DNA from: Candidatus Marinacidobacterales bacterium
GTDB taxonomy: Bacteria > Acidobacteriota > Vicinamibacteria > Marinacidobacterales > DATDRI01
Assembly: GCA_965226495.1 (NCBI GenBank)
Contig: OZ245365.1
Coordinates: 3,808,001-3,872,000 of the forward strand
Reading direction: 5' to 3'
Length of the DNA stretch: 64,000 bases
The position numbers were made by a program, and so were the translations under genes. The notes below the pieces were generated by a model. It made no database searches. It saw only the letters and a program-made list of their open reading frames with translations, and was not told the origin of the DNA. Positions 1 through 64,000 of the stretch are shown here, piece by piece (position 1 is the first letter of the stretch; every line of letters starts with the position of its first letter).

Positions 1-13
1 AGAAGACCTTCTA

Positions 14-478
14 ATGACTGAACTTGATGGAATTCGCGATCAACTGCGAAGGGCCTTTCGGGGCGACGCATGGCACGGACAATCCCTTCAAGAGCTACTG
101 GAAGGGGTTAGCGCTCGACGGGCAATGTCCCGTCCCATCACGAACGGGCACACGATTTGGGAGCTCGTGCTCCACATCACGGCCTGGACCGATATCCCTC
201 GCCGTCGGATGGAGGGAGATCCCGTCGCCGATCCGTCGGTTGAACAAGACTGGCCTCCGGTGACCGCTTCCGATGAGCCTAAGTGGCAGGCAACGATCCA
301 AAAACTCCAGCTTGCTCACGACCAGCTCCAAGAGGCGCTGGCCCGCTTCCCCGGGACCCGACTCTCCGAGATCGTTCCTGGCCGGAATCACTCTTTCTTT
401 GTGATGTTGCACGGGGTCGTCCAGCATGGGTTGTACCATGCCGGCCAGATTGCTATGCTTAAGAAGGCAAAGGCATAG
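14..478 (+). CDS. DinB/DUF664 family protein
   Basis: 154 aa; AWHG near the N-terminus, 'HTIWELVLHI' and C-terminal 'QHGLYHAGQI' His triad typical of the DinB four-helix fold. Confidence 0.85.
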   Translation: MTELDGIRDQLRRAFRGDAWHGQSLQELLEGVSARRAMSRPITNGHTIWELVLHITAWTDIPRRRMEGDPVADPSVEQDWPPVTASDEPKWQATIQKLQLAHDQLQEALARFPGTRLSEIVPGRNHSFFVMLHGVVQHGLYHAGQIAMLKKAKA

Positions 479-490
479 CTCGCTTTTGAC

Positions 491-589
491 TTGGACGCCC
501 GCCGCTAAGGCTCACGACATAACCGCAAAGCGACGAAAAAACTGCGCGCGGGTCGGACTGCGCGTTGCCGGTGGCGACTGGGCGTCCGG
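491..589 (+). promoter_or_regulatory. Structured 5' leader of guaB-like gene (candidate cis-regulatory RNA)
   Basis: ttggacgccc 491-500 pairs with gggcgtccgg 580-589; nested gccgct/ggtggc, ggc/gcc, cgac/gtcg, ccgc/gcgg; closes at the purine-rich RBS. Confidence 0.3.
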
Positions 590-606
590 AGGAAGGAGAC
601 ATCGCA

Positions 607-2046
607 ATGACCACCGAACTGAAGAAGGGGCTCACCTTCGACGATGTCCTCATCGAACCGCGTCGCTCCCGGGTGAGAAGTCGCAAGGAGGTGGAGACGC
701 GCACTCAGTTCTCTCGCCACATCGATCTCAATGTCCCCATCGTCAGTGCCAACATGGAAACGGTGACCGAGGCGGACATGGCCATCGCCGTCGCGAGGGA
801 CGGCGGCATCGGCGTGATCCACCGTTTCATGCCCATCGCCGAAGAAGTCGAGCAAGTCGCGCGCGTCAAGCGATCGGAGAACCTGGTCATCGAGCACCCG
901 TACACGATATCCCCGCAGCAACGCTTGGCAGAAGCTCGTGAGATCATGGAGGCTCGAGGCGTCACTTCGTTGCTCGTGACGACCGAGGCCGGCAACCTCG
1001 CCGGAATCCTCACCCATCGCGACATCCTTTTCGTCGAGGAAGACTCGCGGCTCGTCTCGGACCTGATGACACCTGCGGCCAAGGTTGTCACTACACATGC
1101 AAGGGTGACCGTGGATGAAGCAAAGAAACTCTTTCTCGAACACAAAGTCGAGAAGTTTCCGATCGTCGACGACAAGGGTCGCCTACTCGGTCTCATTACT
1201 ATCGCCGACATCATCAAACGCGCCCGTTACCCGATGTCGACCAAGGATGCCAAGGGACGCCTTCGCGTCGCCGCTGCGGTGGGAGTACGCGCGGATTACC
1301 TCGAAAGGGCCCAGGCACTCGCCGATTCGGGAGTCGACGCACTGGTCGTCGACGTAGCGCACGGTCACTCCGATCAAGCGATCGACGTAGCAGAACAAAT
1401 CCGGAAGAAGCTTGGCGACATCGAGCTCGTCGTCGGGAACGTCGCCACCGCACGAGCGGTTCGTGATCTCATCGGGCTCGATGTGGATGCGATCAAAGTT
1501 GGAATAGGGCCGGGCTCGATCTGTGTGACCCGAATCGTCACCGGCTCGGGCGTTCCGCAGTTCTCGGCAGTTCAGGAATGTTCTCGCGAGGCGAACAAGC
1601 GTGGCGTCCCCATCATCGCCGACGGAGGCATCAGAAGCTCGGGCGACCTCACCAAAGCGATTGCCGCCGGTGCCTCGAGCGCCATGCTCGGCAGCATGTT
1701 GGCCGGCACAGAAGAGAGCCCTGGAGTCATGGTGATGCGCGGCGGACTCCGACACAAGGTCTGCTGGGGTAGTGCATCCTTTCGCGCTCAATGGGCGGGG
1801 CGAGGAGATTCACAACAGGATCCCGAGGAGCTTGCGGAAGTCGTGCCCGAAGGAGTCGAAGCGGTGGTTCCTTACAAAGGTCTCGTCTCCGAGGTAATCC
1901 ACCAACTGGTGGGAGGACTACGCTCGGGAATCAGTTATGCAGGGGGAAGGAACATCAAAGAGCTTCGAGAGAATGCTTCCTTCATTCAAGTCACTCCGGC
2001 GGGACTGAAAGAGGGACACACCCACGACGTCGAGCTGATTAAGTAA
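607..2046 (+). CDS. guaB: IMP dehydrogenase/GMP reductase family enzyme with CBS pair
   Basis: [25 protein letters not shown] domains, catalytic loop [19 protein letters not shown]; ATG 607 after ggaaggag RBS; YRGMGS and flap RY motifs are not canonical. Confidence 0.8.
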
Positions 2047-2050
2047 CCAA

Positions 2051-2207
2051 CGGGCCAGAGGCCCGTCGGCCGCGAGGAATTGCCGAAGTAGAATGCGGAG
2101 GGCAAGGGAAGCGGCCGGGTTTTCGGCGCGAGCACAGCCCTGCGCCGATGCGCAGTCGCCAAGTCGACGAAGCATCGAGGCTTGGGGGTGGGGCCCCAAG
2201 CCATTGA
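2051..2207 (+). repeat. Structured intergenic repeat, copy A (full length)
   Basis: Aligns with 44447-44598 and with the reverse complement of 28900-28980; ends in ggcttgggg-gtgggg-ccccaagcc hairpin. Confidence 0.9.
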
Positions 2208-2219
2208 TCCATTCCCGCA

Positions 2220-2690
2220 CTAGCTGCCTTCGGCCTGCTCCAGCTGGGGAATCAGTATCTCGAGCACCCGGGAGTGGCCGGGCGCCAGCACCAACGCTCG
2301 CTCATAAGCGGCTCGCGCTTCTCCCAGCTCTCCTTTTTGAGCCAGGACGAACCCGAGCCAAGTCTGAACCTCTACCCTCCCCCAATTTGGCCAGGGTTGG
2401 TCCGGTGGTTGCTTCTCGAAAAGTGCCTCCGCGCGGCGAAGCTCGGAAAGCGCTTTGTCGTTGCCGCCGCCGAAAAAACGCGGCTTGTAGAAACTCGCTA
2501 CCGCCCGGTTCAGAACGACTCTCGGGTTTTCCGGTGCCAATTTGGCGGCTCGGCCAAGTGCACCCTGCGCTTTGCGCCCCAGCGTGAGTTTTCCCCAGAC
2601 GTTTGCGATTTGGCCACCATAACTTGCTCGCAGAGTAGCGCAAGCGCTCGCCGAGCGACTGTGAGGAAATCCACAACTTTCCTCAGCCCG
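2220..2690 (-). pseudogene. 5'-truncated TPR protein remnant
   Basis: C-terminal TPR-like sequence (LAPENPRV...FGGG...WGRVE...EARAAYERALVLAP); no credible start between it and the fabB/F stop; the N-terminal part appears to change frame near 2630. Confidence 0.55.
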
Positions 2691-2694
2691 CGCT

Positions 2695-3927
2695 CTAGGG
2701 CGCGGCGAGGACCAGAGCAGCGTTCGTTCCGCCGAACCCAAACGAATTCGAAAGCGCCAGCCGAAGTTTCCGCGAGGTGGGAACCAGGACCGGAGGATAA
2801 TCCTCGAACTCGGGATCGAGTGGCTCCGCATTCACCGACGGAGCGATCCACCCTTCTCGAAGCATGGCAAGGGTGAAGATGGCTTCGATGGTGCCGGCGG
2901 CAGAGACGGGGTGCCCGGTGTAGCCTTTGGTGGACGAATAAGGCAGGCGTCGACCGTCAAAGATCTTGCGCATCGCTCGCACCTCGGCCGTGTCACCCAG
3001 GGGCGTGGACGTCGCGTGCGTGTTGATATAATCGATCTCCTCGGGAGCCACACCGGCATGTTCGAGCGCTCGCCGCATCGCGAGCACAGCACCGTCCGCC
3101 GAGGGCGCCACCATCTCGCGCGAACCGTCCGACGACATGCCGTACCCCCGTAGGACACCGAGGATGGGCGCGCCACGTCGCGTCGCGGACTCTCGTGTCT
3201 CGAGAACAACCAGGCCCGCGCCCTCGGAGAAAATGAAACCGGCTCGATCGGCGGCGTAGGGGCGCGATGCGCGCTCTGGGTGGTCGTTATCCTGACCGTT
3301 GTATGCGCGCATCGAGTCGAAACCGGCAAAGAAGTGAATATCGGCTACCTCCACACCGCCTGCGATAGCGCTTTCGACCCGACCTTGCTCGATGAGCTCG
3401 GCTGCAAGTAGAACGTTATAGGCTCCGCCCGCGCAGGCGGCGGTCGCGGAAAAGGAAGGGCCAGTAGTGCCCAGGAACATTGCCAGGTTCGCCGAGACCG
3501 TTGAAGCCATCAAACGTGGAATGATCGTCGGCGACACTCTTTTCGCATTCTTGGTCTTCGCGAGCTTGTTGTGGATCTCCACATGCGCGTCCACGTCGCC
3601 GGTCCCGCTTCCTACTACGACAGCTAGCTCGCCGCGCTCGACCCCGGATTGCTCGAGCGCAATCTGTGCGGCACGGGCCGCCATGAGAGCCGCCCTTCCC
3701 ATGAAGCGCGCCTGCTGCTTGTTGATCCCGAGGCTCGCGGGAGAAAGGTCGTTCGGGTACACCCCGATCAATTGGCATCGGGCACCGTATTCGACCGCCG
3801 GCGGCCAACGCGTAAACGGCGTCGCCCTTCCCTCTCGTAGCGCAGCTTCTATAGCCGGCAAGTCGTCGCCCATATGACAGCAGACGCCTCCCCCGGTAAT
3901 CACGACTTCACGCGATGGGTCTCTCAT
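2695..3927 (-). CDS. Beta-ketoacyl-ACP synthase (FabB/FabF family)
   Basis: VVITG start, catalytic Cys in TAACAGG, His in INTHATST and KGYTGH, C-terminal SNSFGFGGTN. Confidence 0.93.
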   Translation of the reverse strand: MRDPSREVVITGGGVCCHMGDDLPAIEAALREGRATPFTRWPPAVEYGARCQLIGVYPNDLSPASLGINKQQARFMGRAALMAARAAQIALEQSGVERGELAVVVGSGTGDVDAHVEIHNKLAKTKNAKRVSPTIIPRLMASTVSANLAMFLGTTGPSFSATAACAGGAYNVLLAAELIEQGRVESAIAGGVEVADIHFFAGFDSMRAYNGQDNDHPERASRPYAADRAGFIFSEGAGLVVLETRESATRRGAPILGVLRGYGMSSDGSREMVAPSADGAVLAMRRALEHAGVAPEEIDYINTHATSTPLGDTAEVRAMRKIFDGRRLPYSSTKGYTGHPVSAAGTIEAIFTLAMLREGWIAPSVNAEPLDPEFEDYPPVLVPTSRKLRLALSNSFGFGGTNAALVLAAP

Positions 3928-4005
3928 CTCTTTCTACATCCCAACTGGGCACAACTGCGACACGAAAACCCGTTGAAGCTAATAGGGAGCTTGGCGAAGT
4001 CCGGT

Positions 4006-5145
4006 CTACGGCTCGATGCTAATCGGAACCACTTGATAGTCCACAGCGGCAGCGAAGACTGCGGTTCCGACGGTGATCGAGTGAACTCCCTGTAGTCCGT
4101 TGCTAGGGGTAACGGTGACCAAACCGGTGTCGAAATCAACCGTGTAGTCGAGATCCGCATGCGCTCTAGCCGGCACCGGAAGTCCGTTGGAATCGAGTTC
4201 GGTCTCGTCGAGAAAGAACGCTGCGTCTCCCTCCACATCGATCGCCCTCAGTTGCAAGGTCACCGGTGTATCGACTTTGGTCGAAACAGGAGGGATATCC
4301 GCCAGAAACGGATTGCTGTCCTCCGTGTCCGGTGAGACAGTCACCAGAAAAGCCCGACTAACCTGGGCTCCATCCGAGCTGGTCGCGGTGGCCGTGACGG
4401 TGGCTTGACCGCTCGTCCCCTCGGTCGCCGCGAGCATGAGGACAGCGTTCTGATTGTCCTTGAAGATCCGCACGGATTGCATGACGACATCCGTGATGGG
4501 ACGATCACCGGTGCCGACGGGAACGAAGCTGATCGCGTCCCGCACGTCTTCGCCCTCCACCAACAAACCAAAGATCGAATGGTTGAAATCGAGGTGCCGT
4601 GGGGCTCCTTCGGTAATGAAAAACTGCGAGTCGTTCGTGTCGTCGTCCGTTTTCGCCATCGAGAGGAGCCCGGTTCGGTTGTGCTGCAGATCGACGTGGA
4701 ACTGATCGTCGAAAGGACCCAGCGTCGAGCCGCCGGTACCGATTCCGGTGGGGTCACCGCCCTGGATGATGAAGTTATCGATCACACGATGAAAAATAAG
4801 ACCATTGTAGAAGCCGCTCTCGGCCAACCTGGTGATCTGGCGAGTCGCCCGAGGCGCCCGCTTCTCAAAAAGCTCGAAAACCATATCGCCGAAGCCCGCC
4901 ACGTTGATCCTCATGCTACGGTTCCCCTTGGTGACGGAGGTAGAAACGAGCTCACTATTGCTGGTGGCGGTGAAAGACAATGCCTGACCGCTCGGCTCAA
5001 ACCCGTCGAGCGGAATATGGAGAGGCGAGCCAGATAGCAGTGTGACGTCGGCGATGGGCTGGAGAGACGGAGCCTGGGCGGAGGCGAGTGCCGCGGTGCC
5101 GAATACAAACGCAAGTAATACCAAGTGTTGGAATTGTGTCTTCAT
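4006..5145 (-). CDS. Secreted cyclophilin-type peptidyl-prolyl isomerase with flanking beta-sandwich domains
   Basis: Signal peptide from MKTQFQ; FYNGLIFHRVIDNFIIQGGDP, LSMAK, SQFFIT, HLDFNHSIFG. Confidence 0.88.
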   Translation of the reverse strand: MKTQFQHLVLLAFVFGTAALASAQAPSLQPIADVTLLSGSPLHIPLDGFEPSGQALSFTATSNSELVSTSVTKGNRSMRINVAGFGDMVFELFEKRAPRATRQITRLAESGFYNGLIFHRVIDNFIIQGGDPTGIGTGGSTLGPFDDQFHVDLQHNRTGLLSMAKTDDDTNDSQFFITEGAPRHLDFNHSIFGLLVEGEDVRDAISFVPVGTGDRPITDVVMQSVRIFKDNQNAVLMLAATEGTSGQATVTATATSSDGAQVSRAFLVTVSPDTEDSNPFLADIPPVSTKVDTPVTLQLRAIDVEGDAAFFLDETELDSNGLPVPARAHADLDYTVDFDTGLVTVTPSNGLQGVHSITVGTAVFAAAVDYQVVPISIEP

Positions 5146-5394
5146 TGGTGTGTCTTTCCCTAGTCCTGAGCGGCGGTATCGGCCGCGGCCGTCAACGAAG
5201 TATAGCACTTACCACTAACTGACTATTTTGTAGCGGATTACGGCAAGAATCGCAAGCGCCTTGCCTCCCGAATGAAGTGTTCTAACCTGATCGACGCTGT
5301 CGGTCAAGCAGAATTCCTACCACTCTTCTACTCGACACACGCGCCGACTGGTGATAAAAGGGCATTTCACTTTCCAACCGGAGGAGACGAAATC

Positions 5395-6111
5395 ATGCGC
5401 AATTTAATCTTTTTCATAACTCTTGTTTCATTCGTGGGCTGCCAGCCGGCAGAGGAAGCTGCGTCGGACGCGGCAACGGAAGAAGCAGCCCCGGCCACCG
5501 ATTCCACGGACCCGACGGTGTCCGAGCCCAACAATTACAAGGTCGTGTTCGAGAACGATCGCGTGCGAGCGGTGCGAATCACGTACGCCGCCGGCGAAGA
5601 AACCGGAATGCACTCGCATCCCGCGTCGGTTTCGGTCTTTCTGACGGACGCCGAAGGCGTACTTGCCATGGAGGACGGGAGTGAACAGGAGTTCAACAGC
5701 AAGGCCGGAGACTCGATGTGGATGGACGCGCAGAGCCACCAGCCGAAAGCCAAGACGGACTTCGAGCTGATCCAGATCGAGCTCAAAGGCAGCGGGTCCG
5801 GAGCCGACGATGCGTCCGGAGAGTCGATGGATGCGACCGTTGTGGAGCCCAATCACTACAGGACGGTTTTGGAAAACGACAACGTGCGAGTCGTCAAGAT
5901 TACCTATGCCGCTAACGATGAGGCGGCTCTTCACTCACATCCGAACGCGGTCTTGGTTTCTCTGTCCGACGGCGAGTCGGAGCTTATCCTGGAGGACGGG
6001 ACGAAACGGGAGGCCAACTTCAAGGCCGGTAGTGCGGTGTGGGCCCCGGCGGAGACTCATCATGGGAAGGCCCATACAGCGTTGGACATGATCTTGGTCG
6101 AGCTCAAGTAA
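5395..6111 (+). CDS. Lipoprotein with two tandem cupin domains
   Basis: GGAGGAG RBS, lipobox FVGC, two ENDxVRvvrItY...HSHP repeats. Confidence 0.75.
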   Translation: MRNLIFFITLVSFVGCQPAEEAASDAATEEAAPATDSTDPTVSEPNNYKVVFENDRVRAVRITYAAGEETGMHSHPASVSVFLTDAEGVLAMEDGSEQEFNSKAGDSMWMDAQSHQPKAKTDFELIQIELKGSGSGADDASGESMDATVVEPNHYRTVLENDNVRVVKITYAANDEAALHSHPNAVLVSLSDGESELILEDGTKREANFKAGSAVWAPAETHHGKAHTALDMILVELK

Positions 6112-6128
6112 CGAAGTCTGTTCTTTCT

Positions 6129-6156
6129 GGGAGAGGAGCTAGGCAGCTCCTCTCCC
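6129..6156. terminator. Perfect 12-bp hairpin between convergent genes
   Basis: gggagaggagct-aggc-agctcctctccc; no clear U-tract on either strand. Confidence 0.55.
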
Positions 6157-7668
6157 TCACTCTGCGACGCAATAACCACCGTTTTTCTCCTCGACTCGTC
6201 CCTCTTCTTGCAGCTTGATGAGCCCCGAGGTTAGCGAGCGACCCGCCATCTCCCACATTTTCTTATCCACGTCGATGTAGACCTTGCTCACCAGCTCCTC
6301 GACAGATTGCGGCTCACTGGAAAGCGCGGCCAACAGTTGATTCTCCCTTTGCTGACGGTGACGAAGCTGCGCCCGAATCGCCTTTCTTCCTTCGCGGGTG
6401 GGAGGCCCGTGTCCCGGATAGACGGTCCCCTGCGCCACCGACTCCAAAAACTCGAGAGATTCCAAATAGGTCGCGAGGTGACCGTCGCTGGGATCGATCA
6501 AGATGGAGGACAGCGTCGACAGCAGATCTCCTACGATCAGTGTTTGGTAGCGACTCTCTTGAAACGCGAGATGGCCCGGCGCATGCCCCGGCACGTGATA
6601 GGCGCGGAGCTTCCACCCCGGTTTCCCGTCGGGCGTGCTCCCCAAATCGAGGTCCTGTCCGTGTTCCACGGGATCTCCGAAGTCGAAGCCGTCGAGCTCT
6701 GCCATCGTGTCTCGATGCGCACGCACTGGAAGCTGGTAACGACGCTGACACTCCGCGACCGCCCCCACGTGGTCCGGGTGGTAGTGGGTTAGAAGAATCG
6801 CCTTCAAAGTCCGACCCTCGGCAATGAGCTCATCGAGAAGGTTCCACAGCTTCAACTGCTCGGTTGGATCCACCGGAGCAGGATCCACGATGTATACCTT
6901 ATCCTCCCCCACCAAGCACGTATTGGTGTGTGTGGCGGGCGGCTTGGTCGGGGTCTTGAGCGCGGCGAGGAGAACTCCCGGCGTGAAGTAGACATGATGA
7001 AGCTTCCCTTCGTCGTAGGACGTGAATAGCTGCATCCAATTCACGAAGTCCTTCTTGGTAGAATTCGCGAGGCGCTGGAGGAAGATGATCACCGGTGGCA
7101 CGATGAGCGCCTCGCCCGCTCGCCACTCGGCCAAGGCGTCCTTGGGCTTCGCGAAACCGCCGCCCACGAGCTCGCCGTCTATGATCTCCACCGTCGCAGA
7201 TTCGGGGAGCTGACAGCCCAGAAACCACGTGTCGTAGCGACGCGGCGTAAAAGGCGGCGTGGTGATGCGGCACAACGGCGTGAAGTCTGTCGCATCCAGC
7301 CGTTGGGCGCGCCAGGTCAGGAGCTCGAGAAACGTCACGTCGCCGGCCAACATGAGACGCCGATCCTCTTCGAGGGAGCGGCCGGATTCGTCGACTCCCC
7401 GACCCAACCAAACGCCGGTCTCCTCGAAGAGCTCTCGCGCTGCGGCCGCCACGAAGGTGGGAAAGTCTTCTCCAAGAGGCTGGCTACTACGCTCCGCCAA
7501 CCGGTCCAGGTTGTCGATGGGCACGGCAGCATCCTCCGGTTCGAGCGTCCCACCCGGAAAAGCCTGATAGCCTCCGAAGAAGGACAGCTTGGGATTCCGG
7601 TCCACCAACAGAACGTCTTCCCAGTTGTCGGTGCGACTCAACAAGATGCTGACAGCGATGCGGTTCAT
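6157..7668 (-). CDS. NUDIX hydrolase fused to MBL-fold metallo-hydrolase (LACTB2-like)
   Basis: FPGG...AAARELFEETGV Nudix box, RRYDTWF; THYHPDHVG, PGHAPGH, GD, YPGHG MBL motifs; winged-helix-like C-terminus. Confidence 0.88.
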   Translation of the reverse strand: MNRIAVSILLSRTDNWEDVLLVDRNPKLSFFGGYQAFPGGTLEPEDAAVPIDNLDRLAERSSQPLGEDFPTFVAAAARELFEETGVWLGRGVDESGRSLEEDRRLMLAGDVTFLELLTWRAQRLDATDFTPLCRITTPPFTPRRYDTWFLGCQLPESATVEIIDGELVGGGFAKPKDALAEWRAGEALIVPPVIIFLQRLANSTKKDFVNWMQLFTSYDEGKLHHVYFTPGVLLAALKTPTKPPATHTNTCLVGEDKVYIVDPAPVDPTEQLKLWNLLDELIAEGRTLKAILLTHYHPDHVGAVAECQRRYQLPVRAHRDTMAELDGFDFGDPVEHGQDLDLGSTPDGKPGWKLRAYHVPGHAPGHLAFQESRYQTLIVGDLLSTLSSILIDPSDGHLATYLESLEFLESVAQGTVYPGHGPPTREGRKAIRAQLRHRQQRENQLLAALSSEPQSVEELVSKVYIDVDKKMWEMAGRSLTSGLIKLQEEGRVEEKNGGYCVAE

Positions 7669-7723
7669 GGACCGCTATAATACAGCGAGCGCGCGAAACC
7701 GCGCCACGAAAGGAAACGTCACG

Positions 7724-9289
7724 ATGATTGCGCTCAAGAGTTATGCAGCCGGTGAATGGAAGTCGGGTAGCGGGAAGGGACGTGTCCTGCAGCACGCGGT
7801 CACCGGGGAAGATATCGCGACTTGTAGCAGTGAGGGCCTCGATTTCGCGGCCATGCTCGATTGGTCTCGCACCAAGGGTGGTCTGGCTCTCCGTGCCTTG
7901 ACCTTCCACGAGCGCGCGGGACTTCTCAAGAAAATGGCTGGCACTCTCAACGAGCACCTCGATGAATTTCATCAGATCGCCGCGGCCTACGGAGCGACCG
8001 GGCCCGACGCGATGATGGACGTGGAAGGGGGCATCGGAACACTCGCTTACTACGCGGGCCTCGGTTCCAAAAAACTTCCACCGAGCACCTTCCTGACCGA
8101 CGGCGCCCCGGCCCGACTTTCTAAACCGGGGAACTTCGTGGGACGGCACATCTATGTGCCACTCGAAGGAGTGGCCGTCCAAATCAATGCCTACAACTTC
8201 CCCTCTTGGGGCATGCTGGAGAAGGTGGCGCCATCGATCCTTGCCGGCATGCCGAGCATCGTCAAGCCGGCGACGCCGACCGCTTGGCTCGCCTTCCGCA
8301 TGGTCGAAGTGCTTATCGAGTCCGGAGTCATGCCAGAGGGAACGCTACAGCTCATTTGCGGATCGGTAGGCGATCTCCTCGATCACCTGACGTGCCAGGA
8401 CGTCGTTTCCTTTACCGGCTCTGCATCCACCGGTCAAAAGATCCGCTCGAATACCAACATAGTGAAAAACGCCGTGCGGGTGAATATCGAAGCCGATTCG
8501 CTGAACTGCATCGTCTTGGGGCCCGATGTGTCGGAGGGATCCTCGACGCTCGACTATTTCACCAAGGAAGTCGTCAAGGAGATGACCATCAAGGCTGGAC
8601 AGAAGTGCACCGCGATCCGCCGACTCGTCGTGCCCAAGGATAAGGAGTCGGTGGTCATCGACGCTCTGAAGGAACGTCTAGCGAAGATCCGCGTGGGCGA
8701 TCCAGGAGTAGACGGAGTACGCATGGGGCCGCTCGTTGACCGTTCGGCACTCGAATCCGCCCGCGAAGGCGTCGAGAGCTTGAGCCGCGAAGCCGACGTC
8801 GTCTTCGGAGATCCGAATCGCGCTCGCTTCGAGGGAACGGGCACCGAAAACGGATTTTTCATGGAGCCGGTCCTACTTCACGCGAATAAGCCGGAAGATG
8901 CCCGACTCGTTCATGAAGTCGAGGTTTTCGGCCCGGTGGCGACCGTGCTCGGTTACGAAGACGTCGAGCAAGCGATTCGCCTCGCTCGGCGCGGCGGAGG
9001 CAGCTTAGTCGGTTCGGTCTACAGTGAGGACGAGGAATTCGTTCACAAGATGACTTTCGGCCTCGCTCCGTATCACGGTCGTCTCATGGTCATGAACGCG
9101 AAGGCGGCCCCGGAATCAACCGGACATGGTGTCGTCATGCCTCATTTGGTGCACGGTGGCCCCGGGCGTGCGGGGGGTGGAGAGGAACTGGGGGGACTGA
9201 GGAGCGTCTACCATTACATGCAGCGCATCGCGCTGCAGGGGGATCCGGAGAGACTGGAGAGACTCTGCGCACCGGCGGTCATGGAGTAA
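7724..9289 (+). CDS. PaaZ-N/BoxD-like acyl-CoA semialdehyde dehydrogenase (no MaoC domain)
   Basis: LTFHERA, INAYNFP, FTGSASTG, EADSLN, KAGQKCTAIRR, HEVEVFGP, HGGPGRAGGGEELGG. Confidence 0.87.
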   Translation: MIALKSYAAGEWKSGSGKGRVLQHAVTGEDIATCSSEGLDFAAMLDWSRTKGGLALRALTFHERAGLLKKMAGTLNEHLDEFHQIAAAYGATGPDAMMDVEGGIGTLAYYAGLGSKKLPPSTFLTDGAPARLSKPGNFVGRHIYVPLEGVAVQINAYNFPSWGMLEKVAPSILAGMPSIVKPATPTAWLAFRMVEVLIESGVMPEGTLQLICGSVGDLLDHLTCQDVVSFTGSASTGQKIRSNTNIVKNAVRVNIEADSLNCIVLGPDVSEGSSTLDYFTKEVVKEMTIKAGQKCTAIRRLVVPKDKESVVIDALKERLAKIRVGDPGVDGVRMGPLVDRSALESAREGVESLSREADVVFGDPNRARFEGTGTENGFFMEPVLLHANKPEDARLVHEVEVFGPVATVLGYEDVEQAIRLARRGGGSLVGSVYSEDEEFVHKMTFGLAPYHGRLMVMNAKAAPESTGHGVVMPHLVHGGPGRAGGGEELGGLRSVYHYMQRIALQGDPERLERLCAPAVME

Positions 9290-9367
9290 AACAATGAAGC
9301 TGCCTTCCTTCGACTATTCTTGGGCCGACGACGCTATAGCATGCTCGCGCGTCGTCGCTCGATTGCA

Positions 9368-9406
9368 CCCTCTCCCCGTTTGCGGGGAGAGGGATGGGGT
9401 GAGGGG
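9368..9406. repeat. REP-like palindrome (CCCTCTCCC...GGGAGAGGG...GGGGTGAGGGG type)
   Basis: ccctctccccg-tttg-cggggagaggg followed by atggggtgagggg; a single copy in the window. Confidence 0.7.
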
Positions 9407-9433
9407 TCCTGCATCCCGAGACCGCCACAGCCC

Positions 9434-11874
9434 ATGAAGAAGAAACTCGGCGGTTACGAAGTCATCGAGCTTATAGGCTCTGGCGGAATGGGCGAAGTCT
9501 ACCGCGCCCGGGACACCAAGCTCGGTCGTGAAGTCGCCATCAAAGTCCTGCCTGACGCCTTCGCACAAAACGCAGACCGTCTAGCCCGCTTCGAGCGGGA
9601 GGCGCGGGTTCTTGCTTCGCTCAATCACGCCAACATCGCCACGCTATACGGGTTCGAGCATGCAAACGGCATTCATTTCCTTGCTATGGAACTGGCCGAT
9701 GGCGAAACGCTCGCCGAACGACTCCGGCGCGGCCCGATCTAATCGAGGATGCCCTTCCCATGTTCAAGCAGATCGCGGAAGGACTGGAAGCGGCTCACGA
9801 AAAAGGGATCGTCCACCGCGATCTGAAACCGGCGAACATCAAAGTCAGCCCCGAGGGCAAAGTCAAAGTACTCGACTTCGGGCTCGCCAAGGCGATGAGC
9901 GGGGACCCTGAGCGGAGTGAAATCTCGGAGTCACCAACGATCACCAGGGATGCGACGGCGACTGGGGTGATCCTGGGTACGGCAGCCTACATGAGCCCCG
10001 AGCAAGCCCGCGGGAAGCCCCTCGACAAACGGACCGATATATGGGCGTTCGGTTGTGTTCTTTATGAAGCGTTGACCGGCCGCGCGGCCTTCCTGGGGGA
10101 AACGGTCTCCGACACGATCGCCAAGATTCTTCAAACGGAGCCCAATTGGGAGGCTCTTCCGCCGATACCTGCTGCAGCTCAAAGATTGCTTCGGCGATGC
10201 CTTCAAAAAGACGCGGGACGACGTCTGCACGATATGGCGGATGCGAGGTTCGAGATTGAGGATGCGCTCGCAAGCCCTCGATCCGAAAGCGCACCTACTG
10301 AGGCCGAGGGGCGCCCATTTGGAAGCGCACCGTACCCTTGGTACTGGCTTCAATCGCCGTGGCAGCTGTCCTATGGATGTTCTTAGCGCGCCCGGAACCG
10401 CGCGAGCGAGGGTTAGCGCATGTGGCGATCCCGATGACCGGTCAGTTGGAAGAGCGGGGTAGCAGCGCGCAGCTTGATATTTCGCCGGACGGGAACTGGG
10501 TTGGCTTCTTTCATGAGGGATGGCTCAAGAAAGTCCATTTGCACGGCGGGCCGCCGGTCACTATCTGCGCTTTAGGTCCTGGCCCCGAAATAGGCGGGGG
10601 AAGCTGGGGGACGGATGGCAGCATCTATTTCTCCGTCGCCGATAGAATCCAAAAAGTGCGCGCGGTTGGAGGCCAGCCGGAGACCGTGGCCAAACCCGAC
10701 GAAGGGAAGGGAGAGTTCATGCTCCACCTGCCGGAGATCCTTCCCGGGAACCAAGCCGTTCTTCTTACACTGGGTGACGAAGACGTTCTTTCGAGTGGTA
10801 GCTGCGATGATTGCAAGATCGTGCTCTTGTCCCTCGAGACCGGTGAGCGCAAGGTGGTTATTCGAGGCGCGGCGGGCGCTCGTTAGGGATCCGGACACAT
10901 CCTGTACGTGCGGGGGGGCGCCTTGTACGCGGTGCCTTTTGATGAGGTCAATCATGAAGTCGCGGGTCACCAAGCGGTCCTGCTCGAGCGCGTCAGTTAT
11001 TTTCCGAGCGCTAGCTCTTCCCACTTCGCCGTGTCCCGCGAAGGCACGTTGGCCTATTTCTTGGGCGGGACCGTAGGCGAAGCACCTAGGTCCCTCGCTT
11101 GGGTCCAAAGAGACGGGGAAGCCGTTCCCTTGGGAGAAGACCGCCTCGCCTACCGAGGCGTCGCCCTCTCCCCTGATGGGCAACGCCTGGTTTTGCAGAT
11201 CCGGCGCAGGGGGAATATGGATCTACGAGCTTTCTCGCGGCACATTGACCCGACTGACTCAGACCGGCGGCGATGAGGACCGCCCGATTTGGGCAGGGAG
11301 TGGGACCCACTTGACGTATGCCTATGCCCTTTTGAGACCCATCCCGATTCTTCAGATACCGGCGGACGGAAGCGGAGAAGCGGAGAAGGGGAGATGCTTT
11401 CGAAAGGAGACTTCAATCGGTGGCCCATGTCCTGGTCTCCCGATGGCAAGAAGCTGGTCTTTGGGGAGCAACATCCCGAGACCGGATGGGACCTATGGGT
11501 GCTTACGCTGGGAGCGGACCAAGAGAGACCGCTTCTCGACTCTCCGTATGACGTCGCAACCGTTTCCAGGGCCGGGCCCGCGCGTGCAGATATCGACCAA
11601 TGGTGGCGAGGCGCCGGTCTGGGCGCGAAGTGGTGGAGAGCTTTTCTACCAACAGGAAGACAAGATGATGGCCGTCGACATCGCGACGGGACCAGCTTTC
11701 CGGCCAGGCGCACCTCGGGTGTTATTCGAAGGCAACTACTTGCCGTTTTACGATGTCACCCCCGATGGTCAGTTCGTGATGATCGAGCGGCCGGAAGTAC
11801 AGCCGTTCATCCAGATCCACCTGGTCTTCAATTGGCTCGAAGAGCTCAAGAAAGAAAATTTAAATTTCTCTTGA
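9434..11874 (+). pseudogene. Ser/Thr protein kinase with TolB/WD40-like propeller, fragmented
   Basis: GSGGMGEVY, VAIK, HRDLKPAN, DFGLAK, YMSPEQ and SPDG repeats split over about 6 ORFs; frameshift near 9740, in-frame TAG 10884-10886, further frameshifts and apparent deletions. Confidence 0.9.
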
Positions 11875-12067
11875 CAAGAATCCGCAGCACGTTTTGGTTT
11901 CGTTGCTGATCGCTTCCTGTTGCCATCTCGCACGCATGCGTTGACGCTCTAGTCAACTCCCAGAAGCTTCGAGACAAAAACTTCGTCGAAGCAGGTTCGT
12001 TCCAACTCGTGTCGTCCCAAGGCTCAAAAAAGTGCGTTGTTATATCAGTGTTGAGGAGGGACGACCC

Positions 12068-13108
12068 ATGTATAACAAGTTACTGAAATCGATTTCGGAT
12101 GATGAATTGCTCCATCGTTTGTCGGGGCTCGTACACAAATCCCGACGCGTCGAGTCGGAATTGGTCGCACATATTGCCGAGGTGGACGAGCGGCGCCTCT
12201 ACGCACGGGAAGCTTGCTCCTCCATGTTTACCTATTGCACCGAGCTGTTGCATATGTCGGAGGCGGAGGCCTATCTCCGAATCCGAGTCGCGCGCGCATC
12301 GCGAAAACACCCAGAGCTCCTGACGATGCTCGAGGACGGGCGTATTCATTTGACCGGTGCCGCCAAGCTTTCGCCTCATCTCACTGAGGCGAATCGGGAC
12401 ACCGTTTTGCCGCGCGCGGCGCATAAGTCCAAGGCAAAGATCGAAGAGCTCGTGGCTGAGGTTGCGCCGAAACCTGATGTTGCGCCCAAGATACGCAAGC
12501 TCCCTGCGCCCGCCCAACTGTGTCCGGACACAGTTGTGTTACCAAAGGTTACGTCGCCAAGGCCAGTGGAGCCGCTCGCCCCTGCCCGTTTCAAGGTGCA
12601 ATTTACGGCGAGTGAAGAGCTGCGTGCCAAGCTGGGGCGCCTCAAAGCTCTCATGCCAGGCAATGATTTAGCTGCCATTATCGACGAAGCGGTGACCGAG
12701 AAACTCGAGCGGTTGGAGTCGAGGCGCTACGGTAAGACGCGGGCGCCGAGACGCGATCTCGATAGCACCGATACATCGCCGTCGTCACGCTATATCCCGG
12801 CCGCGGTGAGGCGTGCCGTTAGCGCGCGGGACGGAAATCAGTGCACCTTCGTGGACGAGGGGGGGAAGCGCTGTGGCGAACGCTCCCAACTCCAGTTTCA
12901 CCATAAGGACCCCTACGCCCGAGGCGGAGATCACCTCCCAGATAACATCCAAATGATGTGTCCGACTCACAACCAGTATCTAGCTGAGTGCGACTACGGC
13001 AAGGATTTCATGAAACGACGAGCCTCAATCAGCCGCGTCCGGGAGCCGGGGCCGGTCTACTCATCGCGAGTCGGCGTCAATCGAGCCAGCCGTGCACTCG
13101 GTCCATGA
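12068..13108 (+). CDS. HNH endonuclease with DUF222-like N-terminal region
   Basis: AHIAEVDERRLY...SSMFTYC...SEAEAYLRI N-terminus; RYIPAAVRRAV-RDGNQC...C...FHHKDPYARGG...DNIQMMCPTHN; GAGGAGG RBS. Confidence 0.88.
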   Translation: MYNKLLKSISDDELLHRLSGLVHKSRRVESELVAHIAEVDERRLYAREACSSMFTYCTELLHMSEAEAYLRIRVARASRKHPELLTMLEDGRIHLTGAAKLSPHLTEANRDTVLPRAAHKSKAKIEELVAEVAPKPDVAPKIRKLPAPAQLCPDTVVLPKVTSPRPVEPLAPARFKVQFTASEELRAKLGRLKALMPGNDLAAIIDEAVTEKLERLESRRYGKTRAPRRDLDSTDTSPSSRYIPAAVRRAVSARDGNQCTFVDEGGKRCGERSQLQFHHKDPYARGGDHLPDNIQMMCPTHNQYLAECDYGKDFMKRRASISRVREPGPVYSSRVGVNRASRALGP

Positions 13109-13952
13109 GATCTTTGTCGCCGAGCTCCTTGCAGAGCTCCTCCAACTTCTCTCTCCGCGCTCCCTTCCACCTCAGATCCTCGAGCTCCTCGGTAAGGGGC
13201 ACATCGGTGCGCAACGTGGCGAGGAGCCGGTAGAGCTTCAGCTCTTCACGGTTATCCCGAAGGTTTGCCGCCAAACGCTTGGCGCCCTGGACCTTGACTT
13301 CCCACAAAAACGCTTCTTCCGGGATGTCCTCTATATGTCGATAGCGAGCCAGAACGCGCGCCGACGACTTGGCGCCCCAACCCTTGATACCGGGGATTCC
13401 GTCCGCGGTGTCGCCGACCAGGCCGAGCCAGTCGGGAATCGATTCCGGTAACACGCCAAATTTTTCTTCGACACCTTTCTCGTCTCGCACCTTCTGACGC
13501 CGACGATCCCAAACCACGACCCGATTTCCGACCACGCACTGCGCCAGATCCTTGTCGGGTGTGCAGATGACGACTTGCTCGACGTCCTTCGCATCTCTCC
13601 ACCGGGCGGCTCCGGCAGCCAGGGCGTCGTCCGCTTCGAACTTGACCATCGGCCACACGACGATCCCGAGCGCATCCGCGGCTCGCTCGGCGAGTGGGAA
13701 CTGCTCCCATAGCTCGGGTTCGATCCCTTCTCCAGTCTTATAGCCGTCAAAGAGATCGTTGCGGAAGGACTCGATCACGTGATCAAAGGCGCAGGCGACG
13801 TGCGTGACGTCGTCTTGGAGGAGTAGAGAAACGAAGCTCCGCAGCAAGCCCCGAGTGGCGCCCACCTCACGTCCCTTTGGGTCGAGCGCGCTGGGCGCGC
13901 CATAGTAGGCCCTAAAGAGCTCGTAGGTCCCATCGACCAAGTGGATCTTCAT
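13077..13952 (-). CDS. Stand-alone 5'-3' exonuclease/flap endonuclease (Pol I N-terminal-like)
   Basis: LVDG...FRAYY, FEADD, TPDKDL, LVGDTADGIPGIKGWGAKS (H3TH). Confidence 0.9.
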   Translation of the reverse strand: MKIHLVDGTYELFRAYYGAPSALDPKGREVGATRGLLRSFVSLLLQDDVTHVACAFDHVIESFRNDLFDGYKTGEGIEPELWEQFPLAERAADALGIVVWPMVKFEADDALAAGAARWRDAKDVEQVVICTPDKDLAQCVVGNRVVVWDRRRQKVRDEKGVEEKFGVLPESIPDWLGLVGDTADGIPGIKGWGAKSSARVLARYRHIEDIPEEAFLWEVKVQGAKRLAANLRDNREELKLYRLLATLRTDVPLTEELEDLRWKGARREKLEELCKELGDKDLMDRVHGWLD

Positions 13953-14000
13953 CTTCGCGTCGCCCGCACAGGTGGCATTCTATGGATCGGGAGACAGAGT

Positions 14001-14624
14001 TCAAACCGCAGGCTGTTTGGCGAGACGATACTGAGCGTGAAGTAGATAAGCTCCCCATATCAATGCGACGACGATGAGCACCGACCCAGAGAGATGGGCC
14101 AGGCGTCCGAGTGTGTGATCCCATTTGAGAAGACCCATCTGCGACAGAATATTGTTCCAGTCGTGATAACCGGGTACATCCCGACCCGTCACTCCGCCCA
14201 GCAGAATCATCCTTTGGGCTCGAGCATCATTAATGTACGGCGCCAGTTCACACATACTCTGCCCCATCCACCAGAAACAAGCGGAGGCTCCAAAGGGATT
14301 CAGGTGCCGGGTTAGGAACGCGGCCATGCAAATCGCCGGCACGAGCACCTGGAGAAGTGAACCCCCTAAAGTGCCCATGAATTGCCCGAGGGGAGAAAAA
14401 ATCACGTGACCGGCCTCGTGGAAGACCAAGTTGACGCGAGACAAGATCAGATGCACGAAGCTGGGCACCACTTGCGATCGCTCGATGGGGGCGAGAACGA
14501 CGCTCCAGCTCAAGAGGAAAAGGGCGATCCAAAAAATAGCTCGGCCGAGTAAATCAGCGGTGCTGGTGTTGCCGGGAGGGCCGAGGGCGCGTCGGAGCAA
14601 ATCGCTCATGACGTCCCGATTCAC
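14001..14624 (-). CDS. Integral membrane protein with HExxH (peptidase M50B-like)
   Basis: Several TM helices, VFHEAGH, PYINDAR, GYHDWNNIL. Confidence 0.65.
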   Translation of the reverse strand: MNRDVMSDLLRRALGPPGNTSTADLLGRAIFWIALFLLSWSVVLAPIERSQVVPSFVHLILSRVNLVFHEAGHVIFSPLGQFMGTLGGSLLQVLVPAICMAAFLTRHLNPFGASACFWWMGQSMCELAPYINDARAQRMILLGGVTGRDVPGYHDWNNILSQMGLLKWDHTLGRLAHLSGSVLIVVALIWGAYLLHAQYRLAKQPAV

Positions 14625-14656
14625 GTCGACGGACCGTTCCGATGATATTTGCTCGG

Positions 14657-15448
14657 CTAGTACTTCTTCGCGTCCAGACGCACCTGGGCGTCCAGGAAAG
14701 TCTGATAGAGTCGTGTGCGCTCGTCTATCGTGCTCCGCAGCAGCTCGTCGGACGCCCCGATGTCTTTGGAACTGAGAACCAAATCGGCCATGGCGGCAAA
14801 AGCCTGCATCCCGTCACCGGAGCTCAGATCATTTTCCACCAGGAGGAGGAATAGATTGCGGCGGACGTCGGGTGCGAACGTGATGATGCGATTATAGAGA
14901 CCCGCGCCGTTCGAGTTTCCATTTCGCGCCGTCGCGACGAGCGCGTAGCTGTCTCGCTCCAACGAACGAACCCCCTCTTCTGCATCGGGGGCAACGTCTA
15001 CTCCGAATCCAACGCGTTGCAATGCGGCAACCATCATGTTCTGTACGCTCTGATCGTCGAGCGCGATTAGGGCGCGCCCGCCGAAACCATCGTTCTGAGC
15101 GACGCTCTGCTCGCCGATGCGGGCCGGTGGAGATTGTCGAACTGGCTGAGATTGCGGCGTCGCCGGAGGTTGCGGAGCCTGCTTCGACGGTGGTGCCTGC
15201 TGAGGCGGTGGTGTGGGTTTCGGCTGGGGGGCAGCTGACTTGGGTGTCGGGGAAAAAGCCGCCGGTTGGGGTGGTTCCTGGGCGGACGCACTTTCTCCCG
15301 CCGGAGCCGTCGGAGCCGCCGCACCTGCCTTGCCAGGTAGTTTGATAGCGTTCTGACATTTGGGGCAGCGGAGCATAAAAGGCCCGGCCGGGACTTTCGC
15401 ATCCTCGACGACGAGCTGTTGCGAACACTTCGGACAGTTCGTTTGCAC
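14657..15448 (-). CDS. MJ0042-type zinc-ribbon protein with Pro-rich linker and receiver-like domain
   Basis: CPKC-x19-CPKC; PAQ-rich linker; C-terminal alpha/beta domain beginning ALIALDD. Confidence 0.7.
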   Translation of the reverse strand: MQTNCPKCSQQLVVEDAKVPAGPFMLRCPKCQNAIKLPGKAGAAAPTAPAGESASAQEPPQPAAFSPTPKSAAPQPKPTPPPQQAPPSKQAPQPPATPQSQPVRQSPPARIGEQSVAQNDGFGGRALIALDDQSVQNMMVAALQRVGFGVDVAPDAEEGVRSLERDSYALVATARNGNSNGAGLYNRIITFAPDVRRNLFLLLVENDLSSGDGMQAFAAMADLVLSSKDIGASDELLRSTIDERTRLYQTFLDAQVRLDAKKY

Positions 15449-15450
15449 GT

Positions 15451-16641
15451 TTACCTCTCGATCAGTTTGTCCATATCCGAGCCTGCACCGACACTCGCCT
15501 CGTCACTGGTCGAGGTTTCAGCACTCCCTTCGCCGTCCTCGATGCCCTCAGCGTGGGAACCGAGACGCAGACGAAGGTTGGTTGGGTTGGTCGCGTATGT
15601 GAGCGCTTCCGCAGCACCGAGGCCTCCCCCTTCGACGAGTCTCAGGAGCTCGGAGTCGAACGTCTGCATTCCATCGAGGGCCCCATCATCCATGGCGTCG
15701 GTGAGGCTCTTGCCTTCCCTTTCACCCTCCTGGATGTACTCGCGCGTCCGCGAGTTGGCGCGCAGTATCTCGCAAACCGCTCCCCGGCCCCCGCCCGGCT
15801 TCGGAATCAGCTTCTGGCTGACGATCCACTTGAACGACTGTGCGAACCGAGTCCGTACTTGACGCTCTTCGTCCTTGGGGAAAACACCAACGATGCGATC
15901 GATGGTCTTGGCGGCGTCGATGGTGTGAAGCGTCGAGAGAACGAGATGCCCCGTCTCCGATGCCTCGAGAGCGGTGGAGATGGTCTCCACGTCTCGCATT
16001 TCACCGACCAAGATGACCTTGGGGGCCTGGCGCAGGGCGGCCCTCAGGGCGTTGGGGAAGTTTTCGGTATCGGTGCCGATCTCTCTCTGATTGATGGTCG
16101 CCTTGTCATTGCGGTAGAGATACTCGATGGGATCCTCAATAGTAACGATGTGTATTGCTTTCTCGTGGTTCATCCGGTTGATGAGCGCAGCCAGCGTCGT
16201 GGATTTGCCAGAGCCGGTAGGGCCGGTCACCAGCACGATCCCGTTTCGCTCCCGCGTGATCTCGTTGAGTTGGCTCGGTATTCCGAGCTCTTCCACGGTC
16301 GGGATCCTGTTAGGGATAACCCGTAAAACGATGGAGTACGTTCCCCGCTGGGAAAAGATGTTGACCCGAAACCGAGTTCGCCTCGGCAAAGAGTAGGACA
16401 GGTCGGCCGACCCGGTCCGGACGAGCTTGTCTGCCAAGCCTTTTTTGCCGCGCATCAGCCGCAAGGCCATGAGCTCGGTGTGGTATGGCATCAATCGTTC
16501 GATGGAGGCGTGAGGGACGCCGCGAAGTTGCCCGTCCACTTCCACCTGAGGGGGTCTCCCCACGGACAAGTTCAGGTCGGATACGGTGGGGGCTGCGTCC
16601 AACATTACTTCTAGCAGCGGGTCGAGATCAAAATAAGGCAT
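15451..16641 (-). CDS. pilT: PilT/PilU family type IV pilus ATPase
   Basis: RFRVN, Walker A GPTGSGKST, TIEDPIE, LVGEMRD, GHLVLSTLHT, GMQTFD. Confidence 0.9.
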   Translation of the reverse strand: MPYFDLDPLLEVMLDAAPTVSDLNLSVGRPPQVEVDGQLRGVPHASIERLMPYHTELMALRLMRGKKGLADKLVRTGSADLSYSLPRRTRFRVNIFSQRGTYSIVLRVIPNRIPTVEELGIPSQLNEITRERNGIVLVTGPTGSGKSTTLAALINRMNHEKAIHIVTIEDPIEYLYRNDKATINQREIGTDTENFPNALRAALRQAPKVILVGEMRDVETISTALEASETGHLVLSTLHTIDAAKTIDRIVGVFPKDEERQVRTRFAQSFKWIVSQKLIPKPGGGRGAVCEILRANSRTREYIQEGEREGKSLTDAMDDGALDGMQTFDSELLRLVEGGGLGAAEALTYATNPTNLRLRLGSHAEGIEDGEGSAETSTSDEASVGAGSDMDKLIER

Positions 16642-16750
16642 CCGCGATCCTCCACACGGCCTGCGGTGGCAAATTCGTTTTTTGTTGAGTTATGGGATAG
16701 AGTTTCACTATAACATACCTTCTGAACCCGAACCAGAGACTCACGGGCAG

Positions 16751-17641
16751 ATGAGTATTTCCAAATACCCCATCCCGTTTGCGGGGTGTTTCCGAAGCGA
16801 TTCCCTTCCCGAGTCCAGTCTTGTCTTCGTTGGAATTCCCGATGACTCCCAATCTTCTTATCGAGTCGGTTGCGCCGATGGACCGAAAACCATTCGCCGC
16901 GCGTATGATGGGAGAAGCTTCAACTCCACGACCGAATCCGGCGTCGACCTGGAGGCCGCGATCAGCGATCTGGGTGATTTGGCCCCGGAGGAAACGTGGG
17001 AGGCAAGCGCAGAAAACTACAGAATTCGCATCGACGACCTACTCCGAAAAGACCAGACACCGTTTGTTGCCGGAGGAGATCATGCGGTCACGGTTCCGGT
17101 CGTAGAAGCCTTCGCAGGGATGAGAGCCCCGGCGCACCCGATACATGTTGTCCAGATCGACGCGCATCCCGACGTCTATCCAGATTTCGAAGGAAGCCGG
17201 TCATCACACGCGTGCGTGGCGGCGCGACTGCTTGAAATGGAACACGTCGCGTCGGTGACCCAGCTAGGTATCAGAACGTTGAACGCCGGGCAGTCAGGCC
17301 AGTTGGAGCGCTACTCCGATCGGCTTCGCATCCTCTACGCCAAGGACCTAATCGGCGAGCTTCCCAAGTTGTCTCACATTGCGGCCGGAGCGCCGGTGTA
17401 CCTTACCGTCGACCTCGACGGGTTCGACCCGTCGGTCGCTCCCGGAGTGTCTCACCCGGTGCCCGGCGGATTGACCTCGCGGCAAGTCCTGAGCTTCATC
17501 GCGAGCGCCGACTGGCGATTGGTGGGAATGGACGTAGTGGAGCTCAATCCCTCCGTCGACTTCAACCAACTCACCGCAATCCTGGCGGCACGGTTACTAC
17601 ATAAAGGAATGGGTTACGTCTTTTCGAGGAAGACAATCTAG
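16751..17641 (+). CDS. Arginase/agmatinase family ureohydrolase
   Basis: GGDHAV, DAHPD, DLDGFDP...APG, DVVELNP. Confidence 0.9.
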   Translation: MSISKYPIPFAGCFRSDSLPESSLVFVGIPDDSQSSYRVGCADGPKTIRRAYDGRSFNSTTESGVDLEAAISDLGDLAPEETWEASAENYRIRIDDLLRKDQTPFVAGGDHAVTVPVVEAFAGMRAPAHPIHVVQIDAHPDVYPDFEGSRSSHACVAARLLEMEHVASVTQLGIRTLNAGQSGQLERYSDRLRILYAKDLIGELPKLSHIAAGAPVYLTVDLDGFDPSVAPGVSHPVPGGLTSRQVLSFIASADWRLVGMDVVELNPSVDFNQLTAILAARLLHKGMGYVFSRKTI

Positions 17642-17661
17642 GAGAAGATCTTTTCTCGCGA

Positions 17662-18465
17662 CTAGAGGGATCGGACCTTGTTCATGAGCTCTTTAACGCG
17701 GGCCGCGTCCACTGGATTCTCGACCTTCCCGTCGACTTTGAAGAAACTACCCACGATAAACCCATCGGCCAACGCCAAGTAGTCCTCTACCGAATCGAGG
17801 CTCGTCCCGCTTCCCACGAAGACCGGCGTCTCACCGGACACGGCCTTCACACGTTCCAGCTCATTCACATCGGCCGCTTTCCCGGTACCGGTGCCGGACA
17901 CGATGATCCCATCGGCACCCGCGCGATCGATCAGATCGGCCACTTCGCTCTCCAGCTTGACCGCACCCAAAGGAGCCGAGTGCTTAACGTTCACGTCAGC
18001 GAGGATTCTCGTTCCTTCCGCTCCCAAGAGCTTTCGGTCCCGCAGTAGATCGTGGGCAACGCCTTCGAGAACTCCTTGGTCCGTCACCCGTGCGCCAGCC
18101 AGGACATTCACGCGAATGAATTGAGCGTCCACCGCGTGAGCGACGGCGAGCGCAGACCGTCCGTCGTTCCTTAGAACGTTAATGCCCAGCGGGATGTCGA
18201 AGCGTCGACGGGTCTCGACAGCCAGAGCCGCCATATGGGCGGTAGTCCACGGGGGCACGTTCCGAGGAAAAAACGGACGGTCTCCGAAGTTCTCGAGCAT
18301 AAGACCGTCTACGCCGCCTTCGACCAGCGCCTCGGCGTCATGCCACAATCCATCGCGGATAGCTTCAAGTTGACCGCCGAAGGCAGGCGAGCCAGGGAGC
18401 GCCGGTAGGTGGAGCATCCCCACCACCGGTTTGCTTACCGACTTCCAAGCATCGATCAAAACCAT
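17662..18465 (-). CDS. BtpA/SgcQ family TIM-barrel protein
   Basis: VGMLHL-ALPGSP, ENFGDRP, GINVLRND, ADVNVKH, SGTGTG. Confidence 0.9.
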   Translation of the reverse strand: MVLIDAWKSVSKPVVGMLHLPALPGSPAFGGQLEAIRDGLWHDAEALVEGGVDGLMLENFGDRPFFPRNVPPWTTAHMAALAVETRRRFDIPLGINVLRNDGRSALAVAHAVDAQFIRVNVLAGARVTDQGVLEGVAHDLLRDRKLLGAEGTRILADVNVKHSAPLGAVKLESEVADLIDRAGADGIIVSGTGTGKAADVNELERVKAVSGETPVFVGSGTSLDSVEDYLALADGFIVGSFFKVDGKVENPVDAARVKELMNKVRSL

Positions 18466-18490
18466 TGAATACAATCTCGCACAACGGTGC

Positions 18491-20989
18491 TCAGAAATCG
18501 AACCCGAACCTCATACCCGCCGACAGCGGCACACTGTCCGCGAACTCCCCGAAGAACGGACTACCGATATTACTGTAGACATCGCGGGGGTTGAAGTGAC
18601 TCGTCGTGTTGAAAACCTGAAAGCCGACGCGAAACGTCTTACGGTGAAAGGTGAGCTGCTTCATAACCCGAATGTCGAACGAAAAGAACGATGGAAACCG
18701 GCCGCCTCGGTTGCGCTCACCAACAACTCCATAGTCCGGCGTGAAAGTAGTGTATGGAAAACCAGAGCGCCACTCGAAACCTGGGGTCAGAAAAACATCA
18801 TGAGGCAGCTCGACGACACCCCATAGAAGAAACCGATGCGGCACGTCGAAGGGTTGCAAGGAAAACTCGTTGTCGAGCAGGACCGGGCTTCGTCGATCGC
18901 GGTAAAGTGTTTCGAAATTGTTCAGGTCCCCCGAAGTCCGAGACCTGACGTACGAGAGGAACAGTTGCCCGCCCGATGAAAGGTTCTTCCGCACCGTGAC
19001 GTCGAACTCCTTGGTGTTCGAGTTACCGTTTGACGACAGCAGGAGCATCGGACCCTCCGGGGCCTCCTCCAGACGATCGACGACCATCTCGTCGTTCCCG
19101 CGCCGCTCCTGATACTTGACCCTCACCAGCCAATCCTCGCCGAACTGGTGGTTGAGCTCCAGGTTCCAGGTTGTACTAACCGGAACATCCAAGTCCGGGT
19201 CGGTCACATTTCGGAACACCAATGGTGGACCGACCGGCTCTTCATCCAGCCCAAACTCCGTCTCGACCCGCGTCTGCAGGGACTCGAAGTCGCCAGCATG
19301 AAGAAAGACATGATCGAAGAACACGCCCCAACCCCCCTTGAGAATGGTGCGCCCTTCTTCCCACGGCGAATAGGCGACCGCGAACCGTGGTGCGAAGTGT
19401 TGGCTGCCGGTGATCCGGTTGTAGTCGTAACGCAGGCCCGCATCGATACCGAGTCTCGACGTGGGTCGCCATTGATCTTGAACGTAGCCTGCAACGACCC
19501 AATCCGATGCACCAACTTGGGGGCTCCCCGTGAAATCCGTGGTACGAAGCAAGTTCCCGTCGGTTCCCCGCGTCTCGATCACCCCGCTCCTATCGATTCC
19601 ACTGAACGACGCATATGAGATATTGCTACCGACCTTCAAGACGTGATGGCCGTGCCGGCTGGGAATGAAGTGGGTGCAGGAGTTCTTGAATTCGAACAGA
19701 AGGCTATCGCGATCGATCTCGTTGAAGTAGTTTTCGCGAAGTCCGTTCACGGTTAGAAGGGAGTCGCCCTCACCCTGTGGAGTGACCCTGACATCGTAGT
19801 TCTTGACGGCGAACAGGGTCTCCCACAAGGTGTTGGAGTTAGTCGCGGCTCGCTCCGCGATCGCCAAATTCCACCCCGAGGCGTGGAACTCGGGCGTGGC
19901 GGTTTCAGGCTGCAAGACGCTCAGTCCCCAGTTGTCGATCTCCACCGGGAAATAGGAAAACGTCGTAGTGAGAGAGTGGACGTCGTTGATCTTCCAATCG
20001 AATTGCGTGAAGCTATCAACATTCTCGACGATCTCCTCGTCCGAACCGACGACGTCTTCGCGCACCCGAGAGCGCACGAACCGGTACGCGACGCCCTGGG
20101 AAATCCAAGCCTTACCTTTGCGTAACGGACCACTCACTTGGACGCGCGGTGTCCAGGAGTTGATCCCTTGAATCTTCCCGTCCCGCCATCTGAGGCTGGG
20201 GAAAAGCGCGCCGAAATCGACATCCCACTCGTCACCTCCTGCCCGGGTCACCACGTTCGCGACTGCGGCGGTGACGCTTCCGAACTCGGCGGAATAAGGA
20301 ATCGTGTACACCTCGACGCTATCCACGGCCTTCAACGGAAGCTCGAAGGCAAACTCCCCGGTGAGCGGGTCGGTCGCGTTCGAGCCGTTCACCAGGAGCA
20401 TGCTTTGGGCGGAACGGGCACCGTTGAAGTTGAGGCGCCCCCGTCGCCCCCGGACCACCCCAGGAAGAAGGGGTAACGCCTCTTGGAATCGATCGGCGGG
20501 GAGAGGTAGTACCTCGAGAATGTTACTGCTGATTTCTTGCTCGGACACGGGACTCGTAACGTCATCTAACGGTGCCTCTTGTACGCGCACCTCTTCGGAA
20601 ACGGCCAGTCGAAGATTCATGGAGATCTGGATCGTCTCGCCAGACTTTAAGTTAACAGGCGAGTGGATGAACTCTTTGAAACCGGCCAATGCTGCAATGG
20701 GAGTGTAAATGGCAGGAGGGAGGTTCTTGAAAACGAACTCCCCTGATTCATCGGTCCTCGAGGCCCGAGGGGTGGGGGTACCCGATGAATAAAGCGCAAC
20801 CATCACTCCCGGCTGCGGAACACCGGTGGGGTCGTAGACGGTCCCCTCGATAATGCCCTCGGAGCATAGAGCGCTAGCCGAGAACGAGGAAAGAAAAACG
20901 AAAACCAATAGATGCCCCAAGTAAGAATGATGAGGGATGGTGTTTCGTAAGAGCGCGAGCAAGGATGACCTGGCCTCAATATCGACCAT
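18491..20989 (-). CDS. TonB-dependent receptor-like outer membrane protein with carboxypeptidase-regulatory-like N-domain
   Basis: IEGTVYDPTG, LPGVV, YSAEFG, YVQDQW, GLRYD, terminal Phe; start uncertain (20989 or 21085). Confidence 0.85.
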   Translation of the reverse strand: MVDIEARSSLLALLRNTIPHHSYLGHLLVFVFLSSFSASALCSEGIIEGTVYDPTGVPQPGVMVALYSSGTPTPRASRTDESGEFVFKNLPPAIYTPIAALAGFKEFIHSPVNLKSGETIQISMNLRLAVSEEVRVQEAPLDDVTSPVSEQEISSNILEVLPLPADRFQEALPLLPGVVRGRRGRLNFNGARSAQSMLLVNGSNATDPLTGEFAFELPLKAVDSVEVYTIPYSAEFGSVTAAVANVVTRAGGDEWDVDFGALFPSLRWRDGKIQGINSWTPRVQVSGPLRKGKAWISQGVAYRFVRSRVREDVVGSDEEIVENVDSFTQFDWKINDVHSLTTTFSYFPVEIDNWGLSVLQPETATPEFHASGWNLAIAERAATNSNTLWETLFAVKNYDVRVTPQGEGDSLLTVNGLRENYFNEIDRDSLLFEFKNSCTHFIPSRHGHHVLKVGSNISYASFSGIDRSGVIETRGTDGNLLRTTDFTGSPQVGASDWVVAGYVQDQWRPTSRLGIDAGLRYDYNRITGSQHFAPRFAVAYSPWEEGRTILKGGWGVFFDHVFLHAGDFESLQTRVETEFGLDEEPVGPPLVFRNVTDPDLDVPVSTTWNLELNHQFGEDWLVRVKYQERRGNDEMVVDRLEEAPEGPMLLLSSNGNSNTKEFDVTVRKNLSSGGQLFLSYVRSRTSGDLNNFETLYRDRRSPVLLDNEFSLQPFDVPHRFLLWGVVELPHDVFLTPGFEWRSGFPYTTFTPDYGVVGERNRGGRFPSFFSFDIRVMKQLTFHRKTFRVGFQVFNTTSHFNPRDVYSNIGSPFFGEFADSVPLSAGMRFGFDF

Positions 20990-21159
20990 GAGAGACTCGT
21001 CGATGCAGCCATGCGCGATGCCAGGCACGCCGGCGCCGCCAAGTCTATCACAGGCAAGTAGGGCCACTTCGCCCTGTTGGCTCATGCTCGCCTGGCGTTA
21101 GGTAGCGAAACCCTTCCCCCTTGCAAAGCCTCGCCTCCCAACGTAAGGTCCGATGCGCC

Positions 21160-22575
21160 ATGGAAAGCCCCAGCTGGCTTAGCCTGCTTCCCCCCTTGGT
21201 TGCCATCCTAGTCGCTATCTGGACCAAGCAAGTCTACCCTTCGATATTCGCAGGAATCTGGTTGGGATGGACCATCCTCGACGGCGGCAACCCCGTCGCG
21301 GGCCTCCGTGACGCCATTCAGGCGTGTATCGACGTCTTCAAAGATGAAGGCAACACCAAGGTCATCGCGTTCAGCGCTTCGGTGGGCGCACTCATCACGT
21401 TCACTCAACGCTCCGGGGGGGTCGCCGGCTTCATCCGTTGGGTCACCGAACGCGGCTACGTTCGCTCGGCCCGTGGAGCTCAGCTCCTTGCCGTTGCGCT
21501 CGGCTTCGGGATCTTCGTCGAATCCAGCATCACGTGTCTCGTTACCGGTTCCATCGCGCGCCCGCTCTTCGATCGCTACAAGCTGTCGCGCGAAAAACTC
21601 GCCTACGTCTGCGATTCGACCTCGGCGCCGATTTGCATTCTCATCCCCTTCAACGGGTGGGGAGCATACGTCATGGCGCTGCTTGCCGCACAAAGTGTCG
21701 AAAACCCCATTTCGGTTCTGATTGCTGCGATCCCTCTGAACTTCTATTCCATTCTTGCGGTGTCTTACGTGCTGTATATCGCCGCATCGGGCCGGGACTG
21801 GGGTCCCATGGCACGGGCGGAGAAGCGAGCACTTGATGAAGGCAAAGTGATTCGGGATGGCGCCGAGCCGCTGGTGTCTACCGATGTCTTGAACCTCCCT
21901 CCCAAACCAGGACTGACTCCGCGCGCCCGTAACATGCTCGTCCCACTCGGAGTCATGGTGGCGATGATGCCGATCGGCCTCTGGATCACTGGGGACGGCA
22001 ACCTGATGTCCGGCAGTGGTTCAACGTCAGTGCTGTGGGCGGTGCTGGCGGCGATCGCCGTTGCCGGCGGGATGTACTTGCGTCAACAGATTTTCACGTT
22101 CGCCGAGTTGATGGACCTGCTCTTCAAAGGCATCGGCGGGCTCATGCCACTGGCGCTTCTCATGATGTTCGCGTTCGCCATCGGCGCCACCTGCCTGGAA
22201 CTACAGACCGGAGTCTATGCGGCCGGGTTAGCCGAAGGCATCCTCAGCGCTGCCCTCGTCCCGATCACTCTCTTTGTACTTTCGGGATTCATCGCCTTCT
22301 CGACCGGGACTTCATGGGGAACGTTCGCCATCATGTTGCCCATCGGTATTCCCATGGTCGAGCTCCTTGGCGCCCACCTTCCGTTGACCGTCGCTGCGGT
22401 TCTGGCAGGGGGCGTTTTCGGAGATCACTGCTCGCCGATCTCGGATACGACCATCATTAGCTCTATGGCTGCCGGCTCGGATCATATCGATCATGTGAGA
22501 ACACAGTTCCCCTACGCCGTCCTCATGGCGATTCCTAGCGCGCTGCTGTTTCTCTTGTTCGGGTTCTTTCTTTAG
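21160..22575 (+). CDS. Na+/H+ antiporter NhaC family transporter
   Basis: WLSLLPP, SREKLAYVCDSTSAP, FSTGTSWGTF, GDHCSPISDTT, DHVRTQ. Confidence 0.9.
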   Translation: MESPSWLSLLPPLVAILVAIWTKQVYPSIFAGIWLGWTILDGGNPVAGLRDAIQACIDVFKDEGNTKVIAFSASVGALITFTQRSGGVAGFIRWVTERGYVRSARGAQLLAVALGFGIFVESSITCLVTGSIARPLFDRYKLSREKLAYVCDSTSAPICILIPFNGWGAYVMALLAAQSVENPISVLIAAIPLNFYSILAVSYVLYIAASGRDWGPMARAEKRALDEGKVIRDGAEPLVSTDVLNLPPKPGLTPRARNMLVPLGVMVAMMPIGLWITGDGNLMSGSGSTSVLWAVLAAIAVAGGMYLRQQIFTFAELMDLLFKGIGGLMPLALLMMFAFAIGATCLELQTGVYAAGLAEGILSAALVPITLFVLSGFIAFSTGTSWGTFAIMLPIGIPMVELLGAHLPLTVAAVLAGGVFGDHCSPISDTTIISSMAAGSDHIDHVRTQFPYAVLMAIPSALLFLLFGFFL

Positions 22576-22606
22576 GGAGGGACGCCAAAACAGTGAGTTG
22601 CCATAA

Positions 22607-23911
22607 TCAAGGTGGCCAGGCGTCCGTCAGGCGATCACTGATCACCTCTCCGCCCTTTACGACGAAATCCACGCGCTCGAGAAGCGTGACATCGGAGAGC
22701 GGATCTCCCTCCACCGCGATGAAATCGGCAAAGCGACCCGGTTCGATCACTCCGACATCATCGGTCCAACCCAAGAGCTCCGCGGCGTGGATCGTGGCAG
22801 CCCGGATCGCCTCGAGTGGTGACATGCCGTACTCGACCATGTACGCGAACTGTTTGGCGTTGTCCCCATGAGGATAAACCGCCGCGTCGGTTCCGAAGGC
22901 AATCCGTACACCGGCCTCGTGGAGGCGGCGGAAGTTCTCCCGCTGCGCCTGTCCGACCTCCTTCTCTTTTCGGATTGACTCGGGAAGTATTCCTGTCTCG
23001 GCACCTTGCTCCAAGATGAAGGTGTCGACGTAGATGTCCATGACCATCACCGTCCCTTTTTCCTTCGCCAGGCGGATCCCTTCGTCGTCGATGAGGCTGG
23101 CGTGCTCGACGGAGTCGACGCCGGCCCGAATCGCGGTCTTGATTCCGTCCGCGCTATGGGCATGGGCCGCCACCTTGCGGCCCAGCGTGTGAGCTTCGTC
23201 GACCAGAGCTTCCATCTCCTCTGACGTATACTGTCGAGACGAGATCGTCGTTCCTTTCGAGAGCACCCCCCCGGTCGCGCAGAACTTCACGAGATCCGCC
23301 CCGTACTTGGCGACCTCACGAACCTTGGCGCGCACCTCCCAAGGTCCGTCGGCAACCCCTTCGGCGGTGTAGGCGAACTCGGGAGGCAGCAAATTGGAGT
23401 CGCAGTGCCCGCCTGTAATACCCAACGCAGGACCGGAAACGGACATACGGGGCCCCAGGATCTCACCGTCCTCGATGGCATCTCTAAGAGCGACGTCGGC
23501 GTATCCGGGTCCCCCGACGTTGCGCACGGTGGTGAAACCCGCGTCGAGCGTTTTCCGCGCGTTCACGACTCCATGGATCGCTTGCCTCGATACGGAAAGA
23601 GCCAGCTTGCGGTAGCCCTGGTACCGATGGTCACTCGTCAAATGGACGTGCAGGTCGATGAGACCGGGTAGAACCGTCGCCCCGCCCAGGTCGACCACCC
23701 TCGCACCATGGGGAACCGCTAGCTCGTCCCACGGCCCGACCTGTTCGATCCGGTCTCCACGGATCAGAATCGCCTGATTCGAAAGCGTGTCACCGGAACG
23801 AACGTCGACGAGTCGCCCGGCTCGCACGTAAACGGTTCCCTCGTCCGCAGTCAAAGCGGCGGTGGGTAGGAACGTTGACGAGAAAACCAAGAGGGCTAGC
23901 AGCCTTTGCAT
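22607..23911 (-). CDS. Secreted amidohydrolase (Xaa-Pro dipeptidase-like)
   Basis: Signal peptide; PGLIDLHVH, GFTTVR, AAHAH, VEH, FGTDA. Confidence 0.88.
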   Translation of the reverse strand: MQRLLALLVFSSTFLPTAALTADEGTVYVRAGRLVDVRSGDTLSNQAILIRGDRIEQVGPWDELAVPHGARVVDLGGATVLPGLIDLHVHLTSDHRYQGYRKLALSVSRQAIHGVVNARKTLDAGFTTVRNVGGPGYADVALRDAIEDGEILGPRMSVSGPALGITGGHCDSNLLPPEFAYTAEGVADGPWEVRAKVREVAKYGADLVKFCATGGVLSKGTTISSRQYTSEEMEALVDEAHTLGRKVAAHAHSADGIKTAIRAGVDSVEHASLIDDEGIRLAKEKGTVMVMDIYVDTFILEQGAETGILPESIRKEKEVGQAQRENFRRLHEAGVRIAFGTDAAVYPHGDNAKQFAYMVEYGMSPLEAIRAATIHAAELLGWTDDVGVIEPGRFADFIAVEGDPLSDVTLLERVDFVVKGGEVISDRLTDAWPP

Positions 23912-24104
23912 GACGGCCTCCCAAAAACGGATATGGATGAGGTGCGCGGCCATTGTAGCATGTGAACTGGACGGATCAGGCTAGCCCATGAAAAAATAGC
24001 CGGCCGATGGAGATCACATGAAACGTCGAGCCACAGGAGGATGCATGAACACCCTTCTCAAGAGAAAACGACGAGCAGGGTAAGAGCTAACCTCATGTCG
24101 AAGG

Positions 24105-24960
24105 CTATTGCTCTCGAATCTCTTCCAGGCGCTCCAATATTCGACGGTTCCCCGGGAAATCGACCAGCAAGGCCTCGAGCGTCTCTTGTGCTGCGTCTCT
24201 TTCACCGGCCGCTTGTAAAGCATCCACTAAGAGTAGTCCCGAGCGGTAAACGAGGCGTCGATCGTCCTCGGAAATCGTGATTCCGTCGAGCGCCGCAAGA
24301 GCCGCGGTCGCGTTTTGGCGGTCTTCCAGCCAGGACTCGGCCGCCAGGAGTTGTACCGAAGGACTGTCTGGAAAGCGTCGGGCCATCTCTTCGAACAGCC
24401 CTGCCGCTTCGTCCGAACGCCCTTGCCTTCTTTCGAGCTGCGCTTGATGATAGATTCCTGCGAGCAAAAGCCGGCCCACATCTTCGGGGTCCCCGGAGCG
24501 AACACCTACTCCACCAGCGTAGGAGTACACTAGTTCTCCTCCGTGCTCGCTCGCCTCATAAAGACAGAAAGAGTCCGCCCAGGCCGACCAGCGCGCTCGC
24601 GATATGAAGCGGTCATGATCGTCCCCGCTTCCTCAGAATCAGAGCGAGAAGTTCGAGGGCACCAACACGAGGACGAAGACGTTCCGGGTTCGTTCACCCC
24701 ATTCTTCGTGCTCCTTGACCATATCTCGCGCCCCGGGCACCCGTTCCGCCGGTCCGTGGGCATCTTCATCCGATTGGACCGCGATCACGACCGCCCCACT
24801 GCCCAGCAACAGCAGCGTCAGCGCGGCGGGACCGGTGAACGCCGCCCGCCCCGTCAAAGAAATCAACCTGAAGACGACACCCACCACTGCGATGGCGAAA
24901 TGCTAGGAGGGCGATGGCGAAATGGACGACCGCGGGGTGGTAGTAAGCCAGAGACGGCAA
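24105..24960 (-). pseudogene. DUF2231-like membrane protein with C-terminal TPR, frameshifted
   Basis: HPAVVHFAIALL, AHGPAERVPG...EH, HGGELVYSYAGGVG lie in different frames; duplicated 14-mer at 24889-24924. Confidence 0.75.
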
Positions 24961-24964
24961 GTCG

Positions 24965-25432
24965 CTAGTCGCTCAGCTGAGAGTGGAGAAGGGAGAACAT
25001 CTCTCCCACTTTGTTACGAACCTGAGGGTTTGCCCTGGCCAGGTCGGTAACGATCTCGTCCCGCCGCGCGGAGATATCTCTAAGAGCCTGGAGCTTGCTT
25101 TCGGGAAGCGATGGACTCGCTTCCAAATACGTGGCTAAGCCGTCGAAAAAGGGAGTCACCTTGTCGGCGGCTATCCCAAAGTTGTTGTCGTTGACGTCGA
25201 TGAAAATCTGCCCGAGTTTTCCCAAGAGCTCGGCCAATCCAAGTTCTAGTTGCGCATGCTGGAGAGCCGCTTGGGTTTTTTGCGTCTCGGCCTCGGCAGC
25301 GTCCACCGCTGACTCCAACGCGCTCGCAGCTTGGCGAGCGGGAAGATAGGCGGTCAGATATCCACCACCGAAAGCGACCACAATGGCAACTAAGGCGATC
25401 ATAGTCCACTTGCTGCTCGACATGCTCGACAT
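24965..25432 (-). CDS. Hypothetical protein with N-terminal TM anchor and coiled coil
   Basis: Strong GGAGGAGG RBS; hydrophobic stretch then Ala/Gln-rich helix; NNFGIA. Confidence 0.7.
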   Translation of the reverse strand: MSSMSSSKWTMIALVAIVVAFGGGYLTAYLPARQAASALESAVDAAEAETQKTQAALQHAQLELGLAELLGKLGQIFIDVNDNNFGIAADKVTPFFDGLATYLEASPSLPESKLQALRDISARRDEIVTDLARANPQVRNKVGEMFSLLHSQLSD

Positions 25433-25537
25433 GCTCGACACCTCCTCCCTCGACGACGGTGACCTGACGATCTCGAATCCGGAATCATAACATGTGGTAA
25501 AGCCTTTGCTATAATCCTCTTCCGTCGGAGGTACACA

Positions 25538-26146
25538 TTGGCTCTCGGTTCTCATTTCAAGCGCAGCCTGTTTGCAGGCTTGGTCGTCGTCGTACCGCTG
25601 TTGGTTACCGGTTTCGTTCTGGTTTGGCTGGCGCGGCTCATCGAAGGCCTGATGGCCCCGGTGCTATCTTGGGCCCTCGGTCGCCCGGTTCCCGGGCTCG
25701 GTTTCGTTGCCGCTTTGGCGGTAGTCACGGTCGTGGGCATCGTTGCGACGACAGTGGTAGGCGGCAAGATTCTGGCGCGGGGCGAAGACTTCCTTACGCG
25801 GATTCCTCTTTTCAAGGACATCTACGTACCGGTCAAACAATTGATCGGTGCCTTCTCCCCGGCGAACGAATCCGGCTTCAAGAAGGTCGTGTTGGTGCCC
25901 CACCCGCAGGGAGGAGGCCTCCGGTTAGGCTTTCTGACCCGCGAGTTCGAGATGAAAGATGCGGACGGCCAAGCCGTTAGTTGGGCCGCGGTCTACGTTC
26001 CTACCAACCACTTGTACCTGGGTGATGTGTACTGTTTTCCGAGGGAGTCTCTGGGCGACCCGGTGCTAACGGTGGAACAAGGTGTACGAATCGTCCTTAC
26101 CGGCGGGACGTCCTTCCCACCTAGGGTAGACCTCGAACCGAAGTAG
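25538..26146 (+). CDS. DUF502 family membrane protein
   Basis: AGLVVVVPL, RIPLFKDIY...KQL, LGFLT, VYVP. Confidence 0.85.
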   Translation: MALGSHFKRSLFAGLVVVVPLLVTGFVLVWLARLIEGLMAPVLSWALGRPVPGLGFVAALAVVTVVGIVATTVVGGKILARGEDFLTRIPLFKDIYVPVKQLIGAFSPANESGFKKVVLVPHPQGGGLRLGFLTREFEMKDADGQAVSWAAVYVPTNHLYLGDVYCFPRESLGDPVLTVEQGVRIVLTGGTSFPPRVDLEPK

Positions 26147-26996
26147 GGATAACGCGCTTTCGGTGTGAGGTCGTCAGGCGAAACAAAATAAAGGTAAGGT
26201 CATCGGGTTTCGAAGGGGCCCTACCGCTACCTTCACTCATACGAGAACGCCCCCGCTCCGCCAGCGCCTTCATAGCGGTGGCCAGCGATCCCTTCCGCAT
26301 AAAGCCGACGATCTCTTCGCTCTTCAGGTTATCTACCAGCCCATCACTGGTGATCAGGAGAGTATCTCGAGCCGCAAGCTCGAGCGCGGAGCCGACGTCG
26401 ATCCGCATGTCCTCGCCCCCCACGATGTTGGAGACGATGTGGCGATCCTCGTGGTGAAGAGCCTCTTTCTCGTTGAGGAAGCCTCCCTCTAAGCCGTAAC
26501 CTACCGGCGAGTGGGAAATACTCTGCAACTTGATCTTCCCGCGCTGTCCGACGGCAAGAATCGGCGAGTCACCTACGTGATAGGGTCTGATCTTCTTACC
26601 TTGAACCTCCACCACCGCCAACGTCGTCCCGGCACCCACTCCCAGGCCGAGCACGGCGCGGTTGGCCGCTTCGAACCCATCTAGGATGGCGCCTCTCAAG
26701 TTTCCCCTCTTCCCGAGACCGCTCTCGACCGCATTTGTCAGGGCCCTCACCGCAAGGCTCGACGCTTCCATCCCGGCGCGCGCCCCGCCCAAGCCGTCGG
26801 CGACCGCGAGTACACAAGCGTCGCCACCACACGGAATGAGCACCGCTGCGTCTTCGTTGGGCGTTTCCTTTCCTGGACAACGCGACGAATAGACGGCGGC
26901 CGCGCCCGACCCCATTCCGAGCAACACCCCCTGGGCCATGTCCTCATTGGCGAAGACCTTGGTTCGAACCTCCGAGAGGAGCTCCTTTACTTCCAT
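26121..26996 (-). CDS. PP2C-family protein phosphatase
   Basis: NEDA, VADGLGG, GTT, HVGDS, SDGLVDN, DDLT. Confidence 0.9.
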   Translation of the reverse strand: MEVKELLSEVRTKVFANEDMAQGVLLGMGSGAAAVYSSRCPGKETPNEDAAVLIPCGGDACVLAVADGLGGARAGMEASSLAVRALTNAVESGLGKRGNLRGAILDGFEAANRAVLGLGVGAGTTLAVVEVQGKKIRPYHVGDSPILAVGQRGKIKLQSISHSPVGYGLEGGFLNEKEALHHEDRHIVSNIVGGEDMRIDVGSALELAARDTLLITSDGLVDNLKSEEIVGFMRKGSLATAMKALAERGRSRMSEGSGRAPSKPDDLTFILFRLTTSHRKRVIPTSVRGLP

Positions 26997-27727
26997 TGCA
27001 TCATCTCGAGGTGCTGGCGGAGGTGCGAGGTGGTCGGGAAACGCTCGAGGATCAGCGAGCGTTTCAACCCGCAGCAGATGTCTTTGACTTCATCGGGTTG
27101 GTTCTTGTAGCGCTCCGCCCCCCCGGTCGCGTCATAGAAGATACGAACCAGGTCACATATGTCGTCTTGGATGTTTTCCCTCTTGGGCGTCGTCCAATGG
27201 AACATGTCCAGCAGTTTCAAGTCGAAACGCAGTCCGAAGCGGCCGACGATGATGTTCTCGGGGTGAAGATCCCCGTGGTACTCGCGGAGGCTATGGACAG
27301 CCTCGATCCCCACCACCAAAGCGTGTAGGAGGTGCACTGCCTGAAAGGGATTGATGCGTTTGCCCGGTTGCCGCTTGAGGAACTCGCTGAGAAGGATACC
27401 CTCCACGTATTCCGAGACAAGTACAATGATCGCAGTGCCGCGGAATTGGATGGTTTCCTCGGCGTAGTACTGAATGACGATGGGGCAATGGCGAAGCTTG
27501 TGAAGTTTCCGGGCGTAGAAGTTAGAGGTCTTGTTACGAATGTTCCGCTGCGGGAAAAACAGTTTGGCGGCACGTTCGATGCCGGTGCTTTTTTCTCGGA
27601 TCTTATAGACCTCGCCCTCCCATCCGGCACCGAGCAACGAAATCACTTCGTACTTGCGCGCGATGACGCGTCCCGGTGACAGATCGAACGAGTCTACGCT
27701 TGCGGCTCTCTTCCCGTTCTTTGGCAC
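26987..27727 (-). CDS. Minimal atypical protein kinase
   Basis: GAGWEGEVY, AAKLF, SEYVEG, HGDLHPEN, DMF; overlaps PP2C start by 10 nt. Confidence 0.8.
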   Translation of the reverse strand: MPKNGKRAASVDSFDLSPGRVIARKYEVISLLGAGWEGEVYKIREKSTGIERAAKLFFPQRNIRNKTSNFYARKLHKLRHCPIVIQYYAEETIQFRGTAIIVLVSEYVEGILLSEFLKRQPGKRINPFQAVHLLHALVVGIEAVHSLREYHGDLHPENIIVGRFGLRFDLKLLDMFHWTTPKRENIQDDICDLVRIFYDATGGAERYKNQPDEVKDICCGLKRSLILERFPTTSHLRQHLEMMQWK

Positions 27728-27949
27728 GTTTCGGTCGGTTCTTGTGTGTTTGAAGGCTATTGTACCGCACCACGCGCTTTACTGACTAGAGACCCCGCCA
27801 GCGTTTCGCCATGGTTTTGTTTCGCGGAGCCTATGGCTTATGATGGCGAGGCCAGCTTTCAGGATTTGGCTGGAGATGAAGCCCGGCGCGATCGACCGGC
27901 GGGACTCCCTGCCCGCGCCTACCCATTGTGAGAGCGGAGAAGACTTCGA

Positions 27950-28892
27950 ATGAGCAAGAATTTGGCCCCGCCTTGCCTCTGGTTTTGATCGGGGCACTCA
28001 TCGCACTTCCTGCAGTAACCGCCGGCACAGCCTGTAAAGAAAGTACAGAACGTACGGAAAGTCGAACTGCTCAATCGGGCCAAGGCGCCATACAGGCCCA
28101 GCTGCAACAGACTGGCGACTCCACCGCCGATTTCTACCGGCAAGTACTAAACGAGATCGTCAGCGCCGAGCTTCTTCACCAGCCTGCGCTGCGCGTGGCT
28201 ATCTCCCGCCGAAAGAGGAGGTGGACGGTCAGATCGCGCAGTTTCGTACTCGTTTCCCGAATCCGGGAGAGTTCGAAACGGCGCTGGGTGCACAGGGAAT
28301 GACCGCCGAGGGCTTCGCACACATGCTCGCTCTGGAGGCAGGTATGAAGAAACTTGTTGAGGCGGAGATTCTAGCCTCGATCAAGATAAGCGAGACCGCG
28401 AAATAGGAGTTTTACAGCGAAAACACCGACAAGATGAAGTCGCCGGAACAACTTCGTTTGAGTCACATTCTAGTGAAGGCCTCACCGGGTGACCCTGCCA
28501 CTGGCCGCGAAGTGGCGCGAAAGAAAACGGAAGACCTGAAGGCCCGTCTCGATGCCGGGGAGGACTTCGCTTCCTTGGCGGGCCAGAATTCCGACGATCC
28601 GGGGTCGAAAGCAAACGGCGGCGAGCTACCCTGGGTCTCGCGGGGAGACACCGTCCCCGCTTTCGAGCAAGCTGCGTTTGCCCTTAGTCCGGGAGAAACG
28701 AGCGAAATCGTCGAGACTCCGTTCGGATACCACATCATCAAGCTCGCCGAGCGCAAGCCCAGCCAGGCCTTGCCTTACGACGATGTGGTGGGTCGCATCG
28801 AGGAGTTCCTGACGCAGCAGGCCGTCCAAGAGCAGATCAAGAATCGAGTCGAGGTTCTGAAGTCCGAAGCTCAGGTCGAGATTTTTATCTAG
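27950..28892 (+). pseudogene. PpiC/PrsA-type parvulin foldase, disrupted
   Basis: SHILV, GEDFASLA...SDDPGS...GGEL, FEQAAFAL, ETPFGYHII intact; in-frame TAG 28404-28406 and frameshift near 28190 upstream. Confidence 0.8.
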
Positions 28893-28899
28893 TCATCGA

Positions 28900-28980
28900 T
28901 GAATGGCGCGGGGCCCCACCCCCACGCCTCATGCTTCGTCGACTGCGCGACTGCGCATGGGCTCAAGGCTGTGTTCACGC
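28900..28980 (-). repeat. Structured intergenic repeat, copy C (3' half only)
   Basis: Reverse complement reads gcgtgaacacagcc...catgcgcagtcg...cgacgaagcatgaggcgtgggggtggggccccgcgcc. Confidence 0.9.
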
Positions 28981-29147
28981 ACTTGGCGTCTAGTCACGGG
29001 CACTGCTGGAGCTTGGTTTTCTTCGTGTTGACACTCGGCAGGGACTGAGACACAATTTCGCGACGCTATCCTTTCCTTCGTTTTCGAGCCGCGTTCGTGA
29101 CTCCGTTGACAGATTGAAAGGCCCCGGTTTCCACACAAGAAGGACGC

Positions 29148-31283
29148 ATGAAAGCCAAGTTGACCAACAAGGAAGTCAGCTGGCTTTCGTTCAACGCCAG
29201 AGTGCTTCAAGAAGCGGCCGATCCCAGCGTCCCACTCCTCGAGCGTCTGAAGTTCCTGGGTATTTTTTCCTCGAACATGGACGAGTTCTTTCGCGTTCGT
29301 GTGGCAACGCTTCGCCGCCTTTCCGACATCGGGAAGAAATTCAAGAAAATCGTTGGGCATGATCCGAAGAAAATCCTCAAGAGGATCGGAGAAATATCGG
29401 TCGCCCAGTACAAGCTGTTCGATTCTGTTTACGAGGAGATCCTCAGAGGGCTGGCGAAAGAGAGGATCTTCATCATTGACGAGAAACAACTCACCACCGA
29501 GCAGGGAGAGTTCGTCACATCCTATTTTCGGCGCGAGGTTCGTCCCCACCTCATGCCGATCATGCTAGACCAAACCTCCACTTTCCCTAATTTGCGCGAC
29601 GACGCCATCTATCTCGCGATTTGCTTCCCCAAGGACCAAAAGACGTCGAAGAACCGATACGCCCTGATCGAAGTCCCCAGCAAGGGAGTTTCCCGGTTCT
29701 TGTTGCTTCCGCCGATCGACGGAGCTCAATACATCGTCTTACTCGACGACATCGTCCGCTACTGCCTGCCGGATATCTTCTCCCTGTTCTCTTTGTCCGG
29801 TGTCCCGAACTTCGAGGCCTACACGGTGAAGGTGACTCGCGACGCGGAGCTCGACATAGACAACGATCTCACGGAAAGCTACGCGAGGAAGGTATCCAAG
29901 AGCGTCAAGCAAAGGAAACAGGGTAATCCGGTTCGGTTCGTCTACGATGCGAACATATCCGAACCACTCCTCGAGTTCTTGACCAAGAAACTTCGGCTCA
30001 CCAAGGACGACACTCGAATACCCGGCTCGAAGTATCACAACTTCGAAGACTTCGTGAACTTCCCCAAGGTCGGGTCAAGCAGTTTGCGATACGAGCCCAG
30101 AATCCCTGTTCCCGTGAAACGCCTCGAACCGGGGAAAAGCGTCCTCGCCGCCATTGCCAAGAACGACATTTTGCTCCACTTCGCGTACCAGTCGTTCGAC
30201 CACGTCCTCGCTTTGCTAAGAGAAGCCGCCATCGACCCCAATGTGACCTCTATCAAGATCTCCCTGTACCGCATTGCGCGGGACTCCGGTGTGGTGAGCG
30301 CCCTCATCAATGCCGTTCGCAACGGTAAGAAAGTCACGGCGGTGGTAGAGCTTCAGGCTCGGTTCGACGAAGAGGCTAACATCCTCCTCTCCACCAAACT
30401 TCAGGAGGAGGGGGTGCGAGTCATCTCTGGCGTACCTGGATTGAAGGTTCACGGAAAGTTGTGCCTCATCGCAAGGAAACAGAAACGTTCACAAGTCCTC
30501 TATGCATGTCTCGGCACGGGAAACTTCAACGAAGATACCAGTTCCATCTACGGCGATCACTGCTTGCTCACTTCGGACGAGCGATTGACCAAGGAGGTCG
30601 CCTCGGTGTTCGACTTTTTCGAGAACAAGTATCGGTTCGGTGATTACAAGCACCTCCTGGTTTCCCCTTTCAACGCGCGGAAGAAATTCGCCAAGCTGAT
30701 CCGAACCGAGATCCGAAATGCTCGGAAGGGCAAGGAATCGTACATCATCGCAAAACTGAACAACCTGGCGGATCCGGAGATCATACGGCTGCTCTATCAG
30801 GCCAGCGGCGCGGGCGTCAAAGTGCAATTGAACGTAAGAGGCATGTTCTCTCTGGTGCCCGGAATCCCTGGGCTCAGTGAGAATATCGAGGCGATAGGCA
30901 TTGTCGATCGATTCTTAGAACACTCTCGCATGATGGTGTTCTGTAATGGCGGATCCCCGAAATACTTTCTATCCTCCACCGATTGGATGACGAGAAACCT
31001 GGATGGACGCGTCGAAGTCACGTTTCCCATCTACGATGCGTCGCTTCAAGAAGAGATTCGATCTTTCTTGGACATTCAGTGGAAGGACAACGTGAAGGCG
31101 AGGCTCCTCGACGAAAAACTGAGCAACACGTACCGCGAGGCTACCTCACCAGGAAGAATCCGCGCCCAGGTCGACTTCTATGACTTACTGATGAATCTCT
31201 ACCGAGAAGAAGAAAGAAAGCCCGGCCAGCCCAGCCCGCTGAGTAAGCTCGCCCAGTTCCCCCGCACGGCGTCATCCTCCTGA
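29148..31283 (+). CDS. ppk1: Polyphosphate kinase 1
   Basis: SWLSFNARVL, SSNMDEFFRVRV, ELQARFDEEAN, KVHGK, GTGNFN, DRFLEHSR, RNLDGRVE. Confidence 0.97.
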   Translation: MKAKLTNKEVSWLSFNARVLQEAADPSVPLLERLKFLGIFSSNMDEFFRVRVATLRRLSDIGKKFKKIVGHDPKKILKRIGEISVAQYKLFDSVYEEILRGLAKERIFIIDEKQLTTEQGEFVTSYFRREVRPHLMPIMLDQTSTFPNLRDDAIYLAICFPKDQKTSKNRYALIEVPSKGVSRFLLLPPIDGAQYIVLLDDIVRYCLPDIFSLFSLSGVPNFEAYTVKVTRDAELDIDNDLTESYARKVSKSVKQRKQGNPVRFVYDANISEPLLEFLTKKLRLTKDDTRIPGSKYHNFEDFVNFPKVGSSSLRYEPRIPVPVKRLEPGKSVLAAIAKNDILLHFAYQSFDHVLALLREAAIDPNVTSIKISLYRIARDSGVVSALINAVRNGKKVTAVVELQARFDEEANILLSTKLQEEGVRVISGVPGLKVHGKLCLIARKQKRSQVLYACLGTGNFNEDTSSIYGDHCLLTSDERLTKEVASVFDFFENKYRFGDYKHLLVSPFNARKKFAKLIRTEIRNARKGKESYIIAKLNNLADPEIIRLLYQASGAGVKVQLNVRGMFSLVPGIPGLSENIEAIGIVDRFLEHSRMMVFCNGGSPKYFLSSTDWMTRNLDGRVEVTFPIYDASLQEEIRSFLDIQWKDNVKARLLDEKLSNTYREATSPGRIRAQVDFYDLLMNLYREEERKPGQPSPLSKLAQFPRTASSS

Positions 31284-31296
31284 GTGGGCAGCGTTC

Positions 31297-32928
31297 GTGA
31301 CGAAACTCCCACCCCAGCTCGCGGATCGGCAACCCGAGGAAGTTTCTCGCGTGCTCGCTCTGTCCTTGATCGAGGAAGCTGCCGCGGCTCTGGAGCGGAT
31401 GGGAAACCCCGAAGACGACGAGGCCCTACACGATTTCCGGGTCGGGCTGCGTAGACTTCGGAGTGCTATCCGGGCTTACCGCCCATACCTAAAGGATAGC
31501 GTTCCCAAGAAAACGCGTAAGGAGCTTCGGTTGCTCACCGCATCTACCAACGCCGCACGCGACATGGAGGTTCAACTTGCCTGGGTCCGTGCTCAGCGAG
31601 ATCGGCTAAACGAGACCGAGACCGCCGGACTTCGCTGGTTGGCCGAGAGATTGGAACCACACGACGAGGACAACCGTGAGGAGCAACTCCGAAGGCTGAA
31701 CCAAGACTTCAATGGGATTCGCAAGTCTCTAAGGAAAAGACTTTCTTTTTGGAAGGTGCGACTCGACGTCACCGATCAGGACAAGAGCGCTTCGTTCCGA
31801 AAAGTGACGGCTGACATCTTGCAGGAGCAACTGGCAACGTTGGTCGCACAACTCGACGCCATCCACGCGCCCGAGGACAACCCGCAAACTCATTCGGCCA
31901 GAATCAGCGCGAAACGACTCCGTTACTTGCTGGAACCACTCGGCCGGGCCGTTCCCGGGACAAGAGCTCTCGTAAAACAGTTCAAGGGGCTTCAGGACGT
32001 ACTGGGCGACTTGCGCGACACAAACTTGATGGTGGTTGAGATCGGTGCGGCCATGGAGGCCTCGGCGATCGAACGAGCTCGCCGTCTCCATGAGCGCACC
32101 TTTCAGCAGGGCGACACGGTCGAGTTGGCCCCTGACAGAGCTGACAAGAGTGACAAGCCGGTCGTTCCTGCCGGTCCGGACGAAAACTTCGGACTACTCG
32201 CGCTGGCGAGATTGTTGAAAGAGAGACGCCAAGGTCTCTTTACTCGATTCAAAACTGAATGGCAGGGCCATCGGCTCGAAAAGTTCTGCTCCGAGCTCGA
32301 GGAGCTCGGAGCCAATATGAGCTCGTTCGGAGAGGATCGGCTAGCGGTCCGTCGTTACATCCTTAATAGAGTACCCGACGGGTTGAAGCGCTACCCCAGT
32401 ACGTCAATCCAAGAGGGGTGGCTTCCGGGCGCCAACATCGAGGAGTCCCTGAGGCGGGTGCGCACCAGCGAAACCGTTCGTTACTTCCGGATTATTCTCA
32501 AGGACGCCGAAACCAGCGCCCCCCCCCAGGAAGGAGTCATATCGCGGCGCGTCTTCGAGAGCCTCTGGCCGTTGACCGCGAAGCGACGGATAAGCAAGCG
32601 GCGTTACGAGATTCTGAACGGTTCGCGAACGTGGCGTATCGATGTCTTCGTGGGCATAGAGCTAGTGCTGGCGGAGATCGACGTGCGCCCCAATGAGCTC
32701 GCTGAAGGCGAGGTGCAACTGCCCGAGGAACTAGCTCGTTGCCTTCAAAAAGAAGTGACCAGCGACAAAAAATACCGGCGCCCGTACGCGATTCCCAAAA
32801 GAGGAAGAAAAAGGCCTCCCAGGAAGATCGATCGCGCGAGCTCGAGCCCCACGAGGGCCACGACGGCCACGACAGAAAGCCAGAATCGCGTTCTCGAGGA
32901 AAAGCCCCCCCCGCAATGGACGCGATAG
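31297..32928 (+). CDS. CHAD domain protein with degenerate C-terminal CYTH domain
   Basis: LHDFRVGLRRLRS, HSARISAKRLRYLLE, LQDVLG (CHAD); IQEGWL, ISKRRY, WRIDVF, LAEID, EVTSDKKY (CYTH). Confidence 0.85.
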   Translation: MTKLPPQLADRQPEEVSRVLALSLIEEAAAALERMGNPEDDEALHDFRVGLRRLRSAIRAYRPYLKDSVPKKTRKELRLLTASTNAARDMEVQLAWVRAQRDRLNETETAGLRWLAERLEPHDEDNREEQLRRLNQDFNGIRKSLRKRLSFWKVRLDVTDQDKSASFRKVTADILQEQLATLVAQLDAIHAPEDNPQTHSARISAKRLRYLLEPLGRAVPGTRALVKQFKGLQDVLGDLRDTNLMVVEIGAAMEASAIERARRLHERTFQQGDTVELAPDRADKSDKPVVPAGPDENFGLLALARLLKERRQGLFTRFKTEWQGHRLEKFCSELEELGANMSSFGEDRLAVRRYILNRVPDGLKRYPSTSIQEGWLPGANIEESLRRVRTSETVRYFRIILKDAETSAPPQEGVISRRVFESLWPLTAKRRISKRRYEILNGSRTWRIDVFVGIELVLAEIDVRPNELAEGEVQLPEELARCLQKEVTSDKKYRRPYAIPKRGRKRPPRKIDRASSSPTRATTATTESQNRVLEEKPPPQWTR

Positions 32929-33018
32929 AAGCCTCCCTTCTGCCGCTTCGCCGCACGTCCGCCCCGAAAAGCAATAGCCAAGCAAGCCAAGCGTTAGCCG
33001 GTATCTCGACGTAACGCA

Positions 33019-33831
33019 TCAGATCTCATCGGCGAGCGGCTCCTGGAAGATCTTCCGATCTTCCAAACGGATCGCGGTCAACGCTCCGCCCCAAACGCAA
33101 CCCGTATCGATCGCTATCAAGTTACCTTCCAACCGAAGGCCTAACGCCGCCCAGTGTCCGCAAATGACGGTTTCCGATCGGCGGGAGCGGGTGGGCAAGT
33201 CGAACCAAGGAATGCAGCCGGAGGGAGCGGCGTCGGGGGGGCCACTGAAATCCAAACACATCCGCCCCTCCTTTGTACAAGTCCGCATGCGGGTCAGCAC
33301 ATTGGCAATGGCACGTAGACGTTCCGGACCAGAAAGACTCTCGTTCCACGAAAGAGGGTTGGGATCTTCGAACAAAGCGTTCAAAACGTGAACCCGGTCT
33401 TCGCTCCGGAGCTCCGACTCCACTTCTGCCGCTAGCTCCCGAGCTTGAACCACGCTCCACGCAGGCAGTAGTCCCGCATGCACCAAGACGAACGGCTCCT
33501 CGACGTGGATCAGAGGACGACAAGCCAGCCATTCCAGCAGTTGCTCACGATCGGGTGCCACGAGGATCTCCTCCAGCGTGTCGCGAGGCTTGGTTTTCCT
33601 GATGCCGGCCGCAGCGGCGAGAAGATTCAGATCGTGGTTGCCCAAGACCGCCGTCAGCCGATCCCCAAACGTGTAGGCCCAACGCAGGACATCGAGTGAG
33701 CGGGGTCCTCGGTTCACCAGGTCTCCGACCAACCAAACCCGATCTCTTCGTGGATTGAAGCCGGCGCGCTCGAGCAGCCGGGTCAATGTTTCGAAGCAGC
33801 CTTGTATGTCTCCTATCGCGTACGTCGCCAT
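33019..33831 (-). CDS. apaH: Symmetrical bis(5'-nucleosyl)-tetraphosphatase
   Basis: MATYAIGDIQGC, GDLVNRGPRS, LGNHD, VHAG, LTRMR, GHWAALG, DTGCVWGG. Confidence 0.95.
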   Translation of the reverse strand: MATYAIGDIQGCFETLTRLLERAGFNPRRDRVWLVGDLVNRGPRSLDVLRWAYTFGDRLTAVLGNHDLNLLAAAAGIRKTKPRDTLEEILVAPDREQLLEWLACRPLIHVEEPFVLVHAGLLPAWSVVQARELAAEVESELRSEDRVHVLNALFEDPNPLSWNESLSGPERLRAIANVLTRMRTCTKEGRMCLDFSGPPDAAPSGCIPWFDLPTRSRRSETVICGHWAALGLRLEGNLIAIDTGCVWGGALTAIRLEDRKIFQEPLADEI

Positions 33832-33875
33832 TTGCCGTTACAATTCTAGCAGTAGTTTCGAATGTCGAGCCGACA

Positions 33876-35375
33876 ATGAGTGCCAAACCAAAATCCGACA
33901 TGTACGGTGCCGTCGACCTGGGATCGAACAGTTTTCACATGTTCGTGGTCCGCGTCGCCCAGAACGACTTACATGTCGTCGACCGACTCCGAGAGAGGGT
34001 GCGGCTGGCAGCCGGCTTGGACTCGAATAATCATCTCACCGAGGAAGCCGAAGCCCGGGCGCTGCTATCGCTCGAGCGTATCGGAGAGCGTCTTCGCGAC
34101 CTCCCTCCTAATCAAGTGCGCGCCGTGGGAACGAACACCCTCCGCCGTGCCCACGACGCCGCGGCATTCCTCCGCCGCGCCTCGAAGGCTCTGGGACACC
34201 AGATCGACGTAATATCCGGACTCGAAGAAGCGCGCCTCATCTATCTCGGCGTCTCACACACTCTACCCGACTCATCGGAACGTAGATTGGTGGTCGATAT
34301 CGGTGGCGGTAGCACCGAGTGTATCGTGGGTGAACGCTTCGAACCGCTCGAAATGGCGAGTCTATACATGGGCTGTGTTTCCTATAGCATGAGATTCTTT
34401 CCAGGTGGCGAGATAAACGAAAAGAACATGTTGCGGGCAGAGACCGCGGCACGAGTCGAGCTAGAAACCATTGAGCGGAAGCTGAGAGACCTCGGATGGG
34501 ACATGGCCTTCGGATCTTCGGGCACTATCTTCGCTATCGAGGAGATCCTTCGGCAGAACGAGTGGAGCAACCAAGGCATTACTCGCAAGGGGCTCAAGAA
34601 GCTCCGCAAGGCCTTGGTCCGAACGGGCAGCACGGAAGAGTTCGTGCTTCCCGGTCTAAAAACAGACCGGGCGCCGGTACTGCCGGGAGGACTCGCCATT
34701 CTCAACGCCGTCTTCGACAGTCTCGACATCGAGAGGATGAGCCCGAGTACCGGTGCCTTACGAGAGGGGATCCTTTACGATCTGCTTGGCCGCATCCGCC
34801 ACGAAGACGTTCGTGACCGCACCATCCAGCGTCTTGCCGAACGCTATCACATCGACCGCGCGCAGGCCGCGCGGGTCGAGCACACCGCGCTCAACTGCTT
34901 GACTCAGGTAGGCGACGCATGGGAGCTAAGCGACGAGGAGTATCGTCAGATCCTCGCGTGGGCCACGAGACTCCACGAAGTAGGACTCACCGTGTCTTAT
35001 AGCGGCTACCAAAAGCACGGCGCCTACTTGCTGGGGCACTCCAATCTGCCGGGCTTCTCGAACGACGAACAGCTGTTGCTCGCATCCCTGGTAGGAAGTC
35101 ATCGCCGGAAGCTATCCCGAGGGCCCTTCGAAGAGCTCCGCTCCGTTTCTATCGATCAGGCGCTCCGACTCTGCGTCCTGCTTCGACTCGCGGTCCTCGT
35201 CAATCGCGGCCGCAGTCCACGCCCCCTCCCCCGTTTCAAGCTGAAGCCGGAGAAGAACAAGCTCGTCATCGCCTTCCCCGAAGGTTGGCTCGAGGAGCAC
35301 CCCCTGGCACACGCTGACCTCGAAGAAGAAAAGTCCTTCTGGAAGAAAGTGGACTTCCAACTCGTGGTAAGCTAG
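33876..35375 (+). CDS. ppx: Exopolyphosphatase Ppx/GppA
   Basis: DLGSNSFH, GTNTLR, EEARLIYLGV, DIGGGSTE, GALREG, LHEVG. Confidence 0.95.
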   Translation: MSAKPKSDMYGAVDLGSNSFHMFVVRVAQNDLHVVDRLRERVRLAAGLDSNNHLTEEAEARALLSLERIGERLRDLPPNQVRAVGTNTLRRAHDAAAFLRRASKALGHQIDVISGLEEARLIYLGVSHTLPDSSERRLVVDIGGGSTECIVGERFEPLEMASLYMGCVSYSMRFFPGGEINEKNMLRAETAARVELETIERKLRDLGWDMAFGSSGTIFAIEEILRQNEWSNQGITRKGLKKLRKALVRTGSTEEFVLPGLKTDRAPVLPGGLAILNAVFDSLDIERMSPSTGALREGILYDLLGRIRHEDVRDRTIQRLAERYHIDRAQAARVEHTALNCLTQVGDAWELSDEEYRQILAWATRLHEVGLTVSYSGYQKHGAYLLGHSNLPGFSNDEQLLLASLVGSHRRKLSRGPFEELRSVSIDQALRLCVLLRLAVLVNRGRSPRPLPRFKLKPEKNKLVIAFPEGWLEEHPLAHADLEEEKSFWKKVDFQLVVS

Positions 35376-35407
35376 GCGCCCGCTTAGCGCCAAGGACTAC
35401 TGCTTTC

Positions 35408-36883
35408 ATGTTAGAGAAGGTCAACCTATCCCAGAAGACCTCGAAAGAGGACTACCGCAACACGATCTCGGAGTTAGAGACGAAATTGGGTAGCCTGCTG
35501 AGACGGGCGAGGGATCTCAAAATTCCCCTCATCGTCGCGTTCGAAGGCTGGGGAGCGGCCGGCAAGGGCACGATCATCAATCGCCTCATCCTATCGATGG
35601 ACCCGAGACAGTTCAATGTTTATCTCACGGGGGCCCCGAATGAGGAAGAACAACTGCGGCCTTTCCTCTGGCGGTTTTGGATCAAAACACCGAAGAGACG
35701 AAGGACCGTCGTCTTCGACCGATGTTGGTATCGACGAGTCTTATCGGAGCGCGTAGACAGGGTCGTCAAGAAGCCGGCCTGGTCCAGAGCGTACGGTGAG
35801 ATCAACTCCTTCGAACGACAACTCGTCGACGGCGACACGGTTATCGTCAAGTTCTTTTTTCATATCAGCAAGAAGGAACAAAAGAAACGTTTCGCGAAAC
35901 TGCGGCGAAATCCGGCCACTGCGCTTAGGGTTACCAAGGAGTACCGAAAACAACATCAACAGTACCGCAAGTATGTGCAGGCTACCGAGGACATGTTAAC
36001 CAAGACGGACACCGCAGTCGCTCCTTGGACGATCGTACCCGCCCACGATCGCAGGTTCGCCACCATCAAGGTATTCCGAACCGTCATCGGCTACTTGGAG
36101 CAGAAGATCAAAACCATCGAAGACAAGTCGGAATCGGTGAATGCCGCTTACTTTCTACCGCCGGGCCCCACTTCTTCCGTTCTCGACGAGGCCGACTTGA
36201 GCCTGTCTCTTACCCGGACCGAGTACGAGAAAGAGCTGAAGCGCTGCCAAAATCGACTTCTCGAGCTCGAATATGAAGCCTACGCGAAGAGAATCCCTGT
36301 GGTGGTCGCCTTTGAAGGTTGGGACGCGAGCGGAAAGGGGGGGAGCATCAGGCGGCTCGCACAAGCGATGGATCCGCGAGGCTATGAAGTGATCCCCACT
36401 GCCGCTCCTACCGAGGAAGAGAATGCCCATCCTTACTTGTGGCGTTTCTGGAAGCGTTTCCCCAAAGCGGGACACGTTGCCATCTTCGATCGCTCCTGGT
36501 ACGGGCGTGTCTTGGTCGAACGAGTCGAGGGCTTCGCCACGCCGACAGAATGGAGAAGGGCCTACAACGAGATCAACGAGATGGAGGAGCAATGGGTCAA
36601 CTTCGGCTCGGTTCTGGTCAAGTTCTGGGTTCACGTCGACCAGAATGAGCAGCTGAAAAGGTTCCAGGAACGTCAGGAAAACCCCTTCAAAAAATGGAAG
36701 ATTACCGACGAAGATTGGCGGAACCGAGAGAAATGGGCGGACTACAAGACTGCGGTGGACGAAATGCTCCGCCGGACCAGCACCACCTATGCACCCTGGA
36801 CGATCGTCGAGGGAAACTCCAAGCTATACGCTCGCATTAAAGCGCTGAGAACGGTACAAGCTGCGATTGAAGACCGTCTCTAG
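35408..36883 (+). CDS. pap: Two-domain PPK2, polyphosphate:AMP phosphotransferase
   Basis: Two PPK2 domains: FEGWGAAGKG/FDRCWY (degenerate) and FEGWDASGKG/FDRSWY (canonical). Confidence 0.92.
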   Translation: MLEKVNLSQKTSKEDYRNTISELETKLGSLLRRARDLKIPLIVAFEGWGAAGKGTIINRLILSMDPRQFNVYLTGAPNEEEQLRPFLWRFWIKTPKRRRTVVFDRCWYRRVLSERVDRVVKKPAWSRAYGEINSFERQLVDGDTVIVKFFFHISKKEQKKRFAKLRRNPATALRVTKEYRKQHQQYRKYVQATEDMLTKTDTAVAPWTIVPAHDRRFATIKVFRTVIGYLEQKIKTIEDKSESVNAAYFLPPGPTSSVLDEADLSLSLTRTEYEKELKRCQNRLLELEYEAYAKRIPVVVAFEGWDASGKGGSIRRLAQAMDPRGYEVIPTAAPTEEENAHPYLWRFWKRFPKAGHVAIFDRSWYGRVLVERVEGFATPTEWRRAYNEINEMEEQWVNFGSVLVKFWVHVDQNEQLKRFQERQENPFKKWKITDEDWRNREKWADYKTAVDEMLRRTSTTYAPWTIVEGNSKLYARIKALRTVQAAIEDRL

Positions 36884-36962
36884 CGGCTCTCCACAATAAT
36901 GTCCCGACGCCCCCAATATTTTCCTTGACACGCCTCCCCCCCCGTTGAATCTATGATAGCGT

Positions 36963-36984
36963 ACATGCTACATGTGTAGCATGT
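36963..36984. promoter_or_regulatory. BlaI/MecI/CopY-type operator
   Basis: Perfect palindrome acatgcTACA-tg-TGTAgcatgt just downstream of TATGAT (36952-36957), 80 bp upstream of blaI-like gene. Confidence 0.85.
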
Positions 36985-36991
36985 TAACGCG

Positions 36992-37049
36992 TGCACAATA
37001 TTGGATCTGACCCCCGTTATGTGACCGGGGTCAGATCTAAAAATGTGCA
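36992..37049. repeat. REP-like inverted repeat in blaI leader
   Basis: gatctgacccc (37004-37014)/ggggtcagatc (37027-37037), extended by tgcaca/tgtgca. Confidence 0.6.
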
Positions 37050-37064
37050 AAGGAGTGAGTTAGC

Positions 37065-37451
37065 GTGGCAGTTCCTCGAACGTTACCGGACTTGACCAAA
37101 CCGGAGCTCGCGATCATGAAACTCTTCTGGACCGCGGGACCACTCAGCGCCCGGGAACTTCATGAGCGTCTCCGGTCCTCCACCGCCTGGGCCTACTCGA
37201 CGACGCGGACTACGCTCGATCGCATGGTGAAAAAGCTCCTGCTGACGAAAAAGGATTTTCACGGCATCAACCTGTACGAGCCACGGATCACGAAGCCGGT
37301 CGGGATCGCCCAGCTCGTCCGAGACTTCGCGGATCGGGTTCTCGAAGTGGAACCAAGCTCGGTGGTGTCGCTGTTCGCACGAAGTGAGTCCCTCACCGAG
37401 GAAGAGATGAAGGAACTATCCGAGCTTCTCTCTCAGGGCGTAGACCGATGA
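37065..37451 (+). CDS. BlaI/MecI/CopY family repressor
   Basis: LTKPELAIMKLFW, WAYSTTRTTLDRMVKK, LTEEEMKEL. Confidence 0.92.
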   Translation: MAVPRTLPDLTKPELAIMKLFWTAGPLSARELHERLRSSTAWAYSTTRTTLDRMVKKLLLTKKDFHGINLYEPRITKPVGIAQLVRDFADRVLEVEPSSVVSLFARSESLTEEEMKELSELLSQGVDR

Positions 37452-38914
37452 GTCGTGGTGAACTCTTGCCGCCGATAGAGGCCCTGGCATCCTCTCTTCT
37501 CGGCTTCGCCACGTTGGAGGTCGTGTACTCGACACTGCTTTGTCTGTTCGTCTTAGTCCTGGCTCCCTGTTTGCGGGGACGGCTGCCCATGCTCCAATAC
37601 TGTTTGTGGGCTCTCGTGTTGTTGCGACTGGTCTTGCCCACCGAACTGGCCTCTCCTTGGAGCCTCCGCAGCCTTCTCGCAGGAAGTCAGGTTTCCGTCA
37701 TGGAGGAGGCCCTGCCGATCTGGCAGGCCAACCATACGACTCACACGCTGAACTCCCTTCCAGATCCACATCCCACAGTCTCTTGGCGCACCGCCGTTGT
37801 GGCGGCTTGGCTTGCGGGAGTACTTCTTTTCGCTTGCGGTATCACGAGACGTCTCTTCGTCTATCGCAAGCTGATTAGAACGGCTCGACCGGTGCAAGAC
37901 CGTAAACTTGTGTCGCGGCTCCGCTGGTGGCGGGCCAGCTTCAAGATCCTGCGACCGGTTCGGCTGTTCACTTCGGAAACATCTTTGCTTCCATTCACTC
38001 TGGGTACGCTACGACCGGTGATCTATCTGCCGCAGGCCATCCTGCGCGAGGCCCAGCCGACCGTTGCGGATTCCGTCATCGCACACGAGATGGCGCACAT
38101 CAAACGATGGGACGACCTCTGGCTTCGCTTCCAGAACGTGGTCCAGGTCCTCTACTTCTTTCATCCCGTGGTTTGGATTGCCGTGAGCCGCATGAACGAC
38201 GAACGGGAGAGAGTTTGTGACGAGATGGTTCTCTCACGGAACGCTCTATCACCCCGCACCTATGGCCGTAGTCTTCTCACCGTGCTCGGGCTCGACCTGA
38301 GAGGGCGGCAATCGGTCGCGGTAGCAGCTTTTGCGAACGACAGAAAGAGGAGGTTCTCGATGCGAATCCGTTACATTCTGAACGATAAGTCCTCGCGGGG
38401 TCCTCGGCCCGTTCTATCCGTAACCCTCGCGCTGGCGCTGGCCTTGCTCCTCTTACCCATGGCCGTTGTTGGCGCTCGCGAAACGCGAGTCGAAAGCGCT
38501 CGCCTCCAATCTCCTCGGATGACTCATCCCCTCCCAGAAGGAAGATTGACCTCCGGCTTCGGAGCGAGAAAGGATCCCTTCAACGGTCAAGCGATAGACC
38601 ACCCGGGCATTGACATCGCTGCACGACGTGGCGTGGACGTATTGGCACCCGCCGACGGGACCGTCGAGATCGCCGAAGCGAAGTACAGCGGTGGAGCCCA
38701 TTTCGGTACCGTCATCATCATCGACCACGGCAGAGGTCTCAAAACCTTCTATGCCCACCTAGGGAGCGTCACGGTGGAGCCCGGCCAGAACGTGCGCGGG
38801 CAAGAACCAATCGCCAAGGTAGGGTCGACCGGAGAGTCCACCGGTCCCCATCTTCACTTTGAGATCTGGGAGAGTGGCAACCCAGTGGATCCGCTACGAT
38901 TCGTCGCCCGTTAG
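37448..38914 (+). CDS. BlaR1-like M56 peptidase fused to M23 domain
   Basis: TM N-terminus, AHEMAHIKRWD, FFHP, ERVCDE; M23 motifs HPGIDI, YAHL, STGPHLHFE; ATGA overlap with blaI. Confidence 0.9.
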   Translation: MSRGELLPPIEALASSLLGFATLEVVYSTLLCLFVLVLAPCLRGRLPMLQYCLWALVLLRLVLPTELASPWSLRSLLAGSQVSVMEEALPIWQANHTTHTLNSLPDPHPTVSWRTAVVAAWLAGVLLFACGITRRLFVYRKLIRTARPVQDRKLVSRLRWWRASFKILRPVRLFTSETSLLPFTLGTLRPVIYLPQAILREAQPTVADSVIAHEMAHIKRWDDLWLRFQNVVQVLYFFHPVVWIAVSRMNDERERVCDEMVLSRNALSPRTYGRSLLTVLGLDLRGRQSVAVAAFANDRKRRFSMRIRYILNDKSSRGPRPVLSVTLALALALLLLPMAVVGARETRVESARLQSPRMTHPLPEGRLTSGFGARKDPFNGQAIDHPGIDIAARRGVDVLAPADGTVEIAEAKYSGGAHFGTVIIIDHGRGLKTFYAHLGSVTVEPGQNVRGQEPIAKVGSTGESTGPHLHFEIWESGNPVDPLRFVAR

Positions 38915-38921
38915 CCGAGAT

Positions 38922-39692
38922 TCAATCGGAAAAGCGGAGCAGCACCGGAGCGTGGTCGGAGGGTTGCTTTCCCTTGCGCTCTTGGCGATCGATCTCGGCC
39001 GCTTCGGCGCGGCCCGCCAATTCGTCGGTGACGAAAACGTGGTCGATTCTCAGCCCGTCGTTCTTGGGAAAACCTAGCTGGCGATAGTCCCACCACGAAT
39101 AGAGGCCATCCTCGGGACGGTGCCATCGGAAGCCGTCCGCCAGCCCCCATTCGCATACCCCTCGCAATGCCGCTCGCCCCGCCTCGTGACACAGAACGCT
39201 ATTGCGCCACTTTTCGGGGTTGGCCACATCGCGATCTTCCGGTGCCACGTTGAAATCTCCGCAAAGCGCCAGCGGCTCGGAGCGGTTGTGGTTTGCATCT
39301 AGGTAGGACCGCAATCGACGCATCCAATCGAGCTTGTAGTCCCACTTCTCGGATCCGACGACTGCACCGTTGGGCACGTAGACCGAAATGACCCGTACTC
39401 CATTCACGGCCGCGGAAACGAAACGAGCCTGGGGATCTTCGACTCCATCTTCAAATGATTTCCGGACATCCTGCGGCTCGGAACGGCTGACGATGGCAAC
39501 ACCGTTATACGTCCGCTGCCCATATACTGCGGCGAAGTAGCCGGCCTCTCGTAGGGGCTCGAAGGGGAACTGGTCCTCGACGGCCTTCAGCTCTTGCAAG
39601 CATAAGACATCGGGCTGGTGCCGATTCAACACTCCGAGCAGTCGCTCCAACCGGACGCGAATCGAGTTGACGTTCCAAGTTGCGATCTTCAT
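38922..39692 (-). CDS. xth: Exodeoxyribonuclease III
   Basis: ATWNVNSIR, LQELK, YNGVAI, YVPNG, GDFNVA, GLRIDH, SDHAPV. Confidence 0.96.
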   Translation of the reverse strand: MKIATWNVNSIRVRLERLLGVLNRHQPDVLCLQELKAVEDQFPFEPLREAGYFAAVYGQRTYNGVAIVSRSEPQDVRKSFEDGVEDPQARFVSAAVNGVRVISVYVPNGAVVGSEKWDYKLDWMRRLRSYLDANHNRSEPLALCGDFNVAPEDRDVANPEKWRNSVLCHEAGRAALRGVCEWGLADGFRWHRPEDGLYSWWDYRQLGFPKNDGLRIDHVFVTDELAGRAEAAEIDRQERKGKQPSDHAPVLLRFSD

Positions 39693-39728
39693 TTGGTCAA
39701 GAACCAGCGGGTAGTTAGACTAGAAGCC

Positions 39729-40376
39729 ATGGTGCCCCAATCGATTCTCGCATCATTGTGCGCGGCCGGATTGGTCCTTGTTCCGAGTGAGCCTCCCGAA
39801 CGAGGCTTCGAGAACGGTGTTTTTACATCCGAGCGGTTCCCCCTAATTCGGATGAAGGTAGACCCGGCTTTCACATATATCGGGAGTGTGACCTTCGAGC
39901 TCAAGAGCATTGCGCTGGTCGATCGACAGATATTCGTCGACGCTGACGGCGAGCGCATTAACCGAATGATCGTGCTCCAGTTCGAGGGATTCCTCGATAA
40001 TAATGACCATACGTACCTCTGGGGCGTCACGAACCCGCTCTCTCTCGGAGAACATGATTACAAACACAACACGTTCTTCTTCGACACCTCAAGGGCCATT
40101 GCGGAGAATCCCGGAGCCGAGACGGACCACACGGTGGCCTTTCTCGAACGGGAACGATACCAGTTAGCGAGCGAGCAAATGGTTTCACGTTTCGCTCGAG
40201 TCGTCGATGCTGCACGACGCCACGAGCTAATCATCTTCTATCACGAAAACGTCGTGGCCACGGGACATTCTCTCGCTGAAATCTCCGAGGATGGCGGGGT
40301 CTTACCTCAACACATCGCTAGCGCCGAGGCGTTGACCAAACGGTCTCTCAAAAGCTTTTCCGTCTTGGACGACTAA
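39729..40376 (+). CDS. Hypothetical exported protein
   Basis: Signal-like N-terminus; fills the space between xth and the ligase with normal composition. Confidence 0.65.
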   Translation: MVPQSILASLCAAGLVLVPSEPPERGFENGVFTSERFPLIRMKVDPAFTYIGSVTFELKSIALVDRQIFVDADGERINRMIVLQFEGFLDNNDHTYLWGVTNPLSLGEHDYKHNTFFFDTSRAIAENPGAETDHTVAFLERERYQLASEQMVSRFARVVDAARRHELIIFYHENVVATGHSLAEISEDGGVLPQHIASAEALTKRSLKSFSVLDD

Positions 40377-40465
40377 CCCCTCGGCAGAGCTCACGTGGAG
40401 CTCGGCGCCACGCGGTGAAACCGCACCTTGTAACGCGCGGGACCGAATTGGATTATCATCCACCG

Positions 40466-41977
40466 ATGCCGACCCTCACCCAATTGCTCGAACGAGGCAA
40501 GGACGACGCCATCGCAATGGGAGCCCCTGGCCGAGAGCCGCTCACCTATGCCGATCTTCGCCGTCACATGGCGGAGACCGTCGAGTCGCTGAACCGTCTC
40601 GGGATCGGGCGCAACGACGCGGTTGCCATCGTGCTTCCGAACGGGCCCGAGATGGCATCGGCCTTCGTCTCCATCGCCGGGGGTGCCACCACCGCACCCC
40701 TCAACCCCGGCTACCGGAAAGAAGAGCTCGAGTTCTACTTGTCCGATCTCGAGGCGAAACTTCTTGTCGTCGAGCCCGGAGCCGAGAGCCCGGCGCGAGC
40801 CGCGGCGGAGAAGCTCGGGATCCCGGCGGCGGAGCTTGTGGCGGACCCTCAGTCTAAGGCGGGGTGGTTTCGACTGTCGGGCAAAGCCGCAGGGCGCCCG
40901 AAGCTGGGAGGAAACGCCGAGGCCGACGACATCGCGCTCGTCCTCCACACCTCCGGAACGACGTCACGCCCGAAGATTGTCCCTCTGAGTCATAACAACC
41001 TGTGCGCCTCAGCGAGAAACGTCGCAGAGAGCCTCTCGCTGATTCCCGAGGATCGCTGCCTCAACGTCATGCCGTTGTTCCATATTCACGGGCTCATCGC
41101 CGCGGTCCTCGGCTCGCTCAGTGCCGGCGCTTCCATTTTCTGCTCTCCTGGTTTCAATGCCCTCAAGTTCTTCGCGTGGATGAAAGAATCCCATCCAAAC
41201 TGGTACACGGCAGTGCCCACGATGCATCAAGCGATCCTGGCACGCGCCGAGCGAAACCGTGAGCTCATCGAGGCGAACCCGTTGCGATTCATTCGTTCCT
41301 CCTCGGCCTCGCTTCCCCCGCAGGTAATGGAAACCCTCGAATCCGTTTTTCACGCCCCCGTGATCGAGGCCTACGGCATGACGGAAGCCGCCCACCAGAT
41401 GGCCTGCAACCCACTGCCGCCTCGGGAACGGAAGATCGGCACGGTCGGTGTTGCGGCGGGTCCCGATGTCTCCATCATGGACGCAGCCAGCCAGCATCTA
41501 CCGCCGGGAAGCGTGGGCGAGGTCGTGATCCGCGGTTCCAACGTCACCGCCGGCTACCGAAACAACCCGGACGCCAACGCGGCGGGCTTCACCGAGGGTT
41601 GGTTCCGGACCGGGGATCAGGGCGTCATCGACGACGACGGATACCTTCGCCTGACCGGACGATTGAAAGAGATCATCAACCGCGGAGGGGAGAAGATCTC
41701 GCCGCGCGAAGTGGATGAAGTCCTCATGGATCATCCAGCGGTGACCCAGGCGGTCACTTTCGCCGTCCCCCACGACAAGCTCGGCGAGGACGTCGCGGCG
41801 GCGGTGATCTTGAAGGAAGGCGAGACCGCCAGCGAGAAAGACATCAAGGACTTCGCCCGCCAAAGACTCGCCGATTTCAAAGTGCCACGCCGAGTCGTCT
41901 TTCTCGATGAGATACCCAAAGGACCAACTGGCAAGCTTCAACGGATCGGCTTGGCCGAGAAGTTGGGCCTGACATGA
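40466..41977 (+). CDS. Acyl-CoA synthetase, oxalate-CoA ligase-like
   Basis: LHTSGTTSRPK, MPLFHIHGL, WYTAVPTMHQ, RFIRSSSASL, EAYGMTEAAHQM, TGDQG, NRGGEKI, PKGPTGKLQR. Confidence 0.85.
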   Translation: MPTLTQLLERGKDDAIAMGAPGREPLTYADLRRHMAETVESLNRLGIGRNDAVAIVLPNGPEMASAFVSIAGGATTAPLNPGYRKEELEFYLSDLEAKLLVVEPGAESPARAAAEKLGIPAAELVADPQSKAGWFRLSGKAAGRPKLGGNAEADDIALVLHTSGTTSRPKIVPLSHNNLCASARNVAESLSLIPEDRCLNVMPLFHIHGLIAAVLGSLSAGASIFCSPGFNALKFFAWMKESHPNWYTAVPTMHQAILARAERNRELIEANPLRFIRSSSASLPPQVMETLESVFHAPVIEAYGMTEAAHQMACNPLPPRERKIGTVGVAAGPDVSIMDAASQHLPPGSVGEVVIRGSNVTAGYRNNPDANAAGFTEGWFRTGDQGVIDDDGYLRLTGRLKEIINRGGEKISPREVDEVLMDHPAVTQAVTFAVPHDKLGEDVAAAVILKEGETASEKDIKDFARQRLADFKVPRRVVFLDEIPKGPTGKLQRIGLAEKLGLT

Positions 41978-41981
41978 TGAC

Positions 41982-42950
41982 ATGAAAATCTGCGTATACG
42001 GAGCCGGCGCTATCGGCGGCTACCTGGGAGCCGAGCTCGCATTGGCCGGCCTGGATGTCACCTTGATCGCACGCGGGCCTCATCTAAAGGCCATGCGGGA
42101 CAAGGGCCTCACACTCCTCATCGAGGGGGAGAAAAAAGTCGCAAACGTTAGGGCGACGGATGATCCGGCAGAAGCCGGCCCTCAGGACTACGTCGTGATT
42201 ACGTTGAAGGCGCACTCCGTGCCGCCCATCGTGGACAAGATAGTCCCGCTTCTCGGTCCGGAGACTGCGGTCGTCACCGCGCAGAACGGAGCCCCGTGGT
42301 GGTACTTCTACAAACTCGACGGGCCTTGGGAAAACAAACGTCTGGAGAGTGTCGATCCCGGCGGACGAATCTGGGACACGTTAGGCCCGGAGCGCGCAAT
42401 CGGATGTGTCGTCTACCCGTCTGCTGAGATCGTCGAGCCTGGCGTCATCGAGCATGGGACGGGGAAAAGATTCATGCTCGGTGAGCCGGACGGTTCGAAG
42501 TCCGATCGCACCCTCGCCCTTGGCAAGGCCTTCACCGCCGCCGGCCTCAAGGCGCCGGTGCGGCCACGGATTCGAGACGACCTCTGGCTCAAACTCTGGG
42601 GGAACCTGTCGCTCAACCCGGTGAGCGCGCTCACGCACGCCACGCTGGAAGAAATTTGCGGTGATCCCGGCACGCACGATCTGATCGGCTCGATGATGCG
42701 GGAAGGTCAAGCGATTGGGGAAAAACTCGGAGTGAAATTCTCCGTGGACGTGGAGACACGTATCGGCTGGGCTGCCGACACTGGCGCCCACAAGACATCC
42801 ATGCTTCAGGATCTAGAAAGAGGCCGGCCGATGGAAGTAGAAGCCCTAGTCGGCTCCGTTGCCGAGATGGGTCGATTGGTGGGAGTCCCTACCCCGACGA
42901 TCGACGCCGTTCTCGCTATGACGAGACTGCGGGCTCGCACCGCGGGGTGA
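41982..42950 (+). CDS. Ketopantoate reductase family (PanE2/oxalyl-CoA reductase-like)
   Basis: GAGAIGG, QNGAPWWYF, WLKLWGN, HKTSMLQD, E. Confidence 0.85.
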   Translation: MKICVYGAGAIGGYLGAELALAGLDVTLIARGPHLKAMRDKGLTLLIEGEKKVANVRATDDPAEAGPQDYVVITLKAHSVPPIVDKIVPLLGPETAVVTAQNGAPWWYFYKLDGPWENKRLESVDPGGRIWDTLGPERAIGCVVYPSAEIVEPGVIEHGTGKRFMLGEPDGSKSDRTLALGKAFTAAGLKAPVRPRIRDDLWLKLWGNLSLNPVSALTHATLEEICGDPGTHDLIGSMMREGQAIGEKLGVKFSVDVETRIGWAADTGAHKTSMLQDLERGRPMEVEALVGSVAEMGRLVGVPTPTIDAVLAMTRLRARTAG

Positions 42951-42953
42951 AAC

Positions 42954-44435
42954 GTGTCGGGAGAAAAGAACAAAGATCTCGAAGACTTGGAGCTTCCTCA
43001 CACCAGTCTGGGCAATCTCTTTCGGCTGTTCGGACCGGGCATGATCCTTATGATGACCGGCGTGGGGACGAGTCACATGGTGACGGCCCCGGTAGCCGGT
43101 GGCCGCTTCGGCTATGCCTTACTCTGGTGCATTCCCGTCGCCTACATCTTCAAGTACTACGGGTTCGAGATGGCCTTCCGATTCACGCACGCGACGGGAA
43201 GGAGCATGCTCGATGCCTATGCCACCGCCTGGAAACAGTGGCCTTTGTGGTACGTGCTCGGCACGACATTAATTCAATGCGTGGTTGGGCAAGCGGGGCG
43301 ATTGGTTGCGGCATCGGCGGTGGCCTACTACTTCCTTTCTGAATACGTCGGCGTCGAGGTTCCGATCCCGCTTCTCGGACTCGCCCTGGGCATGGTCTCG
43401 GTCGGAATTATTCTACGTGGCCGATACGAAGCGGTCGAAGTCGCCGCCAAGGTTGCGGCTGGCGTACTCATGGTGTCGAGCTTCGGCATCTACTTCGTCG
43501 AGCCCGCCCCCTTGTCCTCGATGCGTCATTTTTTCTTGCTCGACACTCCGGAGGGATCTTGGCTCGTCATCGCGGCGTTTCTTGGACTTCTACCCACCGG
43601 AATCGATGTCTCCTTGCAAGCATCGGAGTGGGGAAAAGCAAAGAAGGCGGGCATGGGTGGGATCCGAGAGCGACTCGAGGAGCTCGGTCTCGCGGCCGCG
43701 TTCGATCCCTTTGTTTCACGAAAGGAAGACTTGGCCGTCGAAACGTCGAGGCTATCGCCCCATACGCTGGAGTACTGCCGCCGCTGGTTCAAAATCGGTT
43801 TGTGGGATTTCCGCCTCGGCCACGTCATTTCATTCCTCACCGCCTGCGTGTTCCTCTTGCTGGCGGCGGTATGGCTCTATCCAAGTCCGGTCGAGGGAAC
43901 CGCGGTGATGGGAGAGATTGCGAAGATTTTTACTTTGAGCGTCGGCCCGGGGATGATGATCGTGTTCCTGGTCGGCGCGTTTGCCGCGACCTACTCGACC
44001 GCTTTCAACTATTTCGACGGCTGGCCGCGCGTCGTGGCCGCGTGCTGTCGGAACTTGTTCAAGCCGACCGCATCACTAAGGGGAATCGCGAAAGAGGATC
44101 TTACACCGGAGCACCAAAGCAAATGGTACTCCGAGTACAACATCTACCGCGCGACGATGCTCTTCTCACTGGTGGCGGCGGTCTCCATCATAGCCGGCGT
44201 GCCAAAACCCGTCTGGTTGGTCCTAATCGCCTCGGCACTGGCGTTTTTTGTCGCTCCGGTGATTTTCTATTTGAACCTCTACTACTGTTTCTCCGTGATC
44301 CCACGAGAGGACAAAGAGTTCTACCCTTCCGGCTTTGCGACGTGGTTCAGCTGGGCCAGCCTGATGATATTCACCGGCATGACCGCGTTATTGATACTGG
44401 CGCGCGTCTTTAAGATCGAGCTTTTGGCTAATTAA
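42954..44435 (+). CDS. Nramp/YcsG-like membrane transporter
   Basis: GPGMIL...GTSH...AGGRFGYALLW...KY, RFTHATG, about 11 TM helices. Confidence 0.75.
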   Translation: MSGEKNKDLEDLELPHTSLGNLFRLFGPGMILMMTGVGTSHMVTAPVAGGRFGYALLWCIPVAYIFKYYGFEMAFRFTHATGRSMLDAYATAWKQWPLWYVLGTTLIQCVVGQAGRLVAASAVAYYFLSEYVGVEVPIPLLGLALGMVSVGIILRGRYEAVEVAAKVAAGVLMVSSFGIYFVEPAPLSSMRHFFLLDTPEGSWLVIAAFLGLLPTGIDVSLQASEWGKAKKAGMGGIRERLEELGLAAAFDPFVSRKEDLAVETSRLSPHTLEYCRRWFKIGLWDFRLGHVISFLTACVFLLLAAVWLYPSPVEGTAVMGEIAKIFTLSVGPGMMIVFLVGAFAATYSTAFNYFDGWPRVVAACCRNLFKPTASLRGIAKEDLTPEHQSKWYSEYNIYRATMLFSLVAAVSIIAGVPKPVWLVLIASALAFFVAPVIFYLNLYYCFSVIPREDKEFYPSGFATWFSWASLMIFTGMTALLILARVFKIELLAN

Positions 44436-44446
44436 TGAAACGCGGC

Positions 44447-44598
44447 CGGGCCGGAGGCCCGCCGGCCGGGAGGAATCGCGCCGTTAGGCGCGAGGGAACC
44501 CGGCCGTGGTTTTTGGGCGCGAGCACAGCCTTGAGCCATTGCGGAGTCGCTTGCCGACGAAGCATGAGGCGTGGGGGGTGGGGCCCCGACGCCACTAA
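44447..44598 (+). repeat. Structured intergenic repeat, copy B (full length)
   Basis: Colinear with copy A (2051-2207) with compensatory stem changes. Confidence 0.9.
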
Positions 44599-44612
44599 TT
44601 TCGCTAGCTGCC

Positions 44613-45206
44613 CTACTTCGGACGAACCTTGAGAGCGTTCTCGAGCGTCTTCACCATCCCGCCGACGGACAATACGGCGCGCGAGGCCGTCTCTTTGTCC
44701 TCTTCCGAGAACACGTAACCCATGAGCCTGACGTCGCCCTTCACAACGACAATGTGAATGGGATGAGGGCCGCGAGGTAAGGAGCTCTGCGCGCCGACGA
44801 CGTAGTACATGGCCTCTTTCGCGTAGGGCTGCATCGTGGTGTAGTAGATTGAGCGGTAGATTTGCCGGCGTATCTCTACGTCCGACTTGGGGGTCCGCGT
44901 ATACTCAATTTCGTTTTTAACTTCCTTGACGCCCTTGACCTTCTTGACCGCCGCGGGGGCCTGGGACCTAAGAGAAGTGCGGTGCGCGATACCCCTCAAG
45001 TAAACGACATTGTCCTTGATTCCAAACGTAAGCCAGTCATAAACCGTATAGTCAGGCAAGTTGGCGATGACGGAGAGAATGTCCTGGGTCATCCTCACCA
45101 ATTCGTCTTGATCTGCCTGTCCACGTGCGTCGACGCGAGGCGCCACCATCATCGCAGCCAGAATCATTGCTAGTGCTATGGAGCGCATCCACTGACGTGT
45201 ATTCAT
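44613..45206 (-). CDS. Secreted double BON domain protein
   Basis: Signal peptide; VYLRG...VKGVKEVKNEI and IHIVVVKGDVRLMG...LENALKV. Confidence 0.85.
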   Translation of the reverse strand: MNTRQWMRSIALAMILAAMMVAPRVDARGQADQDELVRMTQDILSVIANLPDYTVYDWLTFGIKDNVVYLRGIAHRTSLRSQAPAAVKKVKGVKEVKNEIEYTRTPKSDVEIRRQIYRSIYYTTMQPYAKEAMYYVVGAQSSLPRGPHPIHIVVVKGDVRLMGYVFSEEDKETASRAVLSVGGMVKTLENALKVRPK

Positions 45207-45370
45207 TGATCTCCTCTCCTCTGTGACCACCTTCGGCAGGCGGCGTCGGCCCAAATTTCGAATCCGGAAGGATAGCGGGCCGGAGAGCGTATGTAAAGTC
45301 CAGTATAAGGGGGGACGGAATCCTCAATGTGGTAGGATTCTGCGAATTTCAGAGCGATTGGAAGGCTCGG

Positions 45371-45577
45371 ATGAAAGATTTCTTTCCCATACCCAAGGGT
45401 GACGGCTGGTATCTGTTAGCACTTCTGCTCTTCTCCATCGTCGCCTTCTTCCCTTGGTGGCGCGAAGTGTATGTCGCCGGCATGTCGGCCTTCGGGTGGC
45501 TCATGGCCATCCTCATGATCTTTTCCCCCGCGGTCGCCTTGCTCATCTTCCGTTGGGAGCGCAAGAAAGACTCATGA
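45371..45577 (+). CDS. Small two-TM partner of solute symporter
   Basis: 68 aa, two hydrophobic helices, ATGA overlap with downstream SSS gene. Confidence 0.7.
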   Translation: MKDFFPIPKGDGWYLLALLLFSIVAFFPWWREVYVAGMSAFGWLMAILMIFSPAVALLIFRWERKKDS

Positions 45578-46992
45578 GTCTCGAATTGGCGTTGGTTCTC
45601 GCCTACCTGGGTGGGTGTATCGGGATCGGCATTTTCGCCTCGCGGAAGGTCATGGCGTCTAAGGACGAGTACTGGGTGGCGGGCCGCCGTATTGGTACGT
45701 TCGTCAACTCCATGGCGATCATGGCGGCCCTAGCTAGCGGAGGCTCAATCATCGGTGTGATGGGATTGGCGTACTCCCGCGGTATCCCTTCGACGCTGGC
45801 CTTGTTTGCGGGTGCGGTGCTTGGGTTCCCTCTCGCATCGGTCCTGGTCGCTCGACCCCTGAGGAACTTTGGCAAGTACACCATCACGGACTTTCTCGCC
45901 TTCCGCTATCCCCATCCCGTCGTCAGATACCTCGTCCCTTCACTCATCGTAGCGAGCTTCACCGTGTACATCATCGCCCAAATGAAAGCCGCGGGTATTA
46001 CTGCCAACGTGTTGTTGGGAATTCCGTACGATGTGGCGCTCACCTTCGCGACCCTCGTCTTCATTCTCTACGTTTCAATAGGTGGCATGCTGGCCATCAC
46101 CTGGACCGACGTGATCCAGGGTGTCCTCATGCTCACCGTCGTCATCGGCTGCGCCCTGGTGTTGATTTGGCGCGCGGGATCCCCGTTGGGCTTGATGGCT
46201 CAGGCCACGGCCGCAGCTCCCGAGCTCGGTCAAGTCTCCGGACAATCGCTGGGGAGCTACCTAAGCTTTTTCGTCATCTGGGCGGCGGCCATCCCGGTCA
46301 TTCCCCACATCGTCATGCGCGTCTTCACCGCGAAGAATGCCGAAGGGGCGAGACTCTCGCTCAATATCGCCATGCTCTTCTACAGCATCATGATCTTGGC
46401 CGCGGTGCTGGCCATCGTGCCGGTCGGAAAAATGTATTTCCCCGACCTCGCGGACGCGGATCAGGTTTTCCTCATGGTCATCGAACAAGAATTCCCTCCG
46501 ATCTTTCGCGGCATCGCCGTCGCCGCGGTGCTGGCGGCGGTTATGTCCACGACCGATGCTCTCTTGCTCGCCTGTAGCTCGGCGATCTCCCACGATCTGC
46601 TCGGGAAGTGGACCGATAAGCTCGGCCCGAAGGCAAGCGCCTGGGTCGGGATCGGATCGGCTTGGGTCATCGGTCTTGTGGCTCTTTACTTTGCCTATTC
46701 TCCCCCGGAGCTCATTAGCGAGTTCTATACTGCGGCGGTTGGGATCTTGAGCGCCGGCCTCTTCGTACCCATGATCGCCGGACTCTGGTGGAAGCGTGCC
46801 AACCTGGTAGGTGGCGTCGCGGCCTTGTTGACGGGCAGCTTGCTCTATCTCTACCTGGTGCTCGCCACTTCGCTCCCCGCGATATTGATCGCCTTGCCGG
46901 CGAGCGCCGTCGCCATGTGGATCGGTGGCCAAGTGGGAGCGGCGGAAAAGTCCGAGATGTTGGAAGCGATTGGCCGCCTGCACCAAAACTGA
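45574..46992 (+). CDS. Sodium:solute symporter (SSS family)
   Basis: EYWVAGR, SGGS..G, YVSIGGMLAITWTDVIQG, PHIVMR, AAVMSTTD. Confidence 0.92.
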   Translation: MSLELALVLAYLGGCIGIGIFASRKVMASKDEYWVAGRRIGTFVNSMAIMAALASGGSIIGVMGLAYSRGIPSTLALFAGAVLGFPLASVLVARPLRNFGKYTITDFLAFRYPHPVVRYLVPSLIVASFTVYIIAQMKAAGITANVLLGIPYDVALTFATLVFILYVSIGGMLAITWTDVIQGVLMLTVVIGCALVLIWRAGSPLGLMAQATAAAPELGQVSGQSLGSYLSFFVIWAAAIPVIPHIVMRVFTAKNAEGARLSLNIAMLFYSIMILAAVLAIVPVGKMYFPDLADADQVFLMVIEQEFPPIFRGIAVAAVLAAVMSTTDALLLACSSAISHDLLGKWTDKLGPKASAWVGIGSAWVIGLVALYFAYSPPELISEFYTAAVGILSAGLFVPMIAGLWWKRANLVGGVAALLTGSLLYLYLVLATSLPAILIALPASAVAMWIGGQVGAAEKSEMLEAIGRLHQN

Positions 46993-47004
46993 CCGCACCG
47001 CCCT

Positions 47005-48618
47005 ATGCAAGACAGACTCAAAGAGCTGGAGGCCAGAGCCCGTGCCCTAGAACCAGGCCCCGAGGAGAGGCAATCTCTGCTCGACTTGGTGGTTGCCTAC
47101 TGCGAGCGTTTCCTGGAGCGGCTGCCAGAACTACCAGCCTTCGAACTAACCGAGGACAAGGGTATCGGGCTCTACGACGCTCCCGTTTCGGAAGACCCCG
47201 TTGCGCTCGAGGCGTTGCTGAACCTTCTCGATCACAATGTCGTTCGACCGGGCTTGAACCCCGCTTCCGCAGGACATCTCGGATACATCCCGGGAGGTGG
47301 AATCTATCCGTCCGCGCTGGGCGACTACATCGCCGCGGTCACCAATCGTTATGCCGGCGTTTTCTTCCCCGGCCCGGGCGCGGTGCGCATGGAGAACATG
47401 CTCCTCGATTGGATGGCCGAGCTCGTGGGATACCCGCCGAGCGCCGCGGGGAGCTTGAGCTCAGGGGGCAGTATCGCCAACCTTGGCGGGATCGTCACCG
47501 CACGGGACGCCCACGATTTGAAGGCCAGGGATTTCGAGCGCTCGGTCATCTACATGACCGAGCACGTCCACCACTCCGTGGACAAGGCGATCCGTATCGC
47601 TGGCCTCGGCGAGTCGGTTCGAACAATCGTCCCTTTGGACGCTGGTCGCCGGATGGACCCCGAAACCCTCGAGAAGGCGATTCTCAAAGACAAGGCCGCC
47701 GGATTGATCCCCTGGCTCGTCGTCGCGTCCGCGGGAACCGCCGACACTGGCGCGGTGGATCCGCTCGGCCCCATAGGTGAGATCGCCAGCCGGCATTCTC
47801 TTTGGTTTCATATCGACGGCGCCTATGGAGCGTTTTTCGCTTTGTGTGAGGAGGGAAAGAAGATCCTCCGCGGCATGGATCGCTCCCACTCGATAGTGAT
47901 GGATCCCCACAAGGGGCTCTTCCTGCCCTACGGGACTGGAGCGGTGTTGGTGAAGGAAGGAAAACACCTCTCCAACGCTCATTACTACGATGCGCATTAC
48001 ATGCAAGATGCCGCCAGGAGCAGAGACGAGCTCGCACCCGCCGATCTTTCCCCCGAGCTCAGCAAACACTTCCGCGCCCTCAGATTTTGGCTGCCGGTGA
48101 AGCTTTTCGGCGTGCGGCCCTTCCGAGCCGCGCTAGAGGAGAAACTGCTTTTGGCTCGCTACTTCTACGAGAAAATTCAGGCCGTGGACGGGTTCGAGGT
48201 TGGTCCTTACCCCGACCTCTCGGTTGTGACTTTCCGGTACCTTCCGCAGCAGGGCGATGCCGACGCGTTCAACCAACGGCTCACCGACGAAATCCAAAAA
48301 GACGGCAGGATTTTTCTCTCCACGACCCAGTTGGATGGACGCTTCGTTTTGCGGCTCGCGGTCTTGTCCTTTCGCACTCACTTGGACACCATCGACCTCA
48401 CCCTCGAGATATTGAAGGAGAAGATCAACGAGCGATCGGCTAAGTCTGCAGTTTCGCCCAAAGAGCCCCAGCGGTTGTCGGATCCAAACGGAGCTCTCGT
48501 TTCAGAAGAATCGAGCGACGGAGCTGCCTTCCCATTAGTCCAGTTTCCCGGTGCGGGAGACCGGGAGCAATGGCATGAACCATTTCGTGGGCCAACACAC
48601 GACTCTCAACGTTGGTAG
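47005..48618 (+). CDS. Group II PLP-dependent amino-acid decarboxylase
   Basis: HLGYIP, SGGSIAN, HHSVDKA, GAVDPL, HIDGAYG, DPHK; last ~60 aa look like read-through. Confidence 0.9.
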   Translation: MQDRLKELEARARALEPGPEERQSLLDLVVAYCERFLERLPELPAFELTEDKGIGLYDAPVSEDPVALEALLNLLDHNVVRPGLNPASAGHLGYIPGGGIYPSALGDYIAAVTNRYAGVFFPGPGAVRMENMLLDWMAELVGYPPSAAGSLSSGGSIANLGGIVTARDAHDLKARDFERSVIYMTEHVHHSVDKAIRIAGLGESVRTIVPLDAGRRMDPETLEKAILKDKAAGLIPWLVVASAGTADTGAVDPLGPIGEIASRHSLWFHIDGAYGAFFALCEEGKKILRGMDRSHSIVMDPHKGLFLPYGTGAVLVKEGKHLSNAHYYDAHYMQDAARSRDELAPADLSPELSKHFRALRFWLPVKLFGVRPFRAALEEKLLLARYFYEKIQAVDGFEVGPYPDLSVVTFRYLPQQGDADAFNQRLTDEIQKDGRIFLSTTQLDGRFVLRLAVLSFRTHLDTIDLTLEILKEKINERSAKSAVSPKEPQRLSDPNGALVSEESSDGAAFPLVQFPGAGDREQWHEPFRGPTHDSQRW

Positions 48619-48639
48619 ATGCTCCTGGCAAGGTTTCAT
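48440..48639 (-). pseudogene. Internally deleted HExxH protein remnant
   Basis: AGGAGG RBS plus ATG at 48639, joined out of frame to RVLAHEMVHAIAPGLPH..GLM. Confidence 0.55.
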
Positions 48640-48845
48640 TGGATTCCTCCTAGGTGTTCCAGTTGTCGAAGCGACGAAATAATCGCGCGCGCGTTTGATC
48701 TATGAGACGTAACAGTTCTCCGATTGGTTCTAAGTTTTTCGGGGATGCCACGATTCTGTTGTGAGCCTTACACGAGCATCAATTCCTTGAAGTGGGATTC
48801 AATGTTGCGCCCATCGTGCGAGAAACTTCGGAGATAGAATAGGGA

Positions 48846-49952
48846 ATGCGCTGGAAAGAAGTATCTGGAGGCAAGGTCGTCGCCTGGGCGGTCGCCTTGA
48901 CCTCGGGGCCGGCAACGCTCCTCCTGATGGAGATAGCCTTTCGGTATCCAGCACACACCGAGCGCCTCTACGGCGAGTGGCTCTACCCTCGCATCGCTAA
49001 TGTGCTGGGAGCAGTGAATGGACTGTTCCCGTTCTCGCTCGCTCAGTTGGCGGCTTTTTTCCTTTTAGTCGGAGGAATACTTTATTGGGTCTCGCGCAAA
49101 CGCCGAGGGGGGTCCAGGCTTGCCCGAGTCGGGCGTGCCGTTGCGGTCGTTTGGGCATTGGCCGGGATCATCGCCTTCTCATTCGTAACCTCGTGGGGAC
49201 TAAACTACGCGCGACCATCATTGGAGGAACGCTTGGAGCTGTCAACCCGGGACATCGGGCTCGAGGAAGTACTGGATGCCGGTAAACGGTGTGCCACGTT
49301 GGCCACCGAGCTTCACACTTCCCTCGAGCAACCTGGTGACGAACCGACCGTCTCACCTCTGGGTTTCGCTCGCCTGAACGAGCTCATCGACCTACGGCTC
49401 AAGGACCTTCGGCTCCCCGGCGATCGCATCAAGCCTCCCACCTCTCCGGCCAAGAAACTTTGGGGCTCGGGCGCCATGGCCTATCTCGGGCTCAGCGGCA
49501 TATTCATTGCCTTCACCGGGGAACCATCCATCAACTCGATCGTGCCCGACGCCTCGCTGCCCATCGTCGTCGCTCATGAAAAAGCACATCAACGCGGCAT
49601 TGCCAACGAGGGGGAAGCCAACCTGGTAGCTTTCATGGCGTGCTCGGGGGCATCGGACTCCGCGTACGTGTCTTACGCGGCCTACCTGTACGCGACCGGA
49701 CAGCTCCTCGGAGCAGCCTCGCAGCAATCGCAGGAAGAGGCAAAGTCAGCCTGGGCCGCACTCGGCCCTGGTCCACGGCGGGATCTCGTCGCGATACAGG
49801 AGTTCTGGGACCGCTATCATGGCCCGGCCGCTGAAGCCGCGGACAAAGTCAACGATGCCTATCTTCGTTCTTTCCGCGTGCCCGGGGGAGTTCACAGTTA
49901 TCGGAGAGTGGTTCAACTGCTAGTTGCCCTCGACCGCAAAGGAAAGCTTTAA
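48846..49952 (+). CDS. DUF3810 family membrane zincin-like protein
   Basis: WGLNYAR, FTGE, AHEKAHQRG, EGEAN. Confidence 0.85.
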   Translation: MRWKEVSGGKVVAWAVALTSGPATLLLMEIAFRYPAHTERLYGEWLYPRIANVLGAVNGLFPFSLAQLAAFFLLVGGILYWVSRKRRGGSRLARVGRAVAVVWALAGIIAFSFVTSWGLNYARPSLEERLELSTRDIGLEEVLDAGKRCATLATELHTSLEQPGDEPTVSPLGFARLNELIDLRLKDLRLPGDRIKPPTSPAKKLWGSGAMAYLGLSGIFIAFTGEPSINSIVPDASLPIVVAHEKAHQRGIANEGEANLVAFMACSGASDSAYVSYAAYLYATGQLLGAASQQSQEEAKSAWAALGPGPRRDLVAIQEFWDRYHGPAAEAADKVNDAYLRSFRVPGGVHSYRRVVQLLVALDRKGKL

Positions 49953-49963
49953 GGAACCCCGTT

Positions 49964-51205
49964 ATGTCCAATGTCGTCGTGATCGGCGCCGGTGTCATCG
50001 GACTCTCTTGCGCCTACGAGCTCGTGCGTAAGGGGGTGGACGTCACCGTTTTGGACAAAGGGCGGCTCGGCGAAGGCGCCGCTTGGGGAAGTGCCGGCTG
50101 GGTGACGCAGACGCTCTCCGCTCCTCTTCCCGCACCCGGGCTAGTGGGAACATCTCTCAAATGGATGCTGCGAAAGGACAGTCCCCTCTACATCAAGCCC
50201 TGGGCAGACGCCGGACTTCCGAAGTGGCTGTGGAACTTCTGGCGACACTGCAACCGGCGGGATCACGAGAACGGCCTCGAGGCGATGGCCGCCTTGACGC
50301 AGCGCACCATGACTTTGTACGACGACCTCGAGAAAGACGGGATCGAGTTCGAGATGGAGAGAACCGGAGTGCTCTTCGCTTTCACGACTGAAGAGGGACT
50401 GCACCACACTCTCGACGAACTGCGAGCGATGAAGAAATACGGTTACTCGACTCCGCCGGTGCTCGACGGCGACTCTGTTCGCGATGCGGAGCCCGCTCTT
50501 ACCAAAGCGGTCGTGGGGGGTATGTTGGTCGAGTCGGAGCGCCACGTGCGTCCGGAGCTCCTAACTACCGGCCTCTCCCGCCGGCTGGCGGAATCCAGTG
50601 CAGAACAGAGGGCGGGGACCGAAGTCACCGGCGTCAAGCGGCAAGGGTCGAGGGTGACCGCGGTCGTGACAACTGGTGGCGAGGTGCGGGGCGATCGTTT
50701 TCTCATTGCCGGTGGTGCCTGGTCCGCCTCGCTGGCCCAGATGGCCGGCTTCCACTTACCCGTTCAGTGCGGAAAAGGCTATAGCGTGACGATCAACGAG
50801 CCCGCGGTTCGGTTGCGGCGGCCGCTCTATCTTGGGGAAGCGAAATTGGGGGTCACACCCTTCCGGAACGCCCTCCGCATCGCGGGGACGATGGAGCTCG
50901 CCGGGATTAGCGAAGCGTTAGACCCTCGCCGCCTCGCCGCTATTCGCGCATCGGCGGATCAGTTTCTCGTCGGTTGGCGCCAGGGTAAGAGTGAGGACGA
51001 ATGGGCAGGCATGAGAGCCGTGACGCCGGACGGGCTCCCGGTCATCGGGCGAGCCCCCGGATACGACAATCTTTATGTCGCAACCGGTCACGGCATGCTC
51101 GGCGTCACGCTAGCGCCAGCCACCGGTGTTGCGATGGCAGAGCTCATCCACTCCGGCGAAACGGCCCTCGACTTGCGTCCCTTCGATCCGAATCGATTCT
51201 CTTAG
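49964..51205 (+). CDS. D-amino acid dehydrogenase (DadA-like FAD oxidoreductase)
   Basis: GAGVIG, GKGYS, RIAGTME, WAGMRAVTPDGLP, GHGMLG. Confidence 0.88.
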   Translation: MSNVVVIGAGVIGLSCAYELVRKGVDVTVLDKGRLGEGAAWGSAGWVTQTLSAPLPAPGLVGTSLKWMLRKDSPLYIKPWADAGLPKWLWNFWRHCNRRDHENGLEAMAALTQRTMTLYDDLEKDGIEFEMERTGVLFAFTTEEGLHHTLDELRAMKKYGYSTPPVLDGDSVRDAEPALTKAVVGGMLVESERHVRPELLTTGLSRRLAESSAEQRAGTEVTGVKRQGSRVTAVVTTGGEVRGDRFLIAGGAWSASLAQMAGFHLPVQCGKGYSVTINEPAVRLRRPLYLGEAKLGVTPFRNALRIAGTMELAGISEALDPRRLAAIRASADQFLVGWRQGKSEDEWAGMRAVTPDGLPVIGRAPGYDNLYVATGHGMLGVTLAPATGVAMAELIHSGETALDLRPFDPNRFS

Positions 51206-52320
51206 CGAGAGGATTTCAATAGTCGAGCCACCCCAAAAATGAACAGAGGTAGCGCAAAGAGAAGAATGAACGCGTAGGCCATCGCCCCATACCCTTTAGC
51301 CACCAACGCGATGATGCCGATCCGAGAGAGCACCGCGGCTGCCAAGAGCAAACCGACCGTCACCACCACAATCTGTCTCGCCGTAAGCGCATTGCGGCCC
51401 GATTCCTCGAGACTGACCGAGACCCGATCCGTCACCGCATGGATGAGCCCGGTACTCGTCTCGATCAAAGTCCATAGCACGACCAAAGCGTAGACGGTGA
51501 TGACGCCTGTCCCCGAAACTTGCCTCAACATCGCGAGCCAAGGCACGGGAGCCCCCAGCACCTGCTCTTCTGGATAGAACCCCATCACCGCGAAGTAAGT
51601 GAGTGCAAACGGTACCGTCGCTAGAATGCCGCTGATCAATCCGGCACCGAACGCTTGGCGTCGCTCGGTCTGGCGATCGAGCACGAAGAGACAGCTCGGT
51701 ATCACCGCCAAACAGTACCCGACGTAGAGCACCCCGGAAAACACAGCCGATCCGAGCGTCGCCCCTTCGACGAACGAGGTGTCGCGCATCGCGAACGCTC
51801 CCTCCATGTGATCCCAGGTCGACGCGAGGACGACACCACTGAAGACTAAGTAACCGGCATAAAGGAAGACCGTCCCCACGGTTTTGAATCGTTCGATGGC
51901 GTGCCGGCCCCAAAAGTTCAGAAGCCCCACCAGGGCGATGACGAGCATCACCCCCGCCCAATGAGGCCAGCCTAAGACCTCCTCCACCACGCCCCCCGAC
52001 GCAGCGCTCACGACGGCGATGACCACGATCACCATCACCAGGAAAAGTGCGTCGAAGATCGGCCACAGTGGGCCGATGAGAGATTTTACGAACGTTCGAT
52101 AGTCGTAGGCGCGATTGAGCCTGGCGAACTCGTAGGTCAAGCTCACGAAAATTGTAAAGCCGGCGAAGATCGCGGCCACGCTCCAAATACCGAGCGAGCC
52201 GAACTTCGCTCCGTACTCCACGATCTCTCGCCCCGTCGCATAGGCACCGCCGATGAGGACGGATTGAAAGATGATTCCAGGAAGAATGTATTGCTCGAAA
52301 CGGGTCTTTAGGGAGCTCAC
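51202..52320 (-). CDS. YkvI-like membrane protein
   Basis: SVLIGGAYATGREIVEY, TLIET, IIALVAKGYG. Confidence 0.85.
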   Translation of the reverse strand: MSSLKTRFEQYILPGIIFQSVLIGGAYATGREIVEYGAKFGSLGIWSVAAIFAGFTIFVSLTYEFARLNRAYDYRTFVKSLIGPLWPIFDALFLVMVIVVIAVVSAASGGVVEEVLGWPHWAGVMLVIALVGLLNFWGRHAIERFKTVGTVFLYAGYLVFSGVVLASTWDHMEGAFAMRDTSFVEGATLGSAVFSGVLYVGYCLAVIPSCLFVLDRQTERRQAFGAGLISGILATVPFALTYFAVMGFYPEEQVLGAPVPWLAMLRQVSGTGVITVYALVVLWTLIETSTGLIHAVTDRVSVSLEESGRNALTARQIVVVTVGLLLAAAVLSRIGIIALVAKGYGAMAYAFILLFALPLFIFGVARLLKSSR

Positions 52321-52342
52321 CGGCGGCGTCGGTTTCCAAGCT

Positions 52343-52996
52343 TCAATAAACCCACGGGATCAGCCGCCGGGTCTTCGAGCTGTATTCTTGATAGAGGGAT
52401 CCGTACTGCTCCCGCATATGCAACTCCTCGCGATGGATCCTCCTGAGGATCAGCACCACCCACGCGATTGATAGGAGCCATCCAATGATGCTGGCGAAAA
52501 GGAGCGAGAAGGCGATGCGGCTGGCCACAACGCCGGTATAGCGAGGGTGCCGCACCAGACCATAGGGGCCGGAGGTAATGATCCGGCTGCCGATCTCGGA
52601 ATGCCCGAAGTGCTCCCGCAAGTACTTGTCGGTCCATAGAAGCCACAACGGGGTCACGGCCCAAATGACGAGGCCGGTCGACTGAAGAACCGGGCTCGCC
52701 AACTCGGGGAGCAAATGCCAATGCCCGTAGTCCAAGAAAACCGCCAGCTCCGCGAGGGTGAGCGGTATGACCCATTGGTGAAGGCCGGGATCATAGGTGT
52801 TGCCCAGCGCCTCATCTTGGAGCTCCTTCGTGGCGCTCACGCTCTTCAAGAATGTTCGGTTCTCGAAGAACCAAAGCGGTGCGAGGGCGAAAAACCCTCC
52901 CGAGAAGAGATCGATCCGGGAAGCCGGCTCTGGGCTCCCCCACTGCCAGAGGCACGCCCCTGCCGCTGCCAGATACACCGCGAAAAAGGTCCACAC
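52343..52996 (-). CDS. ICMT/PEMT family membrane methyltransferase
   Basis: ITSGPYGLVRHPRY, RIHREE, YQEY...RLIPWVY; GTG 52996 after AAGGAGG. Confidence 0.85.
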   Translation of the reverse strand: MWTFFAVYLAAAGACLWQWGSPEPASRIDLFSGGFFALAPLWFFENRTFLKSVSATKELQDEALGNTYDPGLHQWVIPLTLAELAVFLDYGHWHLLPELASPVLQSTGLVIWAVTPLWLLWTDKYLREHFGHSEIGSRIITSGPYGLVRHPRYTGVVASRIAFSLLFASIIGWLLSIAWVVLILRRIHREELHMREQYGSLYQEYSSKTRRLIPWVY

Positions 52997-53104
52997 CCTG
53001 CCTCCTTGAATACTGCAGCCGCTTCCGGGTTTCAACCTCTTCGGGATGGCGGCCTCGATAGCACCTGTGCTAGATTCTGCCCCTCGGATTACGGAGGTGT
53101 GCCC

Positions 53105-54975
53105 ATGAAATGCTTTGGAAATCCTCGCTTCTCGCTCCCTGCAAGCCTATTGTTCACTTTAGCTTGCTCCGTCGTCGTTGCCCAAGAGGCAGGCCAACGC
53201 TAATTCGGAGGCACCTATGACCTGCTGGAGCCCGAGCAACGCCGCCTTATCGACGACTGGGTCCGCCGCTTCAACGAGGTCACCGAACGCGACACTCCTC
53301 CTGATGTCTTGTACAACGTGATCCGGCTCTCCACCCGCACGACGTTCGACGCGGTGACCCATGCTCTGATGACGACGACGCTGTCTGACGAGTCTGGCCA
53401 ATCGCTAGGTACGGCTCTCGATCTCATTGACTACATGGAGACGATCAAGGGCAAGATCAAGGGAGAAAGAGGCGACCGACAGTTTCGTATGTATGCCGTA
53501 TTGAAGCCGGACGCCAGGGAAGTTCTCAAGAAGAGTCAGGAATTCAAGCGTGGCGCCGACAACACGATTTATCACAAGGGATACCCCGTCAATTTCCGCC
53601 AATCGGGGACCGTTCCTTCGATCCAGATCTCCATGCCGCGAGAGGGAAGCCGCGCCGACATCGATGTCGACTACCGCTCCTCCGGATTCCCTGGGGCACT
53701 CTTCAACAGCCACTTGAGTGCCACCAACTCCGACGTGCGTGCCGGGAACAACCATGAACGTCACGTGAACCGCTGGGGAGACGGCCTCGACAACTGGTGG
53801 CGAGGCATCTTCGGAGTGTCCGTACGCGCGAGCAAAGACGATGTGGGCGAAGAAATCATCCCCGAGCGGCCGCCGGCCGGCAAGCTCAAATTACAGTCGG
53901 CGGTCCACGATTTTCTCAACCTCTGGTTGGTAGAAGGGGCGGCCAACGTAGCGATGAGCTACATCTCCGAGCGTACGTACGAGTGCCTGCAGCTCGAGCA
54001 AGAAACGCCACTCGATCGTGGGATGGCACCCATCATGCTTCTGAGAGGAATGGGAGCGGTGCACGAAGCTCTGGGCGACGTATCAAGCTTGGATGACGCC
54101 GCGGTGGGTGTGCGCCTCAACAACCCCGACCTAAAGGTGGTCGAGAACAAACACCACGCCCAGTTCGTCTTGTATGACGTCCCCACCGCCGTCGCAGCCA
54201 GCTTCGAGTGTATCAACCGAACGGAGGCGGTCGCGCAAACATCTGAAAATACCGACCGGCGCTACGGAGAGTACTACGGCTCCATCTTCTACATCGGAGG
54301 TCCGGTGCGCGGCGAGACCGTCGCCCTCCTCTGGGCCAAAGAAAATGGCTATTGGAAGATCATCTCCTACGAGACCGAGGTCGAGGGGGAGGATCCGAAC
54401 CTACCAGACATCCGGCCTACCGAGTCGTTCGAAATCAAGCGCACCGAGGGCGACCCTAGATTGATCACGGTCGCCGAAGACTTCCACCGCACGTGGCTTA
54501 TCGACAAGAATGCAAAGCGAGCACACGAATTTCTTTCACCGCGCGCCTACTCTTGTTACAACTTTTTCCGAACTGCCGAACGGCCCGAAGCCCAATCAAC
54601 CGAGGAGGCGCGTCGATTTATTCTCGAAGGACTGGAGCGCGTCACACGCGACGTGCCGGATGCCTCTAGCTTGAACGAGATCATCGAAGGAGTCGAAGCC
54701 GTCGATCCACAACTCTTGCTCGTCGCTCATCCTGAGGAGAGCGCTTTCGCGCTGGTTGCGGGCCCGAACAACCTCGGCGAGGGAGCCGATTGCGCCAGGC
54801 GGGCGCGGGTGAGGAAGTCCAGGATGACCAAACCGACCTTCGGGATTACGGCAATTACTTCGCGACTGGCTTCCGGTTCAAGGTAGAGAAAGGTGAAGGC
54901 GCGACCTTGGCCCTGGTCTGGGCGAAGGAAGGAGGCGAGTGGAAGATCGTCACCTATGACGTCAAGACGCCCTGA
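53105..54975 (+). pseudogene. Secreted hypothetical protein with internal domain duplication, disrupted
   Basis: Signal peptide, in-frame TAA 53201-53203, long open frame, 1-nt frameshift near 54808 restoring a second LxWAKExGxWKI repeat. Confidence 0.75.
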
Positions 54976-55008
54976 TTAGTAGCCGACTCGAGTAGAATGG
55001 CCGCGATC

Positions 55009-56487
55009 TTATTCTAAGTAGCCTTCGAAACGCTCGCAGAGATCGACCATCATCTTGAGCCCGAAGCCAGTGGCACCTGCCCCGTAATACTTCCAGTTCT
55101 TCTCCAGCAAGAAGGGCCCGGCGATGTCCAAGTGGGCCCAGGGGGTTCCCTCCGGCACGAACTCCCGCAGGAAGAGCGCCGCGGTGATCGTGCCCGCCAG
55201 CTTGCCGCCGATGTTGTTGAGATCGGCGTAGGGCGTTTTGAGCATCTCCTTGTACTCTTCCACCATCGGGAGCTCCCAAAACATCTCGCCTTGCTGCTCG
55301 CCGGAACGAATTACGGCCTGAATCAGATCCCGGTCGTTCCCCATGATTCCGGCAACTGACTCTCCGAGTGCACGGACCACAGAGCCAGTGAGGGTCGCGA
55401 TGTCGATGACATGAGTGGCTCCTTCCTCGACAGCACGCGCCAATCCATCGATGAGGACCAAGCGTCCTTCGGCATCGGTGTTGTCCACCATCACCGACTT
55501 GCCGTTCTTAGCGATGAAGATATCGCCCGGCCTCAGAGCGCGCGGACCGGGAAAGTTCTCGGCGGACGGCACGATGCCGGTAACCCGCACCGACGGCTTC
55601 AACCGTCCTATCGCGGCCATGGCATAGATCACCGCCGCTCCACCGGCCATGTCCCCCTTCATAGTGAACATGCCCTCGGGTGGTTTCAGTGAAATGCCAC
55701 CGGTATCGAACGTGATTCCTTTGCCCACCAAGGCGACATGGTGTTTACTCTTCCGGCCTGGTTCGTAACGAAGAATGATCATCCGCGGAGGCCGAATACT
55801 TCCCTTGCCTACCGCAATCAAACCGCGGTACTCCTGTTTCTCCAATTGCTTTTCATTGAGGACGGTACACTTGAGCTTGCTCTGCGAGGCGACTCTCTTG
55901 GCGAGCCGGGCTAGCGTCTCCGGATAGATGACCGCCCCGGGCTCGTTCACAACGTCGCGACAGCGGTTCGCTTCTTCCGAGACGATGGTGTAGCGACGGA
56001 GTTCCTCATCCGCACGGACGCCATCTTCGGAACGCACGACAATAGACACCGTAGTCTCGTCCTTCGTTTTCTTCTTCTTGTACTTATCGAAGCGATATCC
56101 TCCCAGCAGGTATCCCTCGACCACTTTTCCAACAAACGGTGCACCGTCCGCGGCACTCAGCAGAAATGCGATCCGGTCCAGCCCGTAGCCTTTCGCATAA
56201 CCCAGCGACTTGGCCGCGAAGATCTTCAGGTTCTCTTGGAAGTCATAGTTTTTGGACAATGTGGTGGAATAAACCAATAGGTTTTTGATCGGTGACCGTC
56301 CAGAAAAAGAGTGGAAGAACTCACGCTTCTGTCGCCCCTCTTTGAAGCCACGCTGCGCGGCTTGCAAAACCCGTCGCAGCTCGGGTTGATCCACTTTGCA
56401 TAGGGTCTTGTCGGGATCCAGCACCGCCACAGCCAGATCCGCTTTCACTCGAGAAGGCGGTTGTGTCACAACGGTTAGCTTCATCAT
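55009..56487 (-). CDS. pepA: Leucyl aminopeptidase (M17)
   Basis: VGKGITFDTGG, MKGDMAG, NTDAEGRL, ATLTG, WAHLDIAG. Confidence 0.95.
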   Translation of the reverse strand: MMKLTVVTQPPSRVKADLAVAVLDPDKTLCKVDQPELRRVLQAAQRGFKEGRQKREFFHSFSGRSPIKNLLVYSTTLSKNYDFQENLKIFAAKSLGYAKGYGLDRIAFLLSAADGAPFVGKVVEGYLLGGYRFDKYKKKKTKDETTVSIVVRSEDGVRADEELRRYTIVSEEANRCRDVVNEPGAVIYPETLARLAKRVASQSKLKCTVLNEKQLEKQEYRGLIAVGKGSIRPPRMIILRYEPGRKSKHHVALVGKGITFDTGGISLKPPEGMFTMKGDMAGGAAVIYAMAAIGRLKPSVRVTGIVPSAENFPGPRALRPGDIFIAKNGKSVMVDNTDAEGRLVLIDGLARAVEEGATHVIDIATLTGSVVRALGESVAGIMGNDRDLIQAVIRSGEQQGEMFWELPMVEEYKEMLKTPYADLNNIGGKLAGTITAALFLREFVPEGTPWAHLDIAGPFLLEKNWKYYGAGATGFGLKMMVDLCERFEGYLE

Positions 56488-56490
56488 CTA

Positions 56491-58494
56491 TCAGGCCTCT
56501 TCTTCGTATTTTTCCTTGAGTTTCTCTACGACCGCCGGATCGGCGAGCGTCGTGGTGTCGCCCAGGGTCTTTCCCTCGGCAATGTCTTTGAGCAACCGTC
56601 GCATGATCTTGCCGGAACGAGTCTTAGGAAGATCTGCCGCGAAGATGATGTCATCCGGACGAGCGATGGCGCCGATTTTCTTGACCACGTGCTCTTTGAG
56701 GTCGTCGATCAAAGCGTCGCTCGGCTCCACGCCCTGCTTCAGGGTCACGAAAGCGGCGATGCCTTCCCCTTTGATCTCGTGCGACCGGCCAACGACGGCT
56801 GCCTCGGCCACATCCTGGAAGTCCACCAAGGCGCTCTCGACCTCCATGGTCCCAATGCGATGGCCGGCCACGTTTAGCACGTCGTCCACGCGACCCAATA
56901 TCCAAAAGTATCCATCCTCGTCTCGCTTGGCTCCATCACCCGGAAAATACGTGTCCTTCGACCACTTGCTCCAATACTGTTTCGCATAGCGATCGGGATC
57001 GCCATAGATGCCACGAAGCATCGCAGGCCAGGGCGACTTGATCGCCAAGAACCCGCCGCCCACTTCGGTCGACTCTCCCTGTTCGTTCAAGATATCCGCC
57101 TCGATCCCCGGAAACGGGCGCGTCGCCGAACCAGGTTTCAAGGTCGTCACACCGGGCAGCGGAGTGATCAAAATCATGCCGGTCTCGGTTTGCCACCAGG
57201 TGTCGACGATGGGACACTTCCCTCCTCCGACGTTCTCGTGGTACCAGATCCAGGCCTCCGGATTGATCGGCTCACCGACCGTACCCAGCAGCCTGAGAGA
57301 AGACAGATCGTGCTTGGCCGTCCATTCGGTTCCCCATTTCATGAAAGCCCGAATGACAGTCGGCGCGGTGTAGAAAACGGTCACCCCGTACTTCTCGACG
57401 ATAGTCCAGAAACGATCGTTCTCCGGCCAGTTCGGAGCGCCCTCGTACATGACGCCGGTAACTCCCAGCGCAAGCGGGCCGTAAACCAGGTAACTGTGCC
57501 CGGTTACCCATCCGATGTCTGCCGTGCACCACCAGACATCCTCTTCTTTGAGATCGAAGACGAATTTGGTGGTGGTGTACACACCGGTGAGATAACCACC
57601 CGTTGTATGCACGATGCCTTTGGGCTTACCGGTGGTGCCCGACGTATACAGAATGTAGAGCATATCCTCGGCGTCCATCTCCTCGGGCTCGCACCGGTCA
57701 CCGGCTTCTTTCATGAGATCGTGCCACCACAGGTCCCGCCCCTTCTGGAAATTGATCTCGAAATTGCCACGGTTTACGACCACCACGTTCTCGACCGAAG
57801 GCGTTCCATCCACAGCTTCGTCCGCCATCTCCTTGAGAGGAATCACGCTCCCGCGACGATATCCACCGTCGGCGGTGATCACTAGCTTGGCCTGGGCGTC
57901 ATTGATGCGATCGCGAAGCGACTCGGCGCTGAATCCCCCGAAGACGACACTGTGGACGGCACCCACTCGCGTACAGGCGAGCATTGCAATGGGAAGCTCC
58001 GGAATCATGGGTAGATAAATGGCCACCCGATCTCCCTTTCCAACGCCCAGTTTCCTTAGGACGTTGGCAAAGCGATTGACCTCCCGATAGAGATCCCAAT
58101 AGGTCAGCGTTCGTGTATCACCAGGCTCACCTTCCCAGATGAGCGCCGCCTTGTTTCGGCGCCAAGTTCTGACATGTCGATCGAGGCAGTTCACGCTCAC
58201 GTTGAGCTTTCCGTCCACGAACCATCGTGCGTTGGGGGGCTCCCACTCCAAAACCTTGCTCCATGGTTTCATCCACTCGAGCTCGCCCGCCATGCGGGCC
58301 CAGAAACCCTCCCGATCCTCGGCCGCCTCGCGGTAAACCGACTCGTTCCCAATGGTCGCCTTCTCTCGGAAGGAATCGGCCGGGGCGAAGCGACGCCCCT
58401 CCTGGAGCAGGGTTTCGATCTCCATTGACGGGTCGTTCGTGCCAGCCTTGCCAGGCTTGTCAGGCTTGTCAGGTTTGTCAGGTTTGTCAGGCAT
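56491..58494 (-). CDS. acs: Acetyl-CoA synthetase
   Basis: [49 protein letters not shown]. Confidence 0.97.
58447..58491 (-). repeat. 9-bp tandem repeat x5 in acs 5' end
   Basis: Plus strand cttgccagg, cttgtcagg x2, tttgtcagg x2; encodes (PDK)4PGK. Confidence 0.95.
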
Positions 58495-58644
58495 ACCAGA
58501 GCCTCCCTAAGAGTTGCTGGTTGGTCATCTTATGACAACCAAGCATGCCAAGGCCAGTTGCGTCGGTATCCGGCCGCGGGCGCCGAAACCCTTGTCGTGC
58601 CACGCTTTCGAGTTGAAAAGAAACGCCAGCCTCACCGACGACCA

Positions 58645-58662
58645 ACGTGATGACCATCACGT
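58645..58662. promoter_or_regulatory. CRP/FNR-like palindromic site upstream of acs
   Basis: acGTGAtg-ac-caTCACgt, perfect 8-bp inverted repeat with GTGA-N6-TCAC core. Confidence 0.5.
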
Positions 58663-58760
58663 CGCGGTCCGGGCAGCAACTTTTCGAAAGGTCGAAAATG
58701 AACTATAATTTAGTTAATCAATTATCCAATTAAATAACCAAGGTTGGGGAACGCGCCGGA

Positions 58761-59411
58761 ATGCTGAACCTATCCCTATTGGTCTGGCTGTTGTGGTCTC
58801 CACTTCAGCCCAGCGACGGAAGCCTCCTGGGTGGAGCCTTCGAGAATCGACGACTCCACCTTCGTGTGCGACCGCCCGTGGGCTGGACGATCGTGAGTGC
58901 AGGGACGACAGAAGACGAGCCGATCGAGCTCTGGAAAGAGGGTGAAAACGGGCCTCGAATCCAGATCACGTCGTACCCCTACCAGATTTCCGATGGCTCC
59001 GACATCGACAAGGTTCAAGCGGAGCTCAGCGAAGCTCTCAAGCGAAAGTTCCCCAATCTACGTATGGATCAGGAGACGAAACTGATCCACCAGGGAAATC
59101 CCGCCATCGAAGTCATGGCGACCCTTCCCGTCGACGACACTTACTACCACGTCATTCAGCGTTGCCTCTTCGCTCGTGGACGCATCTTCATCATTACCTG
59201 TGCCTCGTTCGAATCATCGTTTCTTTCCGACCTCGGCAGCTTTCGAGCCTGCCTGGACAGTCTCGAGGTCCTCGGCGAGATCTTCGAGTCCGGTACGCCC
59301 GGCGACAGCGTTCCCCTCGTCACCTCTAGCACCGTCGGGTTCTTGGGCTTCGGATTCCTGGCGTTCGGCTTTTTCCTTCGCCGCTTCTCGGTTAACCGCA
59401 TCGGACGCTGA
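58761..59411 (+). CDS. Exported PsbP/DcrB-like protein with C-terminal TM anchor
   Basis: Hydrophobic N-terminus, RPPVGW, C-terminal VGFLGFGFLAFGFFL followed by RR. Confidence 0.65.
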   Translation: MLNLSLLVWLLWSPLQPSDGSLLGGAFENRRLHLRVRPPVGWTIVSAGTTEDEPIELWKEGENGPRIQITSYPYQISDGSDIDKVQAELSEALKRKFPNLRMDQETKLIHQGNPAIEVMATLPVDDTYYHVIQRCLFARGRIFIITCASFESSFLSDLGSFRACLDSLEVLGEIFESGTPGDSVPLVTSSTVGFLGFGFLAFGFFLRRFSVNRIGR

Positions 59412-59418
59412 CAGACTA

Positions 59419-60807
59419 ATGCTGATCCCACTCACCCATGAGCAAATGACGGTCCAGCGGCTTCCCTGGATCACCATCGGGATCATGATGGCCAACGTCT
59501 TCATTTTTCTTTACACCCATCCGCAGACCCAAAGAGATGAAGGCCGGCTCTACGAGGTGATCGACGAGCTCCACGAGTTTGCCGCCGCCAACCCGGGAAT
59601 GTCGCAAGAGGATTTCTCGAACGAAGAAGAGCTTGGGGAGTATCAGCGCCTCGTCGAGAAGCTCAACGAGATCAATCAAAGTCGCCTTTTCGGCCGCCAC
59701 GGCTTCGTACCTTCGCGCCAGGAGTGGCCGGACGTCATGAGCTCCATCTTTCTGCACGGTGGCTGGATGCACCTTTTGGGCAACATGTATTTGCTGTGGC
59801 TTTGTGGGTGCTGCATCGAGGACATGTGGGGGCGCCCGGTCTACGCCCTGATCTATCTATCGAGCGGATTGGTCGCGTGCATGGCTCACGCCGCCGCATT
59901 CCCACTGAGCGAAGCTCCCCTGGTCGGAGCATCCGGTGCGATCGCCAGCCTGATGGGGGCGTTTCTGGTTCGACTCTATGCGACCCGCATTCGGTTCTTC
60001 TACTTGTTTTGGGTTCACTGGGGGACGTTCTATGCGCCAGCTTGGGTCATGTTACCCCTCTGGCTCATGAGCCAACTCTTCTATGCCGTGTCGTATCGGG
60101 AAGGAAGCCCGGTCGCATTCTGGGCGCACGTCGGCGGATTCCTCTTCGGCGCCGGTGTAGCGCTTTTCATCAAACTCACGCTGGTCGAAGAAGCTTTTCT
60201 CGCCCCCGCCATCGAGCAAAAAACGACTCTCTTCGCCCAGAGTCCCGAGGTCACTTCGGCACTACATCTCATCGACAGCGGAAAGTACCCACAAGCCCTT
60301 CGCCCGCTCTTGGCAGCCATCCGTGACAATCCCGACGACATCGATGCTCTGGACTTGCTCGCTCAATCGTACCAGTCGCTGGGGAACGACAAGAACGCCG
60401 CGCAGGCCCATGCGCGTAAGGTCCGAAGCCACCTCAAGCGACGCGAGAAGGATCTCGCGGTTGGCGCTTACTTCGACATGATCGAGGCTAACCGAGATGT
60501 TTCACTGCCTCCGCCCGAGTCGTTGGCCTTGGCACCCGCCCTGGTGGAAGACGACTGCCGCGACGAGGCGGTGGTGCTCTATCAACGAGTCATCGATTCG
60601 GTCCGCGATCCGTCAATCAAACTGAGAGCCTCCCTCGCGCTCGCAGATCTGCACATTGCCGACCACCAGGGAAAACGAGCCCTTCAAATTCTGAATGCCG
60701 CCGCCCCCCTGGCCGAAACAGTCCCCGAATGGAGACTACACCTGGAGGAGAAGCTCGAAGCAGCTAGGAAGCTAGTGCCTGCCCTGTCACAAGTTAGAGC
60801 AATGTAA
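59419..60807 (+). CDS. Rhomboid intramembrane serine protease with C-terminal TPR-like domain
   Basis: FLHGGWMHLLGNM, GASGA (catalytic Ser), AHVGGF (catalytic His), helical repeats. Confidence 0.92.
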   Translation: MLIPLTHEQMTVQRLPWITIGIMMANVFIFLYTHPQTQRDEGRLYEVIDELHEFAAANPGMSQEDFSNEEELGEYQRLVEKLNEINQSRLFGRHGFVPSRQEWPDVMSSIFLHGGWMHLLGNMYLLWLCGCCIEDMWGRPVYALIYLSSGLVACMAHAAAFPLSEAPLVGASGAIASLMGAFLVRLYATRIRFFYLFWVHWGTFYAPAWVMLPLWLMSQLFYAVSYREGSPVAFWAHVGGFLFGAGVALFIKLTLVEEAFLAPAIEQKTTLFAQSPEVTSALHLIDSGKYPQALRPLLAAIRDNPDDIDALDLLAQSYQSLGNDKNAAQAHARKVRSHLKRREKDLAVGAYFDMIEANRDVSLPPPESLALAPALVEDDCRDEAVVLYQRVIDSVRDPSIKLRASLALADLHIADHQGKRALQILNAAAPLAETVPEWRLHLEEKLEAARKLVPALSQVRAM

Positions 60808-60891
60808 TCAAGCCGTGCGCCTAAAGCGCCGTCTGGCGAGCCAGCTAGCGGCAACCCCGTAATTCGACGGCGAACGTGTGGCGTCCGATGG

Positions 60892-62340
60892 TCAAGCTCT
60901 ACGCCTAAGAAAAAACAGCACAAGAATCGTATAGAGCTCGAGCCGTCCCACGATCATCATCAGGGCAAGTAGCAGCTTCGCCAGCCCGGGTAGCGCCGCG
61001 TAGTTCATCGTCGGCCCGACCGCCCCGAAACTGGGTCCTACGTTCCCTAAACACGCCGCGGAAGCGGCGAAAGCGGAAAGCACATCCAACCCCATCATCG
61101 TGAGCAACAGCCCCCCGGCGATAAACAAAACCAAGAAAAGCAAGAAGAAAGTAGTGACCGCAGAGACCACATCCTCCGGAATGGCCTTGCGGCCCACCCG
61201 AAGCGGCAACATGGCGTGAGGTCGGACCATGCGCCGCAGATCGACCGCGACCTTTTTGACCACGATGAGGATGCGCACCACTTTCACAGAGCCACTAGTG
61301 GATCCGGCACAGCCCCCGACGAATATCATGACGAACAGCAAGGCCCGCGAGAAATCCGGCCAAGCATCCCAATCGGCCGTGGCGAATCCGGTCGTGGTCA
61401 CGATGGTGGCCGCCTGAAAGACTGCGAATCGCAGCGCCGACCCCACGCCCTCATAAGCGTTTTGCAGCCATAGATCGGATGCGATGAGTAGCGTCCCCAC
61501 CGCGACGATTCCTATATAGAGCCTGAATTCCGGGTCACGGAGTAGGGGCTCGGGTCGGCCGCGTATCCAGTGAAAGTGAAGGGCGAAGCTGGCACCGGAG
61601 AGCAACATGAAGAAGACCACCACCATTTCCACGGCGGGATTGTCGAACGCGCCCAGGCTCGCATTCTTCGTGGAAAACCCACCGGTGGCCATGGTGCTGA
61701 AACTATGGGTGACCGCGTCGAAGAGCCCGAGACCCAGCACCCTCAAAATGAGAACTTCCGCCGCCGTGAAAAGCATGTAGATGCCCCAGAGCGCTTTTCC
61801 TGTCTGAGCCAGACGAGGCGTCAGCTTTTCCTTGATCGGGCCCGGTGCTTCGGCCCCCAGTAGCTCCATGCCGCCAATCGCTAATTTGGGAAGCACCGCG
61901 ATTCCCAAGACGATGATCCCCATCCCCCCCAACCATTGCGTCAGAGCCCTCCACAGGAGAATGGAGTGAGGCTCACTTTCTACGTCCGGTAGGATCGTGG
62001 CCCCGGTTGTGGTAAAGCCCGAGACCGACTCGAAGATTCCGTTGATAATGAACCCTGGCCCCTTGATGAACACATAAGGAAGGGTCCCCACCATCGTCGC
62101 CACAACCCAAGCCGAGGCCACGAGAACGAACGCTTCGTGTCGTCCAAAGGAAAACTCCTGTTGCTGGACGAACTTCCGTTCCAAAGCAATTCCCGTGACC
62201 GCCGCAACCCCCGCAGAAAGCAAGAAGGCAGCCAGCTCGACCTCTCCATCGAAGTAAGCGACGGCAGCCGGAATGAGCAAGGCTACCGAGAGGACGAGAA
62301 GGAGACGACCGAGAAGGAAGAAGACCCCGCGAAAATTCAT
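60892..62340 (-). CDS. trkH: Trk potassium uptake membrane subunit
   Basis: SGFTTTG, QWLGGMG, ATGGFS, TTTGF, GGCAGST, GNVGP, GRLE. Confidence 0.96.
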   Translation of the reverse strand: MNFRGVFFLLGRLLLVLSVALLIPAAVAYFDGEVELAAFLLSAGVAAVTGIALERKFVQQQEFSFGRHEAFVLVASAWVVATMVGTLPYVFIKGPGFIINGIFESVSGFTTTGATILPDVESEPHSILLWRALTQWLGGMGIIVLGIAVLPKLAIGGMELLGAEAPGPIKEKLTPRLAQTGKALWGIYMLFTAAEVLILRVLGLGLFDAVTHSFSTMATGGFSTKNASLGAFDNPAVEMVVVFFMLLSGASFALHFHWIRGRPEPLLRDPEFRLYIGIVAVGTLLIASDLWLQNAYEGVGSALRFAVFQAATIVTTTGFATADWDAWPDFSRALLFVMIFVGGCAGSTSGSVKVVRILIVVKKVAVDLRRMVRPHAMLPLRVGRKAIPEDVVSAVTTFFLLFLVLFIAGGLLLTMMGLDVLSAFAASAACLGNVGPSFGAVGPTMNYAALPGLAKLLLALMMIVGRLELYTILVLFFLRRRA

Positions 62341-63668
62341 TTAGCGCGAAACATCTTCTCGAGCGCCGGCAGGGCTTTCAGAAGACTGAACACCAATGCC
62401 CGATCACCACGCTGGAAAGTGAAATCGCCACTCGGGACGTGGCGCTCGTCGCCACGTATCACGGCGCCAATGATCGAGCCCTCTGGGAATTTCAATTCGC
62501 GCAGCGGCCCGCAGATGACCGCGCAGTTGTCGGGCACTTCGAACTCCACCACCTCGGCGTCGCCGCTCTCGATCAGGTCCAGGTTCAGAATCTCGCGTGG
62601 GTGAATCATTCGCAAGATTGTACCGGCGGTAACCAACCGCGGGGAGAGCGCGATGTCCACGCGCGCCGCGCGAAGGACGTTGAAAAACTCGGGCCTCTGG
62701 TACAGGGTCACGACCAAGCGGGCGCCGAGCTCCTTCGCGAGAAACGAAGAAATGGCGTTCGCTTCATCCGCCTGGGTGGCGGCGACGAAATAATCAGCGT
62801 TTTGCACTCCTGCCTCCCGGAGGAGGGCCGGATCGGTGGCGTCACCACGAAGCACAAGGGTTTCCGGCGCTTCCGAGGCCAACGCGAAAGCCCGCTTTTC
62901 TTGGCGCTCTATCACCGTCACCTGGATTTTCTGTTCCACTAGCCCCTTGGCGAGCCACTGCCCCACATGGCCGGCTCCGGCGATGACGACGTTGCGTGGC
63001 GGAGCCGACTCCACGCCGATCGCCTGCAAGAACTCCTTGATGGTCTCCGTTTGACCGACGGCATAGATTTCCTGACCCGGCATCAAGATCGTGTCCCCTC
63101 GAGGCACGGTCAGCCGCAGGCCCTGCAACACACCCACGAGAATCCACCCGTCCGGTCCTTTTAGCTCTCTTAACGGTTTGCCGTAAATGTCCACCGACAT
63201 CGAAGGCCGTGCATGAAGGAGCACTAGCTTGTTATCGGCGAAAAAGTGAGCCTTGGTAGCGCCTGGAACTTTCGTTAACCCGAGAATCTCCTCGGCCACC
63301 AAACGTTCCGGATAAAGAGGAATGATCTCTGGATCGGCTTGAAGTAACGGATTCGATCCGTGATAGGGATTCCCCACACGCGCCACGCATCGTTTCGCTC
63401 CCATTTTGCGAGCGGTGAGTGTCACTAGCAAGTTGGTGGGATCATTGTCGGATACGGCGAAAAAGAGATCGGCGTCTTTGACGCCGTGCTCTTCGAGGAT
63501 CGCTGGGTCGCAACCGTCACCGGTAACCGCAAGGACATCAAGCTCGCTTTGCAAACGCTGGACTTTCTCTGGATCGAGCTCGATGACCACGAGGTCATGA
63601 CCTTCTTCTGAGAGCGAGCGGGCGATGTGAAATCCGACTTCGCCCACGCCAACGATGAAGACCTTCAT
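62337..63668 (-). CDS. trkA: Trk potassium uptake NAD-binding subunit
   Basis: Two RCK_N (GVGEVG, GAGHVG) and two RCK_C domains; 4-nt overlap with trkH. Confidence 0.95.
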   Translation of the reverse strand: MKVFIVGVGEVGFHIARSLSEEGHDLVVIELDPEKVQRLQSELDVLAVTGDGCDPAILEEHGVKDADLFFAVSDNDPTNLLVTLTARKMGAKRCVARVGNPYHGSNPLLQADPEIIPLYPERLVAEEILGLTKVPGATKAHFFADNKLVLLHARPSMSVDIYGKPLRELKGPDGWILVGVLQGLRLTVPRGDTILMPGQEIYAVGQTETIKEFLQAIGVESAPPRNVVIAGAGHVGQWLAKGLVEQKIQVTVIERQEKRAFALASEAPETLVLRGDATDPALLREAGVQNADYFVAATQADEANAISSFLAKELGARLVVTLYQRPEFFNVLRAARVDIALSPRLVTAGTILRMIHPREILNLDLIESGDAEVVEFEVPDNCAVICGPLRELKFPEGSIIGAVIRGDERHVPSGDFTFQRGDRALVFSLLKALPALEKMFRAK

Positions 63669-63690
63669 TGCGTGCTCAATAGTAGCATGG

Positions 63691-64000
63691 CTACCGAATC
63701 AAATAGAGCTCGCTTTGTCTCCCGTCGATCCAATGCCAACCATCTTCGAGAAGTGCGGCGTCCTCCTCTAGCGCGAATCGCACTTCCTTGCCATCCCACT
63801 CCGGTACCTCTTGCTTGACGTTGTTCTCAACGGACAGCCAGGTGTTGGCTCGGAAAACAAACTCGCCGATTCCGGGAATGCCGTCCTGATAGTCAGTCAT
63901 GCCGATGGACGCGCCGGGAGCGTGACCGTAATAGCCGATGGGATGGCTATAGATCATCGGGTTGAGCCCTTCCGATTTCGCTTGCGCGAGAGCCGCCTGG
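63691..64000 (-). CDS. M24 (Xaa-Pro) peptidase C-terminus, continues beyond window
   Basis: YSHPIGYYGH, SVE, LEED metal-binding motifs. Confidence 0.75.
   Translation of the reverse strand, partial: QAALAQAKSEGLNPMIYSHPIGYYGHAPGASIGMTDYQDGIPGIGEFVFRANTWLSVENNVKQEVPEWDGKEVRFALEEDAALLEDGWHWIDGRQSELYLIR

Follow-up and report, generated by a model that had tools for sequence, protein, structure and literature searches.

We have characterized a repeat family of the class Vicinamibacteria (Acidobacteriota) whose copies lie between genes, are built from hairpin modules and keep their fold through paired changes, beginning with three copies in a 64-kb stretch of contig OZ245365.1 (the window, that is, the whole stretch of DNA analysed). 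We consider it reasonably probable that this is a lineage-restricted, non-coding, modular family of intergenic repeats that forms part of mRNAs, as a structure in the 3' UTR or between cistrons, and among described elements it most resembles the repeats of REP/BIME type.

Exactly three copies are present in the window, A (2051-2210, plus strand), B (44447-44601, plus strand) and C (28896-28988, minus strand), and a repeat search over the 64 kb returned no other long dispersed repeat. When a covariance model was run over the window with filters off, the cores of A (2123-2211, plus), B (44514-44602, plus) and C (28896-28988, minus) scored 95.0, 81.6 and 101.3 bits, respectively, and nothing else was significant, the next-best match having E=2.1. 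Two conserved blocks are each present in A, B and C, with four matches per search against about 0.8 expected in shuffles, and the folds of A, B and C have z-scores of -3.15, -3.54 and -1.68, respectively. The first-pass annotation had described a dispersed element of about 150 nt, and all the motifs that it quoted are found in place; the element is indeed repeated and structured, but the unit common to all copies is a core of only about 90 nt.

In particular, copy A (all features on the plus strand) consists of hairpin 1 (2051-2065; CGGGCC-AGA-GGCCCG), domain 2 (2067-2117), a two-step hairpin with the internal loop GAGGAA/GGGAA (CGGCCGC-GAGGAA-TTGCC..GGCAA-GGGAA-GCGGCCG), the stretch GGTTTTCGG 3' of it (2118-2126), a conserved unpaired stretch, GAGCACAGCCCTGCGCC (2130-2146), domain 3 (2147-2176; GATGC-GCA-GTCG-loop-CGAC-GAA-GCATC), the terminal hairpin GGCTTGGGG-GTGGGG-CCCCAAGCC (2179-2202) and an A/T-rich tail, ATTGATCC (2203-2210). 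Copy B, likewise on the plus strand, carries hairpin 1 (44447-44461; CGGGCC-GGA-GGCCCG), domain 2 (44462-44506; CCGGCCGGG-AGGAA-TCGCGCC-GTTA-GGCGCGA-GGGAA-CCCGGCCG, then TGGTTTTTGGG), domain 3 (44540-44564), the terminal hairpin (44568-44593) and the tail ACTAATTT. An 11-mer common to both lies at 2218-2228 (plus strand; CACTAGCTGCC) by copy A, where the convergent TPR gene has its stop codon within it (2220-2222, minus strand), and at 44602-44612 (CGCTAGCTGCC) by copy B. Copy C has neither hairpin 1 nor domain 2 and comprises only the 3' core of about 90 nt, in which domain 3 spans 28930-28959 and the terminal hairpin 28905-28928.

The constant unit is this core, in which four parts can be told apart: the unpaired stretch SAGCC-NU-SAGCY, which is conserved; domain 3, a hairpin of 5 bp plus 4 bp with a symmetric purine loop (5'-GNA / 5'-GRA) between the two stems and a 6-nt closing loop; a G+C-rich terminal hairpin of 9 bp; and an A/U-rich tail, AYUNAU. 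Two separate hairpins and a conserved unpaired linker thus make up the roughly 90 nt, and long forms reach 160-220 nt. Optional modules occur on the 5' side (hairpin 1 directly past a stop codon; domain 2 with its GAGGAA/GGGAA loops), and further modules are nested in hairpin tips or set alongside the core. The core stands alone in C and at the loci L003, L004 and L010 outside the window, is preceded by hairpin 1 and domain 2 in A and B, and by hairpin 1 in two copies in L014. L001 and L005 have an insertion of about 72 nt in the domain 3 tip; L009 has a module of about 85 nt within domain 2, and the same module occurs in another genome at 86% identity; L010 and L004 have tandem copies with modules of a family Y between them. 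Other repeat families adjoin some copies. Hairpin modules therefore vary in order, number and nesting between loci, which is the pattern of a BIME-like mosaic.

The copies outside the window come from a single exact-pattern scan of 185,579 species genomes with a 21-base pattern, which returned 14 loci. Nine are true members, all in three Vicinamibacteria MAGs assigned to different taxa inside the class, and five are chance pattern matches (covariance-model E of at least 1.1, or no match). Covariance-model searches of the fetched flanks added four diverged copies outside the pattern selection, giving 16 copies (three in the window and 13 elsewhere) in 196 kb from four genomes; filters-off searches with the model found no further copy in these 196 kb. 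Within the species genomes scanned, the family is restricted to the class Vicinamibacteria. Ten canonical cores are about as similar between genomes (identity 0.75) as within them (0.76), although, since the copies from other genomes were picked by an exact 21-base pattern, apparent conservation and between-genome identity are inflated in this set.

Pairing is kept in domain 3 and the terminal hairpin across the 16 copies. In a model-fitted alignment, pairing is kept in 94.6% of 261 cells, and 8 of 17 pairs show changes in both partners (0 of 500 shuffles reach the observed value; slid partners pair in 32-55%), and a plain MAFFT alignment gives 88.3% of 273 cells paired, 7 of 18 pairs changed in both partners and a covariation score of 0.212 versus 0.093 (0 of 500 shuffles as high; slid partners 29-55%), these 16 related copies being a small sample in which relatedness alone can push scores past shuffle controls. 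The outer stem of domain 3 occurs as GAUGC/GCAUC, CAUGC/GCAUG, GUUCC/GGGAC and GCCGC/GCGGC, and the inner stem as GUCG/CGAC, GCCG/CGGC and GGCG/CGCC, yet the purine internal loop of domain 3 is kept throughout. The first-pass annotation had proposed that the copies differ but hold their fold by paired changes, and had named a lack of covariation in a larger alignment as the result that would speak against this; in 16 copies from four genomes the fold survives both alignments, above the shuffled and the slid controls. The GTGGGG loop of the terminal hairpin, earlier called invariant, is only nearly so, the exceptions being one G-only loop, one duplicated loop and one copy without the hairpin.

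One strand is the selected form. Among the stem cells there are 11 G-U against 2 A-C (10 of the 11 are U-G, nine of them at a single column pair), and free energy is lower on the sense strand in 14 of 16 copies (-37.1 versus -32.9 kcal/mol). This asymmetry fits a single-stranded fold and, together with the covariation, sustains the earlier suggestion that selection acts on a single-stranded structure more complex than a simple REP.

The single strand in question may be DNA rather than RNA. We regard as a tentative, lower-ranking possibility that REP-like hairpins are the substrates of a single-copy HUH tyrosine transposase (RAYT/TIRYT) encoded elsewhere, which would cut the element and copy it after recognizing its fold and conserved unpaired bases, any effect on RNA being a by-product. 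Strand-specific folding with conserved unpaired bases is what such an enzyme would use, and the nested, clustered modules are like those of BIMEs. If a conserved enzyme defines the sequence, identity within and between genomes should be about equal, as it is here. Acidobacteria-specific RAYT-like genes, the TIRYT group, have been described, some of them flanked by members of a repeat family (in the portion of PMC3733652 drawn on here). Set against this, REPs, at 20-40 nt, are far smaller and simpler than this element, the hairpin feet carry no consistently placed GTAG or CGTC end tag, and the GGGGWSAS motif given for TIRYT repeats in that portion of the paper is matched by GGGGTGGG at only 7 of 8 positions. 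Moreover, a RAYT/Y1 HUH transposase gene is encoded neither among the 53 ORFs of the window nor among the 106 ORFs of the loci (22 + 84), nor elsewhere in the 196 kb.

The borders of the copies bear on the same question. Terminal inverted repeats are lacking, neither the core nor the long form having complementary ends, and inverted repeats in the window occur only between whole copies on opposite strands; as in REPs, regular target-site duplications are missing too. In a systematic search, direct repeats border copy C (8 bp) and L001 (10 bp) and none of the other 14 of 16 copies, about 0.1 such case being expected by chance among 16. The repeat at copy C is TGACTAGA (28888-28895, minus strand, and again at 28989-28996), and the ppiC stop codon lies in its 28888-28895 occurrence. 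Both border repeats overlap sequence carried as element tail in other copies; thus the copy of locus L010 at 14142-14235 has TGACTGAG at the same 3' place as TGACTAGA of copy C. Whether TGACTAGA is a target-site duplication or part of the element tail is consequently ambiguous.

A partner gene of the HNH, RAYT or HUH kind flanked by copies, for which the first-pass annotation had advised looking, does not occur in the 196 kb from the four genomes, and no transposase or nuclease is associated with a copy there. The HNH gene of the window (ORF 12032-13108) was rejected as a partner, with 21 bits to IscB against a cut-off of 175 and 10-16 kb between it and the closest copies. L006, L010 and L011 contain transposase genes of the IS256 and IS3 types. 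We also rejected a MITE derived from IS256/IS3-type elements, their flanks having no similarity to the repeat (word size 7, E up to 1).

No recognized protein domain is interrupted by any of the 16 copies. A and B each occupy a gap between convergent genes, A beginning 4 nt past the TAA of the IMP dehydrogenase gene (565-2046) with the TPR gene convergent downstream, and B beginning 11 nt past the TAA of an Nramp-like gene (42954-44435), again with a convergent gene downstream; these distances agree with the earlier statement that both copies start within about 12 nt of a stop codon between convergent genes. Copy C is antisense to both of its neighbours, a ppiC-type gene (28434-28892, plus) and ppk1 (29148-31283, plus). 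Everywhere, in the window and at the other loci, the flanking genes are unrelated housekeeping genes without a common function, and no copy accompanies the ppk1 ortholog of L006 (62% identity). An orthologous cis-element is out, the flanking genes differing at every locus, and so is a small ORF, given that the ORFs across the copies (1918-2220, 2093-2587 and 28929-29549) differ and the copies differ by 1-nt indels.

Orientation is less uniform. Where the neighbouring genes are co-directional, nine copies are sense and two antisense, a bias that is not significant (two-sided binomial p ~0.065) and drawn from copies that are not independent. Hairpin 1 starts 0-11 nt past the stop codon of the co-oriented gene in all five copies that carry it. 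Reportedly, REPs near stop codons have also been the subject of a study. Some copies lie upstream of genes, and in a dcw cell-wall operon the murE-murF and murD-ftsW junctions are each occupied by a sense copy; a position inside this operon is incompatible with strong termination and requires that polycistronic RNA tolerate both copies. C and L003, which are among the best-conserved copies, run antisense to the genes on either side, and this placement fits a DNA-level or selfish element better than a function in sense RNA, antisense copies being conserved as well as sense copies, as the transposase-substrate model would have it.

It is also conceivable, but in our judgement unlikely, that the element is a cis-acting RNA module bound by an RNA-binding protein, with the purine-rich internal loops and the conserved linker as the putative binding site, and that the copies form a genome-wide post-transcriptional regulon and are kept for regulation and not by selfish spread. 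The unpaired GNA/GRA, GAGGAA/GGGAA and SAGCC-NU-SAGCY bases are conserved while the stems covary, cores from different taxa of the class are as alike as cores of one genome, sense copies lie within an essential operon and hairpin 1 keeps close to stop codons. Such a regulon is hard to reconcile, however, with flanking genes that share no function and with two canonical copies lying antisense; the mosaic, nested architecture resembles insertion and recombination and not a designed regulatory site, and no candidate protein has been identified.

With respect to termination signals, a scan of A, B and C by a simple rule (at least 5 T in 8) returned no terminator; TTTT follows domain 2 in A and TTTTT in B, and beyond the terminal hairpin comes the A/T-rich tail, in which 2-4 T are present. 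The window as a whole holds no excess of canonical hairpin-plus-U-tract terminators (15, 17 and 17, against 20.0, 18.4 and 17.6 in shuffles). TRIT is a terminator motif of mycobacteria. No sigma-70 promoter was found inside A, B or C, the one promoter-like site (29028-29056) lying outside copy C, and inspection by eye of the conserved linker disposed of a sigma-54 or ECF promoter, for which spacing and key bases are unfit.

Returning to the explanation that we favour, an intergenic repeat carried in mRNAs, the copies are probably present in transcripts as 3'-end or intercistronic structures. There the stable hairpins, with A/U-rich single strands after them, might shape mRNA 3' ends by terminating transcription in a weak or non-canonical way, by blocking 3' exonucleases or by marking a site of processing. 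A trans-acting factor, which may double as the enzyme that copies the element, would have its putative docking site in the invariant unpaired purines together with the conserved linker, and new copies could arise by non-autonomous mobilization or by recombination.

A multi-helix fold with conserved unpaired purines beside its helices, present in several copies, could in principle also be a self-cleaving ribozyme or a stand-alone small RNA gene, but we think this very improbable. Scanned over the whole 64-kb window at gathering score, Rfam 15 gave 0 matches. In permissive scans of A and B the best scores were 5.9-15.3 bits, against gathering scores of 40-82, and none reached E=0.1; those of L001, L005 and L009 gave 0 matches with E up to 1. 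The families left unmatched include self-cleaving ribozymes, Acido-1, Acido-Lenti-1, HEARO/omega RNA and group II intron domains, so that the first-pass reader's failure to recognize a known family stands for the copies scanned. Further, no conserved promoter-like sequence lies upstream, where the sequence differs at every copy; copies occupy gene junctions within operons; and core boundaries and modules vary from copy to copy. The consensus of group II intron domain 5 begins GAGCCG.AUGCG, which the linker and the start of domain 3 resemble; we argue against this identity, the closing 3' strand being absent in most copies and the Rfam intron models giving no match.

Other sources were equally silent. 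Copy A has no blastn match in plasmid and phage collections; no tRNA, tmRNA or tandem array is present in the window or relevant to the copies; and searches of the literature on Acidobacteria and Vicinamibacteria repeats, and for four signature strings, returned no description, only unrelated primer matches to one 12-mer. The main text of a 2026 bioRxiv preprint on intergenic elements mentions neither Acidobacteria nor Vicinamibacteria.

Structured motifs from the same phylum, Acido-1 (RF01686) and Acido-Lenti-1 (RF01687), are on record in the portion of PMC2864571 drawn on here, and match no copy at any threshold tried. As set out in the portions of PMC3184786 and PMC3733652 used here, REP/BIME repeats are multi-copy intergenic hairpins of high G+C content that usually lie downstream of a gene and in some cases provide its stop codon; they form mosaic clusters without terminal inverted repeats or target-site duplications, are plausibly transcribed and have reported effects on mRNA stability. 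The Vicinamibacteria repeat is likewise intergenic, rich in G+C hairpins, mosaic and devoid of regular inverted repeats or duplications. In contrast, the REP unit is a single palindrome of 20-40 nt that bears a GTAG or CGTC tag and in many cases is linked to a RAYT gene (the same portion of PMC3733652), whereas the unit here is a multi-hairpin fold of about 90-165 nt with conserved purine internal loops. GTAG occurs only in the domain 3 loop of some copies (such as L003; GCAG in A and C) and not at a hairpin foot, and the RAYT partner frequent in REP hosts (Enterobacteria, Pseudomonas, Stenotrophomonas) is not seen in the 196 kb.

Similar in size is bcr1 of the Bacillus cereus group, about 155 nt long, transcribed and with a two-hairpin fold that is kept by compensatory changes at non-conserved genomic places (according to the portion of PMC3184786 drawn on here); the Vicinamibacteria repeat shares these three features of size, fold and placement. 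By that account 5-bp direct repeats flank each bcr1 copy, whereas here ambiguous repeats border 1-2 of 16. In sequence and host the two are unrelated. MITEs such as Correia/NEMIS, ERIC and RUP are 100-170 nt long and co-transcribed with their neighbours. Like the present repeat they are non-coding, dispersed between genes and able to fold, but the two features that define a MITE, terminal inverted repeats and duplication of the target site, are not regular here. The kind of element is thus already known, structured, modular, dispersed intergenic repeats occurring in other phyla (REP/BIME, SPRITE, bcr1-like). The family itself is probably new, although the TIR repeat sequences of Acidobacteria (Figure 9 and the additional files of PMC3733652) could bear on this.

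Finally, the conserved core could be more than a structural repeat. We suggest, as a speculation that we rate as doubtful, that it is the recognition module of a lineage-specific trans-acting protein, that some 100 or more copies per genome (a very rough extrapolation from four unselected copies in about 100 kb) are under purifying selection, and that the system sets mRNA 3' ends and operon polarity. The protein would read the GNA/GRA loop of domain 3 jointly with the SAGCC-NU-SAGCY linker and could be either a nuclease (a domesticated HUH enzyme or one of another type) or a regulator that binds RNA. If so, a genome-wide system of 3'-end formation and polarity would exist in bacteria that largely lack canonical terminators.

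Vicinamibacteria are abundant in soil and sea, have few cultured members and have almost no molecular genetics. For this class the repeat is a conserved, multi-copy, structured lineage marker, and its alignment and model can be used in annotating intergenic regions, in which copies would without them be taken for unknown RNA genes or spurious ORFs. It is possibly the footprint of a mobilizing or binding protein. It further indicates that REP/BIME-like mosaics with covariation of the RNA type exist beyond the Proteobacteria and Firmicutes, in which they were defined, and it offers a handle on how transcripts end and are processed in high-G+C genomes poor in canonical terminators.

Every motif quoted in the first-pass annotation was found, by direct reading, at three places in the window, the copies A, B and C of a dispersed structured intergenic repeat (the element), but a three-way alignment shortens the unit of ~150 nt proposed there to a common unit (core) of about 90 nt, comprising an unpaired linker, domain 3, a terminal hairpin and an A/T-rich tail. 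Copies A and B have in common another ~75 nt at the 5′ side, with the optional modules hairpin 1 and domain 2, and at the 3′ side the 11-mer CRCTAGCTGCC, which either adjoins the convergent gene's stop codon or includes it. In copy A (forward strand), hairpin 1 (2051–2065) lies 4 nt past the TAA of the IMP dehydrogenase gene guaB (565–2046; Pfam IMPDH, E=1e-137) and is followed by domain 2 (2067–2117; two stacked stems with the loop GAGGAA/GGGAA between them), by GGTTTTCGG, by a conserved unpaired stretch (2130–2146), by domain 3 (2147–2176; GATGC-GCA-GTCG-CCAAGT-CGAC-GAA-GCATC) and by the terminal hairpin (2179–2202) with the A/T-rich tail next to it. Copy B (44447–44601, forward strand) has the same order of parts and starts 11 nt past the TAA of an Nramp-like gene; copy C (28896–28988, reverse strand) runs only from the unpaired stretch onward. 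Two conserved blocks each match all three copies (~0.8 matches expected in shuffles), a repeat search of the 64-kb window gave the element as its only long dispersed repeat, and an unfiltered covariance model returned A, B and C at 81.6–101.3 bits with the next best hit at E=2.1. Copies A and B fold more stably than their dinucleotide shuffles (z −3.15 and −3.54), copy C weakly so (z −1.68). The 8-bp direct repeat TGACTAGA that flanks copy C (28888–28895 and 28989–28996, the ppiC stop codon lying in the former, the right-hand one as copy C reads) could be a target-site duplication; since a related copy at 14142–14235 of locus L010 in another genome carries TGACTGAG at the corresponding 3′ position, it may be part of the tail of the element.

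A contig scan of species genomes with the exact pattern CGACGAAGCA-N(4-14)-GGGGTGGGGCC returned 14 loci, 9 of them true members from three MAGs: one Vicinamibacteria bacterium (L001, L005, L009), one Candidatus Marinacidobacterales bacterium (L003, L004, L010, L011, L014) and a second Candidatus Marinacidobacterales bacterium (L006), the order Marinacidobacterales lying within class Vicinamibacteria. The remaining five, from Actinomycetes, Dehalococcoidia, Brachybacterium, Acidimicrobiia and an uncultured bacterium, were rejected, having nothing in common beyond the pattern and matching the model at E ≥1.1 or not at all. A first covariance model of nine cores, applied to the 268 kb made up of the window plus all loci, added four more diverged copies outside the pattern (two each in L010 and L014) for a total of 16, and a second model of all 16, run unfiltered over window and loci, added none. 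Four unselected copies in ~100 kb of one genome suggest, with very wide error, at least of the order of a hundred copies per genome.

Standard pairs fill 94.6% of 261 cells in the model-fitted alignment, with changes on both sides at 8 of 17 pairs; none of five measures was reached by any of 500 shuffles, and sliding the 3′ partners by 1–3 columns brought pairing down to 32–55%. Because a fitted alignment favours its own structure, a plain MAFFT alignment was also counted, in which 88.3% of 273 cells pair (slid controls 29–55%), both-side changes occur at 7 of 18 pairs (reached by 5 of 500 shuffles) and the covariation score is 0.212 versus 0.093 (reached by 0 of 500); with 16 related sequences, these controls are indicative and do not amount to a probability. 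The signal is borne by the diverged copies: for the outer stem of domain 3, canonical copies have GAUGC/GCAUC or CAUGC/GCAUG and others GUUCC/GGGAC, GCCGC/GCGGC or GUCGC/GGGAC (one mismatch), the inner stem varies among GUCG/CGAC, GCCG/CGGC and GGCG/CGCC, and hairpin 1 between CGGGCC/GGCCCG and CGGCCC/GGGCCG. The symmetric loop of domain 3 (5′-GNA/5′-GRA) is constant and the closing loop has 5–6 nt throughout. The GTGGGG loop of the terminal hairpin, described earlier as invariant, is kept in 13 of the 16 copies and is thus conserved without being invariant.

The two strands differ. There are 11 G-U cells versus 2 A-C cells (9 of the 11 G-U at one column pair), in 14 of 16 cores the sense strand folds to a lower free energy than its complement (means −37.1 vs −32.9 kcal/mol; nominal Wilcoxon p 0.002), and the unpaired positions are purine-rich on the sense strand. 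These data fit a single-stranded form of the sense strand, RNA or DNA alike, and pairing above shuffled and slid controls in the larger alignment, on which the first-pass annotation had made its claim depend, joins them in supporting the structured single-stranded element that it proposed. Were single-stranded DNA the selected form, its reader would be a RAYT/TIRYT-like HUH enzyme; the well-conserved antisense copies and, as in REPs, the absence of TIR and of a regular TSD speak for this, but no RAYT/TIRYT-like gene was seen in the 196 kb of window and member loci, and we regard this main rival as rather unlikely.

The window is ordinary chromosome, with guaB, fatty-acid, polyphosphate, transport and kinase genes and no transposase in its 64 kb. 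Copy A separates guaB from a convergent TPR gene, and copy B the Nramp-like gene from a convergent BON-domain gene; copy C, flanked by a ppiC-type gene and by ppk1, is antisense to the two; the locus copies all have different housekeeping genes as neighbours. As the ppk1 ortholog in L006 (62% identity, 703 residues) has no adjoining copy, the copies are not orthologous cis-elements. The polyphosphate cluster itself (29148–36883) comprises ppk1, a CHAD-domain protein gene, a metallophosphatase gene on the other strand, ppx/gppA and a two-domain ppk2. Elsewhere in the window, adjacent forward-strand ORFs (9320–9742 and 9760–10386) each encode part of a single Ser/Thr kinase domain, the first its N-terminal and the second its C-terminal portion (Pkinase profile positions 1–91 and 104–253), which could reflect a split or frameshifted gene or a sequencing error. 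A 358-aa ORF (12032–13108, forward strand) encodes an HNH nuclease motif close to the C-terminus and resembles the HNH portion of IscB only weakly (21 bits vs a cut-off of 175); it adjoins no repeat copy and so is not the copy-flanked HNH gene envisaged earlier. IS256-type (Transposase_mut) genes occur in three of the six 20-kb Marinacidobacterales MAG loci (L006 18190–20002, L010 4210–5418, L011 3564–5769), L011 also having an IS3-type integrase; the flanks of these genes show no similarity to the repeat.

Where the neighbouring genes run in one direction, nine copies are sense and two antisense (copy C and that in L003), a bias that is suggestive only (two-sided binomial p ~0.065, some copies lying in one region); of the remaining five, two have convergent neighbours, two have divergent neighbours and one is at a contig end. 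All five carriers of hairpin 1 start 0–11 nt past the stop codon of a co-oriented gene, a position uninformative about strand in the two convergent cases, and each copy between convergent genes reaches from one stop codon to the other. As a parallel, in Escherichia coli REPs lying up to about 15 nt from a stop codon reportedly reduce expression of the gene before them. The longest upstream ORF of L001 and that of L005 enter the element, which may therefore supply their last codons and stop. The dcw cell-division/cell-wall cluster of L014 (1–9714, reverse strand; mraZ, rsmH, a PBP gene, murE, murF, mraY, murD, ftsW) has sense copies filling the murE–murF and murD–ftsW junctions, one with a mismatched terminal hairpin and one with none; elsewhere in the cluster the genes overlap or are tightly spaced.

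The element is a mosaic. In L014, hairpin 1 runs straight into a variant linker (GAGCC-NU-CAGC) and domain 3, domain 2 being absent; the tip of domain 3 holds a ~72-nt insertion in L001 and L005; and a ~85-nt module (GAATTATCCSGGG..CTTCGAAGTGATA..CCTTCGAAG..GCGGACGATTCG), shared at 86% identity between two MAGs, is nested in domain 2 in L009 (2296–2376) and joined to a truncated core in L014 (9923–10002). Several Marinacidobacterales copies have a short module, GAGGAGYGAGG..GACTRAT.TGAAG, after the terminal hairpin, and L010 has two element copies in tandem. A second, unrelated hairpin repeat (family Y; GCCGYC-RAATTACGKGGTTGCC...GCTAGCCAGRCGGC) often adjoins the element in the loci (L003 ~9875–9925; L004 ~10070–10250, three copies after the core; L010 ~14048–14104) and occurs once in the window (about 60825–60875, reverse strand), between the convergent rhomboid (59176–60807) and trkH (60892–62340) genes.

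Ten canonical cores have a mean identity of 0.76 within genomes (13 pairs) and 0.75 between them (32 pairs); the Ppk1 protein is only 62% identical between the window genome and one other carrier genome. This likeness within and between genomes argues for sequence constraint and not for a recent burst of copying, although the search pattern fixed 21 of ~89 positions and unselected copies are much more diverged. In keeping with the earlier claim that the element belongs to no catalogued family, no Rfam 15 family matches it, the two Acidobacteria RNA motifs listed in Table 1 of Weinberg et al. 2010 (PMC2864571) included; plasmid and phage sequence collections gave no match, and a literature search on repeats in the phylum and class and on four signature strings found no description of it. 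Its nearest kinds, as described in two papers (PMC3184786, PMC3733652), are REP/BIME (mosaic G+C-rich hairpins 3′ of genes, sometimes supplying the stop codon, with reported mRNA-stability effects and a RAYT link), SPRITE (a terminator-like repeat at convergent gene ends) and bcr1 (~155 nt, transcribed, with compensatory changes). Since it has neither the short single palindrome and GTAG or CGTC tag of REPs nor the TIR and regular TSD of MITEs, we class it as a new, lineage-restricted family of this known kind of bacterial repeat and as a member of none of these.

With moderate confidence, we propose that the element is a dispersed, non-autonomous repeat borne in mRNAs, whose stable hairpins, with A/U-rich single strands after them, would form 3′-end or intercistronic structures, possibly acting in weak or non-canonical termination, in protection from 3′ exonucleases or as a processing site, and whose conserved unpaired bases would be read by a trans-acting factor. 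A parallel is TRIT, the repeated terminator motif of Mycobacterium tuberculosis. Canonical hairpin-plus-U-tract terminators are not enriched at window positions 1–60000 (15, 17 and 17 sites vs 20.0, 18.4 and 17.6 in shuffles, most sites lying inside genes), so that other structures must define 3′ ends there, and we count the stop-to-stop extent of the copies at convergent gene ends, and the sense orientation and weakened or missing terminal hairpins of the essential-operon copies, as support for the mRNA-borne reading. Evidence of a reader protein dedicated to the family, or of its shaping transcript 3′ ends across the genome, would add to its interest.
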